Assembly (NCBI GenBank): GCA_977020255.1
Contig: CDROCS010002469.1
Location: forward strand, 124,001 to 188,000
Length of the DNA: 64,000 nt
DNA from: Obrimoposthia wandeli
Taxonomy: Eukaryota
Direction of reading: 5' to 3'
The translations under genes were made by a program, and so were the position numbers. This document shows, in pieces, positions 1-64,000 of the stretch; the first letter of the stretch is position 1, and every line of letters starts with the position of its first letter. The notes beneath the pieces are model-generated. The model was not told the origin of the DNA, searched no databases, and was given only the letters and a program-made list of their open reading frames with translations.

Positions 1-960
1 GTCACTCCAATAGGAAAATTCGTCATAGCCTAAATCCTGATAGTGTTTCAAGCGATCAATAATCTGCTTTGATGTTCCTATCATCAGATCTTTGCGGATT
101 TTATCTGCACTATAAAATGGATGTGCGCTTATTTCTTCTGCACTCAATTGTTTGATTAAACCTTGATCTACCTCGCGCTCATTTTTAAACCAAGCGCCAA
201 AGTAGCAGTAAAATGTATTTAACTGTTGAGCGGCTAAATCCAATTCCGCTTCATCTTTACCTATATAAGTATGTTGCAGAATCATAATTTTTGGTCGTTT
301 TTTATGCGTATCGCAAGCTTGATTAAACTTATCAATCAAACTTTCTACTTCTTCTAACCCCTGCCAAAGGGGTGTTACTTGCACGTTACAATCGTTTTCA
401 ACCGCAAATTCGTGACTATTGATATCCCGTGCAGCCACCCAAATTGGCGGTCCTTTCACAGTAGTCGGTTTAGGTGAGGAGCTTGTTTTAGGAAACTGAT
501 AATACTTACTATCTTGCGCGTAATTACCCGCCCATAAGCCTTTAATGGCAGGGATCACTTCACGCAAACGCTCTCCCGCTTCCCATGCATCCATGCCACC
601 TTGCATCATGCGTTCATATTCAAATGAATAAGCACCGCGTGCCACACCAAGCTCTAACCTGCCCTGTGTAAGTATATCGGTCATTGCCGCTTCACCGGCT
701 AATTTGATAGGATTCCAAAAAGGCGCGACTATGGTGCCTGTTCCCAATCGCACATTTTTAGTACGATGCGCTAAATCTATCAAATTTAAAAAAGGATTAG
801 GAGCAATAGTAAAATTCATACCGTGATGCTCGCCAGTCCAAATAGTGCACATCCCACCCTTATCGGCCATATCACATAGTGATAAAAACTCTTGATAAAG
901 GTCGTTCTGAGTGTGTTCGTTGTCTACCCGCTCCATATGAGCAAAAAGAGAAAATTTCAT
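1..960 (-). CDS. tgnB: LLM-class flavin-dependent monooxygenase, trigonelline monooxygenase oxygenase component-like; 3' end runs off the window
   Basis: Not in the ORF track. Manual translation from ATG at 960 gives MKFSLFAHMERVDNEHTQNDLYQEFLSLCDMADKGGMCTIWTGEHHGMNFTIAPNPF...RLGTGTIVAPFWNPIKLAGEAAMTD...GVARGAYSFEYER..., open to position 1. Luciferase-like motifs; closely resembles Acinetobacter TgnB as recalled; flanked by the other tgn-type genes. Confidence 0.85.
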   Translation of the reverse strand, partial: MKFSLFAHMERVDNEHTQNDLYQEFLSLCDMADKGGMCTIWTGEHHGMNFTIAPNPFLNLIDLAHRTKNVRLGTGTIVAPFWNPIKLAGEAAMTDILTQGRLELGVARGAYSFEYERMMQGGMDAWEAGERLREVIPAIKGLWAGNYAQDSKYYQFPKTSSSPKPTTVKGPPIWVAARDINSHEFAVENDCNVQVTPLWQGLEEVESLIDKFNQACDTHKKRPKIMILQHTYIGKDEAELDLAAQQLNTFYCYFGAWFKNEREVDQGLIKQLSAEEISAHPFYSADKIRKDLMIGTSKQIIDRLKHYQDLGYDEFSYWSD

Positions 961-971
961 ACGTTTATGCC

Positions 972-1877
972 TCAGTGAATATCACCCGATTGGTTGTCAC
1001 CGACATATACGCGGAACACCCCATTATTTTTTTCCGTCACGTAGCGCTTCATCATGCTTTTAATATCACTTGTCGCATAATCCAAACCGGATAGTGCTTC
1101 AATGCTGACAAACTCACCTAATTGCGCTGTGTCTTCAGTACTTGCAAGCGCGTGGTAAAAAGTACTGAAACGTTTGTCTTGTAAGTTCTCATAGATAGAA
1201 AAAACTGAACCTAACTCCACTTCTAAACCTTTACCGCTTAAGTATTGGCGCACTGCCTCTAAAGAACCCTGACCTACTTTGCTTTGCACTTGCGGTAAGC
1301 TAAAACCTGCATCAGTTTGAGTGAGTAGCACTTTATCTTGATATTCGATAACAGCACCCACTATCCCCGCTTGCTTTTGGCTCAATTCCTCAGCGCGATG
1401 TTCCATGCCCAAACTAAAATAGCCACCTTTAGCGTAACCCAAGCCTAGTTGATCGCTAGTGCTAAAGACTCTCACTTCGCCGATCAAAACAATATGATCA
1501 CCCGCATCTACATTGTTATAAGTTGAGCAAGAAAAATGCGCCACCGCACCTTCAATCAGCGGAATACCATGCTCATCACTATGCCAAGGCACATTCGCAA
1601 AGCGATCGCCTTTACCACCGGCAAAAGTGTTTGATATCTGTTGTTGATCTTCAGCGAGAATATTGACTGCAAAGTATTTGCAGTTATTAAAAATATCAAA
1701 GCTAGATAAATTTTTAGCCGGGCAGATTAACAGTAGCGGCGGATCAACCGAAACCGAAGTAAATGAGTTTGCAGTAAAACCAACCTTCTCACCCGTCTCA
1801 CTTACTGCTGTCACTACTGTGACGCCCGTCATGAACGATCCGAAAGCATTACGTAGTTCTCTAATATCAATAGCCAT
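972..1877 (-). CDS. tgnA: Flavin reductase (monooxygenase reductase component) with C-terminal Nudix-like extension
   Basis: LRNAFGSFMTGVTVVT...GFTANSFTSVS.DPPL...AGDH flavin-reductase motifs. Start placed at ATG 1877 (TGATG overlap with the hydrolase stop) rather than 1907. Confidence 0.8.
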   Translation of the reverse strand: MAIDIRELRNAFGSFMTGVTVVTAVSETGEKVGFTANSFTSVSVDPPLLLICPAKNLSSFDIFNNCKYFAVNILAEDQQQISNTFAGGKGDRFANVPWHSDEHGIPLIEGAVAHFSCSTYNNVDAGDHIVLIGEVRVFSTSDQLGLGYAKGGYFSLGMEHRAEELSQKQAGIVGAVIEYQDKVLLTQTDAGFSLPQVQSKVGQGSLEAVRQYLSGKGLEVELGSVFSIYENLQDKRFSTFYHALASTEDTAQLGEFVSIEALSGLDYATSDIKSMMKRYVTEKNNGVFRVYVGDNQSGDIH

Positions 1878-2719
1878 CACAAAACTCCTATCTGTTCTTG
1901 TTGGCATTGGCTAACGAAGTTCAATAATAACTGATTGATTTCCCTAGCATGCGTGAGCGGTACCATATGGCGCGCACCTTTTATCACATGTACACTACCC
2001 TTTGGGGCTAACCGCGCCATCTGCTGCGACATCCCACTAGAAGAATTACTGTCCATGTCACCGGTAATAAAGGCGACAGGCATTTGCATATTCGCCAATT
2101 CATTGTCTAATGGGCCATCGTTACGGCTAAATATTTGATAAGCTTTAGCATAACCTATAGCTGGAGCTGCACTAAGCCAACTAGCACATAGCTCAGCTAG
2201 CTGCTTCAACTGCCCTTTTGGCGCCTCACCAAACCAGCGCAAAACAGGCATATTGACTCGATCTGATGCTGGATTATCCAGCATATTTTTGGCTCTAAGC
2301 TGCACAGCTGTCCGTGCTTGTACTGACCTTTTGTATACTGAATTAAGCGCGACGACACCATTACATAGTTGTGGATAGTTTACAGCCAATCGCAGCGCAA
2401 TCATTGACCCCATAGAATGGCCCATTATGATCACCGCTGAGCTTATTTCGCTTTCAATCCACTGCGCTATCGCGTCAACATACTCACACAGACCTGCACT
2501 ATTACCTACATTATTATCTGCCAGTAAATCACTTTCGCCATGACCCGGCATATCAATAGCATATACCGTGTTATTTTGGCACAAAGCTTCTATTTGATAG
2601 AACCACGCCTCAGCACGCAAGCCCACACCGTGAACCAATACAATAGCAGGGCCGCTTCCGCGCTTACTGTAAGCTAATCCATTTTTGGATTTAAACCGAT
2701 GCTGGGTTGTCAATATCAT
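1877..2719 (-). CDS. tgnD: Alpha/beta hydrolase, TgnD-like
   Basis: LVHGVG oxyanion motif, GHSMG nucleophile elbow, C-terminal GARHM; operon context with tgnA/B/F-like genes. Confidence 0.75.
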   Translation of the reverse strand: MILTTQHRFKSKNGLAYSKRGSGPAIVLVHGVGLRAEAWFYQIEALCQNNTVYAIDMPGHGESDLLADNNVGNSAGLCEYVDAIAQWIESEISSAVIIMGHSMGSMIALRLAVNYPQLCNGVVALNSVYKRSVQARTAVQLRAKNMLDNPASDRVNMPVLRWFGEAPKGQLKQLAELCASWLSAAPAIGYAKAYQIFSRNDGPLDNELANMQMPVAFITGDMDSNSSSGMSQQMARLAPKGSVHVIKGARHMVPLTHAREINQLLLNFVSQCQQEQIGVL

Positions 2720-3290
2720 GGCCCAACTCCTTCAATTCTTGGTATCGATCGCCAATACGATGATGTGGACGGCCTCCCGTGGCGCCTCCCAACACTATAA
2801 CCACTTCATCAGCGCCGGGTGCATCGGCGATGTTAAATTGAAGTGTTAAATAATGAGAGCGACGTCCGCCATCATTTTTATCCATCATCGGCACCATAAT
2901 CGGCGCGTTAGCAGGGCCACGAGTGTTAGTGAACGAAAGAAATGACTTTGCCTCAACCGCTTCACGAAATATATTGCCAAAATGCAAAGTATGAATCAGT
3001 GCTGATGCGTGCTCTATCTCACCATTCATACCAACCACCGCCGCTTTACCAAAAGCTTCTATGTTAAGGGGCCCGCCTGCCATTTGGCTGATTTTATCCG
3101 TTAGTATCTGCCCTAATATAGGGCCATAAGCTTTTATCTCAGGACGTAGGTCTTCTATATATTTACCCGCCCAAGGGTTGGTAATCACTGCGGCGACTGC
3201 GAACATGCGTACCGGGCTGCTGACTTTTTGAAACCCTTCAATTAAGGTTTCTTCTTCATAGCTAACAATTTTTCTAATTTCAGGTTGCAT
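2691..3290 (-). CDS. tgnF: Amino acid synthesis family protein (DUF1185), TgnF-like
   Basis: AAVITNPWAG...FGKAAVVGMNGEIEHASALIHTLHFGN...IPM..K...RSHY family motifs; likely start ATG 3290 (MQPEIRK). Confidence 0.75.
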   Translation of the reverse strand: MQPEIRKIVSYEEETLIEGFQKVSSPVRMFAVAAVITNPWAGKYIEDLRPEIKAYGPILGQILTDKISQMAGGPLNIEAFGKAAVVGMNGEIEHASALIHTLHFGNIFREAVEAKSFLSFTNTRGPANAPIMVPMMDKNDGGRRSHYLTLQFNIADAPGADEVVIVLGGATGGRPHHRIGDRYQELKELGHDIDNPASV

Positions 3291-3335
3291 CGTTAATCTC
3301 TTTTTTAATTTCAGTATTAACTGGCATATTCCAGT

Positions 3336-3355
3336 ATTGTATAATGGTATACAAT
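3336..3355. promoter_or_regulatory. Perfect palindrome ATTGTATA-ATGG-TATACAAT, candidate GntR operator
   Basis: 8-bp inverted repeat seen in the divergent intergenic region between tgnF and gntR; GTA...TAC core typical of GntR/FadR sites. Confidence 0.6.
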
Positions 3356-3564
3356 CATATAGTCTTTCAATATGCAAACAAATCATTAACAATTAGCGTA
3401 AGATCTGGCTGGTTATTTGCGGTTATAAATCCGTGCATATCTATAACATAGGTGCTTAGCCCTTGTTTTCTCTCACTTGTACTTACATCATTCAACATTT
3501 ATAAGCACAATAAATTGAACGCGATTATCATTAGCAAAAACTTAAACTGGAGTTAGCGATTGTT

Positions 3565-4212
3565 ATGTTGAAGGTTGATAGACCGAAAACCCTGAAAGAA
3601 AATGCCTTAGAGTCACTGCGCGATGCTATAACCAAAGGTATTCTAAAACCTGGGGAGCGTTTGATTGAGCGCAACTTATGTGATTCGATGGCGGTGAGCC
3701 GCACCGTTGTACGTGAGTGTATTCGTCATTTAGAAAGCGAATGGTTGATTGTCGGCATACCCAACGCAGGCTTTGTTGTTGCACAAATCAGCCGCGAAGA
3801 AGTAACCGAGATTTACCAAATCCGCAGTAAGCTCGAATGCGCAGCGGTGCATAGCTGCGCTGAAAATAGTAACACTATCACTGTTTCGCAGTTACGAGAG
3901 TTAAGCCTTAAAATTGCCGACTGCTTACAAAGTGAGGATGTATTACAAGCATTAAAATTTACAACGCAGTTCTACCATATTATTTTTAATGCTGGTGGTA
4001 AAAAAGTATCTTGGACTTTAGTTGAACGTTTGAATGGTCGTATTTCCCGCTTACGCGCGTTAACTTTAAGCTCAAGTGAGCGAAAAACCAAAGGGCCACA
4101 AAATTTATCGAGCATTGTAGATGCTATTGAGCAACGCAATAGTCAACTCGCACAAGATATTTGCGCCAGGCACTTAGCTGAAGCCGCACAAATAGCCTTG
4201 CAACTTATTTAA
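3565..4212 (+). CDS. GntR family (FCD) transcriptional regulator
   Basis: LKPGERLIERNLCDSMAVSRTVVRECIRHL winged HTH plus FCD-type C-terminus; divergent from the tgn operon. Confidence 0.9.
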   Translation: MLKVDRPKTLKENALESLRDAITKGILKPGERLIERNLCDSMAVSRTVVRECIRHLESEWLIVGIPNAGFVVAQISREEVTEIYQIRSKLECAAVHSCAENSNTITVSQLRELSLKIADCLQSEDVLQALKFTTQFYHIIFNAGGKKVSWTLVERLNGRISRLRALTLSSSERKTKGPQNLSSIVDAIEQRNSQLAQDICARHLAEAAQIALQLI

Positions 4213-4279
4213 TGCAGCTCTTATAACTGGCTGAAACCAATTAGTTTACAATTTATTGAAACCTATTAAGAGGAATACG

Positions 4280-4663
4280 ATGATGGATGAAGCACTTTTT
4301 GAATTAGGCATGAGCAAGCGAAAAGCCACATTAGGCGATCAATATGTCACTGATAATTTAGCCAAAGCAGATGCTTTCAACCTACCCTTTCAAGAAGCAA
4401 TGACACAGTGGTGCTGGGGCTTTGGCTGGGGCGATGAAACCATTGATGCTAAAACACGTTCGTTAATGAATTTAACAATGATCGCAGCATTAGGCAAAAT
4501 GCACGAGTGGGAACTACATTTACGTGGCGCGATTACCAACGGCGTCAGTGTTGACGAAATTCGTTCAGCGATTCACGCAATCGCCATCTATTGCGGCGTA
4601 CCACAAGGTGTTGAGTGCTTTCGTATCGCGCGCACTGTGTTAACAGAGTTAGAACTGATATAA
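4280..4663 (+). CDS. Carboxymuconolactone decarboxylase (CMD) family protein
   Basis: WCWGFGWG...RSLMNLTMIAALG...ELHLRGAITNGVS.DEI...IYCGVP pattern; start ATG 4280 after AGGA. Confidence 0.85.
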   Translation: MMDEALFELGMSKRKATLGDQYVTDNLAKADAFNLPFQEAMTQWCWGFGWGDETIDAKTRSLMNLTMIAALGKMHEWELHLRGAITNGVSVDEIRSAIHAIAIYCGVPQGVECFRIARTVLTELELI

Positions 4664-4847
4664 AAACAGATACCACTACACATGATTGCTGGTACCACTC
4701 AAGCTTTGAATTAGGCCCTAACAGGGATGGTTATAGATAGCGATCATGTAAATAAATTCATACTTCGGATTAAAAACTAATAACAAATGAGATCTATATA
4801 CTCGGCGCATACAGAGCAGATCTCACTTTATTTCAGAGAGTAAAAAC

Positions 4848-6311
4848 ATGCCTATTTCAGCGTTAACAGATAGTTCACTCGTTAAAACTCAAGCTTATAT
4901 CAATGGCCAATGGGTAGCCGCCGATAATGGTGCCACCTTTGATGTTACCGATCCTGCCACGGGCGCCGTGATTGCACAAGTGGCCGATTTAGGCGCAGCA
5001 CAAACCAAGCTAGCAATTGAAGCCGCTGAGATTGCAATGCAATCGTGGAAGAAAAAAACCGCTAAAGAGCGCTCCAACTTATTACGCAAATGGTTTGAAC
5101 TAATGATGGCCAACCAAGAAGATCTCGCCATCATCATGACCGCTGAGCAAGGTAAAGTGATTGCAGAATCTCGCGGAGAAGTGGCCTACGGAGCATCGTT
5201 TCTTGAATGGTTTGCAGAAGAAGGCAAGCGTATTTACGGCGACATTATCCCTAATACTACTGCCGATCGTCGTTCGATTGTTATCAAGCAGCCGATTGGT
5301 GTTGTTGCTGCTGTTACCCCTTGGAATTTCCCTAATGCGATGATTACACGCAAAGCCGGTCCTGCGCTAGTTACTGGCTGTGCTATCGTTTTAAAACCCG
5401 CTGCAGAAACACCTCTTTCAGCTTTGGCAATGGCAGAACTTGCCGATCGCGCTGGTATCCCAGCGGGTTTGTTTAATGTTGTAACAGGTATCAATGCACC
5501 TGAAATTGGTGCTGAATTAACCTCTAACCCAATTGTGAAAAAGTTTACTTTCACAGGATCAACACCTGTCGGTAAACTACTAATGGAGCAGTGTGCTAAA
5601 ACCGTTAAGCGTACTTCAATGGAGCTAGGTGGCAACGCACCAGTTATCGTATTTGATGATGCAGACATCGATAAAGCAGTGGCTGGTGCCATAGGCACTA
5701 AGTTTCGTAATGCTGGGCAAACTTGCATCTGCGCAAACCGCTTAATTGTACAAGATACTATTTATGATGAGTTTGTCGCTAAACTAACGGCTAAGGTAAA
5801 CGATTTCACTGTGGGTAATGGCTTTGACAGCGCGACCACTATCGGTCCACTTATTACGCAACAAGCCGTTGCTAAAGTTGACTCACTGGTAGCAGATGCT
5901 GCTGCAAAAGGCGCAACAATAACCACTGGCGGAAAAATTGACAGCGCAGGCGATCACTTCTATCAGCCGACGGTATTAACCAACCTTAGCGCTGATATGC
6001 GTATTGCAAAAGAAGAAATTTTCGGCCCTGTGGCACCTGTTTTCAAGTTCAGTACTGAAGAAGAAGCCATTGCAATGGCTAACGACACTGAATTTGGTTT
6101 AGCATCGTATATTTTCACTGAAAATATGTCACGTACCTGGCGTGTCGCTGAAGCGATTGATTACGGGATGGTAGGCGTTAACGAGGTAGCGATTAGCTCA
6201 GAAGTCATCCCATTTGGCGGTGTTAAACAATCAGGACAAGGCCGTGAAGGTTCTAAATATGGCTTAGATGATTACTTGGAAATCAAGTATATCTGCATCG
6301 GCGGTCTTTAA
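4848..6311 (+). CDS. gabD: NAD(P)-dependent succinate-semialdehyde dehydrogenase (TgnE-equivalent role likely)
   Basis: PWNFP, FTGST, MELGGNAP, FRNAGQTCIC, EEIFGP, PFGGVKQSG.GREGSKYG aldehyde dehydrogenase motifs. Confidence 0.9.
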   Translation: MPISALTDSSLVKTQAYINGQWVAADNGATFDVTDPATGAVIAQVADLGAAQTKLAIEAAEIAMQSWKKKTAKERSNLLRKWFELMMANQEDLAIIMTAEQGKVIAESRGEVAYGASFLEWFAEEGKRIYGDIIPNTTADRRSIVIKQPIGVVAAVTPWNFPNAMITRKAGPALVTGCAIVLKPAAETPLSALAMAELADRAGIPAGLFNVVTGINAPEIGAELTSNPIVKKFTFTGSTPVGKLLMEQCAKTVKRTSMELGGNAPVIVFDDADIDKAVAGAIGTKFRNAGQTCICANRLIVQDTIYDEFVAKLTAKVNDFTVGNGFDSATTIGPLITQQAVAKVDSLVADAAAKGATITTGGKIDSAGDHFYQPTVLTNLSADMRIAKEEIFGPVAPVFKFSTEEEAIAMANDTEFGLASYIFTENMSRTWRVAEAIDYGMVGVNEVAISSEVIPFGGVKQSGQGREGSKYGLDDYLEIKYICIGGL

Positions 6312-6321
6312 ACTTAAAAAG

Positions 6322-6360
6322 AGCCAGTGCAAGTAAAACTGTGCTGGCTATCATTTTTTA
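6322..6360 (+). terminator. Hairpin plus T-tract, probable intrinsic terminator between convergent genes
   Basis: AGCCAGTGCA...TGTGCTGGCT stem (with G-U pairs) followed by CATTTTTT. Confidence 0.5.
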
Positions 6361-6397
6361 GCTTTTAGCTTTTAGCTTTTAGCTTTTAGCTTTTAGC
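6356..6397. repeat. Heptamer tandem repeat (TTTTAGC)x6
   Basis: Six perfect copies counted directly. Confidence 0.95.
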
Positions 6398-6399
6398 CA

Positions 6400-6837
6400 T
6401 CAACTATGATCTATCTGAATATCGTTCGGAAAGGGTTTTCCAGTACCCGTTTCAATTACATCTTTTAAACTCAATAAAAACACTGCCCACTTAGTGCTAC
6501 AATGGGCCATAAATTGCGTGTTTGCTTGCCAATTCGCGTGACGAAAAAGCACCGTAACTTGATTTTCAGCGGCAATTAATTCAAAGCTAATTTCAGTACC
6601 TTGCCATTGTGCAGGTATCTCACCGCTATGTCGCCAAATTACTTTGCTATTCTCTACAAGCTCTCTTACTTTAAAGTCAGGACCACCACCATTAAATCTG
6701 AATTCTAGCAATGTGCCTACTTCACCGCTGCCTCTTACATCATTGGTCCACCAGCTCATCAACCCTTGTGGGGTGGCCAATGCCTGATAAACTGCTTCAA
6801 TACTTCCATTAATACCTACTAGATGACTAATAATCAT
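6400..6837 (-). CDS. SRPBCC/AHSA1-like domain protein
   Basis: VYQALATPQGLMSWW...LEFRF...VIWR...WQGTEISFEL...VLFRHANW...HCSTKWAVFLLSLK...G.G.PFP; GAGG RBS. Confidence 0.85.
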   Translation of the reverse strand: MIISHLVGINGSIEAVYQALATPQGLMSWWTNDVRGSGEVGTLLEFRFNGGGPDFKVRELVENSKVIWRHSGEIPAQWQGTEISFELIAAENQVTVLFRHANWQANTQFMAHCSTKWAVFLLSLKDVIETGTGKPFPNDIQIDHS

Positions 6838-7252
6838 AGTTGCCTCTTGGGTTAATGAGTTTAAAAATGCTTAAAAAAATGCCACATCAAAATAAATATG
6901 CGAGCGCTATTTTGAATTGCTTAATTCTACAAATCATTTCATTGCTATCCGGTTAATAAGTGTAAGCTCTCTAACTCGTTGATTTGTGGTTCTCCAGCAT
7001 AATAAATTGGCTTTATTTCAGCCGAGTAACACTTGCAATTAACATAAAATCAATCAGTTAAAGAACAACAAAAATCAAATCGGACACTAATGAAGCCATT
7101 TGAAGAAAAAGGTGTAAAACGACTAAATTCAATAAGACTGCGTTAAAAACTTTGATAGCTAAAGCGCTTATTTGCGATTCACACTAGTTGCCCTGTTTTA
7201 TACTTGCTACCTTTTACCGCTAGCTTTACTTCCAATTCAATAGTTAGCCCAC

Positions 7253-8143
7253 TTAAACGAGCTTTTCCGCAAAGAAGGTAAGCGTGCGTTGCCAAGCCAG
7301 TTCGGCATTGTCTTTATTATATCGGCCTGTAGAATCGTTATGAAAACCATGTTTAGATCCTTCATACAAATGCATTTGGTAAGGCACTGCTAAGCGTTTC
7401 AAATCAGCTTCATATTCCGGCCATGTACTATTTACTCGGTCATCTAATTCTGAAAATTGTAATAATAGTGGCGCCTTAATATTTTCTCGCAGCTCCTTTG
7501 TGGCCGGTGTTCCATAAAAAGGCACACCTGCTGTAATTAGGTCAGTATCAACCGCGGCCAAGTAATTAACTAAATACCCACCAAAGCAGAAGCCAACTGC
7601 ACCTAATTTTCCATTACTATCTACATGGTTTTTTAAGAACTTGGCAGCAGCTACAAAATCATATTACACCTTAGTGCGATCTAAGGTTTTTTGCATCGCC
7701 CTACCTTTGTCATCATTACCAGGGTACCCACCTAAAGGAAATAATGCGTCTGGTGCAAAGGCGATGAAACCTGCTTTTGCTAAACGACGAGCAACATCTT
7801 TTATATAAGGATTAAGACCTCGGTTTTCATGGATAACTAATACCACCGGTAAACTACCTGTTTTATGAGTGGGCTTAACTAAATAACCTTGCCCTTTGCC
7901 ATGCCCCTCGGGTGAATCGAATATTTCATAGCTAGCGGTTATATCAGGATCATTAAATGAGACTTGTTCAGCCAATGCATAGTTCGGTAATAAGGCAGAA
8001 GTTAATAAGCTCATTGAAAAACCAACCGCTGTCAGTGTGCCTAGTTTTTTCATGAAAGCTCTTCTATCCATTTTTCCATGAGCGTACTCGTCGTACCAAT
8101 CAAATGCTTCTTGTGGAATATCACTTTTAAGTTTTTGTAACAT
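7253..8143 (-). pseudogene. YghX-type dienelactone hydrolase family gene interrupted by one in-frame TAA (7664-7666)
   Basis: The two ORF-track pieces are in the same frame. Read-through gives ...KTLDRTKV*YDFVAAAKFLKNHVDSNGKLGAVGFCFGG...; the N-terminal YDEYAHG.MDRR.F Tat-like segment, HENRGLNP and HGFHND motifs are all present. Confidence 0.85.
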
Positions 8144-8369
8144 AACAGCACCTCATTATTTCAAAACGATTTATCAGCCTTTGTGCTAGCAACTCTAGTA
8201 TAAAATTCTTTTTTCATGCAGTAACCGCTGATTACAATCACCTGAAATGAGTACCAACAAGCTGCTTATTTTTTGCTCTTTTATTAAACGTTAACTATTC
8301 GCATTTAGCAATAAAATATATTCACCTCGAAAAATTCAGTAACATTCTGTGTCAATTTCGTTAGATCGC

Positions 8370-8765
8370 TCAAGCTGGCTTATGAAATTCGATTACATTA
8401 TCATCAGGGTCACGTATGAAAATAAAGGACCCCAGTGGCGTTACGATCGGCCCTTCTGTAATCACATAGTTGATAGATTCAAGGTATTCTTGTGCCGCTT
8501 TAAGATCAGTTACTTCAAGTGCAACATGCGTAAAGCCGGTATGCTTTTGTGGCACATCCATCAGTATGTTCAAAGTACTTGTGTCACTTGAGTTTAAAAT
8601 GAAATTGATATTGACCCCTGATGGATGTTCCATAATTGCCACAGGTTCGGGCCCAATTGGCCCGACTATAAATTCAAAACCGAGTTTTTCATAAAACGCT
8701 CGAGTCACATCCAAATTACTTACTCGAAGTCCAACATGATTAATTCTGGTAATTTCTTGCATCAT
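8370..8765 (-). CDS. VOC family (glyoxalase/bleomycin resistance) protein
   Basis: INHVGLRVSNL...FYEKLGF, GFTHVALEV, FIRDPDDNVIEF. Confidence 0.9.
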   Translation of the reverse strand: MMQEITRINHVGLRVSNLDVTRAFYEKLGFEFIVGPIGPEPVAIMEHPSGVNINFILNSSDTSTLNILMDVPQKHTGFTHVALEVTDLKAAQEYLESINYVITEGPIVTPLGSFIFIRDPDDNVIEFHKPA

Positions 8766-9015
8766 TAGTCACCTTTGTAGTTATTCTATAAGCAAATATT
8801 CGTACTGTCTGCACAGCTAACCGACTTTCCCCGTTGCATAGGAGCATAACATTAATCGATAGGTTTAATTGATGGGTTTATATAACAGAGGTTAGTGACG
8901 GTGTCGGTCGTAATGGGGTAGGAGAAAAGGTTTATTAGTGGTGTTGCCAATACAAAAGATTGGCACTGCAGTCATTCTCTTAGAGTTCAACGCTATAACA
9001 AGTAAAAAGAATACA

Positions 9016-9036
9016 GAAGTAGATTGACTCTACTTC
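9016..9036 (-). terminator. Perfect hairpin GAAGTAGA-TTGAC-TCTACTTC downstream of the M14 gene
   Basis: 8-bp stem seen directly, with a T-rich tract following on the minus strand; a second 10-bp inverted repeat lies at 9045-9054/9094-9103. Confidence 0.45.
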
Positions 9037-9111
9037 AATAGACAACTCGCTTGGCTCCTTAGATAGTCCTAAAGATCGCCCTATAATATAAGCCCAAGCG
9101 AGTGGCGCTAA

Positions 9112-10236
9112 TTACAACTTATCAATGGTGCTGTGTAAGGCATTTAAACAAGCCACTCCTAATTTTTGGCTGCGCATTGGAGACCAGCCAACAAATTTAT
9201 CCGGCGTTAATTCTGTATCTTTAAACGGCATTTCTAACGTCATCACTAACGCATTAAAGTGCTCTGCTAAGTAATTGGTGCCGACGGTCATTAATGCTTC
9301 GCCATGCTTATCTTTCTCATAACCAATCTCAGTTTGAAAATCAGGGCTAGCTGTCACTAATGCTTGTTGGTAATGATCAAGTAATTGTTGACGCGAATCA
9401 TTCCAGCTAGGGATACCTTCAGAGCCTGCTATAAAGTTGTATGCTAATGCTTCATCGCCATGCACATCTAGGCAAAAATCCATACCGGTTTGCTGCATTT
9501 TTTCACGCACTAAAAAGACTTCAGGGCTGCGTTCCATACTAGGCTCTAACCATTCACGATTAAGATTAGCTCCCATAGCATTGGTTCTTAAGTTGCCACG
9601 TAAGCTGCCATCTGGGTTCATGTTAGGCACCACATAAAAGACTGCTTTTTTGAGCAACTCACGCGCTATCGGATCTTCTGGGTCTAATAGCGAATCAAGC
9701 ATCCCTTCCATCCACCACTGTGCCATCGTTTCACCGGGGTGTTGACGTGCGATCATCCAGCAGATTTTCTTGTTTTCGCCATCTTCGCCTATTTTTAGAA
9801 GATCCATATCTTGGCCATCACAAGTGTAACCAAGATGAACATACTCAGCGAACTCACTGAGCTGTGCATTGGCTATCAGATCGCGATGACGCTCCATAGA
9901 ATAAGGAGCAAAGTAAGCGTAATAAACACTATCGCATTCGGGGGTATGGTTGATTGTTAATGACTCACCATCAAAGCTGGTAGATACTCGAAACCAAACT
10001 TGGCGATCATAAGAAGCAACCGCTTGATAGTTTTTCCATCCATCAACGTAACTAGCGCCGTGTGCGTTGATTATCTTCATATCACAGCTAACATCTTTAG
10101 CGCCTGTTAGACGATAATGGAACCATTGATAAAAATCAGATGCATTATCATTGGGGATACTTAAGGTGATATTACCGTTAGTATTTATCTCAAGACATTC
10201 AATTTTACCACTATCAAAATTATGACTTATTTTCAT
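9112..10236 (-). CDS. M14 family cytosolic (Nna1/CCP-like) zinc carboxypeptidase
   Basis: SHNFDSG N-domain, WFHYRL, YFAPYS, ARQHPGE (HxxE), NPDG, NLNREW, LDVHG. Confidence 0.9.
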   Translation of the reverse strand: MKISHNFDSGKIECLEINTNGNITLSIPNDNASDFYQWFHYRLTGAKDVSCDMKIINAHGASYVDGWKNYQAVASYDRQVWFRVSTSFDGESLTINHTPECDSVYYAYFAPYSMERHRDLIANAQLSEFAEYVHLGYTCDGQDMDLLKIGEDGENKKICWMIARQHPGETMAQWWMEGMLDSLLDPEDPIARELLKKAVFYVVPNMNPDGSLRGNLRTNAMGANLNREWLEPSMERSPEVFLVREKMQQTGMDFCLDVHGDEALAYNFIAGSEGIPSWNDSRQQLLDHYQQALVTASPDFQTEIGYEKDKHGEALMTVGTNYLAEHFNALVMTLEMPFKDTELTPDKFVGWSPMRSQKLGVACLNALHSTIDKL

Positions 10237-10620
10237 GGGAGCCCTGTTAGTACCAGTATAGGAGAATATCTCGCTATTTTATCGGGTAATAATATCAGCC
10301 GAACAATTAGCACGCCATAGTGTATTCGTAAAACATGGCTGACTGATTAAAAACATAAGCTATCTAACTCATTGATTCATAGTTTTCAAGATGGATTTCT
10401 ATTATAGCTAAATAGTTATTTTTCAACCAAATAATACCTGTCGCTAGCGTAAAATCCAAGAGGCACAGAGCAACAAAAATTGAACCGGACTGCTAAGTCA
10501 ATAAAAGCTACAAAGGGACTCAATTGTTATGAAATTAACAGTAAATCAGCACCTAACTGCGGCTGATTTATAAGATTAACTTTAAGTTTTTAGCACCCCT
10601 AAAGCCCCTCTCAATTTTGA

Positions 10621-11217
10621 TTATAAATACTGCCCTACGTTTTTTACCATCATATCTACATACTTTTCTTTCTCGCCGACAGGTGCTACATAATAAATGG
10701 CACTTTTTGCTGCATCCATACCTTCTGTTTTCGCAATGAGCCACGCGGCCAGATATTGCGAGGCGATGCATCCACCAGCCGTTGCAACATTACCACTGGC
10801 AAATAAAGGTTGGTTAAGCACTTCAATGCCCGCTTCTTGCACCCAAGGCTTAGTAGTTAAGTCAGTGCAGGCAGGCACTTTACCTAACAAGCTTAGCTTT
10901 GCCAGTATTAAAGTGCCAGAGCACTGCGCTGCCAACAATTGTCGAGTTGGGTCTAGTTGTAATTGTTTCATTAACTCGCTGTTAGCGACAATTTCACGGG
11001 TTTTCATGCCACTTCCTATAATAACGGCACCCGCTGTGCGTACTTCTTCTATTGGTATATGCCGTTCGATAACCACACCATTCATTGATTTTACGGAAAG
11101 TGTAGGACTTGCAATTGAGACCCTCCAGCCAGGTTTTTTAATACGATTCAAAATACCTAAGGCGATCAGTGAATCTAACTCGTTAAATCCATCGAAGGTT
11201 AAAATGGCTATATGCAT
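10621..11217 (-). CDS. DJ-1/PfpI family protein
   Basis: IAILTFDGFNELD, AQCSG nucleophile Cys, TAGGC; start likely ATG 11217. Confidence 0.85.
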   Translation of the reverse strand: MHIAILTFDGFNELDSLIALGILNRIKKPGWRVSIASPTLSVKSMNGVVIERHIPIEEVRTAGAVIIGSGMKTREIVANSELMKQLQLDPTRQLLAAQCSGTLILAKLSLLGKVPACTDLTTKPWVQEAGIEVLNQPLFASGNVATAGGCIASQYLAAWLIAKTEGMDAAKSAIYYVAPVGEKEKYVDMMVKNVGQYL

Positions 11218-11317
11218 AATGCTCTCCTGTTGTTTTTTACTGCTATTATTTTCGTCAGTAATTATCATTACCGCAATTCAAGTAATAATTGTTAATCCGC
11301 AGTATATCCACTAACAT

Positions 11318-11341
11318 CATGACAATAAAATAATTGTCATG
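11318..11341. promoter_or_regulatory. Perfect inverted repeat CATGACAAT-N6-ATTGTCATG, candidate MocR operator
   Basis: Seen directly between the divergent DJ-1 and mocR genes; it overlaps the first ATG, so the true mocR start is probably 11354. Confidence 0.55.
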
Positions 11342-11353
11342 GATACAATTTAC

Positions 11354-12688
11354 ATGCCTAGCCCTAGATACAAACGTATTGTCGATGATATTGCTGCGCA
11401 GATTAACAGCGGCCAACTCGCTCCTGGTTTCAAACTCGCCACCCATCGAAAACTCGCTGCGCAGCATAAGATTGCCTTAGTCACTGCCTCTAGAGTGTAT
11501 GCACAATTAGAGAGCATGGGCTTAGTCAGCGGTGAAACGGGGCGAGGTACTTTTGTACGAGAAACAGCCCTGCCAGTTGGCAACGGCATAGACCAACCCC
11601 AAGCGAGTGAAGGCTTAATTGATCTCAATTTCAACTCCCCTTCACTGCCAAGCCAAACGCAGTTATTGCGCAACAGCTTACGTCAGCTTTCTTTATCCGG
11701 CGATTTAGAAGCACTGTTGCATTATCAGCCGCATGCGGGCCGCAAGCACGAACGTGCCATCATTGCCAAGCATTTAAAAGCAAGTGGCGTAGATGTGGAT
11801 GCTCAACAAGTATTGATTGTTAGTGGTGCTCAGCATGGTCTCGCCTGCACGGTTATGACTTTGCTTAACCCCGGTGATGTGGTTGTTATTGATGCCCTAA
11901 CCTATCCAGGTTTTAAGGTATTGGCCCAAGTCCATCGTTTAGAGCTAGTATCAATTCCTGTCACTACACAAGGCCCTGATTTAGAAGCACTAAACAATAT
12001 TTGTAACCAACGTAAAGTGCGCGCCATTTATAGCATGCCAACGATGCACAACCCTTTAGGCTGGGTGCTAAGTATGCAACAACGCGAGCGCATCGTCGCG
12101 ATTGCCGAGCAACATGATTTACTGATCATTGAAGATGCCGCATATGCTTTTTTGGCAAAAAATCCACCGCCACCGCTTATCTCATTAGCACCTGATAACT
12201 GTGTGTATGTTTCGGGGATTTCTAAAAGCATCGCAACCGGGTTGCGCGTAGGTTATGTTGCAGCGCCTGAAAAATGGGTGGCAAAAATTGACCGGACGAT
12301 AAGAGCAACAACGTGGAACACACCCAGTTTAATGACGTCACTGGCCTGTACTTGGATCGAAGATAAAACAGTGATAACACTCGAAAACGAGAAACGCCAA
12401 GATGCAATATTACGCCAAAACATCGCTAGACAAATTTTCACTGATTTTGCTTATATAAGCCACCCGGCCAGCTACTTCCTATGGTTACCCTTGCCGGAAG
12501 AAGTGCGTGCCGATCAAATTGTCATGTCACTATTACAAGAGAACATTGCCGTTTCAAATGCAGAACCTTTTGCTACCTCTGAAGTTGTGCCACATGCTAT
12601 TCGTATCGCTTTAGGCTCTGTGTCCATTGAAGTGCTGAAAAAATCTCTGCAAAACATACGAGAAGTGATCGATAACTATGCTTACTAA
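11354..12688 (+). CDS. MocR/GabR-type PLP-dependent GntR regulator
   Basis: N-terminal wHTH (LAPGFKLATHRKLAAQHKI...G.V.GETGRGTFV) fused to an aminotransferase class I domain (HNPLG, IIEDAAY, SKSIATGLRVGY). Confidence 0.92.
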   Translation: MPSPRYKRIVDDIAAQINSGQLAPGFKLATHRKLAAQHKIALVTASRVYAQLESMGLVSGETGRGTFVRETALPVGNGIDQPQASEGLIDLNFNSPSLPSQTQLLRNSLRQLSLSGDLEALLHYQPHAGRKHERAIIAKHLKASGVDVDAQQVLIVSGAQHGLACTVMTLLNPGDVVVIDALTYPGFKVLAQVHRLELVSIPVTTQGPDLEALNNICNQRKVRAIYSMPTMHNPLGWVLSMQQRERIVAIAEQHDLLIIEDAAYAFLAKNPPPPLISLAPDNCVYVSGISKSIATGLRVGYVAAPEKWVAKIDRTIRATTWNTPSLMTSLACTWIEDKTVITLENEKRQDAILRQNIARQIFTDFAYISHPASYFLWLPLPEEVRADQIVMSLLQENIAVSNAEPFATSEVVPHAIRIALGSVSIEVLKKSLQNIREVIDNYAY

Positions 12689-12819
12689 TTACCTATTAAG
12701 TTATCCCTTCTGTTATTTATAGGGTTATTTATTTAGTGATAGCTTGATGAAATGGGTGAGCTTAAACACAGCAAAAATATAAGCGTACTGTGTTTTTTTA
12801 CGAAATTTATAGTTTAAAA

Positions 12820-13605
12820 TTAAAGATGATGATTACGCCTTTGAGTTGTTTCTTCGTCTTTGCTAAACTTGACGCAAATCAGGCTAATATTGTCTCTGGC
12901 TTCACGCGATTTTGCCATCGACATTAAGTGCTTTACTGTTGCTTTTACATCCATACAGCGTTGCATCGCCTGGCAAATTTCAGCTTCTGCTACTTCTTTA
13001 AAAAGCCCGTCACTGCAAATCAAATATAGATCATTTGACTCGATCTGATTTATTTCAACATCAACCTCTAATTCATCTGCAGCGCCTATCGCTCTGGTAA
13101 TCACATTTGCATCAGGATGCGCTTCAGCATCGCTTGCAGCTAATAAACCTAAGTTCACCATTTCTTGAACTTGGCTATGATCGCAAGAGATCGCGTCAAA
13201 CAGGTTGTTTCGTAATCGATACACTCTACTATCTCCAGCCCATAGAACGGCACAGCGATCCTTAGTTGCCACTAAAACCGCCACAGTGCTGCCTATGGTG
13301 GTCGATTTTTCTCTGCTATGTGCTATATCCAGTAGCGCGCGATTGACCTTTTGCAAATTAAATTCAACGGCTTCGATATAAGCTTCAATAAAAGGAAATT
13401 GATACAATTGCTGTAATTGATCGACTATAGCCATACTCGCTACATCACCAGCATCATGGCCCCCCATGCCATCGGCTACAACCCACATGCCTATATCCGG
13501 AAAATCTAAGCAGGCATCTTCATTAATTGAACGCACGTTCCCCTTATCTGTCATCGCTGCTGATTGCCAGGTAAATTGATTCGATAAATTCATAATGACT
13601 TCCAT
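12820..13605 (-). CDS. pppA: PP2C-family Ser/Thr phosphatase of the T6SS
   Basis: TDKGNVRSINEDA, VVADGMGGH, GSTV, WAGDSRVY, LICSDGL, RDNIS; last gene of the tssKLM-tagF operon. Confidence 0.88.
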   Translation of the reverse strand: MEVIMNLSNQFTWQSAAMTDKGNVRSINEDACLDFPDIGMWVVADGMGGHDAGDVASMAIVDQLQQLYQFPFIEAYIEAVEFNLQKVNRALLDIAHSREKSTTIGSTVAVLVATKDRCAVLWAGDSRVYRLRNNLFDAISCDHSQVQEMVNLGLLAASDAEAHPDANVITRAIGAADELEVDVEINQIESNDLYLICSDGLFKEVAEAEICQAMQRCMDVKATVKHLMSMAKSREARDNISLICVKFSKDEETTQRRNHHL

Positions 13606-13713
13606 ACGCCTCGTGCATTTTGCACATCACTTACTAAAAAAATCCTGACTTATTTTTCTCTCAAATTATTGCTCTACTTCTCGCACAAGTTCTCATCCAA
13701 ATTCTCACTCTAA

Positions 13714-14412
13714 TTACCACTGCTCCCAACTACCACTATTCCAATCACCTGTTAACATCGCTGAAAAATCAGCAGCTAGAGGCATACCTGCGCAAACCAG
13801 CAAACTTGCAGGTACCCGCTGCGATCCGCTACCCCACCACAAACTATAATCTGATAAGCGCTGTAATAATAATTGATGAGTTATACTTGGAACCCCCACC
13901 GCTGCATCCGCGGTTGCTAAAGGCAATTGCCAGGCGCTACCAAAACCTAAGTTAGTAGCTTGGCCCGCTGACGCGTTGTTGCTAGTTAAATCACCTAAGC
14001 CTACTACTTTCGAATCAAATGCCTCTATATTGAACCTAGGGTCTTCTAACGCGCTTATTAATATATCTTCTGCATTATCGAACCACCCTTTAGCCGCAGT
14101 CATCGCTTGTATAGGGTTAACGTCTATTGGCAACTGGCAAGCGATAGTCAAGGGGAAGTAGCGACCGACACTGTCAACACTTGGCATTACTAAACCAGCC
14201 CAAGGATATTCGCCTGACAACCCTTTAGAGAGCACAAAGCGCCAAATAGGGCTGGTTAGATATAGATCCAACCATTCACTCCCAAGTTTAGCTTTGCTGT
14301 TAGTAATGCCGCTTTGAAGCCAGTAATCCCAAGGCTCTACAAAACTATTAGGTAAGCGGCGATTAACAAAGTCACCCGTATTGGGGATTTTTCCGTAAAA
14401 ACCTGTATTCAT
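13714..14412 (-). CDS. tagF: T6SS post-translational repressor TagF
   Basis: GFYGKIP..GDFV.RRLP..FV..WD.WLQ.G, MPSVDSVGRYFPL, SLWW. Confidence 0.92.
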   Translation of the reverse strand: MNTGFYGKIPNTGDFVNRRLPNSFVEPWDYWLQSGITNSKAKLGSEWLDLYLTSPIWRFVLSKGLSGEYPWAGLVMPSVDSVGRYFPLTIACQLPIDVNPIQAMTAAKGWFDNAEDILISALEDPRFNIEAFDSKVVGLGDLTSNNASAGQATNLGFGSAWQLPLATADAAVGVPSITHQLLLQRLSDYSLWWGSGSQRVPASLLVCAGMPLAADFSAMLTGDWNSGSWEQW

Positions 14413-14461
14413 TGCTTGCCTATTTATACTTGCCTATCTATTGGTTTATCGGCTTATCTGT

Positions 14462-17400
14462 TTATAGCCGGTTAGGGCAGCGAAAGTTATGCATCTGCGC
14501 TGTTTGAAAAGGGTTAGAAACAGTATTAGCCTTTAGTTTCCAGGTTGATTTAAAGCCTTTAAGACTGAAAGTTGCCTGAACTTCATTACTCGATTTAACT
14601 GTGACTTTTGATCTATCCAGCAATCTAAACAAAGCCCAAGCGCCTTCTATGGTGGTTGCCGCTTTGCGATTACTATTATTTTGAAACACCATTCTCAACT
14701 GATTATTAGAATTAGGAGCAGGCCAGCGAGCATTGTGAGTTCTCGCGGGGCCGTGGCGATACCTAAACTGTTGTCCCTCTAAATTTAAGCTGAAACTTTT
14801 TACATCGGCATCCAAAAAAGTGGGCTTTAAGCCAAAGCTAACGGCCGGTGTTTGCCCACCTGACTGGAAGTAAGCATCGCGAATACCCGCGGCACGCTTA
14901 AATTGCACCAAGGTATTATTCGACATGCCAATGTAACTGTTACCTATAGGTTTCCAGCTCCATCTGCCTTTAGAAGACACCCTAACAAATGGTTTGACGT
15001 TATCTTCATAGAAAGCATCGATTAGCCCCCCTGGGCCAAATAGCTTGCCAAAATCTAACAAAGCGATGTCTCGCGAGCTCTTTCTATAAAATGGATATCG
15101 ATTTTGAATGGCCTTTTTGCACAAAGGTAATACTTCTGCCTGCCAAATTTGGTTAACCTGCCCTCTAGCACCCGACATTGTCACGCTGCGGCTATTTTGC
15201 ATAATTTGTTGCATCCAGCTTTTAACAGGTTCAGGCATCCGCGTGGTTTCAGATTGCATGCGCGTTAGTAAATCTCCGGCGACACCTTCTGTTGCTGCAC
15301 TTAAAGAATCTGAACCAATGCCAACTGACATCGTTTCAAATTGGCCAAACAATTGTGCAAATAAATTATAGAGCTGATCGATGGGCGCTCCACCTGCCTC
15401 TGTTTTTTCAATGTAGTTATTGATCAAATCGAAGTGATCGTCCACTTGTTTTTCAGGGTGCTTTATCTCGGTGGCAATACTCCCTCCTGTGGCCGATAAC
15501 AATAACCTTGATAAACGCCCTTGATCTTCACCTGTTACTTTGCCAACCGCTTTATCTATCAAGCCTTCTTCAAACAATGAGGTGTTTTTTGCGGTAGCTT
15601 GTAGTAAGTTTTTCATCGGAGAATTAGGAGATGCTAATGTATCTAATATATCAGTTGCTTGGCTCAAGGTTTTAAAGCGATTGATACGCAAATCATTGAG
15701 TAAAATATCCCAACTCAAGGTGTAATCATTGAAATAACGTGTCTGCAGTTCGCCTTTTAACTGCTTCACTTCAGGTAAGGATAGCGCTTCCTTTTTAGGA
15801 TCTAATACCCAGTTTTCCTCGCTGGATATTAGCGATACTGCTGTCATTTTATCTTTAAAAAACGCCTGATAACCCTCTGCCGTGAATAAGCTAGAAATTC
15901 CTTGATTTAGATCCTTTCCGCTTTCGCGATAAAATACTTTTTCCCCTAGTGAGCCCATCGCATCGATTAACTTAAAAGGAGCTTGATCTTGCGCGACATA
16001 GTCACGCTTCATCCGCCCGTACAATAATTCCGACAGCGGCACCGACTGCAATGTCAATCTTGAACTGGCTACTATGTCTTGATTCAATCCCAGAGGAGAG
16101 AAACCTAGAGATAGCATTTGTGACATATGTTTTTGAAACTGCCCTTGGATTTCTGGGTTTTGCGGGTACAAGCCTTGCCAATCAAACGACATCCAAAGAG
16201 ATAGAAATTCTTTATCTAATTTGTCTTCATCACCCAGCATTAAGTAAGCTTTAAGCGCTTCGTATTTCAAATCTGGGCCAGTATCTGCATCGATCAAATG
16301 ATGTTCTAATCGGTATTTTATGGAAGGTAATAGCAGACGATTAAGTTCATTTTGATACAGCCCTTGAGCGGCAATTGTCAGCTTATCTCCCTGATAAAGG
16401 CCCATGCCCATCAGCACAGGTACGCTCCCTTCAAAGGGTTGATACACTCTGCTTAAAGTGCGTGCTTCATTTAACTTTTTCAATAACAAGTCATAGTCAT
16501 CCAAGGCTACTGAGTTACTTAAGTTAAGAGCTTGGTATTGCTCAAGTGCCCCCTTAAACTCATAAATATAGACTTCGTTGCGCGTTAAACTGGTCATCCA
16601 AGCAACAATAGCAAGTGCCGTTGTTGACAGTACCGCTGCATAGGTAAAATGTTGTAGCCATTGGCGCTTAAACTCAAGCCGATGGTTTTTACCCACTAAA
16701 CCCGCTTCGTTAAAAATGACATCTTGTAGCAGCTTGTTAACAAAATAACTGCGCCCTTGCCCTTGATAAGGCTTGAGCATTTGCCCTGATAGGCCAAACG
16801 TTTTTGATAGTGAGCCCACCACCCTATCGATAGGAGTCCCCTCTTGTGTTCCACTGGTAAAATAAACCCCACGTACCAACATCGATTGATCATAGCGGCT
16901 GTCTGAAAATAAATTACCCAAAAAATTCTTCAACAGCTCCCGCATACTCGCCAATTGCTGTGGGAAGGAAAACAACACCGCGCGACGCTGTGGGTCGCGC
17001 TCCTGCTGCATGCGCCACAACAGTCTGTCATTCAACCTCAACAGTAAAGCATCAAATTCTTGCATAAACGTGTCTATCGGATTTCTATACTCAGCTTTAG
17101 GATCAAATTGAAAACTTACGCCCCAAACTTGTCGACGATCCTCTTGCGATAAATCTTCGAAAAATTCGTTAAAGCCTGCGATTAAATCACTTTTTGTGAA
17201 CATTAAATAAATCGGAAATTGCACCGCTAAATGCTGATCAAGTTCTTGTAAACGCTTTTTGATCGCCACTAAATGCAGCTCTCTTTGAGCTTCATTTTGG
17301 GTGAATAAATCAGCAAGGCTGATAGAGACAATAGCGCCGTTGATTGGCCGACGAGAGCGATGCTTTTTAAGCAATTGCAAAAACCCCACCCAAGCTGCAC

Positions 17401-17998
17401 CATCCACTTCTTGGTGGCTGTCTTGAGTGGTATAGCGCCCTGCGGTATCTAACAATACCGCTTCCTCGCTAAACCACCAATCACAATTTCGCGTACCTGC
17501 AACCCCTTGCAAAGAGGCGCTACCAAAGCGATCAGCCAGCGGAAAATTCAAGCCAGAATTTAACAGCGCCGTTGTTTTACCACTGCCTGGCGGACCTATG
17601 ATGATGTACCAAGGTAAGTCGTAAATACCTGCCGCGCCTTTTTTCCCCGAAGTTTTTTTCATCACTTGTAGCGCTTCATCAAAGCGCTCTTTAAGCTGGG
17701 CCACTTCCTCTTTTGATTGAGCTTGATTCGGATTTTCTGCAGCAACAGGTAACTCAAAACCACTCACCAGTTCTGAGTTAGCTTTATTTACCTGCAATTG
17801 AATGCGCATGTTGTTTAAACCCCACAACACCACTATGATCAAAATAACACTCAAACGTACTATCTCTGTTTTTAAAGGTATCTCCCCTGCAATCGCGATC
17901 ATAGGACCAACAACCCAGATTAATACACTCAGCGCAAATAACCCCAGCAATGAGATAAACCAACGGTTTTTGAATATGCCAAATATTTTCTTAAACAT
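14462..17998 (-). CDS. tssM: T6SS membrane complex subunit TssM (IcmF)
   Basis: N-terminal TMs, LPWYIIIGPPGSGKTT Walker A, NCDWWF, LDTAGRYTTQDS, RGVYFTSGTQEG, C-terminal FRCP. Confidence 0.95.
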   Translation of the reverse strand: MFKKIFGIFKNRWFISLLGLFALSVLIWVVGPMIAIAGEIPLKTEIVRLSVILIIVVLWGLNNMRIQLQVNKANSELVSGFELPVAAENPNQAQSKEEVAQLKERFDEALQVMKKTSGKKGAAGIYDLPWYIIIGPPGSGKTTALLNSGLNFPLADRFGSASLQGVAGTRNCDWWFSEEAVLLDTAGRYTTQDSHQEVDGAAWVGFLQLLKKHRSRRPINGAIVSISLADLFTQNEAQRELHLVAIKKRLQELDQHLAVQFPIYLMFTKSDLIAGFNEFFEDLSQEDRRQVWGVSFQFDPKAEYRNPIDTFMQEFDALLLRLNDRLLWRMQQERDPQRRAVLFSFPQQLASMRELLKNFLGNLFSDSRYDQSMLVRGVYFTSGTQEGTPIDRVVGSLSKTFGLSGQMLKPYQGQGRSYFVNKLLQDVIFNEAGLVGKNHRLEFKRQWLQHFTYAAVLSTTALAIVAWMTSLTRNEVYIYEFKGALEQYQALNLSNSVALDDYDLLLKKLNEARTLSRVYQPFEGSVPVLMGMGLYQGDKLTIAAQGLYQNELNRLLLPSIKYRLEHHLIDADTGPDLKYEALKAYLMLGDEDKLDKEFLSLWMSFDWQGLYPQNPEIQGQFQKHMSQMLSLGFSPLGLNQDIVASSRLTLQSVPLSELLYGRMKRDYVAQDQAPFKLIDAMGSLGEKVFYRESGKDLNQGISSLFTAEGYQAFFKDKMTAVSLISSEENWVLDPKKEALSLPEVKQLKGELQTRYFNDYTLSWDILLNDLRINRFKTLSQATDILDTLASPNSPMKNLLQATAKNTSLFEEGLIDKAVGKVTGEDQGRLSRLLLSATGGSIATEIKHPEKQVDDHFDLINNYIEKTEAGGAPIDQLYNLFAQLFGQFETMSVGIGSDSLSAATEGVAGDLLTRMQSETTRMPEPVKSWMQQIMQNSRSVTMSGARGQVNQIWQAEVLPLCKKAIQNRYPFYRKSSRDIALLDFGKLFGPGGLIDAFYEDNVKPFVRVSSKGRWSWKPIGNSYIGMSNNTLVQFKRAAGIRDAYFQSGGQTPAVSFGLKPTFLDADVKSFSLNLEGQQFRYRHGPARTHNARWPAPNSNNQLRMVFQNNSNRKAATTIEGAWALFRLLDRSKVTVKSSNEVQATFSLKGFKSTWKLKANTVSNPFQTAQMHNFRCPNRL

Positions 17999-18978
17999 CA
18001 GTCAGCTGCCCCCGAGTTCTGCCCTTGTATTATCCCGTCAACTTGATTCAATGCCCCTCGTTGCTCAATTTCAAGCAGATTAATCTCTTGGTAAATAGGC
18101 TCTGTACTGGTACTAATAATAAACCTAAACCCGGTATACACTAATAAAAGCAGCAAACCCGCCAATGCTATTACGACCCACAGCGGTATATATTTTACGA
18201 GTACATTGCGTTTATCTGGCACGCCTTGCCAACGCGGAGAAAGCTCTCTTTCAAAATCTCCGCGCACTCGGCTAATCGTGCGATAAAGCTCATCTTGTAT
18301 TGTCATTAATTGTGAAGTGCCACCTTCAACAGCGCCTAGTTTTCCTCGAAAACCAAACAGCAGGCATAAGTAAATGAATTCCAGAATTTCTAAGTTTGTA
18401 CTAGGATCTGGCTTGAGCTTATCAAGCACTAAGAAGAACTTTTCACCGCCCCAATTCTCATTATGAAAAGTGCTCAATAACGTTTGAGCGCCCCAATTGC
18501 TTTCGCTACCCCAGGGAGTGGACATAATGTTTTCATCTAAAAAGGTGCATAGAATATAGCGCGCTGTTAACGTTGTTTCCTGATCAATCCCACTCGCTCT
18601 GGAACTGTCTTCAAACAACCTAATCTGTTGAATCAAATCTGCTTTTAAAGTACCTATATTTTGTTGGGAAACTGAATTTCGCAGCTGAGTTGCCAGCATT
18701 AACAGCGTGTAGCTATTATCCACCAAAGTATTTAAACCAGACCCTTTTAAAAAGTTCAGTTTAGCCGCATTACCGCGCTGAGCAGATGGGTATGAAGGCG
18801 CGCTAGCATTCATATCAAAAGAAGAGCTAGTCGGCTGGTGATAAGAGCTACTCAAAGGTTGCGCTGGGTAATCAACAGGGGGTGGCTGCACAGGCGCTAC
18901 AGGTTTGCGGCCCCCTGGAGCAGGCCTTATTACTGTGCGATCATTATTATCACTTGCAAAAGGATCATCCGAACTCAT
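17998..18978 (-). CDS. tssL: T6SS TssL (DotU), no C-terminal OmpA domain
   Basis: ARYILCTFLDE...TPWG...W....LL..FHNE.WGGEKFF, LEFIYLCL..GF.GK, ELSPRWQG, C-terminal TM. Confidence 0.93.
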   Translation of the reverse strand: MSSDDPFASDNNDRTVIRPAPGGRKPVAPVQPPPVDYPAQPLSSSYHQPTSSSFDMNASAPSYPSAQRGNAAKLNFLKGSGLNTLVDNSYTLLMLATQLRNSVSQQNIGTLKADLIQQIRLFEDSSRASGIDQETTLTARYILCTFLDENIMSTPWGSESNWGAQTLLSTFHNENWGGEKFFLVLDKLKPDPSTNLEILEFIYLCLLFGFRGKLGAVEGGTSQLMTIQDELYRTISRVRGDFERELSPRWQGVPDKRNVLVKYIPLWVVIALAGLLLLLVYTGFRFIISTSTEPIYQEINLLEIEQRGALNQVDGIIQGQNSGAAD

Positions 18979-19152
18979 TACCTAACTCCCTGTTAACCAA
19001 TAAAAAACTTTGAGTATTACTACTTAATTTTAATACCGGCTCATCTCTACATTGCTGGCGGATCATGTTAGTTACATGCTGTAAAACGTTGCATTGTTGT
19101 TTGGCTAAAAAATGTACGCCCTTATAAAAAAGCTAGCTCTTATAAGACTTAT

Positions 19153-20487
19153 CTAACCTCTAATCCCCCATAGTTCAAGCTTAAGCCCTGGGAATTCGCC
19201 ACCAATATGGATGGCAATGCCACCAGATTTTTGCAGCTGTAGCCAAAGATCTCCCGCTTGCTCTAGCTCAAAATAAACAAAACCGGTGTGGTAGGGAATT
19301 TGTCTTGGAGCAACTGGCATTGGCCTAATTCTAATGCCCGGCAATTGCACATTTACTAGCTGCCTAATTTGTTCAACTGGCCCAATTTTGACTTGTGCTG
19401 GAAAGCGCTGGCGAATGTCTTCAGTTGGGATATCCGCAGCGACCGCAAATATAAAGCTGGCCTGCTGTAACAGCGCTGCGTCGTTTATGACACCAACCCT
19501 AATTCCGTATTTTCTTTCTTGAATAGGTATCGACACCGCTGATTGCTCTAATACCATGCTCAAGGATTGGCGAAGTGCACTAAACACAGGAGCAAAGCTG
19601 AGGTTTAAATCATCGTGTTGGTATATTTCAAATTCAGTAGCTAACTTTTCATTCGCTGTAAACGTTGCCAACTCTCCTGCCAGTGCTATCAAAGTGCGAT
19701 ACAACTCTTCTGGATGCAGCCCACGTAAACTAAGCATATGACCAATAAGAGGAATATGACGATTGACGCACTGTAAGAGTAAGAAATCAGCTATTTCAGC
19801 CGCTCCACCACGTCCTGAAACGACAATGCGCCCTGCGAGTGCATCAGCGCGATGCTTTAACAAACTAAATAGCTCTTTTAAAAAACCGCTAATAACATAG
19901 TCTCCCTGACAATCAAGGCTGGGCAAAATATAGCTATCATCCATCAACAAACTTTTATCTGTTCGCAGTTCTGTAACTTTACCTATGCCGATGCAGCTGT
20001 ATCCGTCACGATGTTCGTCTTCACGCATCAAACGCAAGCGCAATTTACCCACTTGAATAGCAACCGTATTGCCACCCATGCTTGAGTTATCTGCTGTTTC
20101 ATACTCACTGGGAGAATATCTCGACATTGAATCTACATCAGCATGATTATCAACATCCGCAGTGCCTGGCCTGCGCAATGGAATACACAAATAGATCAAA
20201 CTTTCTTTAAGCGCTACCGATATGTCAATTGCCAGCGGTGCTTCATCATTTTCTGGAATGCTAAATGGCGTACCATCGGGGAAGATGCCGCTAGCCTTAT
20301 CGATAGACACTTTACCGAGGCCAAGCAATTTTTGATCGAGCTTACATTCCATTACTCCCCATGAAAACGGGCGTAATACAGAGCTGCGTTGCTCCACTAA
20401 ATTCTCGAAAAAGCGGGTATATTGTTGATAGTGATGCGGCCTTAGGAACATACCTTCTGACCAGATTACTCGAGCATTTTTTGACAT
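19153..20487 (-). CDS. tssK: T6SS baseplate TssK
   Basis: RVIWSEGMFLRPHHYQQ, GIFPDGTPF, ADFLLLQ, HPEELY, APRQIPYH, LELWGIR. Confidence 0.95.
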   Translation of the reverse strand: MSKNARVIWSEGMFLRPHHYQQYTRFFENLVEQRSSVLRPFSWGVMECKLDQKLLGLGKVSIDKASGIFPDGTPFSIPENDEAPLAIDISVALKESLIYLCIPLRRPGTADVDNHADVDSMSRYSPSEYETADNSSMGGNTVAIQVGKLRLRLMREDEHRDGYSCIGIGKVTELRTDKSLLMDDSYILPSLDCQGDYVISGFLKELFSLLKHRADALAGRIVVSGRGGAAEIADFLLLQCVNRHIPLIGHMLSLRGLHPEELYRTLIALAGELATFTANEKLATEFEIYQHDDLNLSFAPVFSALRQSLSMVLEQSAVSIPIQERKYGIRVGVINDAALLQQASFIFAVAADIPTEDIRQRFPAQVKIGPVEQIRQLVNVQLPGIRIRPMPVAPRQIPYHTGFVYFELEQAGDLWLQLQKSGGIAIHIGGEFPGLKLELWGIRG

Positions 20488-20539
20488 CTAACACTCCCTT
20501 TTAGAAATTCAAAAACGGATTATTTAGCGCCATGTAGCA

Positions 20540-22396
20540 TTACACGGAAACATCTTTATCTTGCTGCTTTAGCGCTTTAGAAATATGTTGCACTTGCTCT
20601 TCATAAGCCTTGGAAAAAGATTCGCCGAATAGCACCTGAAAAGTATTATCTGAATTGAGCACTTGGTTATTATAAAAATCATTATAGTTAACCCAAGCAT
20701 CCGATTTTTTAGTCATCGAGCGAACCGCATTAGTTAATACGTTAGAGGTTGCAGCTTCATCGACAAAATTGACAGGATGCAAGCGGCCCATCAACTCAGC
20801 AAAAGCAGACTGCATTCCTGAAATCATCGCAATTTGATGAGAGCGTACCTCTGCAACACTCTCTTTAATCGCCTCGTTAGAATTAAGGTAACCGCTGCTT
20901 TTATTTAGAAATAAAATACGCAGAGCCTCATCGACATTCGGGGCAAATTTTAGAGGGTTGTTCTCCTTTGGCCTGATTGTTGTCAACGACATACGAAATT
21001 CATTTTTAAGCTGTGTTCTAGCTTGCTGTAACTCAATTAAACCTTGTAACATTTCGCGGAACAATCCGCCAAAATCGATCATTGCCTGTACGCTATCCAT
21101 ATTATCTAGAGAGCTATCATTGATGCCAGCTGCCTTTAAGAAATGATTAAATAACTCGCTATCTAAATGAGATTCCTGAGCAGGTTTTACCTCAAGATTC
21201 TCCATAGCAGCTGTATGTGGAGCCGCTATATTCTCAGCATTTCTATTAGGTCGTTTTGGCTGGTTGACAAAACCATCAGTTACTGGCAAACCACCTCTCT
21301 CTATTGGTGAAGAACTGCGAGCATTAAGGAGCTCTTTTGTTACAGATATTGGCGTTTTTGCGGACATCGGTGTAGAGACAGGCACTGGCTTTACAACAGG
21401 TTCAAGGAATGAATCTTGGAGTAAATTATCTCGGTTGGATTGCACAGCAGCCTTGAGAGAATCATTAGCGATCGCTTGATCTTGACTGGCGTTAGGTACA
21501 CCACTTTTTATACCTGTTGGCTCTTCTTCTGAAAGTAATGATGACGGTATTACACTGGGGATTGAAAATGGATCTAGTTTAACCTGCGCATCGTGCATAG
21601 AGTGATCAGCACCTTTAGCAACGGAGCAATTTTCAAAGCCTAAGCTTTGAGCTATATCTTCAGTAATATCATGAGCAGTTTGATCAGCTAAACCTGGATC
21701 GTCAAAATACGGAGACTCATCAGCGGCTAGTGGATCAAACCCCTTATTGTAGCTCTCTTTTTTGGGCGATAACGGATTTAGAAAATCATCGGTTTCATCC
21801 CAATCGTCAGGAATTTGTTCAATAACATCAATTTTAACAGGTTCTGTTTTAGAGACATAAACTACGGGCGCTTGTTCTTGATGCTGAATATTAGGGACAA
21901 TAAAAGGATCGCTATCCGCACTTGTGTGATCAGGCACACTTGCCCAGTTATTGTCAAAATCATCTGTTAAGGTTTCATTTAGTATCAGTGCGCCACCTAA
22001 CGGATCAAAATCAGGAGTATTAATCGTCAAGCCTTGATCAATTGACTCTATGGAGGGAGTGATAGTTTGTGCAGCTTCAAGTATTGAAACTTGCAAGTCA
22101 TAATCACCAAAACGAAAGCGCCCATCTTGGTAGAGTGCTACGCTATTTCCCTTACCAATAGGGGTTAATGCATCGCTGACAAAGATACCGTTAGTACTGG
22201 TATCCGATAGGTAGAAAAGACCCTCTTTAAAGAACACCAACGCGTGGTGGCCGGAAATAATACGCTCAGGATCTGGCAGTACCCAGTCGTTATCTGGCGA
22301 TCGGCCAAATGTGCCACCGCTTTGATTAAAGCTGTATTGTGCTCTATCGCCAAGTGACTGGCTTTGGTAACTTGTGATTTTAAGGGTGACGAGCAT
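20540..22396 (-). CDS. tagH: T6SS-associated FHA domain protein TagH/Fha with long acidic linker
   Basis: FGRSPDNDWVLPDPERIISGHHA...DTSTNG FHA core; IPDDWD motif; ENNPLKF...H Q.AM..G...FG..F.KAYEEQ C-domain. Confidence 0.92.
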   Translation of the reverse strand: MLVTLKITSYQSQSLGDRAQYSFNQSGGTFGRSPDNDWVLPDPERIISGHHALVFFKEGLFYLSDTSTNGIFVSDALTPIGKGNSVALYQDGRFRFGDYDLQVSILEAAQTITPSIESIDQGLTINTPDFDPLGGALILNETLTDDFDNNWASVPDHTSADSDPFIVPNIQHQEQAPVVYVSKTEPVKIDVIEQIPDDWDETDDFLNPLSPKKESYNKGFDPLAADESPYFDDPGLADQTAHDITEDIAQSLGFENCSVAKGADHSMHDAQVKLDPFSIPSVIPSSLLSEEEPTGIKSGVPNASQDQAIANDSLKAAVQSNRDNLLQDSFLEPVVKPVPVSTPMSAKTPISVTKELLNARSSSPIERGGLPVTDGFVNQPKRPNRNAENIAAPHTAAMENLEVKPAQESHLDSELFNHFLKAAGINDSSLDNMDSVQAMIDFGGLFREMLQGLIELQQARTQLKNEFRMSLTTIRPKENNPLKFAPNVDEALRILFLNKSSGYLNSNEAIKESVAEVRSHQIAMISGMQSAFAELMGRLHPVNFVDEAATSNVLTNAVRSMTKKSDAWVNYNDFYNNQVLNSDNTFQVLFGESFSKAYEEQVQHISKALKQQDKDVSV

Positions 22397-22783
22397 GTAG
22401 AACGGCTCCTAAACTACCTGAGGCCTTTACACATCTATCACACAAAGGGACATTGTATAAATTTCTCACCTTGTAATTAAAAACTAATCACCAAGAAAAC
22501 CATCCTGATTTTCTACTACGCAGGTAACCCGATGTCAAAGTTAAATCCTCTGACATTCTCCGAATCTTCTATCGCGATAATTCTTACCAATCAAACAAAA
22601 AGGCTAGCACAAATAAATAATTAAAACATCTGTTTAAAGCGGTTTTACAGAAAAAATATTTGATCAGTAAATATACGATTTTGTTAAACAGTGATCACTA
22701 GTAATTTTTGTTATGGGGTGTAAAATAAAAATGAACGGACGATCTAGGTTTCTTGATTTGAGTGTAAATCATTAGCTTATAAG

Positions 22784-22812
22784 ATAGGCATCATACAAAA
22801 AACGATACCTAT
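22784..22812. promoter_or_regulatory. Imperfect inverted repeat ATAGGCATC-N11-GATACCTAT in the tagH/tssJ divergent promoter region
   Basis: 8 of 9 positions pair; function unknown. Confidence 0.25.
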
Positions 22813-22887
22813 TGAGCAGTAACAGCGCATAAATCTGGGTTAATTTTCAGCTTTAATAACGCAGGAAAATACTGCACAAGGAGAGTT

Positions 22888-23367
22888 ATGCAAAATATTA
22901 TTTATACGTTCAAAGGTTTAATATTGTTAATTGGCATTGGTTTGCTTGCAGGCTGTGCTGGCAAATTATTTGAAGACAAACCCGCCACTTTAGCGATTAA
23001 CATCACCACCAGCGCCGACCTCAACCCTGACAGCAATGGTCGCCCTTCACCTATCGTACTTTATTTTTTCAACCTCAAGTCAGACAACGCCTTTAATAAT
23101 GCTGCATTCTTTGATCTTTATGAAGATAGCCAAACGGCACTGGGTGGCGATTTTATCGCTCAACAAGAAGTGGAAATACAACCCGGTAGAAGCATTGTTT
23201 ACAGCGATAATATCCTAACTTTAGAGACCCAGTTTGTAGGTGTGCTCGCAGCCTTTCGTGATTTAGACAACGCCGTTTGGCAAGGTATCATCAGCACACC
23301 TATCAACAGCAAAACACGCGTGAATATTGACTTAAACAAACTCGACATGAGTATAAATAACCAGTAA
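22888..23367 (+). CDS. tssJ: T6SS outer-membrane lipoprotein TssJ
   Basis: Lipobox LLAGC, DLNPDSNGRPSP, F.NAAFF.L, VG.LAAFRDL. Confidence 0.92.
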   Translation: MQNIIYTFKGLILLIGIGLLAGCAGKLFEDKPATLAINITTSADLNPDSNGRPSPIVLYFFNLKSDNAFNNAAFFDLYEDSQTALGGDFIAQQEVEIQPGRSIVYSDNILTLETQFVGVLAAFRDLDNAVWQGIISTPINSKTRVNIDLNKLDMSINNQ

Positions 23368-23391
23368 GCAGCAGGCTTGGGAAATAACGGT

Positions 23392-23497
23392 CCCCGAGGC
23401 AAGCCCTCTCGCTTAGGCTCGCCTCCACTTCGTGGAGCGGGGTAATTCTAGTTACATAGGCTTTTAACAAGCTCACGCCCCAAGGGTCGGGGAATTT
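23392..23497. repeat. GC-rich nested palindromic element (REP/IS200-end-like)
   Basis: CCCCG[GAGGCAAGCC..GGCTCGCCTC][CTCCAC-TTC-GTGGAG]CGGGG followed by ACGCCCCAAGGGTCGGGGAATTT, in AT-rich surroundings. Confidence 0.45.
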
Positions 23498-23545
23498 ACC
23501 CTTAATGATTTAGGCTCCGCCTAATTTATCTCTATTAAAAGCAGG

Positions 23546-23830
23546 CTAATTTCCAGGCTCATATTTAAGCGCCGCTTCATCGTCACTGGAGTAGGCGTAA
23601 CACCCATCCCAAGATGAGCCTGAGACAATTGCAATTAATTTTGCTTTTCCGTTAGTGAATTTAACTTTAGCAAAGGCTGCCATTGACGATTCACGTACTT
23701 TGTGCTCAGCAATATATGCCTTCCACGACTCTTTATCCTGCTTTTCTATTAAGCTTTTAGTATCTCTAGCGCGTTTAATTTCATCCATTAAACGATAGTA
23801 ATCAATATCTACTATTCTAGGTTGCCCCAT
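23546..23830 (-). CDS. Hypothetical protein (94 aa), last gene of the large T6SS minus-strand run
   Basis: Natural-looking ORF with normal composition; no family recognised. Confidence 0.6.
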   Translation of the reverse strand: MGQPRIVDIDYYRLMDEIKRARDTKSLIEKQDKESWKAYIAEHKVRESSMAAFAKVKFTNGKAKLIAIVSGSSWDGCYAYSSDDEAALKYEPGN

Positions 23831-23929
23831 AATTCATCCAGCTAATAATATCCAGTTAACATCACTCATTTAAAACCACTCATTCAAAAATGAGTTTACA
23901 GTAGATTAGCACAATATCCAGCGTCTATT

Positions 23930-25186
23930 TTATCGGCTAAGTAGTTGTTGTTGCAGCTTACCTTGGGCACGTGTTTCAAAAAAAGGCCGGCCTATTAGTG
24001 CCAATTCCAATGCTGCGCCTTGGCGCTGTCGCTGATATCCTTTTAACAATACATTTTCGCACCCCACTTTACTCACCAACTCCCCACACAGATAACGCTG
24101 GCCTATTTTAAATTTCTGGCTATTGTGCTGCCACCAATTGGCGATTAATACAGGATTAGGCCAAGGTAAATCATCATCAACATCTAAAGCCACATCATCA
24201 TCTTCAGCGTTTTCACTAGGACCTGATTCAAAGCCTTCTGGCGCATCTGTATCTAAATCTTGATAGCTTAAATCGACCCCGCTTATCATCACAAAGGCTT
24301 CGCCGCACACCCGCGCTAGCTCAGGTTCATGCATATATTTCATGATGCCCGGTATCCAAAAAGGGTCACCGCTAATACCCGCGCCTTGCATTGCAAGTCT
24401 GATGGTTTTTGGATTTTGGGCCAATACCTGCAATGCGTTTTTTAATTGTGCTACCGGTAAAGTTCGCGCTACTAGCTGTAAGGCAACTAAGGCATATTCG
24501 CTGTTATTGATGACGTGGGATTTTAATCGGTCAATAGCAGTATCATCCCCCAATATTAGCGCCGACCAGTTCGCCCAAAAACTGAAATTTTGATTATCAC
24601 TGGTCGCAAAAACCGTTAACTGGGCTTGTAAATCTTTGCGCCCTAACTCACCAATTGCGCGCAGTGAGCGCGTTACTAATTTTTCATTTTCGCTAGATAG
24701 TGCTAACGATAAAGCAACCCCTGGATCAAATCTCTTTAACGCGCATAAATGAATACCTAAGCTCAGATAATCACTATTATTGGCTTGTAGAAAATGATTA
24801 AGCAACCCTTGAGTATGATGGATATCGTGCCAAGCTAGCGCCGATATTAGCGCGCGGTAGTTTTCAGTATTATCTTTAGCCAAATCCAATATTTGCTCTA
24901 GCTTTTTCCCATCTAGGCTCATAATCACCAACCAAGCAGCGACAAAAAACTCACCGGGCTCATTGAATTCCAACGCCTGCTCAGCCACTTGCCAAGCGTA
25001 ATCGCCCGCCACTTGCAACCCATCTAAATGGGCTGCTAGTCGCTCGTCTAATTCCGCTATATCTTTAAGGTCGTAATGGGGTTCTGTGATGGCTGCATCG
25101 CGTTGTAACCAGAGAAACGCAGCGTCTTCTGCATGACGCTCAATGATAGTTGGAATTACCCGCTGGATTAGCTTATTCATTGGCAA
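23930..25186 (-). CDS. TIGR02270 family HEAT-repeat-like protein of DUF2169/DUF4150 cassettes
   Basis: IIERHAEDAAFLWLQRD.A...PHY.L...LDERL.AHLDGL, GDP..IP, EAF..I.G.DL, DDDLPWP, QRQR..AALEL. Confidence 0.88.
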   Translation of the reverse strand: MPMNKLIQRVIPTIIERHAEDAAFLWLQRDAAITEPHYDLKDIAELDERLAAHLDGLQVAGDYAWQVAEQALEFNEPGEFFVAAWLVIMSLDGKKLEQILDLAKDNTENYRALISALAWHDIHHTQGLLNHFLQANNSDYLSLGIHLCALKRFDPGVALSLALSSENEKLVTRSLRAIGELGRKDLQAQLTVFATSDNQNFSFWANWSALILGDDTAIDRLKSHVINNSEYALVALQLVARTLPVAQLKNALQVLAQNPKTIRLAMQGAGISGDPFWIPGIMKYMHEPELARVCGEAFVMISGVDLSYQDLDTDAPEGFESGPSENAEDDDVALDVDDDLPWPNPVLIANWWQHNSQKFKIGQRYLCGELVSKVGCENVLLKGYQRQRQGAALELALIGRPFFETRAQGKLQQQLLSR

Positions 25187-25279
25187 ACACCCTTGAATTG
25201 ATCGATTAGCATAATAGCTAGGTTTATCGGCTATCTGTAAACATTTTAGCTTTTAAAGATTTACAAAAATCTGTTTAGA

Positions 25280-26281
25280 CTAAATTTCTAAAAAATCATT
25301 CATAAGCCTTCCTTCATCCCCTTCCTGTATTTTTTGCCACACAATAAAAGCGCTACTTGCACCATCTGCAGAGCCTCCTTTCACAGTAATCTGCTCTGCA
25401 TGTTGCTGTTGTCGAGCTGCTAGATCGAAATCCAAACGTCTGGCACTTCCTGTAGCAACATCCCTCATCTTATTAATACTTTTTACACGATTACAACGGC
25501 TACGAATTATTTGAGCCACAGCCCACATATCTTTTCGTTTACAGGTAGTGTCAGCTATTAAAAAAGCATGTAATGTTTCAGGTTTTCTAAAAACATTATC
25601 CATACCATTGGTTTGATTTTTCGTGTTATCAAATACTCTATCCCAAATTGTATCGCTTTCGGTAACACTCCAATCTTCACCACATTGACGAAAAATATCG
25701 ATAGGCTTATTATTCAGCCACGAAGGTGTGCTTTCTAGTTTTTTTGTCACAATGTACCAATGTAAGCGATGTGTATATTCACCATGGCGCGCCGCTACGC
25801 CAATATCCGTCCAATGATAACCGTGCTTTAATAAGTACTTACGAAAATCCTCAGGCCGCACAAACCCCGTTAATAACGCAGTACCCGATGGGGATGGTAG
25901 CCCCCCTTCATCCGTATGATGTTCACGGTTAAACTCGTATTGATCTTCCCAGATATCTAGGTAACTTTTAAGAATGCCACCCGTTTTACGAAATGTGCCA
26001 AGGTTTGCTCCACCATAAGTCACCTCCTCTGTCACTAATTGCCTTTTGTAACCGCCAAAACACGATCCTGTACGGCGTATGTCATTCCTTTCTGCTAAGG
26101 TAATTAATTCAGTATTAAGCATTGATAAAATGTTTATGCAAGCCTCTTTATCGGTAAGGAATGAAGCTATTTTGGAAAAATCTGCAAGATAAGATGCGTG
26201 TTCATATTCCTGCCCATCTTCAATTCCTAACATTGCTTCTAATTCATTTTGGACCTGTAAAACACTTTGAGCGGCAGGCAT
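25280..26281 (-). CDS. Uncharacterised protein resembling the LirA/MavJ (DUF5636) family
   Basis: Strong AAGGAG RBS; D.G....HGEYTHRLHWY and IWDRVFD motifs recalled from the LirA/MavJ family; assignment from memory only. Confidence 0.5.
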   Translation of the reverse strand: MPAAQSVLQVQNELEAMLGIEDGQEYEHASYLADFSKIASFLTDKEACINILSMLNTELITLAERNDIRRTGSCFGGYKRQLVTEEVTYGGANLGTFRKTGGILKSYLDIWEDQYEFNREHHTDEGGLPSPSGTALLTGFVRPEDFRKYLLKHGYHWTDIGVAARHGEYTHRLHWYIVTKKLESTPSWLNNKPIDIFRQCGEDWSVTESDTIWDRVFDNTKNQTNGMDNVFRKPETLHAFLIADTTCKRKDMWAVAQIIRSRCNRVKSINKMRDVATGSARRLDFDLAARQQQHAEQITVKGGSADGASSAFIVWQKIQEGDEGRLMNDFLEI

Positions 26282-26747
26282 AAATTTCTCCTTATTAACT
26301 TAGAAAGTTTTGATCTCGACGTGATATTCCTGTCTAGTCTCGTAATAGACTAAGCATATTGGACTCTCTATATACGGCTATAAAAAGGAAAATGATAGCT
26401 TCATAAACAGTATTTTTAGTCCATTGACTACTGTTGTGTAATTTCATAAGGCGGCTATTTTTGAGAGATAAGGCAAAAAGCAAGACCTGCTTCCATTTCT
26501 CTTACACACCAATTCCGTATTTCTCAGCAATACCCATAACTTTACCCTCCATGATAAAAATTAGTGATGCAATGATCATCTTGTGATTTTTTGTTAATTC
26601 TTTGTAATGAATTTGTCTAAAGGCTGCTCATGACTACTTGTAAATATGTCGTTGGTAATTTTATTGAGTGGTTTTTTGGATGGATAAAGCAAGAAGCAAG
26701 ACTTGACCCTTTTCCTTCTATTTCCAAAATATCTCTACCAAAAATAT

Positions 26748-27680
26748 TTATTGAAGTTTGACTAATTGCTGCCAATTTAAGTCTTTATATTCATAAAGAT
26801 CTTTTGCCCCAACCGACCAGAGGCATTCATTACATTTTGATAAATTATAAAAACTAGTATCCTGTTCTTTAAAAAAAACATCATTTACTTCGAGTAACAC
26901 TGCATCTTCAATTTTGTATAAAGTAGTTGAACTCGAAACAAAAGTCTCTCCTTTGAACTCACATATACTTCGAAACTTTGCATCTGTGACGAAATTGTCA
27001 ATGATAGACCATCCTAAACTTTCGCTGCCAAAAATGACTATCCCTTGACTACCGCAAATATAGATACCTGTTTCATTTAAGCAAGCATCATATATATCGG
27101 CGTTGGTAGGCAAATCTATTTTACTACTAACGCCTGATACCAATACATAGCCAGTACCTTTCCATCCAAAAAGATACAATTTATCAGCACAAAATATTGC
27201 TTTTTCAAATCCTATATATTTCAATCCCTCTTGCTGCAAATTGACTGGGATTTTAAGAGGAAACCAATTTCTAGTGTCATCACTTGTAAAGACAATGTTT
27301 CCTCCTCCTGCCGCTATATATCCTTGTTTGTTCGAGTAAGCAAAAGACCTAAATGCATTTATATTTTGGTCATCATTAATGTAAGTCAATTCCAATATTT
27401 CTTCACCATTGAAAATCCAAATCACTCCATCTTCGCCTAAAAAATAGCCATTAACTCCTACCCAAAAAACATCGATACAACTCGATGAAACAAATATTCC
27501 TTTTGCTTCTCCATCTTTTAATACTGCTAAAAAGCTGTGAGCTTCTCGTTCTTCAAACAATTGATCTATAGATAAAATTAACAAACCTATACTTGGCGAA
27601 AAAGGAGACGCTGCAACCAAAGAAATACCAGGCTTATCCAATTTAATATTTTTCATAATCTCTATACCTAAGTTGTCCAC
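26748..27680 (-). CDS. Probable cognate immunity protein for the DUF4150 toxin
   Basis: Overlaps the toxin stop; visibly AT-rich; repeated beta-blade-like segments (YIAAGGGNIVF, LYLFGWKG, IYICGSQG, LWSVG); same position as tsi7 in the P. aeruginosa vgrG1b operon. Confidence 0.7.
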   Translation of the reverse strand: MDNLGIEIMKNIKLDKPGISLVAASPFSPSIGLLILSIDQLFEEREAHSFLAVLKDGEAKGIFVSSSCIDVFWVGVNGYFLGEDGVIWIFNGEEILELTYINDDQNINAFRSFAYSNKQGYIAAGGGNIVFTSDDTRNWFPLKIPVNLQQEGLKYIGFEKAIFCADKLYLFGWKGTGYVLVSGVSSKIDLPTNADIYDACLNETGIYICGSQGIVIFGSESLGWSIIDNFVTDAKFRSICEFKGETFVSSSTTLYKIEDAVLLEVNDVFFKEQDTSFYNLSKCNECLWSVGAKDLYEYKDLNWQQLVKLQ

Positions 27681-28732
27681 TCGCTTGCCAGATTTGATGC
27701 TTTGTTAAACCTTGTCCGCTTAGCTGTATTCTCTTTACCTTGCCCTGGCCCATATTGTGACATTGACACTTTAGCATCGTCATCTTGAACACCTTTATGG
27801 TAGTCCATCAACTGAGCTTCAAGGCAGTTAATCTTGCACTGAGGGAATGTATCATTAGCTGTAATAGCCCCCACTATAGCCACCATTTCCACTTCTTCCT
27901 TTGTTCCTTTTCCACCCAAAGCATTAACAAAAGCTTTTCTTTTGCCCGATAACTCACCGTGCGAGCCACTACCTGCAGCATGCCCCTCTACACACATAGT
28001 GGGCGCTTTATCACAGTCATACTTCGACCAACCCTCATTTTTTGGCCCTTTTTTTCGATCTCCGCCAGTCACTATAAAAGCCTTAACGTCTATCAAATGA
28101 TCGCCCGTAAAACCCTTACAACAATTAGGAGAACCCGATCCTCCATAGGGCACTAATCTACAGGTTTGAGCTGATTGGCACTTTGAATCCCCACATTCTT
28201 TCTCTTTTGAACCTCCATGTTCAGAACAGGCAGTCTGTTCATTCTCTTTTTCTTTAGCACAAGGATCTTCGGTATTGCCGGATGCATCTATCACCATACT
28301 GTCTATATATGGCCAAGGAGGTGTATCTCCCGGCATAGAACCATGGTTATTCGTCGTCATATCCAAATGCCTAGCGACATTCTTGCCTTCAACTTTCACA
28401 TCCATCGACCAAGCCTGAAAAAAAACTTTGCCAGTGATTTTACTGGTAATGACTCCCTTCTTTTGAGCACATCCAGCCTCATCACCCATGCTTTTTTTAA
28501 AATATGACTTATTTTTTAATATAATTTCTTTTTTACTAATGACTACTTTTTTACTGCCTTTGGTGGTATCTGACGCCATTCCTGTGTTCGGATAAGGGAT
28601 AGGGATTCCAGGTGGAGTCGGAGGCACTTTATCTGGCGGTGTAAAACAGACATCAGGAAAAGCACATATAGTTTTTCCCGCAGCAGCCTTGCAGGATATT
28701 TCTCGGGTGTTTGCAAAGACACTATTCGCCAC
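27668..28732 (-). CDS. PAAR-like DUF4150 (PIPY) effector with C-terminal Tox-GHH2-like nuclease domain
   Basis: AFPDVCFTP...PIPYPNT, GDEAG, WSMDVK.EGKNVARHLD.TT.NH N-domain; C-domain CCKGFTGDHLID...APTMCVEG...HG. Confidence 0.85.
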   Translation of the reverse strand: MANSVFANTREISCKAAAGKTICAFPDVCFTPPDKVPPTPPGIPIPYPNTGMASDTTKGSKKVVISKKEIILKNKSYFKKSMGDEAGCAQKKGVITSKITGKVFFQAWSMDVKVEGKNVARHLDMTTNNHGSMPGDTPPWPYIDSMVIDASGNTEDPCAKEKENEQTACSEHGGSKEKECGDSKCQSAQTCRLVPYGGSGSPNCCKGFTGDHLIDVKAFIVTGGDRKKGPKNEGWSKYDCDKAPTMCVEGHAAGSGSHGELSGKRKAFVNALGGKGTKEEVEMVAIVGAITANDTFPQCKINCLEAQLMDYHKGVQDDDAKVSMSQYGPGQGKENTAKRTRFNKASNLASEWTT

Positions 28733-29793
28733 TATGCACTCCTCACTTGCTGGTAGGTAACTATAGAAGCCCCTCTCTTTCCATCAATATTACTGAAGTG
28801 ACAAAGGATGTTGTGCCCTTCACTATAGTTGTTCTCACAAGCGTGTTTAGCATTGATAAAAATCGCGGGGGCTATAGCGGCGCCAATTTCACCAATACAA
28901 TCAGCGGGGTGCCAGATATCAAATTTTTCCTGTGGAGTATGAAGCGTTCTTAATAGTGCCAAAGAACTCTCTTTGAACCAATATTGTTCACCCGATACAT
29001 CTACGATACGATAATCTAGCCATTCCATTGTTGTGCCTGCATCTGTTAAAGACTCTTTAATAGCAGCGACTAAACCATCTGCTCTTAAAGGTAGTTCAGA
29101 ATCAATAGTGGCATTCTCTATTGAAAAGCCTAAGCCTAAACAAATTAGTTGCTCCTCCTCGCTAGCGACTGGCTTTTGAATAACTAAGGCACTTGCTCCC
29201 TCCCCTGGAATAAAACCATTAGAGTTGACACTTGTTAATAGTCGCTCTTGCTCTTCATAATAGCGAAGCGCTGGCGCTGTCAATAAACTATCAACACCTG
29301 CCACTATCACTTGTTCTGCTATTGATCCATACAACATAGAGCGCGCTTGCTTCATTGCGACTAACCCACCTACCCTGCCGTGTTCAACGAAGCTGCTATC
29401 TTTGTGAAATTGAACCCCCAGCTCTTCTTGTGTTTCAAAAAACACCTTATTGGCCAAATTTTCTACTCGTCCCGGTCGCTCTTTTTCTGCAAGGCAAATT
29501 AATATCGGGATTTGTGATAAATCTAATTCCGCTTGCCCAGCGCATTCACTCAATGCCATCGCCAGCATTTTGGCCAGCTTTCGCGTGCCCCGCCAAGGCT
29601 GCTCTAATGGCACTTCGCAAGCTTGTATCCACTCGCCGCCTGCATCCATAAAGCGGGTTTCTTGAAAGTTATCAATAGCGCCGCGAATGGCCGCACAGCT
29701 GCTCGCGGCATCTAACCCAACTCCGGTCACCATACCCGTGGCAATTATTGCTAGCGGCTGGTTGCTCGGCTGGTTATTCACCAAATTACTCAT
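28732..29793 (-). CDS. Thiolase/beta-ketoacyl-synthase-like T6SS accessory protein (PRK06147-type)
   Basis: GMVTGVGL....SCAAIR, VAGVDS, GFIPGEGA, D.SGEQYWFKE, HPADCIGEIGAA; adjacent to DUF2169. Confidence 0.85.
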   Translation of the reverse strand: MSNLVNNQPSNQPLAIIATGMVTGVGLDAASSCAAIRGAIDNFQETRFMDAGGEWIQACEVPLEQPWRGTRKLAKMLAMALSECAGQAELDLSQIPILICLAEKERPGRVENLANKVFFETQEELGVQFHKDSSFVEHGRVGGLVAMKQARSMLYGSIAEQVIVAGVDSLLTAPALRYYEEQERLLTSVNSNGFIPGEGASALVIQKPVASEEEQLICLGLGFSIENATIDSELPLRADGLVAAIKESLTDAGTTMEWLDYRIVDVSGEQYWFKESSLALLRTLHTPQEKFDIWHPADCIGEIGAAIAPAIFINAKHACENNYSEGHNILCHFSNIDGKRGASIVTYQQVRSA

Positions 29794-30889
29794 CCATGCT
29801 CTCCTTCTCTTTGGCTATATGAGCTAATGATGGGTAGTAGGTTTTGCCGAGTGTTCTTGCGCGCCACCAGCCTTTGGATTTTTTACCGACGAGTATTTGT
29901 GGCACTTCAAATATGTTCTTTTTTAATGGCAGACTACTGCGCCATATAAGACTAAAAGTGCCATTATCAGGTTCTATCAGCAGTGTATCGATCACTGCAT
30001 TAGCATGCTCGTTTTCACCTTTCCCTCTAAAGTAGACTATTGGCATCTCAACTCTAGGGATCGTAAAACTGCTTTTTCCCTGCTCTGTAAAATTCAGTAA
30101 CTGAACTAATTCTCCACCTTTTAAGTAATCACATTGCTGATCTGCAGGGGCCGACTGAAAGTAGCGTTCATCAAAATCTGCAGGTAAAAAAGGAAATACA
30201 TCATCAATCCACGCTTGATCATAAGTACCTGCATATTGAGCGCGTTCTGGCCAAGCACGTCCTATTGGGCCAAAAGCAACGGGGCGATAATTTTTATCAG
30301 GATGGTTAACGCTCCGACCGCGCTCTTGGGTATTAGGCAGCGGCGTGTTGTGCACTAATTCATTTTGTAAGTTGCAATGAAAGCCTTTACCGAAAGGGTT
30401 AGCCATAAAAGCATTACGCTTATCTGGATCGGGATGGCAATCATCAATACCACCAAAAGCAACGTCATAACTGACTGGCATTTTTTCAAAAGGTTGCGGG
30501 CTAGTGACTCCAATACTGCCGGTACCGGTAAACCAAAATCTATTACCTATTACATCGATAACTTTACTAATATTGGCTACTTTCACCCCCACTTCTATTG
30601 AGCTAACTCGCTTACCTGTTGGCGCACAGGCACTGCCATTGACCAACACATCACAACGTGGCTTGAAAGGCGCGTATTCCGATTCATAAGTGATGGCTGA
30701 ATAACCTGGCTCGCCACTAAATTGATCGGCTTCTACGATGGGTAATTGTGCATCACACAGTTTGGGTTGTGAGCCATCTAAAGGTAAAGTGTAGGTGCCT
30801 TTCACCACCACAACGATGCTCTCACGGCCGGTTTTGTCCATCCCCATGGTGTAGCTCGCTGGCATGTTTGTTGCATTGAGAAGTTCCAT
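29786..30889 (-). CDS. DUF2169 family T6SS adaptor/chaperone
   Basis: VVVVKGT, KPRCDVLVNG, FGPIGRAWPERAQYAGTYD.AW....FPFLPADFDERYFQSAP.DQQ, DTLLIEPD. Confidence 0.92.
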   Translation of the reverse strand: MELLNATNMPASYTMGMDKTGRESIVVVVKGTYTLPLDGSQPKLCDAQLPIVEADQFSGEPGYSAITYESEYAPFKPRCDVLVNGSACAPTGKRVSSIEVGVKVANISKVIDVIGNRFWFTGTGSIGVTSPQPFEKMPVSYDVAFGGIDDCHPDPDKRNAFMANPFGKGFHCNLQNELVHNTPLPNTQERGRSVNHPDKNYRPVAFGPIGRAWPERAQYAGTYDQAWIDDVFPFLPADFDERYFQSAPADQQCDYLKGGELVQLLNFTEQGKSSFTIPRVEMPIVYFRGKGENEHANAVIDTLLIEPDNGTFSLIWRSSLPLKKNIFEVPQILVGKKSKGWWRARTLGKTYYPSLAHIAKEKESMDE

Positions 30890-30921
30890 TTCTATATAGC
30901 CGCCCTAAGTTATATTATTTA

Positions 30922-31467
30922 TTAGTTCAATTGAACCGAACCACCCTTAATACGATTCGCACCACTAGAGCGGCTGAGCAGATAACTACCGCGAATCAGA
31001 ATTTTCCCAGCTTTTGTGAGTGTAATGCTGGCCTTGCCACATTTTAAGGTGATGTCTTTTTTGGCTGACAATGTCACTGACTCTCCGTCTACTTTTACAT
31101 CTAATTTCACATCTAATGGATTTGAGTCAGTTTGTTCAAAAGGTACTGATAAAGGCGCTCGCCCTTGTATGCGCCCTATAATCAACGGTCTACTGATATC
31201 CCCGCATTCAAACAATAACGCCACTTCGCGACCGACATCTGCAGCTGAGAGCGACACGGTAGCGCGTGCAATCAATCCTGTTTCACTATGGTTTTGCGGA
31301 AAAACTACCAACGGTATACCGTTATTATCTATTCCCGCTAACACGCCAATCACTACATCTGACATACCTGTAATGCTTGGTTGTGTACTTTCTTGCGGTG
31401 CCCTTTGCTCTTGAGTGCTTTTCTCTTGCTCACTTTGAGGTAATTCAGGATCTAAGATGTCTGACAT
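30922..31467 (-). CDS. DUF6484 family protein (OB-fold-like N-part plus short VgrG-tip-like C-terminus)
   Basis: GREVALLFE.GD..RPLIIG, then I.L.CGKASITL.K.GKI.IRG....SRSSG.NRIKGGSVQLN; lies directly after vgrG. Confidence 0.82.
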   Translation of the reverse strand: MSDILDPELPQSEQEKSTQEQRAPQESTQPSITGMSDVVIGVLAGIDNNGIPLVVFPQNHSETGLIARATVSLSAADVGREVALLFECGDISRPLIIGRIQGRAPLSVPFEQTDSNPLDVKLDVKVDGESVTLSAKKDITLKCGKASITLTKAGKILIRGSYLLSRSSGANRIKGGSVQLN

Positions 31468-31484
31468 AAAGCCTCCATATACTA

Positions 31485-33707
31485 CTAATTCTGTAGGATT
31501 TTCTTACCTTTCATCACGATATCTTTCTTCGCTTTAGCATTTAACTTTCCGCTGGCATCAAAGCTAATATCTTTACCTTTAATTACCACTGTGCCATCTT
31601 TTTTCATAGATATTTGAGCCTTTCCGCATTTAATCGAAATTGAATCACCCGCATCTATAACTAAGTTCTTCGCAACACTTAATCTATCATCTTTGCCAAC
31701 GCTGCTAGTGCGGTTATCGCCTATCGTTAAACTCTGACCTTTACCAATTTTTTTACTTTGGTTGGCGCCAATGATTAACGAGTGATCAGTACCAATATCA
31801 ACACTTTGCGCTGCGCCGATATTAATACTCTGCTTAGCACCTATTTTGGTGCTTTGCATCGCCCCTATTTCAATACCCTGCATACCGCCAATTATGATGT
31901 TTTGCGCCGCCACTACATTGATGCTCTCACTCGCTTTTACCGTATGGGTACGGCTACCTCCTATTGTGATGCCTTCGTTAGCGCCAACGCTGCGAGTACG
32001 ATTAGCCCCCACCGCTAAACTCTCGTTAACACCGACAGTTTCAGCGCGATTATTAACAACATCTTCCGTTTGATCATTACCGATAGTCGCACTTTGATCA
32101 TTGCCCACATCTAAGCTTTGATCATTGCCTATAGTGACCGTTTCGTTAACCCCGACATTTTCTGTTTTGTTATTTTTAACCAGAATTTTTTGGTTTTTCT
32201 CCGCTTGAAAATACAACTCTTCATTACCTTTTTTATCTTCCATACGAATTTCATTAAAATTAGCAGCGCTGCCTCCCATTGTGCTGCGTGATTTAATACC
32301 GCTTTGAGTTTTATTATCCGGCAAACTATAGGTTGGCATGTTATCAGCGTTGTAAACACGGCCGGTGATGATGGGTCTATCTGGATCTCCTTCTAGAAAC
32401 TCAACGATAACCTCATGGCCAATACGTGGAATAAATTGCGCCCCCCACTCAGGGCCTGCCCACAGCTGCTGCACACGTACCCAGCAAGAGCTACTTTCAT
32501 CGTTTTTACCAACTCTATCCCAGTGGAACTGCACTTTTACACGCCCGTATTCATCCGGATATATTTCTTCACCAGCAGGACCTACCACAATCGCGGTTTG
32601 TGAGCCTTTAACCATCGGTTTTGGGGTGCTGCGCGCTGCTCTAAAAGCACTTTGGCTAGATAGCGCACTAAAATGGCAATGATAGCTATCACCTGCTATT
32701 TCACCGCCACTTGAATAGTCGTTGCCGATAAGCTCATAATTAGCCGATATGATTAAATGTTCTTGATTTTGATCATCGCGCGGATGATCTTTTAAGGTAA
32801 ATAAACTGCCACTAATCATATTGCGCGCATCAGTATTGGCTGTTATTTGCTCAAAGCTGGTCTGTAATTCCTCTATGCGCTCTAGGGCATATTGCTCCCC
32901 TTGAGCATCATCACTATAGGCGCCTGGGTAATCAAACATTTCAGCCTCACTGCGGCTATGCTCGCGAGCAATAATACGATTCACCAACAGTTTGTTTTGT
33001 GGGGTGGTAAAATTAAAATCCCCCATCGCGAACGTGGTAGGCCGTATTTGATAATCTTGCTGCCAATCACTGATGTGTTCTTGTTCTAGAGTCTGATCTA
33101 TTGAGGCGAGATGATAGGGAATGCTCGCCTCTCCCTTTATCGGTTGATGAGCACTCACGCTGTCAGCTACTACTAGCTTATGCTTGCCATCCTCATGCTT
33201 AAAGTAATAGTAAATACCCTCTTGCTCCATCAGCCGGCTAATAAAATTAAAATCAGTTTCACGATACTGCACACAATATTCCAACTCGCTATAGCTAGTG
33301 GTTAGGCTCTGCTCGTAGTCGCTAAAGCCATTATCGTTAAATACCTCTTTTATAATGTCGGGAACATTCATATGTTGAAATATACGACAATCACTGGTGA
33401 GCGTTAAAAACCAAAACCACGGTCTCAGCTCTGCTTTATAAACAGCATATCCGCCCTTATCTCTGTCGACTTGTGAAAAGTGTGAGATAAAACCGTTAAA
33501 GTAGCGAAACTCACCATCTGCCAGCTCTAAATTGACAGTCACGTTTTGTCCCAGCAGTGCGTTGATGTCTAACGCTTCATTGGGGCTAAATAACTTGATG
33601 TCGTATTGAAATAGGCGCCCTAACTCTTCGCGCCCTTGCATAGAAACCAGTAATAACTCCTCATCTGCTAATGGTGTTGTGATTGATATTTGTCTGTTAA
33701 CACCCAT
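31485..33707 (-). CDS. vgrG: T6SS spike VgrG
   Basis: YCVQYRETDFNFISRLMEQEGIYYYF, VVGPAGEEIY.DEYGRVKVQFHWDR, SCWVRV.Q.WAG, PRIG.EV.V.FLEGDPDRP, gp5-like 8-residue repeats. Confidence 0.97.
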   Translation of the reverse strand: MGVNRQISITTPLADEELLLVSMQGREELGRLFQYDIKLFSPNEALDINALLGQNVTVNLELADGEFRYFNGFISHFSQVDRDKGGYAVYKAELRPWFWFLTLTSDCRIFQHMNVPDIIKEVFNDNGFSDYEQSLTTSYSELEYCVQYRETDFNFISRLMEQEGIYYYFKHEDGKHKLVVADSVSAHQPIKGEASIPYHLASIDQTLEQEHISDWQQDYQIRPTTFAMGDFNFTTPQNKLLVNRIIAREHSRSEAEMFDYPGAYSDDAQGEQYALERIEELQTSFEQITANTDARNMISGSLFTLKDHPRDDQNQEHLIISANYELIGNDYSSGGEIAGDSYHCHFSALSSQSAFRAARSTPKPMVKGSQTAIVVGPAGEEIYPDEYGRVKVQFHWDRVGKNDESSSCWVRVQQLWAGPEWGAQFIPRIGHEVIVEFLEGDPDRPIITGRVYNADNMPTYSLPDNKTQSGIKSRSTMGGSAANFNEIRMEDKKGNEELYFQAEKNQKILVKNNKTENVGVNETVTIGNDQSLDVGNDQSATIGNDQTEDVVNNRAETVGVNESLAVGANRTRSVGANEGITIGGSRTHTVKASESINVVAAQNIIIGGMQGIEIGAMQSTKIGAKQSINIGAAQSVDIGTDHSLIIGANQSKKIGKGQSLTIGDNRTSSVGKDDRLSVAKNLVIDAGDSISIKCGKAQISMKKDGTVVIKGKDISFDASGKLNAKAKKDIVMKGKKILQN

Positions 33708-33723
33708 GAAGGCTCCCTAACTA

Positions 33724-33757
33724 CTAATGGCTAATGGCTAATGGCTAATGGCTAATG
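33724..33757. repeat. Heptamer tandem repeat (CTAATGG)x4 plus a 6/7 copy, immediately upstream of the vgrG RBS
   Basis: Counted directly in the clpV-vgrG intergenic gap. Confidence 0.95.
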
Positions 33758-33766
33758 AACGAATAT

Positions 33767-36547
33767 TTAATCAAATTGATAACTAAATTCATTATCACTC
33801 ACTTGTAGATGCACTTTTTTGATTTCGCTACCATCCATCATCCGATTAAGAAATTCTCGGCTTATTTGCGGCAAAATGCTGTTGGTTAAGATGGCATCTA
33901 TCATGCGTCCTCCCGATTCAAGTTCGGTACAGCGCTGCGCAATTAGCTGCACCACTTCTTCATCATAACTAAAGGGAATTGAATGATTTTGGGCAACGCG
34001 CTTGGCAATACGCGCCAATTGCAGCTTGGTAATTGCCCCAACCATTTCATCACTTAGCGGATAAAAAGGTATCGTCACTAAACGCCCTAACAACGCTGGA
34101 GGGAACACTTCTAACAGAGGTGTACGCAACGCTTTTGCAATGCCCTCAGGGCTTGGCACCAGTTCAGGATCTTTGCAAAGATTGGTAATTAATTCTGTGC
34201 CGGCATTGGTTGTCAAAATAATCAGCGTGTTTTTGAAATCGATAACACGCCCTTCTCCATCTTCCATCCAGCCTTTATCAAATACTTGAAAAAATATCTC
34301 ATGTACATCTGGGTGTGCTTTTTCTACTTCATCTAACAGCACCACACTATAGGGTCTTCGCCTTACAGCTTCGGTTAAAACGCCGCCCTCTCCATAACCG
34401 ACATAACCCGGAGGTGCGCCTTTTAAACTGGATACGGTGTGCGCTTCTTGATACTCACTCATGTTGATCGTTATGATGTTTTGCTCGCCACCATACAGCG
34501 ATTCTGCCAGGGCCAGTGCCGTTTCCGTTTTACCGACCCCTGAAGTTCCAGCCAGCATAAATACACCTATAGGCTTGCTCGGATTATCTAATCCAGCGCG
34601 CGAGGTTTGCACCCGTTTGGCAATCATTTCCAACGCGTGACGCTGGCCGATGATACGTTGCTCTAAGGTATCAGCGAGGTTGAGTACGGTCGCTATTTCA
34701 TCTTTAACCATTTTTCCAACAGGAATGCCGGTCCAGTCTTGCACCACTGAAGCGATCGCCTGCTCATCAACAGTAGCTAAAATGAGCGGTGTTTCGCCCT
34801 GCGCTTGAGCTAAATCTTGCTGTGTACTTTTTAGCTCTGTTAACAATGCTGCGCGTTGTTCTTCAGTTAAAACGCCACCTTTATTGTCTAACACATCATT
34901 TTTATTCTCTAAAACACCTCTGTCTAAAGCATCATCTTTTTGCTCGATGTCTGTGCTTCCTATTTCGATATCAATCCCAGTTTCAGCACCTTCAACAGGC
35001 TCAGAACTGCCGCGCAGTTGTGCACGTAATTTAAGCAGATTATCCACCAAATCTTGCTCTACTTTCCAACGGCTTTCTAATTTATCAAGCTGAGTTTTTG
35101 CTGCTACTAGCTTATCTTGGGTGATTTGTCCTCGATCCTGAGCACCCACACCAATAGCGGCTTCTCTAGCTATTATTTGGCTCTCTATATTCAATGCTTC
35201 TATATTTCGCCTGCTATCCTCTACTGTCGCTGGCACCGCGTTTTGGCTAATCGCCACCCGTGCACAAGCTGTATCTAACAAACTCACTGCTTTATCAGGC
35301 AGTTGTCTGGCGGGAATATAGCGGTGCGAGAGTTTAACCGCCGCTTCTAGCGCTTCATCAAGCAGTTGTATTTTATGATGCTGTTCTAAGGTACTTGCTA
35401 AGCCGCGCATCATTAGAATAGCTTTTTCTTCACTAGGTTCTAAAACTTGCACTACTTGAAAGCGGCGCGTTAATGCTGGGTCTTTCTCAATGTATTTTTT
35501 ATATTCAGCCCAAGTGGTGGCTGCAACGGTGCGCAAAGTTCCTCGCGCTAATGCGGGTTTTAATAGGTTGGCGGCATCGCCAGTACCTGCTGCACCACCT
35601 GCTCCTACTAAAGTATGTGCTTCATCAATAAACAAAATAATTGGTTTTTCTGAGGCCTGTACTTCCTCTATCACTTGCTTTAGCCGCTCTTCAAACTCGC
35701 CTTTCATACTGGCACCAGCTTGTAAAAGACCAACATCTAACACTCTTAGCTCCACATCTTGCAGCGCGGGCGGCACATCACCTGCCGCTATTTTCTGGGC
35801 AAAACCTTCTACTACCGCTGTTTTACCCACACCTGCTTCACCTGTCAGAATTGGGTTATTTTGGCGACGGCGCATTAAAATATCGATGAGTTGGCGTATC
35901 TCTTCATCCCGGCCAACGATAGGATCCATTTCACCACTGCGCGCTGTTTCTGTGAGATCTTGGGTGAATTGTTGTAGCGCTTGGTTTTTACCCATTTGTG
36001 CCGGGGCCATCGCCGCGGATGCCTCACCGGGATCTGCTTTAAAACCATCGGTTGCCTGTAATCCACCCTCTGGCGAGGAGCTGACTATTTTGGCAAAGTG
36101 GTCACTGAGTTCATCGTATTTAATTTTGCTAAATTCAGGGGAGATCCCCTGTAAAGTTCTGGTTAATGCACGCGTTTTTATCATCCCTATCATTAAATGA
36201 CCGGTGCGCACTTGTGACTCTGAAAACAATAAACTGCCATACACCCAAGCGCGTTCGACGCTGTCTTCAATTCCAAGAGATAGATCAGAGATTGAGGTAG
36301 AGCCTCTTGGCAGTGCATCTAACGCTTCGAGAATGTCTTTAGTTAAAGTGTGCGCATTGAGCTCAAAATGTTTGATAATACAATGTAAATCAGAGTTAGG
36401 TTGTTGCAAAATTTGGTGTAACCAATGCACGATTTCAACGTAGGGGTTACCGCGCATTTTACAAAAAACGGTTGCGCCTTCAATGGCTTTATAAGCAACT
36501 TTGTTCAATTTTCCAAACAGTGCTGTACGACTGATCTCAGACATCAA
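33767..36547 (-). CDS. tssH: T6SS ATPase ClpV/TssH
   Basis: RGNPYVEIVHW N-domain, GEAGVGKT and GTSGVGKT Walker A motifs, LLDEVEKAHPDV, ESGGRMID. Confidence 0.97.
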   Translation of the reverse strand: MMSEISRTALFGKLNKVAYKAIEGATVFCKMRGNPYVEIVHWLHQILQQPNSDLHCIIKHFELNAHTLTKDILEALDALPRGSTSISDLSLGIEDSVERAWVYGSLLFSESQVRTGHLMIGMIKTRALTRTLQGISPEFSKIKYDELSDHFAKIVSSSPEGGLQATDGFKADPGEASAAMAPAQMGKNQALQQFTQDLTETARSGEMDPIVGRDEEIRQLIDILMRRRQNNPILTGEAGVGKTAVVEGFAQKIAAGDVPPALQDVELRVLDVGLLQAGASMKGEFEERLKQVIEEVQASEKPIILFIDEAHTLVGAGGAAGTGDAANLLKPALARGTLRTVAATTWAEYKKYIEKDPALTRRFQVVQVLEPSEEKAILMMRGLASTLEQHHKIQLLDEALEAAVKLSHRYIPARQLPDKAVSLLDTACARVAISQNAVPATVEDSRRNIEALNIESQIIAREAAIGVGAQDRGQITQDKLVAAKTQLDKLESRWKVEQDLVDNLLKLRAQLRGSSEPVEGAETGIDIEIGSTDIEQKDDALDRGVLENKNDVLDNKGGVLTEEQRAALLTELKSTQQDLAQAQGETPLILATVDEQAIASVVQDWTGIPVGKMVKDEIATVLNLADTLEQRIIGQRHALEMIAKRVQTSRAGLDNPSKPIGVFMLAGTSGVGKTETALALAESLYGGEQNIITINMSEYQEAHTVSSLKGAPPGYVGYGEGGVLTEAVRRRPYSVVLLDEVEKAHPDVHEIFFQVFDKGWMEDGEGRVIDFKNTLIILTTNAGTELITNLCKDPELVPSPEGIAKALRTPLLEVFPPALLGRLVTIPFYPLSDEMVGAITKLQLARIAKRVAQNHSIPFSYDEEVVQLIAQRCTELESGGRMIDAILTNSILPQISREFLNRMMDGSEIKKVHLQVSDNEFSYQFD

Positions 36548-36578
36548 AATACTCCTTTTCGAATGTGCTAAACGCGGC

Positions 36579-37607
36579 TTATATAAGGTCTTGTAATGGG
36601 TTTAAATACAATTGATCAAAATCTTCATCTGGCGGTGAATCGCTCATCCAAGTAGTCCAGCCCAATTGCCCAAACACGCCTAAGCGTGCTGGTTTTACTT
36701 GTTCACAATGCAGTTTAAGCTGTAAGTCCCAATCAAATTCGTCACCGAGGTAATTGCGCACAATTGCTATTAGCGTCTGCAAACTAGCCCCACCAGGTAA
36801 CAAGCGCTGGTAGTTATCTAAGCTCAATGGGCCAAAGCTGAGCCTAAATTTATTTTGGCACTCCCAAACTTTTTCACCTAAAGTGCTGTTTTCTCCCAAA
36901 CAACCACTAAGTTTAGACTCACCTAATCGAAGGCAGTCCTGGTTTGGGATCATCAGCCAGTTACCTATGTACTGTTCAAGCTCAGCTGGCATCGCAAAAT
37001 AATCACTCAATATGGCCAGCAAACCTTCTGCATTTTTATTTTGCTGTGCCAATCGAGCACTAAAATGAAGTTTTGCGTAATCGGGCATGGCATCACAATC
37101 GCGTAAATTTTCGGTCCCTAAGCCGATCAAGCTGGCGATTTTATTTGAGAACTCATCCATCTGCGGACGATCAAAGTTGACTGTTGGCTCTGCATCTGCC
37201 CATACGCGATAAAACAGCGATAACAGTCGATGGTGAAAAATATCCGCAAAATGGCTCAAGCTATCATCTTGATAATTTCGCACTCTGTCTCTTACATATT
37301 CGGTTAAATGCAGCGGCAGAGGACCATTGGGGCCAAATAATCCGAAAAACAACACACTTAAACGCTCAGAGCACGCTGCCACTTTGTTAAAAGAAGCGAG
37401 TGTGGAAGGTGCAAATGCCATTGAGGCTTCTTGGCCTAGCCTCACCGCATCATCTTGAGGCTTATGCGATTTTCCTATTTTTGCTTTATCTAAATTAGCA
37501 TTCTCAATACGCCTTAGCGCCGTATAAAACCCATACTTGTAAGGCTCTTGCGCCAGCGCTTGATAGAGCGCTAAACGATTTGCCGTCGCCCTATTCGCAG
37601 TGGCCAT
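36579..37607 (-). CDS. tssG: T6SS baseplate TssG
   Basis: VRLGQEASMAF.PS, FFGLFGPNGPLPLHLTEY, FADIFHHR..SLFYR.W, LG...W.CQ.KFR, LGWTTW. Confidence 0.95.
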   Translation of the reverse strand: MATANRATANRLALYQALAQEPYKYGFYTALRRIENANLDKAKIGKSHKPQDDAVRLGQEASMAFAPSTLASFNKVAACSERLSVLFFGLFGPNGPLPLHLTEYVRDRVRNYQDDSLSHFADIFHHRLLSLFYRVWADAEPTVNFDRPQMDEFSNKIASLIGLGTENLRDCDAMPDYAKLHFSARLAQQNKNAEGLLAILSDYFAMPAELEQYIGNWLMIPNQDCLRLGESKLSGCLGENSTLGEKVWECQNKFRLSFGPLSLDNYQRLLPGGASLQTLIAIVRNYLGDEFDWDLQLKLHCEQVKPARLGVFGQLGWTTWMSDSPPDEDFDQLYLNPLQDLI

Positions 37608-39451
37608 GTTTTTATTTCTCCACGTTCTTCTGATTTAATAATCGTTACTGTAAAAGAGTTGATCGATACATAGCGGGCAAAAAACTGATCTAAAACAGCA
37701 CCGAGTAAAAATACGCCGCTACCCACATACGCACTTTCATCAAATACCACCGTAATTTGTAGTCCGCGACCAAAGGCAATTGGCCCCGATATCGGTAAGC
37801 GCCGAGTTATTTGAATGGCGTCAATAGAGCGTAAGCCTTCTATCTGTTTAGTAATTGCTGCATCATTAACATCACCATAAAGCGCTAACAGTTGGCGCAA
37901 AGCAGCGGCGCCTTTTCCTTGATCAGCATCGCTTAGCGATAAATAATTTAGGGATAAATGATTGATTAATCGCCAAGCCGTTTCGCCACTACTATAAGAT
38001 AATGACGGCTTAGGTTTAGTGGGATTTTTCAAGCAGCATATAGCGGCAACGGGGGCACTCACATCTAGTGAGAAATCCGATTTGTGCTGGCCGACAGGCA
38101 TTTTAAAAGGTAAATCGCGATTGGTGCATAAGGTATTTATTTCCAACTGCTTTAGCGCACCGCAATAAGGCGCTTCGTTGGCATCTACTAATGAAACATA
38201 GCTTTCACTGCCAATATAATTAGAGCGCATTCCCTGCTTTCTTTGGCGTTGCGAGATCAAGCGACGTTCACGATTAACGCTAAAATACGCTTGCTGGTTT
38301 TCTAAATCAGTGAGGTCATTACAACTGTAGAACGGCATAAATTTTTGTTTTTCATCAGCATTGCTGCCATAGCCATTTACCGCATCAATTTGGAAAACTT
38401 CAAAATCCATCGGTCTAGTGCGATCGGGAACAACGTGAAAACTCTCCTGAGCTGTATTGATATGCACCCGATCTACGCGTTTAGAAAACAAGTTGATAAC
38501 CGGTGTACAAAACAACGCGAGATCGCCACTACTCACTCTATTCTCTAATTCGCTATCACTGTCATCAAAAAGAATCATCAGCTCTAATTTAGTCCCCTTT
38601 GAGCGAGAAAAAGCTTTTCCTAGCCCAGTGAAACGGCAAAACAGTAAGCGTTCAGGATAAGCAAAATACTCGCGCAATAACCGGTAACCACTAAAGGTGC
38701 GATTATCGTTGGGAAACAAGCTGTGCTCATCATCAAAGCCAAGCGGTTCAATATGCTCAGGTAATAATACTTCGACAAACTGTACAGAGGGCTCGACTGA
38801 TTTGATCACTAACGCACATGTATTAGAAAATATTTTCTCGTAAAGTCGTACTGCTTGAGCACCATGGCCTGAAAAATGTACGTCTAGTTGTTCGAGTAAA
38901 ATTTCACTTAAGGCTAGTTCATTGATCGATTCTATGTTGATGCGCAATCCCGCTTTTATTTTCATTAAACCAAGTTGCGGGATTTTTTTGAGCGAGCCGA
39001 CATTTGTAAAATATTCAACCTCTTTGAATTTAATAGGCCACAAAGTGACTGGGTGTGCGGTTTTATATTTACAAGATGTTTGCTCGCCGTCTTTCAGTTG
39101 TGCTTTTAATAAGGTTGCGCGATTAAGCGTGACGCCCCCTTCAAGACTCGCTTGGGCGGTAGGTGTAAACTGTACTATCGCCATAGAAGGAGTAGGCGTT
39201 AGAAACTGCGGATAAACCATATTCATTAAATTTTGGGTCATTTTTGGGTATTGGGCATCAATTCGCAGTTGCACCCTTGCCGCCAAAAAAGCAAACCCTT
39301 CATAGAGACGCTCTACATAAGGGTCGGAAGTTTCAACAGAATCGATCCCTAAACGACTGGCGATTTTTGGATATTCATCTGCATACTCACTGCCCATCTC
39401 TTTTACAAACTGTAATTCTCGCTCATAGTATTTGAGCAGTAACGGATCCAT
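37571..39451 (-). CDS. tssF: T6SS baseplate TssF
   Basis: MDPLLLKYYERELQF, DPYVERL.EGFAFLAAR, GYRLL.EYFA.PER, LFCTPVINLF, WRLINHLSLNY, FFARYVSINSF. Confidence 0.96.
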   Translation of the reverse strand: MDPLLLKYYERELQFVKEMGSEYADEYPKIASRLGIDSVETSDPYVERLYEGFAFLAARVQLRIDAQYPKMTQNLMNMVYPQFLTPTPSMAIVQFTPTAQASLEGGVTLNRATLLKAQLKDGEQTSCKYKTAHPVTLWPIKFKEVEYFTNVGSLKKIPQLGLMKIKAGLRINIESINELALSEILLEQLDVHFSGHGAQAVRLYEKIFSNTCALVIKSVEPSVQFVEVLLPEHIEPLGFDDEHSLFPNDNRTFSGYRLLREYFAYPERLLFCRFTGLGKAFSRSKGTKLELMILFDDSDSELENRVSSGDLALFCTPVINLFSKRVDRVHINTAQESFHVVPDRTRPMDFEVFQIDAVNGYGSNADEKQKFMPFYSCNDLTDLENQQAYFSVNRERRLISQRQRKQGMRSNYIGSESYVSLVDANEAPYCGALKQLEINTLCTNRDLPFKMPVGQHKSDFSLDVSAPVAAICCLKNPTKPKPSLSYSSGETAWRLINHLSLNYLSLSDADQGKGAAALRQLLALYGDVNDAAITKQIEGLRSIDAIQITRRLPISGPIAFGRGLQITVVFDESAYVGSGVFLLGAVLDQFFARYVSINSFTVTIIKSEERGEIKTWPLRIGRRQIV

Positions 39452-39452
39452 A

Positions 39453-40031
39453 TTATTGCCCTGTTTTGGTGTCGTTGAATTTAAACAGGCCCGACTCTAG
39501 ATTAAGCTCGGAATTCAAGTAAAGGTACTCAGGTGCTGATTGGCCCCAAATATCGCATTCTATTTCAAAAACTAAGGCGTTTTGCGTCATTTTATCTGAC
39601 TTCGACACTTTAACTTTTAAGGTTTTGGCAATTATGCGCGGCTCATAGTTGAGTATCACTTGGCGCATTTGCTTTTGTAATGCTTGTACATTGGTGTTCG
39701 CCACTAATACACCACTTAAGTCTGGCATACCATAATTTAAGACTGAAGCCGACGTTAAAGGATAAGCTGATAAGTCATCAACATCGGCTAAGTTTCCAGT
39801 ATTAAGCAGCCAAGCTAAATCACGCTTGATAAACTCTTTGAGGCTACGTGAATTGACGATAAGTTTATCTGCAGGTTCTGGCTTGGAAACAACATAATCA
39901 TCTACAACGCTCAATTCTTGCCACTTTGAAACCTGCGTGGGGTAAACAACTGTTTTACGACGCGCATTATCATCCGTTAATCTATCGAGTAATGAGGGTT
40001 GCAAGCTATCTTGTTGTATCAATCCCGCCAT
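39453..40031 (-). CDS. tssE: T6SS baseplate TssE (gp25-like) with an internal insertion
   Basis: LQPSLLDRLTDD, RDLAWLLNT, SVLNYGMPD, YEPRI; start ATG 40031 after GGGGAG. Confidence 0.9.
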   Translation of the reverse strand: MAGLIQQDSLQPSLLDRLTDDNARRKTVVYPTQVSKWQELSVVDDYVVSKPEPADKLIVNSRSLKEFIKRDLAWLLNTGNLADVDDLSAYPLTSASVLNYGMPDLSGVLVANTNVQALQKQMRQVILNYEPRIIAKTLKVKVSKSDKMTQNALVFEIECDIWGQSAPEYLYLNSELNLESGLFKFNDTKTGQ

Positions 40032-40073
40032 TGTCTCCCCCTCCTTGAGGTAGATAATCACTGTCATAATTAT

Positions 40074-40856
40074 TTAGTTAAACGTTAAATCTCTAATGTC
40101 GAGTAGCGCATAATCGGCGTTATCGGTGGTCAATAACCGCTGCCCTTGGCCAAAGAATTCATCTGCGCCATAATTTTTCCAGATGGTTTTCTTTGCCAAT
40201 AACAGCTGTGGATCAGTACTTTCTAATGGGTTGTAACGGGTAGGAATTAGGGCCACTGCTTGCCCTCCATTGACCCAAGTGAATAGCCCTGGTGTCCAGA
40301 CAAAGTCGCGTAAGTCTTCAGGTGGATCTAGCTTTATTTGCTGTATTTTATCAAAGGGCACCCAATAATAATTGCCATTGATAATCGCTTCTAAAAAGGG
40401 ACCAATACGGCTATCGGCATCACAGATCCAGGAAAATGCTTGTGAATTAATCTCCCCATTGCGCGGTTCTAACATTGAGAAAGCTTGCTCTCGCAATGTT
40501 TTCGCCTGCACTATCATACCATTTGCATATAAACTTAAGGCTTTTATACACAGCGCCATCCACTGCTTTGGCTCGCCAAAAATTAAAGGCGTTTTTATGC
40601 CTGCAAACACTTGTGCCCGCAGTTTTTCACACTGTATTGCTTCACGGTAAGTTTGCACCATCGCCAGCGTACTGTGATCTAAATCAGCCGCGACGTTTAA
40701 CTGCGTTAACGCCCTATCCCAGTCGCCCATGACGGTGAGTAATTGAAATAAAAATACGCGATATTTAACATCTGCTGGGTTATCTCGCACCTGAGACTGT
40801 AACTGTTGCAAGCACTGATTTAAATCACCGCTTAAGAGACTTTGTTCAGCCTTCAT
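40074..40856 (-). CDS. tagJ: T6SS accessory TagJ (ImpE/SciE)
   Basis: RVFLFQLL.V.G.W.RALTQL, E.LR..VFAG, F.WI.DADSR.GP.LE, YYWVPF, DLRD.VW, LIPTRY, GQR.L.TD. Confidence 0.92.
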   Translation of the reverse strand: MKAEQSLLSGDLNQCLQQLQSQVRDNPADVKYRVFLFQLLTVMGDWDRALTQLNVAADLDHSTLAMVQTYREAIQCEKLRAQVFAGIKTPLIFGEPKQWMALCIKALSLYANGMIVQAKTLREQAFSMLEPRNGEINSQAFSWICDADSRIGPFLEAIINGNYYWVPFDKIQQIKLDPPEDLRDFVWTPGLFTWVNGGQAVALIPTRYNPLESTDPQLLLAKKTIWKNYGADEFFGQGQRLLTTDNADYALLDIRDLTFN

Positions 40857-40953
40857 AATAAACCTCTTAGTGAATCAACAATGACTGTTGCATCGAACCT
40901 TTCCTTTCACTTGATTGCTCGACACAACATTTACTAGATAAGAGCGAGTATTT

Positions 40954-41436
40954 TTAAGCGGCGACATTTTTCTCCATATCCCAGCCAAATTCTGGGCCAG
41001 GTGTGCCTGAACCATCACTTTTCTGTTCTTGGTATTCCACTTTAACTTTGGCAAAATTGAGCGAGCAGTTCTCTGTCAGTCTATCTTCGCCACCACTACC
41101 GCCTGTCGATACCGATGTAACTAGGCAATCCGTCATCGTGATAACCACATACTCAAGTGGCTCAGATCCGGCTTTTCTGACGGTGAGTATTGCCTCAGGT
41201 ATATGTTTCCCTTTAGCGCAGTACATCATCAAATTACCAGAGGCTTTATCAATATAGTGAGTAAAGGACAGGTCTTGAACATTGATTTTACCTGCTCCTC
41301 CTCCGCCTCCTACATGCATACTACCTGATTGGCTCATTCCCCAGTTCCAGGCCAGCACATCGAGTTCATCGCCATGCCCATCATCTTTAGATTCCCCATC
41401 AATTCCTTCTAGCTTTAAAAACATATCAACTGACAT
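40954..41436 (-). CDS. hcp: T6SS tube protein Hcp (Hcp1-like)
   Basis: DMFLKL.GIDGESKD..H..E.DVLAWNWGMSQ, SGGGGAGK..VQDLSFT.YIDKAS.NL, LNF.KV.VEY..Q. Confidence 0.96.
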   Translation of the reverse strand: MSVDMFLKLEGIDGESKDDGHGDELDVLAWNWGMSQSGSMHVGGGGGAGKINVQDLSFTHYIDKASGNLMMYCAKGKHIPEAILTVRKAGSEPLEYVVITMTDCLVTSVSTGGSGGEDRLTENCSLNFAKVKVEYQEQKSDGSGTPGPEFGWDMEKNVAA

Positions 41437-41515
41437 GGTCTTTCTCCTTGTTAAACCTAATTAAAAGCAGCCACGACTTCATCTCTGAGACTGTTTAGCT
41501 ATCACCCTGCTTGTC

Positions 41516-43015
41516 CTAACCACCTTTTACTGAAGGTAATTTTGAAACTAGCCTTAGTGATACTGTCAGCCCTTCGAGCTGATAATGCGGGCGCAGAAAA
41601 AACTTTGAAGTGTAGTAGCCAGGATTTCCTTCTACTTCCTCTACTACTACTTCTGCTGCCGCCAATGGCTTGCGGGCTTTGGTTTCCTGCGTGGAATTAT
41701 CTGGATCGCCATCAACGTAATTCATAATCCATTTTTGAAGCCAACGCTGCATATCTTCCTTTTCTTTGAAAGAACCAATTTTATCGCGTACGATACATTT
41801 GAGATAATGCGCAAAACGACAACTGGCGAAAAGATAAGGTAAGCGCGCCGCTAAGTTAGCATTTGCGCTGGCATCTGGGTCGTCGTATTCAGCGGGCTTT
41901 TGTAGCGATTGCGCGCCGATAAAGGCGGCAAAATCAGAGTTCTTCTTGTGCACTAATGGCATATAGCCGTTAGAGGCAAGTTCTGCTTCTCGTCGATCAC
42001 TGATGGCTATTTCTGTTGGGCACTTCATATCAACGCCGCCATCATCCGTCGGGAAGGTGTGAGTTGGTAAACCCTCTACCGCGCCACCGGATTCTATACC
42101 GCGAATTTGTGAGCACCAGCCATACATTTTGAATGATTTATTAATATTAACAGCCATCGCGTAAGCAGAGTTTGCCCAAGTATATTTACTGTGATCAGCG
42201 CCTTCTGTATCTTCTTCAAAGTCAAATTCATCGACAGGGTCGGTGGCATCACCATAAGGTAACCTGGCCAAAAATCTTGGCATGGCTAAGCCTAAGTAAC
42301 GCGCATCTTCTGATTCTCTCAATGATCGCCAACCCGCATATTCAGGGGTCTGAAATATTTTGGTTAAATCTCTTGGATTACTCAGTTCTTGCCATGAATC
42401 CATCTGCATTAAGTTCGGATCGGCAGCGGTGATAAAAGGAGAGTGGGAAGCGGCTGATATTTGGGCGATTTCACCTAGCAACTCAACATCCGGTGGGCTG
42501 TGATCAAAGTAATAATCTCCCACTAAGCATCCATAGGGCTCGCCACCAAACTGGCCATATTCTTCTTCGTAGACTTTCTTGAAAATAGGACTTTGATCCC
42601 AAGCGGTGCCTTTAAATTTCTTTAAGGTTTTGCTCAGTTCACGCTTAGTGATATTCATCACTTTGATCTTAAGCATTTCATCCGTTTCAGTATTATTAAC
42701 CATGTAATGCAAACCACGCCAAGAACCTTCAAGCTTTTGAAAGTCTTCATGATGCATAATCAAGTTAATTTGATCGGTGAGTTTTTGATCTATTTCAGCG
42801 ATCAATGCTTGAATAGTGCCTATGACGTCAGACGATATCACTGCTGTATCTTTTAGCAGTTGTTCAGCCAGTGTTTGCACTGCCGTCTCTACCGCTTCTT
42901 TGGAGCGATCAGATTTAGGTTTGAATTCCTTTTTAAGTAACGAGTCAAAGTCACTTGCGGCTATCGCTTCGTGCACTTCACCTTCAGCTTGCTGAACTTC
43001 TGTATCTGACATCAC
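41516..43015 (-). CDS. tssC: T6SS sheath large subunit TssC (VipB)
   Basis: IMHH.DFQKLEGSWRGL, YEEEYGQFGGEPYG, CPTEIAISDRREAEL, RFAHYLK..VRDKIGS, LRPHYQLE. Confidence 0.97.
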   Translation of the reverse strand: MMSDTEVQQAEGEVHEAIAASDFDSLLKKEFKPKSDRSKEAVETAVQTLAEQLLKDTAVISSDVIGTIQALIAEIDQKLTDQINLIMHHEDFQKLEGSWRGLHYMVNNTETDEMLKIKVMNITKRELSKTLKKFKGTAWDQSPIFKKVYEEEYGQFGGEPYGCLVGDYYFDHSPPDVELLGEIAQISAASHSPFITAADPNLMQMDSWQELSNPRDLTKIFQTPEYAGWRSLRESEDARYLGLAMPRFLARLPYGDATDPVDEFDFEEDTEGADHSKYTWANSAYAMAVNINKSFKMYGWCSQIRGIESGGAVEGLPTHTFPTDDGGVDMKCPTEIAISDRREAELASNGYMPLVHKKNSDFAAFIGAQSLQKPAEYDDPDASANANLAARLPYLFASCRFAHYLKCIVRDKIGSFKEKEDMQRWLQKWIMNYVDGDPDNSTQETKARKPLAAAEVVVEEVEGNPGYYTSKFFLRPHYQLEGLTVSLRLVSKLPSVKGG

Positions 43016-43060
43016 TATTACTCCTAGCTGGTGCTAATTTTTAAACGCTGCGTTATTCCA

Positions 43061-43561
43061 TTAACCTTCAGCTTTCTGGTCAGTCACTAGCGTTTTTAGT
43101 AAGTCTGAATCATTCATGATTTTACCAATCAGCTCCTCTGCTCCCGTTTTTCCGTCCATGTAGGTTATTAAATTTGATAGCTGGGTGCGTGCATCAAGTA
43201 ACTCTTTTAGTCCATCTACTTTGCGAGCAACTGCTGCAGGTGAAAAATCATCCATACTATCAAAGCTGATATTAACGTTTAAATTGCCATCTCCGGTGAC
43301 AGAATTAGGCACTTGAAAGGCTACACGTGGCTTCATCGATTTTAATCTGTCGTCAAAATTATCGACATCAATTTCAAGCACATCCCGATCAGCAACCGGT
43401 GCTAACGGCTCCTCTGGCTTACCTGACAAATCAGCAAGTACGCCCATTACAAAAGGCAGCTGAATTTTTTTCTCTGCTCCATACAATTCAACGTCATATT
43501 CAATTTGTACTCTAGGCGCGCGGTTACGAGCGATGAATTTTTGACTACTTGCCTTGGCCAT
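43061..43561 (-). CDS. tssB: T6SS sheath small subunit TssB (VipA)
   Basis: SSQKFIARNRAPRVQIEYDVE.YGA, LPFVMGVLADLSG, DDFSPAAVA. Confidence 0.97.
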   Translation of the reverse strand: MAKASSQKFIARNRAPRVQIEYDVELYGAEKKIQLPFVMGVLADLSGKPEEPLAPVADRDVLEIDVDNFDDRLKSMKPRVAFQVPNSVTGDGNLNVNISFDSMDDFSPAAVARKVDGLKELLDARTQLSNLITYMDGKTGAEELIGKIMNDSDLLKTLVTDQKAEG

Positions 43562-43660
43562 TTTAATTCTCCTTAAGTCATGACTAAATTAATGTTTGTA
43601 TTTGTCTTCAAACTTACCTGCGCATCCATTTTATTAACCGAAAATTTCTAGCGTTTAATG

Positions 43661-44677
43661 CTATCCATCACCTTCAACATTTTTTGCCTGCTTTAGCCCA
43701 TCTGGCGTGAGGTCAGCCACTATATCCATATAGCTTAGTGTCGAAAGACGCTTCGCCCGATTCATAAACAATGGAACGGGGCTTGATGGTTCGTTTTTCT
43801 GATAGTACTCGCAAATTTTATCCATCATTCTTGCTGCATCTTCTCTAGAATTAATCCCTAAATTGGTAGCAGCTTGAGGCGTTGAATCTACCTGCTCATT
43901 TTCGGCATTATTATCTATTACTGTTACCCCAAGCTCTTTACGCCCAGCTAAATAACCTTCAAATATATTTATGCAGCCATTAATAAGTTTTAATAGCGCC
44001 GATAAGTCTGGGGCCTGGGCATTACCAAGTTCTTTAATCAGTAATTGATCAATTTCTTGAACACTGTGAGCACTTTGTTGCAAAACTGCTTGGGATAACT
44101 GTAAAGCATCTACGCCAGACTCCATGAAAGCTGCGAGTATAGTGGTAGGTTCTGGAGGGTTGTCATGGCTATACGCCCCTTTAGATGCTTGAATGTCTCG
44201 ATAGCTGAATTTTCCTATCCCTTTACAGTCAACCAGCGGGACAACCATTAAGGCATTGAGCGTGAAACTGCGATCGCACAATGCGATTAAGGTGTTAATT
44301 CTCAAGGTGGGGTCATTATCGTCTTCAGGGTCTAGCTGTGGATGGATATTGTGCCAGTAGTTTTCTAGCAGTTTTTTTATGAGTAACAAGCTTTGTGCAA
44401 AACCCAGCAAACCATTGATCTGTAATTGAGCTTGCATTAAAACCAACGCGACCCGAAGATCTTTGGTTCTCGATAATAAAATAATGGCGTTTTTAGAGAC
44501 AGAACTCCAATTAACAGGCTCAACAGCTATTGAGGAATTACCCAGCACTTTCTCTTCGTTTTCTTGTGCCTCTAGAAACAGGCTCGTAAATAGAGGATCA
44601 TATTCCAAATCATCACCTGTGGGAGATTCTGACGATATTTCTTTTAATAATTCTTCTAAATTAAAACTACTGGACAT
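43661..44677 (-). CDS. tssA: T6SS TssA (ImpA N-terminal domain; short TssA1 type)
   Basis: G.DLEYDP, RTKDLRV, YW..IHPQLD..DD.DPT.RIN, INSREDA...DKICEYY..NEPSSPVP. Confidence 0.92.
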   Translation of the reverse strand: MSSSFNLEELLKEISSESPTGDDLEYDPLFTSLFLEAQENEEKVLGNSSIAVEPVNWSSVSKNAIILLSRTKDLRVALVLMQAQLQINGLLGFAQSLLLIKKLLENYWHNIHPQLDPEDDNDPTLRINTLIALCDRSFTLNALMVVPLVDCKGIGKFSYRDIQASKGAYSHDNPPEPTTILAAFMESGVDALQLSQAVLQQSAHSVQEIDQLLIKELGNAQAPDLSALLKLINGCINIFEGYLAGRKELGVTVIDNNAENEQVDSTPQAATNLGINSREDAARMMDKICEYYQKNEPSSPVPLFMNRAKRLSTLSYMDIVADLTPDGLKQAKNVEGDG

Positions 44678-45187
44678 AACACTCTTCTTAACTATATCAA
44701 GAACCCATTACTTATCGTAACTAGGCGTTAATCGTTAAGAAGACAAGGGATTAATTGGACGTCAAACGTGGACAAAAGGATAAACCACCAAACACCCGAG
44801 CCTTCTTTCCATGAAAACTACTCTGCAAGATATGTTATCAACTTATATTCTAATGATGATGGCAAAAGAGCGCGGATTAGAATAACGACAAGAAGAAGTA
44901 ATTATTAATATTAAACAAGCGTATTAACTATCTCTACTGTGTTAAATCTACACTAATGTTTATTTAAAAATCAATAGTATTGTTACATTGTTTTTTAATA
45001 TTTATACTCGATTTAATTATATTAAATTTCGCCGAAGCTATTTCACTTTAGTATTAAATATAACTTTCAAACAAGCCCTAACAAACACCAAGCTAGTAAT
45101 ATCGTTTGAATAACTTAACACATTAACCATAGTTAATAGCAGGATAAATAATAATCTAATTTAACATAAACAAAAGAGATTTTTATT

Positions 45188-46690
45188 ATGATTAGCGATA
45201 AAAACGATGATAAAAATAATGATAAAACCATCATATTAAATGATAATTTAGAACTTATAAATGCCGAAACCATTATCCAAAACCCTAATAGAGGGCAACC
45301 TGAAAACAAGCAGAACAGCTTCGATGCAACCAGCAATTGTTTTACAAGCAGCGACAAAACTTTGTTTAAAAGTAACGCTGCAGTTGTAGATAATTCAAAC
45401 AAAAAAATAGAAATTGGCAGTATTATCAATCAGCGTTTTGAGCTAACAAAATTACTCGGCAGTGGTGGCATGGGAATTGTTTTTCGTGCACTAGACAGGC
45501 GAAAACAAGAAGCAGAAGATATCGATCCATACATTGCGATTAAAATTTTAGGTGAAGAATTCAAAAAATACCCGCAAGCTTTTGTTGCATTACAAAGAGA
45601 GGCAAGAAAATCTCAGTCTCTGGCACACCCAAATATTATTACTGTGTATGATTTTGATCGCGATGGTGACTTATTTTATATGACAATGGAGGAACTAGAT
45701 GGCGAACCACTCACTGATTACATAAAATCTCACCCTAGTGGAACACCGATTGATAAAGCGCAAACGATGATTCTAGGTATTGCTCAAGGCCTTGCTCATG
45801 CGCATTCTAAAAACATTATCCACTCCGACTTAAAGCCTGACAATATTTTCGTTAGTAGCAAGGGCGCTATTAAAATACTCGATTTTGGGATTGCTAGAGC
45901 CGTCAATGATTTAAATGATACCCAAGATTCTATCAACTTTAACTCCCACAATAGCGTTAACACTCACACCGATACTTTTGATGCAGGCGAATTTGGCGGG
46001 TTAACCCCAACCTATGCAAGTGCTCAGATGTTTGCTGGTGAAGATCCACACCCAAGTGATGATGTTTATGCACTGGGTCTTATTAGCTATGAAATCTTAA
46101 GCGGTTACCATCCTTATAAAAGAGCCCCAGCAAATACATTAATAGATAAGCCTATTACTACAAAAAAATTAAAGGGAATAAAGGGTCACCAATGGCAAAC
46201 TATCGTAAGCTCGATAGCACTTAAAAGAGAACTGAGAATTGCCAATGCAGATATATTTCTAAAGAAGTTTAAAGGCACTTCCAACACCGTCAAATTCTTT
46301 GCGACAGCGCTGTTAGCCACTATTGTGGCACTTAGTTATAGCTTATTCCTAAAAGCGCCTAATATCGGTCCTGATATTGCATTTAGCGCCTTGGCAAAGC
46401 CTCTTCAAGCCCAGATAACTCAATTATTAGCAGAAGGTAGCCAAGCGCTTAAATTCAATGACTACAACGGCGCCCTACACTATTTTAATCAAGCTTATGA
46501 AATGCACCCTAAAAACCCCGATGCTATACTGGGGCTGGATAAAGTCGTCACTATTATACTTAAGAGAGTAGAAGCTCAGCCTAGCAATACACAGAGTAAT
46601 TTAACATTGATCAACACTTTACTTGAATACTCCGCACTGACCACTAACGCGCCTCTACTGGCAGTTAAACAACAGTTACAAGCTCCCTAG
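45188..46690 (+). CDS. ppkA: Membrane-anchored Ser/Thr protein kinase, probable PpkA of this T6SS
   Basis: LGSGGMGIVF, IAIK, HPNI, HSDLKPDN, DFG, TPTYAS, DVYALG; TM at about aa 371-389; TPR-like C-terminal tail; divergent from tssA; pppA, tagF and fha are in the same locus. Confidence 0.8.
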   Translation: MISDKNDDKNNDKTIILNDNLELINAETIIQNPNRGQPENKQNSFDATSNCFTSSDKTLFKSNAAVVDNSNKKIEIGSIINQRFELTKLLGSGGMGIVFRALDRRKQEAEDIDPYIAIKILGEEFKKYPQAFVALQREARKSQSLAHPNIITVYDFDRDGDLFYMTMEELDGEPLTDYIKSHPSGTPIDKAQTMILGIAQGLAHAHSKNIIHSDLKPDNIFVSSKGAIKILDFGIARAVNDLNDTQDSINFNSHNSVNTHTDTFDAGEFGGLTPTYASAQMFAGEDPHPSDDVYALGLISYEILSGYHPYKRAPANTLIDKPITTKKLKGIKGHQWQTIVSSIALKRELRIANADIFLKKFKGTSNTVKFFATALLATIVALSYSLFLKAPNIGPDIAFSALAKPLQAQITQLLAEGSQALKFNDYNGALHYFNQAYEMHPKNPDAILGLDKVVTIILKRVEAQPSNTQSNLTLINTLLEYSALTTNAPLLAVKQQLQAP

Positions 46691-46703
46691 TTCAATCAAT
46701 TTA

Positions 46704-48881
46704 TCACGATGTGGGGACAAAGAAAAAGTCGCCTACTTCATGGCCTGCGCCTTTAATTGCTTTGAACTCTGGTACTTGATTATAGCCAACAACTTTCGCG
46801 CCTTGGGATACCCTATCTCGCAATTTTAGAAACAATTGCGGGCCTGAGAGCACTTTTTTGTTTGACTTTAATACTTGCAAGAACGCTCTCGCAAACACTG
46901 AATTCCCCTGACCTGCATTATCTAACACGGGCTTATCACCTCCAGAGGACAAAATAAGTCGCGATTTTTTAGCTAGTTTATATTTTAAATATTCGTCAGA
47001 ATCATTTTGATCCGCTCCCATAAACAAATAACCTGGGGCACTGGACAACAACCCTGCATAGCAAGAATCTGCAACCACCAGCACTCTTTTAGCCTTTAGA
47101 CGGCTTAGATGGCGAGTAACAAACTCATTAGACACCCAAAAAGTATCAGCGGGAGGCTGCTCTGCATTTACAGGCAACCAATAACCTTCCTCTGCACCAC
47201 CATTACTTACTCGAGAACCATGCCCTGCATAAAATATAAGCAAATTATCATTCTCATTGAGTACTGAGTTCAAATTATTAATGGCCTTCATGACTTCAAT
47301 ATTATTTGCATCTAACAAAACCTGCACTGAGAACCCATATTTTGATTCAAGTAAATTAGCTACTTCCTGTGCGTCTCGCTTTGGCGTTGCTAAATTATCT
47401 AAACGACTATAATTTTGATTTCCTATCACTAATGCAAAATACCGACCAAACTTAATACCTTTGGAAGAAAGCGATTTTTTTTGTGAAGCGGTAGATGCTA
47501 TTCTCGATTTTTCCGTTGAAGGCTTCCTAAATACAGGAAGTTGGGTCAATTCTTTTTCATTGGATACTTTTTCCTGTTCCAAGGTTGATATTTTACCTTT
47601 CAGTAACGCCACTTCTGACTGAAGCTTTTCAGTGGCGACCTGTTGATCAGGCCTTGCCGCTAATTGCGCATTAGCGCTCACTTGTTCATCCAATTTTGAT
47701 TGCAGACCCTGCATTTTACCTGTCAGTAGCGCGACCTCTGACTCAAGCTTTCTAGTGGCGACCTGTTGATCAGGCCTTGCCGTTAATTGAGCATTAGCGC
47801 TCACTTGTTCATCCAATTTTGATTGCAATCCCAGCATTTTTCCTGTCAGTAGCGCGACCTCTGACTCAAGCTTTTCAGTGGTGACCTGTTGATCAGGCCT
47901 TGCCGCTAATTGCGCATTAGCGCTCACTTGCTCATCCAGTTTTGATTGCAAGCCCTGCATTTTACCTGTCAGTAACGCGAGCTCTGACTCAAGCTTTTCA
48001 GTGGCGGCCTGTTGATCAGGTCTTGCCGCTAGTCGCGTATTATCGCTCACTTGCTCATCCAATTTTGATTGCAAGCCTTGCATTTTACCTGTCATTAACG
48101 AGAGCTCTGACTCAAGCTTTTCAGTGGCGGCCTGTTGATCAGGCCTTGACACTAATTGCACATTAGCGTTCACTTGATCTTCCAATTTTGATTGCAAGCC
48201 CTGCACTTTGCTGCTCAGTGAACCGATTTGGGAACGCTTCGCATTGATCTGTCCCTGCAACCTAGTTCGTAGTGCCTGCTGTTCCCTAGTAGTGCTTTGC
48301 TGAAGAGCCTCTTGTTGATTATCAGCAGTAGACTGATATATCAGTGAATCTGTATTTAAGCCCCACGCTTTGCGGTACCAGTCCAACGCTATTTTTTTAC
48401 TTTTCGCGACCCCAAACCCCTGCTCATAAAGTGTTCCTAAATTAAATTGAGCCCGCGAATTTCCTTGATTGGCGGATTTTGTATACCATATAACAGCGGC
48501 TTCATAATTAGGGGTACCACCAATACCGCGTTCAAAAATTTCACCAACATTAGCTTGTGCTTGTGCGTTACCTATTTGCGCTGAAGGCATCCAGACATTC
48601 AATGATGATTTTAAGTTGGCTCTGTCATAAGCCACATATTCCCCCCCTCTAATCCTACAATCAGCAGTGGTCGTATTAATCGGCCTGCGGGGGGTGATAT
48701 AAGAAGCTTTATTTCCAAGTTGTCGCACTTGACCTGGGAGCAGGCAATCTACTACTTGTAAATCCGCAATCGTTGGATGAGACAGCTGACCACTCGCAGT
48801 CGGATTGCTTTGGCATCCTGTTAACAATAACGCCAGCAAAGAAATACTGGTTAATTTAAATATTGAATCTCTTAAGTCCAT
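46704..48881 (-). CDS. Lipoprotein with SEL1 repeats, repetitive coiled-coil stalk and C-terminal caspase-family (peptidase C14) domain
   Basis: Lipobox LLTGC; two SEL1 repeats (GNAQAQANVGEIFERG..., GNSRAQFNLGTLYEQG...); ALVIGN..Y..L..L.TP..DA; YAGHG and ADSCY give an intact His/Cys dyad. Confidence 0.88.
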   Translation of the reverse strand: MDLRDSIFKLTSISLLALLLTGCQSNPTASGQLSHPTIADLQVVDCLLPGQVRQLGNKASYITPRRPINTTTADCRIRGGEYVAYDRANLKSSLNVWMPSAQIGNAQAQANVGEIFERGIGGTPNYEAAVIWYTKSANQGNSRAQFNLGTLYEQGFGVAKSKKIALDWYRKAWGLNTDSLIYQSTADNQQEALQQSTTREQQALRTRLQGQINAKRSQIGSLSSKVQGLQSKLEDQVNANVQLVSRPDQQAATEKLESELSLMTGKMQGLQSKLDEQVSDNTRLAARPDQQAATEKLESELALLTGKMQGLQSKLDEQVSANAQLAARPDQQVTTEKLESEVALLTGKMLGLQSKLDEQVSANAQLTARPDQQVATRKLESEVALLTGKMQGLQSKLDEQVSANAQLAARPDQQVATEKLQSEVALLKGKISTLEQEKVSNEKELTQLPVFRKPSTEKSRIASTASQKKSLSSKGIKFGRYFALVIGNQNYSRLDNLATPKRDAQEVANLLESKYGFSVQVLLDANNIEVMKAINNLNSVLNENDNLLIFYAGHGSRVSNGGAEEGYWLPVNAEQPPADTFWVSNEFVTRHLSRLKAKRVLVVADSCYAGLLSSAPGYLFMGADQNDSDEYLKYKLAKKSRLILSSGGDKPVLDNAGQGNSVFARAFLQVLKSNKKVLSGPQLFLKLRDRVSQGAKVVGYNQVPEFKAIKGAGHEVGDFFFVPTS
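47591..48208 (-). repeat. Five 123-bp (41-aa) coding tandem repeats within the caspase lipoprotein
   Basis: Marker TGTTGATCAGG recurs at 47641, 47764, 47887, 48010 and 48133 (period 123). Confidence 0.95.
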
Positions 48882-49032
48882 ACTTTCACCCTTGGCATAC
48901 TAGTATTCGATCCGTTTAATTTTGAGGCACACTACCCAATACTCTTGCAAATGACTATTATCACAGTATTCACTAATTTAGTGCTGCTATCATCCATTTA
49001 CTACCACTGCTAATTAAGTTTAAAAGAGGTTA

Positions 49033-49854
49033 TTGATTTTGCGGTTTTTATTTATCAAATTTATTGTATTGTGCATGGCGACCATCGCTAGCTTTAGTTG
49101 CACAAACACAAAGCAGATATCGCAAGCAATTACCAACCAATACCAATTGTTTGAAGGCAAAATAATCACAGAAATATACCAGCATCGCTATTTTAGTAAT
49201 CAGGCTAAAATAGAATCTCGCGTGCACATTTATATAGGCTCTGACGGCACCCCATGGATAAAAGGAAAATGGCAAGCTGCCGACCCAACCCCTTTAAATC
49301 CATTAGCATTGAAGCTAATGGGGGTCGATCAAAACGCAGCGATTTATTTAGGTCGTCCTTGCTATTTCGAAACTACAAAACAATCTTATTGCCACCCGAG
49401 TCTTTGGACAGATGCACGCTACTCTGAAGAAATAATTGCCAGTATGTCTCTGGCTATAAAACAGCTTGTAAGCTCTGAAACCGATATCGTTTTAATTGGC
49501 TATAGCGGGGGTGCCGCTATAGCAGCAATTCTGGCAGATAAATTAGACAACGCTATCGCTCTAATAACTATTGCAGGAAATTTAGATACTCAATTATGGA
49601 CAACACATTTCAATTTATTACCTTTAACAAAATCGGTCAATCCTGCAACCTATATATATTCAAAAAAACCTATACAAACTATTCATTTAACCGGCAATAA
49701 AGATTTTATAGTCCCATTGAAAATAACCAACTCTTTCGTCTCTAAACGAGGTGGTAAATTATGGATTTTTAATGAGAATAACCATAGCTGCTGCTGGTTA
49801 ATTCAATGGTCTGATATATTAAAAAAAATAGAGAGAAACTTATTTTTAAAGTAA
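49033..49854 (+). CDS. Alpha/beta hydrolase family lipoprotein
   Basis: Hydrophobic N-terminus ending ASFSC, HIYI..DG.PW, YLGRPCY, GYSGG nucleophile elbow, AGNLD, G.KD..VP, H.CCW. Confidence 0.75.
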   Translation: MILRFLFIKFIVLCMATIASFSCTNTKQISQAITNQYQLFEGKIITEIYQHRYFSNQAKIESRVHIYIGSDGTPWIKGKWQAADPTPLNPLALKLMGVDQNAAIYLGRPCYFETTKQSYCHPSLWTDARYSEEIIASMSLAIKQLVSSETDIVLIGYSGGAAIAAILADKLDNAIALITIAGNLDTQLWTTHFNLLPLTKSVNPATYIYSKKPIQTIHLTGNKDFIVPLKITNSFVSKRGGKLWIFNENNHSCCWLIQWSDILKKIERNLFLK

Positions 49855-50024
49855 TATTAATAAAAACTTTGACTTGACTTAAAGACCAGCTGTGTATATT
49901 AATTATCATCCCTTTTTAAAACAACTCTAAATTTTTGGGTATAATTTATTAGAGCTAATAAAACGATTTTGATAATCTTTAATAAAACAGTGAATGCTAA
50001 ATTATTAATCAAGGAGCGATTAAA

Positions 50025-51923
50025 ATGGTTCGTGCATACTCTTGTAGCTCAAGGTATAGATTAAATAGTAATGTTTGTTTTTTATTACTATTTCTTGTAC
50101 TCTTTTTACAGTCATTAATTGCCTCAGCCAGCAACGTCAGTGTTTCCTCACAGTCATTAAATTTTGGCGATACTGAAGTTGGCAGCTATAAAGACATTCA
50201 TTTATACGTTACACGCAATGATAATGATATAGCCGTAAGTTGCCAGGCAATAGGCTGCAACTCCACTACTGTCACGCTGAGTGGCGCTAACAACATCTAT
50301 TCTATTTCGGATACTAATTGTACATCCCCTCTTACATTTACTAACCCTAGCTGTTACTACAACATTAGGTTTACTCCGACTACAACCGCTATTTCCAATA
50401 GCACAATAAATCTATCTTACGGCCCGGATGGTTCAGATACTATAGCACTAACAGGAAATGGTATTCTTTCCGCAGCAGATCAAGCTGCGCTAGAAGAAGC
50501 GGCGAGACTAGCGGCTGAAGAAGAAGCAGCAAAACTTGCGGCTGAAGAAGAAGCAGCAAAACTTGCGGCTGAAGAAGAAGCAGCAAAACTTGCGGCTGAA
50601 GAAGAAGAAGCGAGAGTAGCGGCTGAAGAAGCGGCACCTCCACCGGTAGACTTCCTAGACCCTTTTAGTGGAGGACAAGAAAATAATAGCAGTACCGGAC
50701 AGGCCATTATTACCACATGTACTAGCGGTAATGCATCTGCAGAATTACAAAGAGATTGTAATTCTCTTGTTCAATCAGCTAAAAATAACGACTCACAGAC
50801 TACATCTGCGTTAGACCAAATCACTCCTGAGACTGCGACTAAAAGCACTCAAATTACACAGCAAGGCGCTACCACTCAAGCTAGAAATATCACTTCAAGA
50901 ATGGTCCAATTACGCTCAGGAGCGACTGGTTTATCTTTTCAAGGACTCAGTCTCAATCTACAAGGAAAAAATTTACCAGTAGGGAAAATCGCACAGAGCA
51001 GCCTTCAATCATTAGGTATGGGCGCCAGTGCTGATGACACTTTTAGTAACTCTAAAATCGGTTTATTTTTTAGTGGACAAATAGCCAGAGGAGAACGGGA
51101 CCAGTCAGCACTAGAATCCGATTTAGAATACAAAACTTATGGGCTAACTGCTGGCTTAGATTATCGATTTAGCGATAAACTATTTTTGGGCGCGGCTGTT
51201 GGTGTTTTAGATTCAAGTGCAGAACTAAATAACAGCACCGCAGATTTAGATACCCGTGGTTACAGTTTATCAATGTATGGAAGCTACTATTTGCCAAATA
51301 ATTTTTTCTATGACTTTTCAATAACTTATGGTAAAAACAACTTTAATCAAAACCGTAAACTTAATTATGAATTGGACGGCACTACCGTTAATCAAAACTT
51401 TAGTGCAGATTATGATGGTAATTACTATTCTGTACTTTTAGGTGCTGGTAAGGATTTTCATAAAGGCTCTTGGTCATTTGGCCCCCGAGCGAAGTTCGAA
51501 TATACCCGCTCTAAAACAAATACCGCTAAGGAGGAGGCCTCAAATACCACAGGCCTAGGAAGTGGCTGGGTAACTCAGATCGATGAAAACAGTCAGACAT
51601 CAATGATATTGCAAGCAGGAGCACGTGCCTCATATGCACATAGTGTAGATTGGGGAGTGCTGATACCTTATGCACAGTTGGATTTAGTACATGAGTTTAA
51701 GCAAGATGCCCAATTGATCAATGCACATTTCCTGCAAGATCCCGCTTCAACACAAATACAGATAAAAACTGACAACCCAGATCGTAATTTCTTAAAACTG
51801 AATATAGGCAGTTCTGCTCAGTTTAAAAATGGTGTATCAGGATTTGCTAACTACTCTACTGTCTTATCTAATAGTGTGTGGGATAGCCATAGCTTAAGCT
51901 TGGGTGTTAGATTCGAGTTTTAG
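50025..51923 (+). CDS. Autotransporter (type Va) with Ig-like ASH/choice-of-anchor-D passenger and charged helical linker
   Basis: Signal peptide; SLNFGDTEVG...CYYNIRFTPT...ALTGNG domain; beta-barrel pattern (GLTAGLDYRF, LIPYAQLD..HEF) ending in LGVRFEF. Confidence 0.85.
   Translation: MVRAYSCSSRYRLNSNVCFLLLFLVLFLQSLIASASNVSVSSQSLNFGDTEVGSYKDIHLYVTRNDNDIAVSCQAIGCNSTTVTLSGANNIYSISDTNCTSPLTFTNPSCYYNIRFTPTTTAISNSTINLSYGPDGSDTIALTGNGILSAADQAALEEAARLAAEEEAAKLAAEEEAAKLAAEEEAAKLAAEEEEARVAAEEAAPPPVDFLDPFSGGQENNSSTGQAIITTCTSGNASAELQRDCNSLVQSAKNNDSQTTSALDQITPETATKSTQITQQGATTQARNITSRMVQLRSGATGLSFQGLSLNLQGKNLPVGKIAQSSLQSLGMGASADDTFSNSKIGLFFSGQIARGERDQSALESDLEYKTYGLTAGLDYRFSDKLFLGAAVGVLDSSAELNNSTADLDTRGYSLSMYGSYYLPNNFFYDFSITYGKNNFNQNRKLNYELDGTTVNQNFSADYDGNYYSVLLGAGKDFHKGSWSFGPRAKFEYTRSKTNTAKEEASNTTGLGSGWVTQIDENSQTSMILQAGARASYAHSVDWGVLIPYAQLDLVHEFKQDAQLINAHFLQDPASTQIQIKTDNPDRNFLKLNIGSSAQFKNGVSGFANYSTVLSNSVWDSHSLSLGVRFEF
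50493..50636 (+). repeat. 27-bp coding tandem repeat (AAEEEAAKL), three perfect copies plus degenerate flanks
   Basis: GCGGCTGAAGAAGAAGCAGCAAAACTT at 50511, 50538 and 50565; variants at 50592 and 50619. Confidence 0.95.
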
Positions 51924-52042
51924 CAATTTAATTTTCGACAACAATAGCAAGCTTAGGTCGCTGTACTTGGTTTGCTGATCATGAATTTTCGCTACCATAA
52001 ATGCCTTTTTTTATATAGTCATCATTTCAAAAAAAAGTCAAT

Positions 52043-52646
52043 AACCCACTTTTTTAGAAGGTGGGTTTGCCTAACATTCTTTGAAGTGGGGCGATACTTG
52101 CCATCTTAAAAGGCAAGCGGGTTATCCCGTCATTCTATTAAAAGTCTAGCTTCTCTTGACGCTTTTCAAGCTTCCCTTGGTGTTCCAAATATTCCCTAAT
52201 CATCTCAGCATTCAAGCCAACTCCATATACACAGTAAAAATGATTCCTCCAATACAGCCTCTTTTTTATATGTAGAAAATAATTGAAGACTCTAATTGCA
52301 GCCCTTCCTTTTAAAGCTCCCATCAAACTTGAGATGAATTGTTTGGATGGTACTTGATCGACAAATGGGCATGATAGCTGCACGCTTATTTCCGTGATTT
52401 CAAATTTTAAGCAACTGCTATAAACTTGCATATAATCAGATTGCTTCTTGCTCAACTGATTCCATTTAAAACCTATACCCGTATTTTGGCACCCAAATCA
52501 TCCGGTATTCGCAATGCCATAAATCGTGCGATAATTTTGTAACTATACTCATGGTATTTTCCTTAATCAGTTATGGGGATAACCAATTAAGTTAATATAA
52601 GCAGAACCTTTCTAAGGTGACCACGTCTTCAGGGCGTGACTTTAGA
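52043..52646 (-). mobile_element. tnpA: Degenerate IS200/IS605-family element (tnpA pseudogene with terminal hairpins)
   Basis: From ATG 52552: MSIVTKLSHDLWHCEYRMIWVPKYGYRF*, then frameshifted pieces (HAHL HUH motif out of frame, LMGALKGRAAIR, YWRNHF, IREY..HQ). Hairpins at 52043-52067 (AACCCAC..GTGGGTT), at about 52097-52117 (CTTGCC..GGCAAG) and at 52611-52646. Confidence 0.85.
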
Positions 52647-52880
52647 ATCTTTATAAAACCGGAAATGGCGAATATTCACCTCCCGAGTTGCTATTATATT
52701 TCGCTTGAAGCCATTAACTATTTCTTTATAATTACTAGTTGAGAAATACGTTCAGAGACTGCAATTTTCTGAGTATTCAATGACAAACACTCGCTTTGTG
52801 AACTTTAGCAATAAACGTCATGGCGCCCCTTTTTTTGAACTTTATGTTTAATACATTGCCTTATACTGGATTTTGAAATT

Positions 52881-52897
52881 TCTTCAGTTACTGAAGA
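52881..52897. promoter_or_regulatory. Perfect palindrome TCTTCAGT-T-ACTGAAGA upstream of the metal-efflux operon
   Basis: Seen directly about 45 nt before the Cys-rich ORF; regulator unknown. Confidence 0.4.
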
Positions 52898-52942
52898 TCT
52901 ATTTGTGTGTTGAATTTTGCTAGCGGCTAATGAGTTTTGTAA

Positions 52943-53314
52943 GTGATGTCAAAAACGTTGAAAAAATTGATTATAGTGCTGTATATCTTAACGACGCTGT
53001 TTTCTCAACTGTATTCAATCTCTGCAACAGCTGGTATTCATACACAACAAATGTCGCTATCAGCCCCTCAACATGCGCCTTCTGCTGGCATCAAATGCAG
53101 TTCCTCAATGACTGAAAATTGCTCCAATACTGTGATGACAGAAAATTGCCTTTGTTGCGATGCCAATTGTGTTTCTATGCAGTGCTCGACTGCTTATCCA
53201 ACAAGCTCTTTTGATTTTCACTTTCCGTATGGTACTTTTTCAAGCACCCGCTATGTCTGTGCGGCAGTATCTCCAACAACTTCCCTACCGTATCGCCCCC
53301 CTATAGTTCTATAA
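52943..53314 (+). CDS. Small exported Cys/His/Met-rich protein (DUF2946/CopL-like), leader of the cus operon
   Basis: Signal-like N-terminus, C..C...C.CCD..C..M.C cluster and terminal PYRPPI motif typical of proteins preceding heavy-metal RND operons. Confidence 0.65.
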   Translation: MMSKTLKKLIIVLYILTTLFSQLYSISATAGIHTQQMSLSAPQHAPSAGIKCSSSMTENCSNTVMTENCLCCDANCVSMQCSTAYPTSSFDFHFPYGTFSSTRYVCAAVSPTTSLPYRPPIVL

Positions 53315-53420
53315 CGCTACCAATCACCACCGCAATAATCGATTTTGGGAGCTTTCCTTTTGCGAGAACGCGTGGCTTTTCTTTTTAATTCAACTCGAAT
53401 TACTTCCCGTAGGGGGATTT

Positions 53421-54821
53421 ATGCAATCTATTTCTGTGCGACTGGGTGTCGTACTCAGTTTTTGTTTATTTAATTTAGTCGGCACCACTACTATGGCTGC
53501 TGAGCAAAAAAGCAGCAAATTAACTTTAAATATGGCGTTAAATATAGCGCTTAATAAAGATGAATGGCAAAACAGTAGCAGGCTTACACAAGAAGCTGTA
53601 CGCGAACGAGCGGTTGCATCGGGGCAATTACCAGATACTAAATTAACTGCCACATTGGCAAATTTAGCCACTGACACACTGCGCTTTAATCAAGAGCGGA
53701 TGACGCAAATACAGCTCAGTGCCAGTCAAGTATTCCCTCGGGGTGATACCTTAGCGCTGCGTGAAACGCGTGGCCGTTTAGATAGCGAGCGTCAGCTTTT
53801 CCAACGCCAATTACGCTTAGCTAAAATTGGTTTAGAAGTCACAACGCTGTGGCTAAATAGCTTAAAAGTGCGACGCAGCATTGAATTGATCAAAAAGAGC
53901 AGACCGCTATTTGATCAACTATCAGAACTCACACTTGCCAGCTATGCCGCGGTAACGTCCGACACTCAGCAGCAAGATATTGTACGAGCACAACTTGAGC
54001 GCACATTACTAGATGATAGATTGAGTTTACTTACACTACAGTTAGCCAAGCTAGAGCAGCAACTCACTGGGTGGTTAATTTCAGCTGATGGGAACTGGCG
54101 CACACCTACTGGAAAGCGCATTTATGATAATAAATTGCCGCAATTAGCGCTACTGCAACCTACTCCTACCCCCCAAACAATTACTCACTCAGCGGGCACT
54201 TTGGCCAACAGGTTCTTGCATCACCCAATGATTGAGTTATTAGATAAAACCATTGTGCGTGATAAAACCAATATTGAATTAGAGCGCCAAGGATTCAAAC
54301 CACAATGGGGAATCAAACTTGGTTACGGTTATCGAAAGCGTGATCCTAATGGCGTGAATCGCTCTGATCTTGTCAGTGTAGGTGTCAGCATGGATTTTCC
54401 GTTATTTTCTAAGCAGCGTCCGCGCAGCAATGTGCGTGCAGCCACTTTAGAGCGAGATGCCAATATCAGTGAGAGGTTACTGTTACTGCGCGACATGAAT
54501 ACCAAATTCAATGCGCTGTTAGTACAACAAAGTACATTAACACAACGCGCGCAGCTTTATCGCCGTGCAGTGCTGCCACAAATGCAACAACAAGCTCAGG
54601 CCTCACTTAATGCTTACACCGCAGATAATGGCAACTTTAGTGAAGTTGTACGCGCACGCATTGTGCAGCTAAACGGACGTATCGATGCACTTGACATCGC
54701 AGTAGCACAGCAACAACTTATAGCTCAGATGAACTATTTATTAGCCACCACTGAGCAGCCAGTGCTACTAACTGAACTGAACTCAGCTCTTCCTCAAATA
54801 CAGCGCAGGATTAATCGTTAA
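53421..54821 (+). CDS. cusC: TolC-family outer membrane factor of heavy-metal RND efflux (CusC-like)
   Basis: Signal peptide, GQLPD, MTQ..L..SQ.FPRGD.L, YGYR, D.VSVGVSMD.PLF; precedes cusB/cusA. Confidence 0.8.
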   Translation: MQSISVRLGVVLSFCLFNLVGTTTMAAEQKSSKLTLNMALNIALNKDEWQNSSRLTQEAVRERAVASGQLPDTKLTATLANLATDTLRFNQERMTQIQLSASQVFPRGDTLALRETRGRLDSERQLFQRQLRLAKIGLEVTTLWLNSLKVRRSIELIKKSRPLFDQLSELTLASYAAVTSDTQQQDIVRAQLERTLLDDRLSLLTLQLAKLEQQLTGWLISADGNWRTPTGKRIYDNKLPQLALLQPTPTPQTITHSAGTLANRFLHHPMIELLDKTIVRDKTNIELERQGFKPQWGIKLGYGYRKRDPNGVNRSDLVSVGVSMDFPLFSKQRPRSNVRAATLERDANISERLLLLRDMNTKFNALLVQQSTLTQRAQLYRRAVLPQMQQQAQASLNAYTADNGNFSEVVRARIVQLNGRIDALDIAVAQQQLIAQMNYLLATTEQPVLLTELNSALPQIQRRINR

Positions 54822-54823
54822 AG

Positions 54824-56365
54824 ATGAATAATACAATAAAGAATATGAGCTTAATGCTCAGTGGCGCGCTTATAGGTTCAATATTAATCGTTTATATCCT
54901 GCCTTATATCCAATCTTATTTAAGGGTTGTAAGTGCTATGGAGCAAGGCATTACGTCAAGTAATAATGAACCTGAGCCTCTTTACTGGGTAGCCCCAATG
55001 GATGCTAATTTTCGTCGTGATAAGCCCGGTTTATCGCCGATGGGAATGGATTTAGTACCTTTCTATCCTAGCGGAGATAATAGTAGCCCTGGCACTATTA
55101 GCGTTTCGCCTGAAGTTGTTAACAACTTAGGTGTGAAGCTGGCGAGTGTGCTGCAAAAACCATTGCAATTGCAGGTCAATACCGTCGGTTATGTTAAATA
55201 TAATCAAGATAAAATGGTACATGTGCACCCAAGAGTTGAGGGATGGTTAGAAAAAGTTTATGTAACCTCAGCCGGTGAACCGGTGAAAAAAGGCCAAGCA
55301 CTATATGAGCTGTATTCCCCAGAATTGGTCAATGCACAAGAAGAGTTTCTATTTGCACTACAACGCAACGATAAGAGATTAATCAATGCAGCGCAGCGCC
55401 GATTGCGCTCATTACAATTACCTGAAAAAGCCATTCGCCAATTACGCAAAGATCGCCAGTTACAACAGAGTGTGACCTTTTATGCTCCTATAAGCGGCGT
55501 AGTAGAAAATTTTTCGATGCAGGCAGGTTTTTTTGTAAAGCCTGGTAAAATGCTGATGTCGATTGTCTCACTAGACCAGGTTTGGGTGGAAGCCCAAGTA
55601 TTTGAGCGCCAGGCAAGCTTGATAGAGCGCGGTGCACCTGTCAGCGTAAAACTCGACTACCTACCTAATAGAGTGTGGCGCACCACTGTCGATTATATCT
55701 ACCCAACCCTTGATAAAATGAACCGTACTTTAAGAGTGAGGTTACGCTTAGATAATCAAGATCTAGTACTCAAACCTAATATGTACGCCGATGTACAAAT
55801 TGACGTACCACAAACAGAACCGGTTTTAAGTGTACCGCGAGAAGCACTGATTCGTGTTGGCAATCAAGACCGCATTGTACTATCACTGGGGCAAGGACGT
55901 TTTAAATCCATCGCGGTGACTGCTGGGCGGAGTGACTCACAGCGTATTGAGATACTTGAAGGTTTAAAAAAGAATGAAGTAGTGGTGAATTCTGCACAGT
56001 TTTTGCTAGATTCTGAATCAAGTAAAACATCGGACTTTAAGCGTATTGACGTAGCAGGTAAGCAAGAAAACACTGCGCAAATAAAAGATGAAACATCAGA
56101 TGCAGTATGGGTATTAGCGCAAGTCGATCAGCAAATACGTGATCAAATGCAAGTAAAATTAACTCACCAAGCAATCCCCCAATGGCAGTGGCCCGTAATG
56201 ACCATGAACTTCAAACTCGATAAGAAACTTAACTTTGATAAGTTAGGTATCGGTCAAGAGTTAGCTGTAAAACTGGCACGAGGAGAAGATAATCAATATC
56301 GATTATTAGACACCGCACCTGCCGATCAAATAAGTAAAATGATGAAACAGGAGTCACAGCCATGA
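54824..56365 (+). CDS. cusB: CusB-type periplasmic adaptor with N-terminal heavy-metal-binding motif and C-terminal CusF-like domain
   Basis: YWVAPMD..FRRDKPG.SPMGMDLVP, LYSPELVNAQEE, YIYP.LD...RT, LKPNMYA, FLLDSES; tail H.AIP.W.WP.MTM.F. Confidence 0.88.
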   Translation: MNNTIKNMSLMLSGALIGSILIVYILPYIQSYLRVVSAMEQGITSSNNEPEPLYWVAPMDANFRRDKPGLSPMGMDLVPFYPSGDNSSPGTISVSPEVVNNLGVKLASVLQKPLQLQVNTVGYVKYNQDKMVHVHPRVEGWLEKVYVTSAGEPVKKGQALYELYSPELVNAQEEFLFALQRNDKRLINAAQRRLRSLQLPEKAIRQLRKDRQLQQSVTFYAPISGVVENFSMQAGFFVKPGKMLMSIVSLDQVWVEAQVFERQASLIERGAPVSVKLDYLPNRVWRTTVDYIYPTLDKMNRTLRVRLRLDNQDLVLKPNMYADVQIDVPQTEPVLSVPREALIRVGNQDRIVLSLGQGRFKSIAVTAGRSDSQRIEILEGLKKNEVVVNSAQFLLDSESSKTSDFKRIDVAGKQENTAQIKDETSDAVWVLAQVDQQIRDQMQVKLTHQAIPQWQWPVMTMNFKLDKKLNFDKLGIGQELAVKLARGEDNQYRLLDTAPADQISKMMKQESQP

Positions 56366-59300
56366 TTGGCGCTATTATTCGCTGGTCAGTGAACAATAGG
56401 CTGATGGTATTACTCGCAGCGTTAATGTTAGTAACTGGTGGTTTGTATTCACTGCAAAAAACACCATTAGATGCGATTCCCGATTTATCTGATGTGCAAG
56501 TAATTATTAAAACCAGTTATCCGGGGCAAGCACCGCAAGTAGTTGAAGATCAAGTCACTTACCCGCTGACCACCGCGATGTTGTCGGTGCCAGGTGCTCA
56601 AACGGTACGCGGATTCTCATTTTTTGGTGATTCTTATGTATATGTTATTTTTGATGATGACACTGATATGTACTGGGCACGCAGTCGAGTATTAGAGTAT
56701 CTCAGCCAAGTTATCCCCTCATTACCCGCCGCCGCTAAACCGCAGTTAGGACCCGATGCGACTGGTGTTGGTTGGGTTTATTTATATGCGTTAGTCGATA
56801 AAAGTGGCAAACACGATATTAGCGAATTGCGCAGTTTACAAGACTGGTTTCTGAAGTATGAGCTACAAACGGTCGCGGGTGTTTCAGAAGTTGCCGCTAT
56901 TGGCGGTTTAGTAAAGCAGTATCAAGTGAGCGTTAACCCTGAAAAATTACGCGCCTATAACCTGCCACTCTCACATATTCAAACAGCGATTAAACGCGGT
57001 AACCAAGAAATTGGTGCATCCGTCATTGAGATGGCAGAAGCAGAGTATATGGTACGTGCCAGCGGCTATATCCAAAGCCGTGAAGATCTGGAAAACATCC
57101 CACTAGGATTAGATGATAGCGGCACTCCACTGCTACTTAAAGACGTTGCTGACATTAATATCGGCCCACAAATGCGCCGTGCAGTGGCAGAGCTAAACGG
57201 TGAAGGTGAAGTGGCTGGTGGCGTCGTTGTAATGCGCTTTGGAGAAAACGCTCAGCACACGATTGATGGTGTGAAAGCTAAACTTGAGTCATTAGAAAAA
57301 GGGCTGCCTGAAGGCGTTGAAATTGTCACGGTATACGATCGCTCCGGGTTAATTGGCCGCGCTGTTGATAACCTCTGGACCAAGCTACTTGAAGAGTTCG
57401 TGGTAGTTGCATTGGTGTGTGTCGCCTTTTTATTCCACGTACGTTCCTCTTTAGTTGCTATTATTTGCTTGCCAGTAGGTATCTTGACTGCGTTTATTGT
57501 TATGTACATGCAAGGCATTAATGCCAACATTATGTCGCTAGGAGGTATCGCAATAGCCATCGGCGCCATGATTGATGGTGCTATCGTCATGATAGAAAAC
57601 ATGCACAAGCATATGGAGCGAACTCCATTAACCAACGAGAACCGGTGGCGAATTGTCGCTGAATCTGCGAGTGAAGTGGGTCCAGCACTGTTCTTTAGTT
57701 TGATGATTATTACGGTGAGCTTTGTGCCAGTGTTTACGCTAGAGGCACAAGAGGGAAAAATGTTCGCGCCATTAGCTTTCACTAAAACCTACGCGATGGC
57801 GGCATCCGCAGCTCTTGCGATTACGCTAGTACCGGTATTAATGGGTTACTTCATACGTGGAAAAGTACTGCCTGAGCACAAAAACCCGCTCAATAAAGTG
57901 CTCTCAGCAATGTATTTCCCGGTTTTAAGAAAAGCACTTAAGTATCCAAAAATAACGCTACTGAGCGCCGTGGCGATTTGTTTGCTTGGTCTTTGGCCGC
58001 TGGATAAAATCGGCAGTGAATTTATCCCCCCATTAGATGAAGGAGATTTAATGTATATGCCCACCACTTATCCGAGTATATCCATTGGTGAAGCACGCCA
58101 ATTACTGCAGCAAACAGATAAACTAATTCGCAGCTTGCCTGAGGTAGAAACAGTGTTCGGCAAAGCCGGTCGTGCAGAAACTGCCACAGACCCAGCTCCA
58201 CTGACCATGATTGAAACCTTTATTCAGTTTAAGCCGCGCAGCGAATGGCGAGATGGCGTTACCCCCGCAAGCTTGAAAAAAGAGCTAGATGCGCTAGTAA
58301 ATATCCCAGGTATTACTAATGCTTGGGTAATGCCGATCAAAACCCGTATTGATATGCTAGCCACCGGTATCAAAACACCTGTGGGTATTAAAATAGCGGG
58401 GCCGGACCTGAAAACAATTCAGCAAATTGGTCAGCAACTTGAAACCATTGTAAAAGCGATACCCGGTACTGCCTCTGTTTATTCAGAGCGAGTTGCTGGT
58501 GGCCGCTATATTAAAGTGGATATCAAGCGGCTTAAAGCGGCGAGATTTGGTCTTAATATTGCTGATGTGCAACAGGTAATATCGGTGGCCATTGGTGGCA
58601 TGAACATCTCAAAAACCATTGAAGGGCTAGAGCGTTACCCCATTAATTTACGTTACCCTCAGCGTTTTCGTAACTCACCGGAGCAACTCAATCTACTGCC
58701 TATCGTCACGCCTGACGGCCAGCGAGTTCCTTTAGGTGACATTGCAGATATTTATATCGAAGAGGGGCCGCCTGGGATAAAAAGTGAAAATGCGCGATTG
58801 AACGGCTGGACACTGATAGATATTGAAGGGATGGATATAGGCAGCTATGTTGAAAATGCTCAGCAAGTCGTCGCTGAGCAGCTGAAACTGCCGACCGGTT
58901 ATTCTATTAATTGGTCCGGCCAGTTTGAGTATATGCAACGCGCGAAAGCTAAGCTCATGTATGTAGTACCTTTGACCCTACTAATCATCGTAATTTTACT
59001 CTTCATTAATTTTCGCAATGTAGCAGAAGTGGCTATTATCATGGGTACACTACCGTTGGCGATGGTGGGCAGTATCTGGCTGATGTATCTTGAAGGGTTT
59101 AACTTCTCTGTGGCGGTGGGTGTTGGTTTCATTGCCCTCGCAGGTGTTGCGGTCGAAATTGGCGTCATTATGCTGGTATATTTAAACCAAGCCTACAAAG
59201 CTATGCTAGATCAATGCAAAGCAGCTAACACATCCCCTACAACCACACTGGTTCGTGAAGCAGTGTTGCAAGGAGCAGGGCTCAGAGTACGCCCAGTGAT

Positions 59301-59496
59301 GATGACCGCCGCTGCTATTATAATAGGCTTACTGCCGATATTATATGGCGATGGCACCGGTTCAGAGGTTATGAGTCGCATTGCCGCTCCAATGGTCGGT
59401 GGCATGGTCAGTGCTGTGATACTGACACTTTTGGTGCTACCTGCTGTATATATGTTGTGGCGTAGTAACGGTATCACTAAAGAATTATCTTCTTAG
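56362..59496 (+). CDS. cusA: CusA/CzcA family heavy-metal RND efflux permease (Cu+/Ag+ type)
   Basis: DAIPDLSDVQVI, QVTYPL, LGPDATGVGW, IMSLGGIAIAIGAM.D, AWVMPIKTRIDML.TGIKTP, GAGLRVRP..MT, GSEVM.RIAAPMVGG. Confidence 0.95.
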   Translation: MIGAIIRWSVNNRLMVLLAALMLVTGGLYSLQKTPLDAIPDLSDVQVIIKTSYPGQAPQVVEDQVTYPLTTAMLSVPGAQTVRGFSFFGDSYVYVIFDDDTDMYWARSRVLEYLSQVIPSLPAAAKPQLGPDATGVGWVYLYALVDKSGKHDISELRSLQDWFLKYELQTVAGVSEVAAIGGLVKQYQVSVNPEKLRAYNLPLSHIQTAIKRGNQEIGASVIEMAEAEYMVRASGYIQSREDLENIPLGLDDSGTPLLLKDVADINIGPQMRRAVAELNGEGEVAGGVVVMRFGENAQHTIDGVKAKLESLEKGLPEGVEIVTVYDRSGLIGRAVDNLWTKLLEEFVVVALVCVAFLFHVRSSLVAIICLPVGILTAFIVMYMQGINANIMSLGGIAIAIGAMIDGAIVMIENMHKHMERTPLTNENRWRIVAESASEVGPALFFSLMIITVSFVPVFTLEAQEGKMFAPLAFTKTYAMAASAALAITLVPVLMGYFIRGKVLPEHKNPLNKVLSAMYFPVLRKALKYPKITLLSAVAICLLGLWPLDKIGSEFIPPLDEGDLMYMPTTYPSISIGEARQLLQQTDKLIRSLPEVETVFGKAGRAETATDPAPLTMIETFIQFKPRSEWRDGVTPASLKKELDALVNIPGITNAWVMPIKTRIDMLATGIKTPVGIKIAGPDLKTIQQIGQQLETIVKAIPGTASVYSERVAGGRYIKVDIKRLKAARFGLNIADVQQVISVAIGGMNISKTIEGLERYPINLRYPQRFRNSPEQLNLLPIVTPDGQRVPLGDIADIYIEEGPPGIKSENARLNGWTLIDIEGMDIGSYVENAQQVVAEQLKLPTGYSINWSGQFEYMQRAKAKLMYVVPLTLLIIVILLFINFRNVAEVAIIMGTLPLAMVGSIWLMYLEGFNFSVAVGVGFIALAGVAVEIGVIMLVYLNQAYKAMLDQCKAANTSPTTTLVREAVLQGAGLRVRPVMMTAAAIIIGLLPILYGDGTGSEVMSRIAAPMVGGMVSAVILTLLVLPAVYMLWRSNGITKELSS

Positions 59497-59512
59497 GTAA
59501 TCTTCTTAGGTA
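59487..59512. repeat. 13-bp tandem duplication ATCTTCTTAGGTA x2 spanning the cusA stop
   Basis: Seen directly. Confidence 0.9.
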
Positions 59513-59588
59513 AAGTCGCTCAAGTAACGAGAAAAAGAACATCCCTCTCATTGAGCACTTTAGCCAGAACAACACGAAGAGTAACAGC

Positions 59589-59723
59589 ACTAATTACAGT
59601 AATAGGAATATCTCAGCTACTACCGATAAAAGCGGTAGTAGCCGTTGCGACACCGGCTAGTTAGTTTTTATCCTTAGGTAACTCTGCTACATACACACTT
59701 GGGTTGCTTAATTGAGATGGCAT
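59589..59723 (-). pseudogene. Relic of a contractile phage-tail/eCIS sheath gene N-terminus
   Basis: Manual translation from ATG 59723: MPSQLSNPSVYVAELPKDKN*LAGVATATTAFIGSS*DIPITVIS. This matches the sheath N-terminal pattern MP....YPGVY.EE.P......GV.T..TAFIG; two in-frame stops. Confidence 0.55.
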
Positions 59724-59795
59724 ACTCAGCTACTAGTGGTCGTGGCGAATTGTACTGTAACTTTGGTATTGCTTGATTATCTGCTGTTATAAAAG

Positions 59796-60398
59796 CTACC
59801 TTTCTGCATCACAGTAATTAACCAATAATGCAGTAACTTCACTAGTAAGTGTTTGCTGATAAGCTAAATCTTCAGTATCAAGCGTTATTAATTCACTAAC
59901 TTTAAGTGGTAAGTGTTGCGAGTAGTGTGCGAACCATTGTTCGATCTGCACTAACTCTTTTAAATTATCAAGATGCCCTGCATGGCGTTTGCGGTGATAG
60001 AAACGGCGGGCTGCGATGTTATTAGAGCACTCACAATATATTTCAATCACCTGCTCAAAGTGTTTTTGCAGCCAAGCTGTTTGAGTGCCTGACAGTGTTT
60101 GCCCATCTTCTATTCGCCAATGCGAAACCAAAACAGCATTCTTTGTTTGCTGCGCTGCCTTTATAAATGCAAGATCAGCTTCACGGCTTAACGTTTGCCG
60201 CCATTCACTATCACCAATGCCCTTTTCTTCAAATAATCTGACTAAAAAATCATCTTTATCAATAAATGGTAATGAAAATTGGCGCGCAACAAAATTACCA
60301 AGCGTGGTTTTCCCGCTGGCTGGATTACCGCTAATAATAAGACAAAACGAATGTTCTACTAAGTACTTAGTCATAGACTTCTCATGAAAATGGCACAT
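59796..60398 (-). CDS. P-loop NTPase/kinase (AAA_33-like)
   Basis: IISGNPASGKTTL, LPFIDKDD, IEIYC.C.......RF..R.RH.GH.D. Confidence 0.8.
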   Translation of the reverse strand: MCHFHEKSMTKYLVEHSFCLIISGNPASGKTTLGNFVARQFSLPFIDKDDFLVRLFEEKGIGDSEWRQTLSREADLAFIKAAQQTKNAVLVSHWRIEDGQTLSGTQTAWLQKHFEQVIEIYCECSNNIAARRFYHRKRHAGHLDNLKELVQIEQWFAHYSQHLPLKVSELITLDTEDLAYQQTLTSEVTALLVNYCDAER

Positions 60399-60988
60399 AA
60401 GCTATTGAGCTGTTTACTCTTTACTTAACTTGCTGCTAATAAATAGCTGATTATGGAGGTATGCTACACAAGGCCGATTACATTTACACTTGCTAAGATC
60501 TACTGTAATACTGCTCTTTTGAGCAGACTTCAACCAACACTAAGTTATGCTTATAGGGTAGAAGTAGAGGTAAATATTTAACAAAAGAAATGACTCTAAT
60601 TGGTGTTTTTACAAACAAAAAAGTGCATTTGAGTATCAAGATGACATCGCCTTAATTCATTAACTTTGTTGCTAACTTCAAATAACCAGTCGTGATGTAT
60701 AAAGCATAAGATCCCAATTACTAGCATCAATATCGCTTGGGCATCAAGCACAACTTGTATCAGCTATCAGGGTAAATCAAAAGTTGAAAAAATTATGCCT
60801 TGATTGTCCCCTTTGTGTGAAAAAGGATTATCGCCTATTAAATATATGCTCATATTAAAGACTATCTACAAATTAAATCACTTGCCATTTAGATCAATGT
60901 AACCTGTAAATTTTTTGTGCCTAATTTATTAGATATACAACCCTGTCACTACAATTATATTCATCAAAGGCTCACAACACTTCTATAA

Positions 60989-61372
60989 CTAAAACAAAGA
61001 GCCCTGATTTAACTCATCTTTCTGGGTGTGTCCACTCCATTGATAAAATTTTAAATCAAGTTTATCCCCCACGAAAATCACCCCTTCCTCTTCCAATAGT
61101 TGCTGCTGCTTTTGCGCCTCGACCCTTTTACTAACCTTACCTTGAGAATTAATAACACGCTGCCAAGGAACATCACCTGGGCAAGTAGCCATTGCATCAC
61201 CTACCCAACGTGCAGAAAATTCTTTATATACATCAAATTTTATACCTTGAGGTAGTGCTATCAATTGAGCAATTTGCCCATAAGTGGCGACTTTCGTAGC
61301 GGGTATTTGGCGAGCTTGATTCCACACTTGCTTACAAAAATCTTGCTGATTTTCATGAGGGATGTAACGCAT
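60989..61372 (-). CDS. Alkyltransferase-like protein (Atl/YbaZ, MGMT family without catalytic Cys)
   Basis: IP..KVATYGQIA, ARWVG.AM, VPWQRVINSQG (PWQR in place of PCHR), LLEEEGV.F. Confidence 0.88.
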   Translation of the reverse strand: MRYIPHENQQDFCKQVWNQARQIPATKVATYGQIAQLIALPQGIKFDVYKEFSARWVGDAMATCPGDVPWQRVINSQGKVSKRVEAQKQQQLLEEEGVIFVGDKLDLKFYQWSGHTQKDELNQGSLF

Positions 61373-61513
61373 ACATTAACTTTCCTTTATTGGAATGAGC
61401 GAGTATTAAATTTTAGTTCAATCAAAGCTAATAACTTTAAAATGCTGGACCTAATAACTCAAGCTTTAGTTAATTTATCGAAAAGTAGCTTAAACAATTT
61501 TAGTCGTCCTTAG

Positions 61514-61537
61514 ATACTTCAATACTTCAATACTTCA
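61514..61537. repeat. Octamer tandem repeat (ATACTTCA)x3
   Basis: Seen directly, intergenic. Confidence 0.8.
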
Positions 61538-61820
61538 TAAATCGAAGTTAGCAGAATTTTTGTAGCCTTGTTTCAAGCTTTTTGTGTGGATTTCTTGCAT
61601 TATAATCACTCCAAGCACTGGATTGTATTACATAGGAAAATTGCAGACTTTCTGGAGAAAGGTGAGCCGAATATTTGAGAAATAAACTTCTCAAATATAT
61701 CAACGCATTAGCAATATTGAGTTATACTGCGAATATAGGTTTAGAGTACTTTCCAATTAAGAACACCCAGAACGGGATGGCAACATAAGAAGAGTTGCTG
61801 AATTTAAAAGGTGAATTATC

Positions 61821-62369
61821 ATGAGTATGAATGGTGCTGCAGCACAGCTTCAAACGATGGAAAAGACAGATGCGCCAAAAAAATCTGTTAAATCACGTGC
61901 TGTACAAGAAGAAATTGTATTTAATCAATGGGCAACTTTTAAAGTTAACAACGAACTTTTTGCTATAGATGTAATGCAAGTTAAAGAAGTACTAAGATAC
62001 TCTGAAATAACACCAGTACCCGGATCAAATGCCTATATTCGTGGAATTATCAATCTTCGAGGAAATGTTGTTACTGTCATTGATACCCGATTACTGTTTT
62101 CTTTAGATACACGAGAAACTGACGATGACACCCGTATTATCGTCGTTGATTACAATGAACAAGAAGTAGTAGGTTTGGTCGTTGACAGCGTCGATGAGGT
62201 CGTTAACATCCCGCAAAATGATATAGAACGCTCTCCAAGTGTGGCTAGTGATGATTCTGATCGCCGGTTTGTGCAAGGAGTTAGTTATTATGAAAATAAT
62301 CTAATAATTTTATTAGATCTAGCCAAAATGCTAGGCAGTATTACTCCTATTCTAGATGACAATGTTTAG
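61821..62369 (+). CDS. cheW: Chemotaxis coupling protein CheW (standalone)
   Basis: QWATFKV..E.FAIDVMQVKEVLRY.EITPVPG...GIINLRGNVVTVIDTR, VGLVVDSV.EV. Confidence 0.93.
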   Translation: MSMNGAAAQLQTMEKTDAPKKSVKSRAVQEEIVFNQWATFKVNNELFAIDVMQVKEVLRYSEITPVPGSNAYIRGIINLRGNVVTVIDTRLLFSLDTRETDDDTRIIVVDYNEQEVVGLVVDSVDEVVNIPQNDIERSPSVASDDSDRRFVQGVSYYENNLIILLDLAKMLGSITPILDDNV

Positions 62370-62496
62370 TCAATTGTTAGTAAGTAAAAACTAAAGCTTT
62401 TATAGTCTACACCAAGCACTTCATTTATTTTGGTAAACGAAGTGTTATTCTCCATTGTTTCACTCAATATCGCTCTTTAAATAGTAAAAACATAAA

Positions 62497-63174
62497 CTAG
62501 TTACCCTTTATTCCTGCAAAAACCGCATGCAAATCATCAGATAAAGCTAAATCATCTAAATTCAATTTTTCCTCTATATGATCTAAGTGTTCCATCATTA
62601 ATTCCACTGCTTTTAATACTGATTTTTCACGAATGACATTAACTAATGCTAGATGTTCGTCGTAAGAGCAATGTGTAATACTGCGCTTTTCATATTGAGC
62701 GATAATCAAAGATGTCTGCGGTACTAAACTTCGATGAAACTTTGTTAATTGAGAATTAGCGGCTATTTTGGCTATTTTAAAATGAAATTCACCAGAAAGT
62801 CTAATTCCTGCATACCTATCCCCTCTTTCAAAACACGCTTTTTCTTGCTCCACAATACTTAAAAGGGCTTTCAAATCTTGCTCTGTGTGATTTTCTATGG
62901 CCAGTTCAATAATTGCTTTTTCTACAATACGCCTAGCGAAAAAAATCTGTTTTGATTCTTCAACAGTCACACTGGCAACTATGGCTCCTTTGTTAGGCCT
63001 TAACTGCACAACCTGTTCATGAGAGAGTTTGAGTAGAGAGCGTCTCACAATAGTTCTACTCACACTAAAAATATCCGCGAGAGACTCTTCACTTAACCGT
63101 GTTCCGGGAGCTAATTTTTGCCCTAATATAGCTTCATATACATGCTCATAAACCAAATCTCTATTTTCTAGCAT
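62497..63174 (-). CDS. GntR family (FCD) transcriptional regulator
   Basis: LAPGTRLSEESLADIFSVSRTIVRRSL wHTH; LSGEFH, EH..LV..I FCD. Confidence 0.92.
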   Translation of the reverse strand: MLENRDLVYEHVYEAILGQKLAPGTRLSEESLADIFSVSRTIVRRSLLKLSHEQVVQLRPNKGAIVASVTVEESKQIFFARRIVEKAIIELAIENHTEQDLKALLSIVEQEKACFERGDRYAGIRLSGEFHFKIAKIAANSQLTKFHRSLVPQTSLIIAQYEKRSITHCSYDEHLALVNVIREKSVLKAVELMMEHLDHIEEKLNLDDLALSDDLHAVFAGIKGN

Positions 63175-63249
63175 TTATTTAAACACCAACAATTACCTTT
63201 TTTACGATACTATGCATAGGGTTAGTAGTTACCAATAATGAAATTGGCG

Positions 63250-63744
63250 CTACTGATCAAGATTTAATATCAAGCGTACATACGCTTCTATCTCTGGTTC
63301 AACGGCCTTTGAACTGTTAGTTTTCCAAACTAGATCTCCTTTTCTATTAATAAAAAAAGTAGAAGGTGTCCCAGGAACATCATACATTCTCGCCACTTTA
63401 TCCCCCTGTACAGCTGTTTTAAAAGTCACACCCAAAGTCTCTAGAACTTGTTGTGGGTTTGCTCCTGCTGACTCTCCAATACTAATCGCAAGTACTTCCA
63501 AACCTGATTTATGGTATTTTTTATACAGCCGTTCCAATCCAGGTTGCAACTCTTTGCAAAAAGGACACCAGGTGCCCCAGAAATGTAATATCAGCCCTTT
63601 TCCGCGATAATCCTTAAGCGTAATAGTGTTCCCCGCCTGATCAAACAAAGTAAAATCAGGCGCTTTTTTTGCATACGTAACGCTCGTATAAAACACTATA
63701 ACTAAACACAATAAAACATTAGCGAATTGCTTTGTTATTCTCAT
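63250..63744 (-). CDS. TlpA-family thioredoxin-like disulfide reductase, exported
   Basis: Signal peptide, APDFTL, LHFWGTWCPFC (CxxC), GTPSTFFINRKG. Confidence 0.88.
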   Translation of the reverse strand: MRITKQFANVLLCLVIVFYTSVTYAKKAPDFTLFDQAGNTITLKDYRGKGLILHFWGTWCPFCKELQPGLERLYKKYHKSGLEVLAISIGESAGANPQQVLETLGVTFKTAVQGDKVARMYDVPGTPSTFFINRKGDLVWKTNSSKAVEPEIEAYVRLILNLDQ

Positions 63745-64000
63745 CTCTTTTCCAAAAACCAGCTACACATTGCAATTAAAAAACTTCATCGCCACATGCA
63801 ATTATTCTTAAGATCCAATAGTAAATATTACCAATTTACTTTTACAAGGCACCCGGTACAGATCAGGGTTATTAAGATTTTTACTTTGCTTTTGAATCTC
63901 TCAGCGGCAACGTTTGGTTAAAAATCAACTTTTCCTCTGTACTATCTTGATCGACAACAAAATAGCCAGTGCGTTCAAATTGATAACCATCTTCTACTTG

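Follow-up and report, generated by a model that had tools for sequence, protein, structure and literature searches.

An envelope gene module with a kinase and a caspase-like lipoprotein joined to a type VI secretion locus

A locus in which four genes for envelope proteins abut tssA of a type VI secretion system (T6SS) raises the question of whether these genes belong to the secretion system, and whether they might supply the periplasmic input that its threonine-phosphorylation pathway needs. An earlier note, made from sequence alone, proposed that an inner-membrane Hanks kinase, a caspase/SEL1 lipoprotein, a hydrolase lipoprotein and a surface autotransporter form a relay, in which the autotransporter senses contact or damage, the caspase-like protease passes the signal on by scaffolding or cleavage, and the kinase phosphorylates TssL or Fha. 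We examined the locus in a 64-kb stretch of DNA, referred to here as the window, and in its relatives in other genomes. The four open reading frames are real, and the observation made in the note is confirmed apart from some details of domain assignment. Its interpretation is only partly supported. Table 1 lists the features by position in the window; the four genes are designated KIN, CASP, HYD and AT.

Table 1. Coordinates of the module genes, the adjoining T6SS features and the outer boundary, in positions of the 64-kb window.
Feature	Position	Strand	Parts and remarks
Module kinase (KIN), 500 aa	45188-46690	+	Cytoplasmic N-tail with [DE]-K/A-T-x-[VIL] repeats; Hanks kinase domain (residues 85-327, nt 45440-46168; non-RD, HSD); transmembrane helix (about residues 369-389, nt 46292-46354); periplasmic TPR-like tail (residues 390-500, nt 46355-46687)
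Caspase-like lipoprotein (CASP), outer-membrane location inferred, 725 aa	46704-48881	-	Lipobox Cys23 (nt 48813-48815); conserved Cys-pair N-domain (residues 36-100); Sel1 repeats (about residues 100-175); helical repeat spacer (183-446); C14 domain (480-720) with His554 (nt 47220-47222) and Cys607 (nt 47061-47063)
Tandem repeat, 123 bp x5, 90% identical	47590-48209	-	Encodes the 41-aa helical repeats of the CASP spacer
Lipoprotein alpha/beta hydrolase (HYD), 273 aa, TTG start	49033-49854	+	Cys23; Ser158 (nt 49504-49506); Asp224; His251; conserved Cys110/Cys120 and Cys253-Cys254
Type Va autotransporter (AT)	50025-51923	+	Signal peptide; small beta-sandwich-like passenger (about nt 50130-50430); Ala/Glu-rich 27-bp x5.2 repeat (50492-50631); beta-barrel (residues 348-632, nt 51066-51920)
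Intergenic region, 510 bp	44678-45187		Divergent, shared by the tssA operon and KIN; a possible site of co-regulation
tssA	43661-44677	-	First gene of the tssABC-hcp-tagJ-tssEFG-clpV-vgrG block
fha (TagH)	20540-22396	-	Presumed substrate or adaptor of the kinase
tagF and pppA	12820-14412	-	tagF (13714-14412); pppA, a PP2C phosphatase (12820-13605); far end of the cluster, no ppkA follows pppA
Truncated IS200-type Y1 transposase ORF	52138-52455	-	Outer edge of the module

The kinase matches the Pfam Pkinase model at E=1.4e-36 over residues 85-325, and in an alignment of module kinases K119, D214, N219 and D232 are invariant, so that the catalytic Lys, the catalytic-loop Asp and Asn, and the DFG motif are intact. 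A single hydrophobic helix separates this domain from a conserved C-terminal tail of 110 residues that, scanned alone, gives TPR_19 at E=1.2e-5; the bitopic topology was read from the sequence rather than from a dedicated predictor. As the note had stated, there is no vWA domain.

The caspase-like protein has the lipobox LLTGC, with a Cys at least 90% conserved, and matches Sel1 (E=7e-17) and Peptidase_C14 (E=9.5e-27; 94.6 bits against a cut-off of 21.4). The His/Cys dyad is invariant in 25 homologues, and profile comparison with PDB sequences found Sel1 proteins, MALT1, metacaspases including metacaspase-4, and GSU0716. What the note described as a long coiled coil is, in an AlphaFold2 (AF2) model, a helical region broken about every 41 residues, and the tandem repeat found by TRF accounts for the length of the protein in this lineage, since homologues typically have 540 residues or so.

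In the hydrolase, the lipobox Cys and the Ser-Asp-His triad, with its nucleophile elbow GYSGG, are invariant in 37 orthologues, although the lipobox in the window is the atypical SFSC. Pfam searches over the members, an AF2 model with pLDDT 95, and Foldseek comparison, which returned esterase/lipase-type folds at TM about 0.55-0.6, agree on a generic alpha/beta-hydrolase fold, and no specific subfamily could be assigned. Neither CASP nor HYD has Asp at position +2, from which sorting to the outer membrane is inferred by the E. coli rule.

The autotransporter has a signal peptide, a short passenger, and a C-terminal barrel recognized by PF03797 (E=2e-49, 169 bits, residues 348-611) and by TIGR01414. 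The Ig(ASH) identity that the note gave to the passenger has only sub-threshold support: a choice-of-anchor D domain scores E=4e-5 here, and 1.5e-8 and 1.7e-7 in two orthologues, all below the curated cut-off, while Pfam gives no hit.

The adjoining T6SS is complete. tssA was recognized by ImpA_N, fha by FHA and T6SS_FHA_C domains, and tagF and pppA by Pfam and NCBIfam models. The transposase ORF that bounds the module matches Y1_Tnp at E=4.3e-7, but only over profile positions 57-121 of 121. The window contains no Hanks kinase other than KIN. A tblastn search with the FGE-sulfatase protein of L097, one of two sister T6SS clusters (L097 and L098), found no TagR-like gene in the window, and no ABC-transporter hit appeared among the ORFs scanned. 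A promoter scan of the region between tssA and the kinase gene gave nothing above chance.

We next asked whether the four genes belong together. In 80 species-level loci, HYD, AT and KIN are the three most conserved neighbours of CASP. Of 47 loci with at least 8 kb on both sides, HYD is present in 41, AT in 31, and KIN in 26; at least two of the three are present in 40, and none in 0. Flanking genes are unrelated housekeeping genes, and both flanks and gene order vary, so the four genes form a true module. A relative of the caspase-like lipoprotein is encoded in at least 294 species. Membership is not fixed, however. Steroidobacteraceae keep the hydrolase, autotransporter and caspase genes with no kinase within 10 kb, so the trio must have a kinase-independent function, and the closest relative of the window's lineage (L001-L004) lacks the autotransporter.

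Is the module then a T6SS device? The note had named occurrence mostly without T6SS as grounds for abandoning its proposal, and at the level of the locus this is what is found: 43 of the 47 fully flanked loci have no T6SS gene within 10 kb. Only 3 of the 47 have three or more T6SS genes within that distance, and a fourth, in Marinobacter, also lies in a T6SS locus. Moreover, at least one member of the Cellvibrionaceae, the family holding many of the unlinked modules, namely Teredinibacter turnerae, has a T6SS with its own PpkA. The module is not T6SS-specific, and its dedication to T6SS is not supported.

The linkage nevertheless recurs. T6SS-linked members sit at three separate places on the kinase and caspase trees, and involve two T6SS subtypes. 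In Marinobacter suaedae the module lies inside a T6SS locus of another subtype, in the order pppA-fha-tssJKLM-tagF-tssABCC-EFG-clpV, then BIG-BIG-AT-CASP-HYD-KIN, then PAAR-vgrG-hcp, where BIG denotes large Ig-repeat lipoproteins; there is no other Hanks kinase in the locus, and a histidine kinase / response regulator pair lies upstream. An uncultured gammaproteobacterium (L042) also has the kinase and caspase genes beside T6SS genes. In two relatives (L095 and L096), the cluster ends in the same way as here, with tagF-pppA followed by unrelated genes. The sister clusters L097 and L098, in contrast, carry a canonical in-cluster kinase, fused to a TagR-like FGE-sulfatase domain.

The window's kinase aligns over its full length, periplasmic tail included, with module kinases from non-T6SS loci. 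Most module kinases form one clade (39 rows, SH-aLRT 96), to which the window's kinase belongs, and a single clade holding all module kinases is not rejected (AU p=0.45). In-cluster T6SS kinases fall outside this group, so that KIN, while it shares with PpkA (TagE) the intact kinase domain, the bitopic topology, and the company of Fha and PppA (TagG) in a T6SS cluster, is not found to be orthologous to the in-cluster PpkA kinases of related systems. Of the seven nearest non-module kinases examined, five are T6SS-linked PpkA-type kinases.

The explanation we favour, though only somewhat more likely than not, is that an autonomous envelope module, spread vertically and horizontally in Gammaproteobacteria and extended in some lineages by BIG lipoproteins, was recruited as the kinase and sensor arm of the T6SS threonine-phosphorylation pathway. 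Its hub would be an outer-membrane-anchored, catalytically competent orthocaspase-like protease, whose Sel1 and N-terminal parts would sit near the outer membrane beside the esterase-like lipoprotein and the autotransporter barrel, and whose helical spacer would project the protease domain towards the inner membrane, where the kinase exposes its small TPR-like domain. In the lineage of this genome (Nitrincolaceae / Neptunomonas-like), the module has been joined to an H1-like T6SS that keeps Fha, PppA and TagF but has lost, or never had, an in-cluster PpkA, and the same happened independently in Marinobacter suaedae. In both, the module kinase would serve as the T6SS threonine-phosphorylation kinase, and the three envelope proteins would set its activity from the periplasmic side, in place of TagQRST/TagR-type inputs. 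The analysis establishes the domain anatomy, the conservation of catalytic residues, the co-occurrence of the genes, the recurrent linkage to T6SS, and the absence of any other kinase from the sequence at hand, although a kinase elsewhere in the genome cannot be excluded from a 64-kb window. It is by inference alone that the kinase phosphorylates Fha or TssL and is needed for Hcp secretion, that CASP contacts the kinase tail, that CASP, HYD and AT act upstream and in the order the note proposed, and that the protease is active, with an Arg/Lys specificity inferred only from its DSC motif, and acts on the kinase by cleavage or by binding. Against this explanation stand the many unlinked loci, the separate PpkA of T. 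turnerae, the Steroidobacteraceae trios without a linked kinase, and the lack of the autotransporter in the closest relative; in addition, no basic residue is invariant in the kinase tail, so there is no obvious orthocaspase site. Precedent exists for outer-membrane partners that bind the PpkA periplasmic domain, namely TagQ/TagR and TssW.

An alternative, which we consider unlikely, is that the module is a self-contained envelope system whose kinase has other targets, and that it has merely landed at the edge of T6SS islands. The T6SS would then be controlled by TagF/PppA and a kinase encoded elsewhere, or its Fha would work without phosphorylation, as in Vibrio cholerae. The prevalence of unlinked loci favours this view, the IS200 relic is consistent with insertion at an island edge, and one locus (L014) has a PP2C phosphatase next to CASP with no T6SS nearby, so the module can have its own phosphatase. 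T6SSs with Fha but no PpkA exist, according to a 2026 review of T6SS accessory genes. However, the module directly abuts T6SS core genes in three separate lineages and two subtypes, and in Marinobacter it lies within the locus. By our rough estimate, direct adjacency to a T6SS core gene by chance is of order 0.1-0.2% per genome, and three independent cases among about 45 lineages are therefore very unlikely. Both the window's locus and that of Marinobacter suaedae, furthermore, keep PppA, a phosphatase with no purpose without a kinase.

Somewhat less likely still is that CASP, HYD and AT mature surface proteins, processing, releasing or anchoring the autotransporter passenger and any BIG lipoproteins, with the kinase an optional feedback output; in T6SS loci only the kinase would matter for firing, and the caspase would not be a signal relay. 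In the Steroidobacteraceae trios the autotransporter passengers are much larger (780-1059 aa), BIG proteins (1150-1560 aa, with Big_9, cadherin and PKD domains and a lipobox) follow AT in 15 loci, both enzymes keep intact active sites, and clan CD peptidases include surface-protein sortase-like enzymes such as PorU and GPI8. Against this, KIN is directly adjacent to CASP in 21 loci, sometimes when HYD or AT is missing, and the kinase tail is as conserved as the catalytic domain, which argues for a specific periplasmic partner. The window's lineage, moreover, has no BIG gene.

The strong form of the note's idea, that the module is a dedicated T6SS accessory everywhere and acts in trans, where unlinked, on a T6SS encoded elsewhere in the genome, is very unlikely, because although the kinase catalytic domain is closest to T6SS PpkA-type kinases (37-43% identity) and at least some Cellvibrionaceae and Marinobacter species have T6SSs, that of T. 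turnerae has its own PpkA, the Steroidobacteraceae trios have no kinase nearby, and in Cellvibrionaceae the module occupies a conserved housekeeping site between queG and nnr/yjeF.

The TagQRST-PpkA-PppA-Fha1 pathway of the Pseudomonas aeruginosa H1-T6SS shares tagJ, tagF, pppA and fha in similar blocks, a bitopic Hanks kinase with a periplasmic sensor domain, outer-membrane lipoproteins as presumed input, and a PP2C antagonist, but here TagR, the ABC-like TagS/T and a vWA domain were not found, the kinase lies at the tssA end rather than next to pppA, the presumed input proteins differ, and the input module exists on its own in most carriers. TssW of the TssW-PpkA-Fha axis in Acidovorax citrulli (PMC12607579) and RtkS, which acts with PpkA in Serratia, are likewise lineage-specific envelope proteins encoded next to ppkA that act on its periplasmic domain to position or trigger T6SS assembly; they are single proteins with no enzymatic domains reported, confined to T6SS clusters, while here two conserved enzymes and a beta-barrel occur mostly outside T6SS loci. 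No caspase, Sel1 or autotransporter accessory appears in the 2026 review. With prokaryotic metacaspases and orthocaspases (MEROPS C14B), CASP shares the C14 fold, the dyad, and a DSC motif before the catalytic Cys, as in Arg/Lys-specific metacaspases; a Sel1 plus metacaspase architecture was catalogued in 6% of bacterial metacaspases (PMC3501461), but the papers found attach no function or gene context to it, and CASP is predicted to be exported and lipid-anchored, and is embedded in a conserved module with a Hanks kinase. The Rcs envelope-stress sensor, in which the RcsF lipoprotein works with an OMP barrel and signals across the periplasm to inner-membrane IgaA, is a functional analogy only, with no sequence relationship; the output here is a Hanks kinase rather than a phosphorelay, and two hydrolytic enzymes are involved.

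A bolder possibility, compatible with the evidence but unlikely, is that a periplasm-spanning, lipid-anchored orthocaspase proteolytically switches the Hanks kinase on or off in response to events at the outer membrane or cell surface read by the esterase and the autotransporter. This would be a bacterial protease-gated receptor-kinase pathway, existing as a general envelope-damage or contact sensor in hundreds of Gammaproteobacteria and plugged repeatedly into T6SS firing control.

Two questions become approachable in culturable, non-pathogenic marine bacteria such as Marinobacter suaedae chi1 and Neptunomonas isolates. As to what activates the T6SS threonine-phosphorylation pathway outside Pseudomonas and Serratia, these data offer a defined four-gene candidate to replace TagQRST/TagR-type sensors. 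As to what bacterial orthocaspases do, a large family with almost no assigned functions, here one is predicted to be exported, keeps an invariant active site, and is genetically tied to a kinase whose presumed output, in Hcp secretion, sheath foci and prey killing, is easily scored. In this view, T6SS loci can capture a pre-existing envelope signalling module, conserved and hitherto uncharacterized, rather than evolving a dedicated one.

The observation in the earlier note held up: the four open reading frames that it described as adjacent envelope genes beside tssA are present at exactly the positions that it assigned. Coordinates of these genes, and of the other features discussed, are collected in the table. 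On one side the group abuts tssA, and on the other lies a truncated IS200 transposase ORF, just beyond which is a CusCBA-type RND efflux operon that is unrelated to the four genes.

Coordinates of features in the window and in compared loci (handles beginning with L)
Sequence	Positions	Strand	Feature	Details
Window	45188-46690	+	Kinase (KIN)	500 aa; Hanks kinase domain at residues 85-325; single hydrophobic helix at about residues 369-389; C-terminal tail of 110 residues
Window	45188-45440		Kinase N-terminal tail	Thr-centred repeats
Window	46704-48881	-	Caspase-like lipoprotein (CASP)	725 aa; lipobox LLTGC; helical region at residues 183-446
Window	47590-48209		In-frame tandem repeat in CASP	123-bp x5; 41-aa helical units
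Window	49033-49854	+	Lipoprotein hydrolase (HYD)	273 aa; TTG start
Window	50025-51923	+	Autotransporter (AT)
Window	50492-50631		In-frame tandem repeat in AT passenger	27-bp x5.2; AAEEEAAKL
Window	12820-44677		Complete T6SS
Window	23930-31467		T6SS effector region
Window	27668-28732		PAAR-like GHH2 HNH-nuclease toxin
Window	53421-59496		CusCBA-type RND efflux operon	OEP; HlyD_D23 with CusF and HMBD domains; ACR_tran
L014	about 3133-3950		PP2C phosphatase	Directly after CASP
L042	2375-5166		Subtilase and Slam-like barrel	3-6 kb upstream of the KIN-CASP pair
L048	10001-14524		Divergent CASP	HYD- and AT-like genes nearby
L088	7470-13649		T6SS cluster of Azospirillum argentinense Az39 plasmid p3	tssA, Ser/Thr kinase, PP2C, 'caspase family protein'
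L097	10802-20741		T6SS cluster with kinase fused to FGE-sulfatase domain
L098	1-1168		T6SS cluster with kinase fused to FGE-sulfatase domain

The kinase matches the Pfam Pkinase model with an E-value of 1.4e-36, lacks a vWA domain, and ends in a tail that gives only a weak match to TPR_19 (E=1.2e-5 when scanned alone). All module kinases are non-RD kinases, with H-S/C/A-D in the catalytic loop, which in other systems usually means regulation other than activation-loop phosphorylation. Nearly all of them carry one to eight copies of a Thr-centred repeat, [DE]-[KA]-T-x-[VIL] (for example DKTIIL, DKTRVKI, DATVVST), in the cytoplasmic tail that precedes the kinase domain, the only exception being the kinase of L042, a locus from an uncultured gammaproteobacterium. 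Some canonical T6SS kinases have one to three similar motifs. These are possible phospho-acceptor or docking sites, but the motif is not the classical pTxx[ILD] FHA motif.

The caspase-like lipoprotein contains Sel1 repeats (E=7e-17) and a Peptidase_C14 domain (E=9.5e-27), in which His554 and Cys607 are invariant across 25 homologues; the closest solved relatives of the protease domain are MALT1, metacaspase-4, and GSU0716. The long coiled coil of the earlier note is instead a helical region, broken about every 41 residues in an AF2 model and encoded by the tandem repeat. This spacer is expanded only in the T6SS-linked clade to which the window belongs (proteins of 689-766 aa against about 540 aa elsewhere). 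The AF2 model of the full-length protein, built with 25 sequences, reached a mean pLDDT of only 68, and its conserved N-domain (residues 23-88) scored below 50, so no fold could be assigned to that domain.

In the hydrolase, the lipobox Cys, Ser158 (GYSGG), Asp224, and His251, together with two further cysteines, are invariant in 37 orthologues. The AF2 model is confident (pLDDT 95) but resembles only generic esterases and lipases, with TM about 0.55-0.6, and a sequence search of the PDB gave nothing. The autotransporter has a clear barrel domain (PF03797, E=2e-49), while the Ig/ASH passenger proposed in the earlier note is supported only by sub-threshold matches to the choice-of-anchor D beta-sandwich domain, here and in two orthologues. 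Rfam and tRNA scans of the window found nothing, and a promoter and terminator scan of 44400-53500 gave results not above chance, and hence uninformative.

The neighboring T6SS is complete, and encodes pppA, tagF, tssM, tssL, tssK, and fha; tssJ; an effector region; and vgrG, clpV, tssG, tssF, tssE, tagJ, hcp, tssC, tssB, and tssA. The effector region contains a TIGR02270 HEAT-repeat protein and a DUF5636 protein, a 310-aa ORF with no family hit (likely immunity) that overlaps the 3' end of the nuclease toxin gene, a KAS-like PRK06147 protein, a DUF2169 protein, and a DUF6484 protein. The locus therefore has the whole threonine-phosphorylation set except a kinase next to pppA. A tblastn search found a single Hanks kinase in the window, the module kinase itself, and no FGE-sulfatase (TagR-like) gene, and no ABC pair was found among the ORFs scanned, which gives no sign of TagQRST in the window, although a kinase encoded outside the 64-kb window cannot be excluded.

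The caspase/Sel1 lipoprotein belongs to a large, tight family, with more than 1600 hits that are typically about 540 aa long. A scan of one genome per species found relatives in at least 294 species, and we analyzed 80 loci, each with 10 kb of flank on either side. Clustering of all ORFs in these loci showed that the three most conserved neighbors of CASP are exactly HYD, AT, and KIN (62, 55, and 48 of 88 loci). Among 47 loci with at least 8 kb on both sides, HYD is present in 41, AT in 31, and KIN in 26; at least two of the three are present in 40, and none in 0. Gene order varies, the main layouts being HYD- AT+ CASP+; HYD- CASP+ KIN-; and HYD- CASP+ AT+ BIG+ KIN-, where BIG denotes a very large Ig/cadherin/PKD-repeat protein. 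Fifteen loci add one or two such proteins, which are themselves lipoproteins. The flanks are unrelated housekeeping genes such as queG, yjeF/nnr, SDR, and GDPD. In nine loci from Cellvibrionaceae and unclassified gammaproteobacterial MAGs (L015, L017, L025, L027, L028, L033-L035, and L041), the module sits at one conserved chromosomal site, between queG and nnr/yjeF, and in most of these a PilZ gene and a DUF1631 gene follow the kinase. A divergent CASP (34% identity) with HYD- and AT-like genes nearby in L048, a MAG labelled Candidatus Rokubacteria, suggests that the trio of CASP, HYD, and AT occurs outside Proteobacteria, if the MAG assignment is right. The four genes are a module. The window kinase aligns over its whole length, periplasmic tail included, with module kinases from loci that have no T6SS; by descent, therefore, it is a module component and not an orthologue of in-cluster PpkA. 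Strict monophyly of module kinases against canonical T6SS kinases, however, was neither recovered in every tree nor rejected, as long branches interfere.

The module is not T6SS-specific. Only L008 and L010 (the window's own Nitrincolaceae / Neptunomonas lineage), L042, and L062 have T6SS genes nearby, while 43 of 47 fully flanked loci have none. Teredinibacter turnerae, a member of the family that holds many unlinked modules, has an H1-like T6SS with its own PpkA. Steroidobacteraceae keep HYD-AT-CASP with no kinase within 10 kb. In L014, which has no T6SS genes within 10 kb, a PP2C phosphatase 44% identical to the window's PppA follows the caspase lipoprotein, so the module can carry its own phosphatase. 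The locus of L042 lacks HYD and AT, but has a subtilase and a Slam-like (surface lipoprotein assembly modulator) barrel in its vicinity. The earlier note had set predominance of the genes away from T6SS as a condition that would count against it, and at the level of loci that condition is fulfilled; its interpretation, that these genes relay envelope signals to T6SS activation, is thus only partly supported.

Four observations nevertheless argue that the link is functional where it does occur. First, T6SS linkage maps to three separate positions on both the kinase and the caspase trees, and involves two T6SS subtypes. Second, in relatives of the window (L095 and L096) the cluster likewise ends with tagF-pppA followed by unrelated genes, while the next most similar T6SS clusters, outside the window's own clade (L097 and L098), instead carry an in-cluster PpkA kinase fused to a TagR-like FGE-sulfatase domain. 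One of these kinases is a 1579-aa protein with TPR repeats, followed by a separate FGE-sulfatase protein and a ShlB/TPS two-partner secretion pair. This pattern looks like a non-orthologous replacement of the sensor kinase. Third, walking along the contig of Marinobacter suaedae, we reconstructed a locus in which a histidine kinase / response regulator pair is followed by pppA-fha-tssJ-K-L-M-tagF-tssA-B-C-C-E-F-G-clpV, then by BIG-BIG-AT-CASP-HYD-KIN, and then by x-PAAR-DUF6931-vgrG-hcp. Here the module lies inside the T6SS locus, and its kinase is again the only Hanks kinase beside PppA, Fha, and TagF, which makes this an independent replicate. Fourth, the catalytic domain of the module kinase is closest to T6SS-linked PpkA-type kinases, at 33-43% identity, and five of the seven nearest plasmid or chromid hits are in T6SS clusters. 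By our rough estimate, direct adjacency to a T6SS core gene by chance is about 0.1-0.2% per genome, an inference rather than a computed statistic. Three independent cases among roughly 45 lineages are therefore not plausibly accidental.

A further candidate for a caspase associated with T6SS was rejected. In the alphaproteobacterial T6SS cluster of Azospirillum argentinense Az39 (L088), the 'caspase family protein' beside ppkA-pppA has no signal peptide, is fused to SH3 and MORN repeats, and has lost both His and Cys of the dyad (YYAGM; no Cys). This cytoplasmic-looking pseudo-caspase is not orthologous to the window's protein, but it is a second caspase-fold gene beside ppkA-pppA.

While gene content, conservation, and linkage were observed directly, the mechanism we propose is for the most part inferred, and all functional statements, including proteolysis, ester hydrolysis, membrane placement, and kinase control, rest on comparative genomics. 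The domain order of CASP is lipid anchor, conserved Cys-pair N-domain, Sel1 repeats, helical spacer, and then protease. In this view the N-domain and Sel1 part would lie at the outer membrane, beside the HYD lipoprotein and the AT barrel, and the protease domain would sit at the far end of the spacer, towards the inner membrane, where the kinase would expose its small conserved domain. Both enzymes keep invariant active sites, so catalysis, and not mere scaffolding, is under selection. We therefore favor an outer-membrane-anchored protease/esterase/barrel assembly that sets the activity of the kinase; in T6SS-linked lineages the kinase would then drive Fha-dependent assembly, opposed by PppA and TagF. 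Precedents for outer-membrane partners that bind the PpkA periplasmic domain are TagQ/TagR and TssW. The protease might cleave the kinase tail, the autotransporter, or something else, and no basic residue is invariant in the kinase tail. The trio also exists without a kinase, so it must have a kinase-independent role as well, a possibility covered by a rival reading in which these proteins serve in surface-protein maturation.

A 2026 review of T6SS accessory genes lists no caspase, Sel1, or autotransporter component, and our literature searches found no link of any of the three to T6SS or Hanks kinases. The Sel1 + metacaspase architecture was counted in a 2012 survey (PMC3501461), which assigned it no function or gene context. 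That survey also noted frequent metacaspase / FGE-sulfatase fusions, which is suggestive, because FGE-sulfatase is the sensor domain of the canonical T6SS kinases seen in L097 and L098. The module itself appears to be undescribed. Where it is joined to a T6SS, we interpret the combination as a T6SS threonine-phosphorylation pathway, of a kind already known, with a different, captured envelope input.
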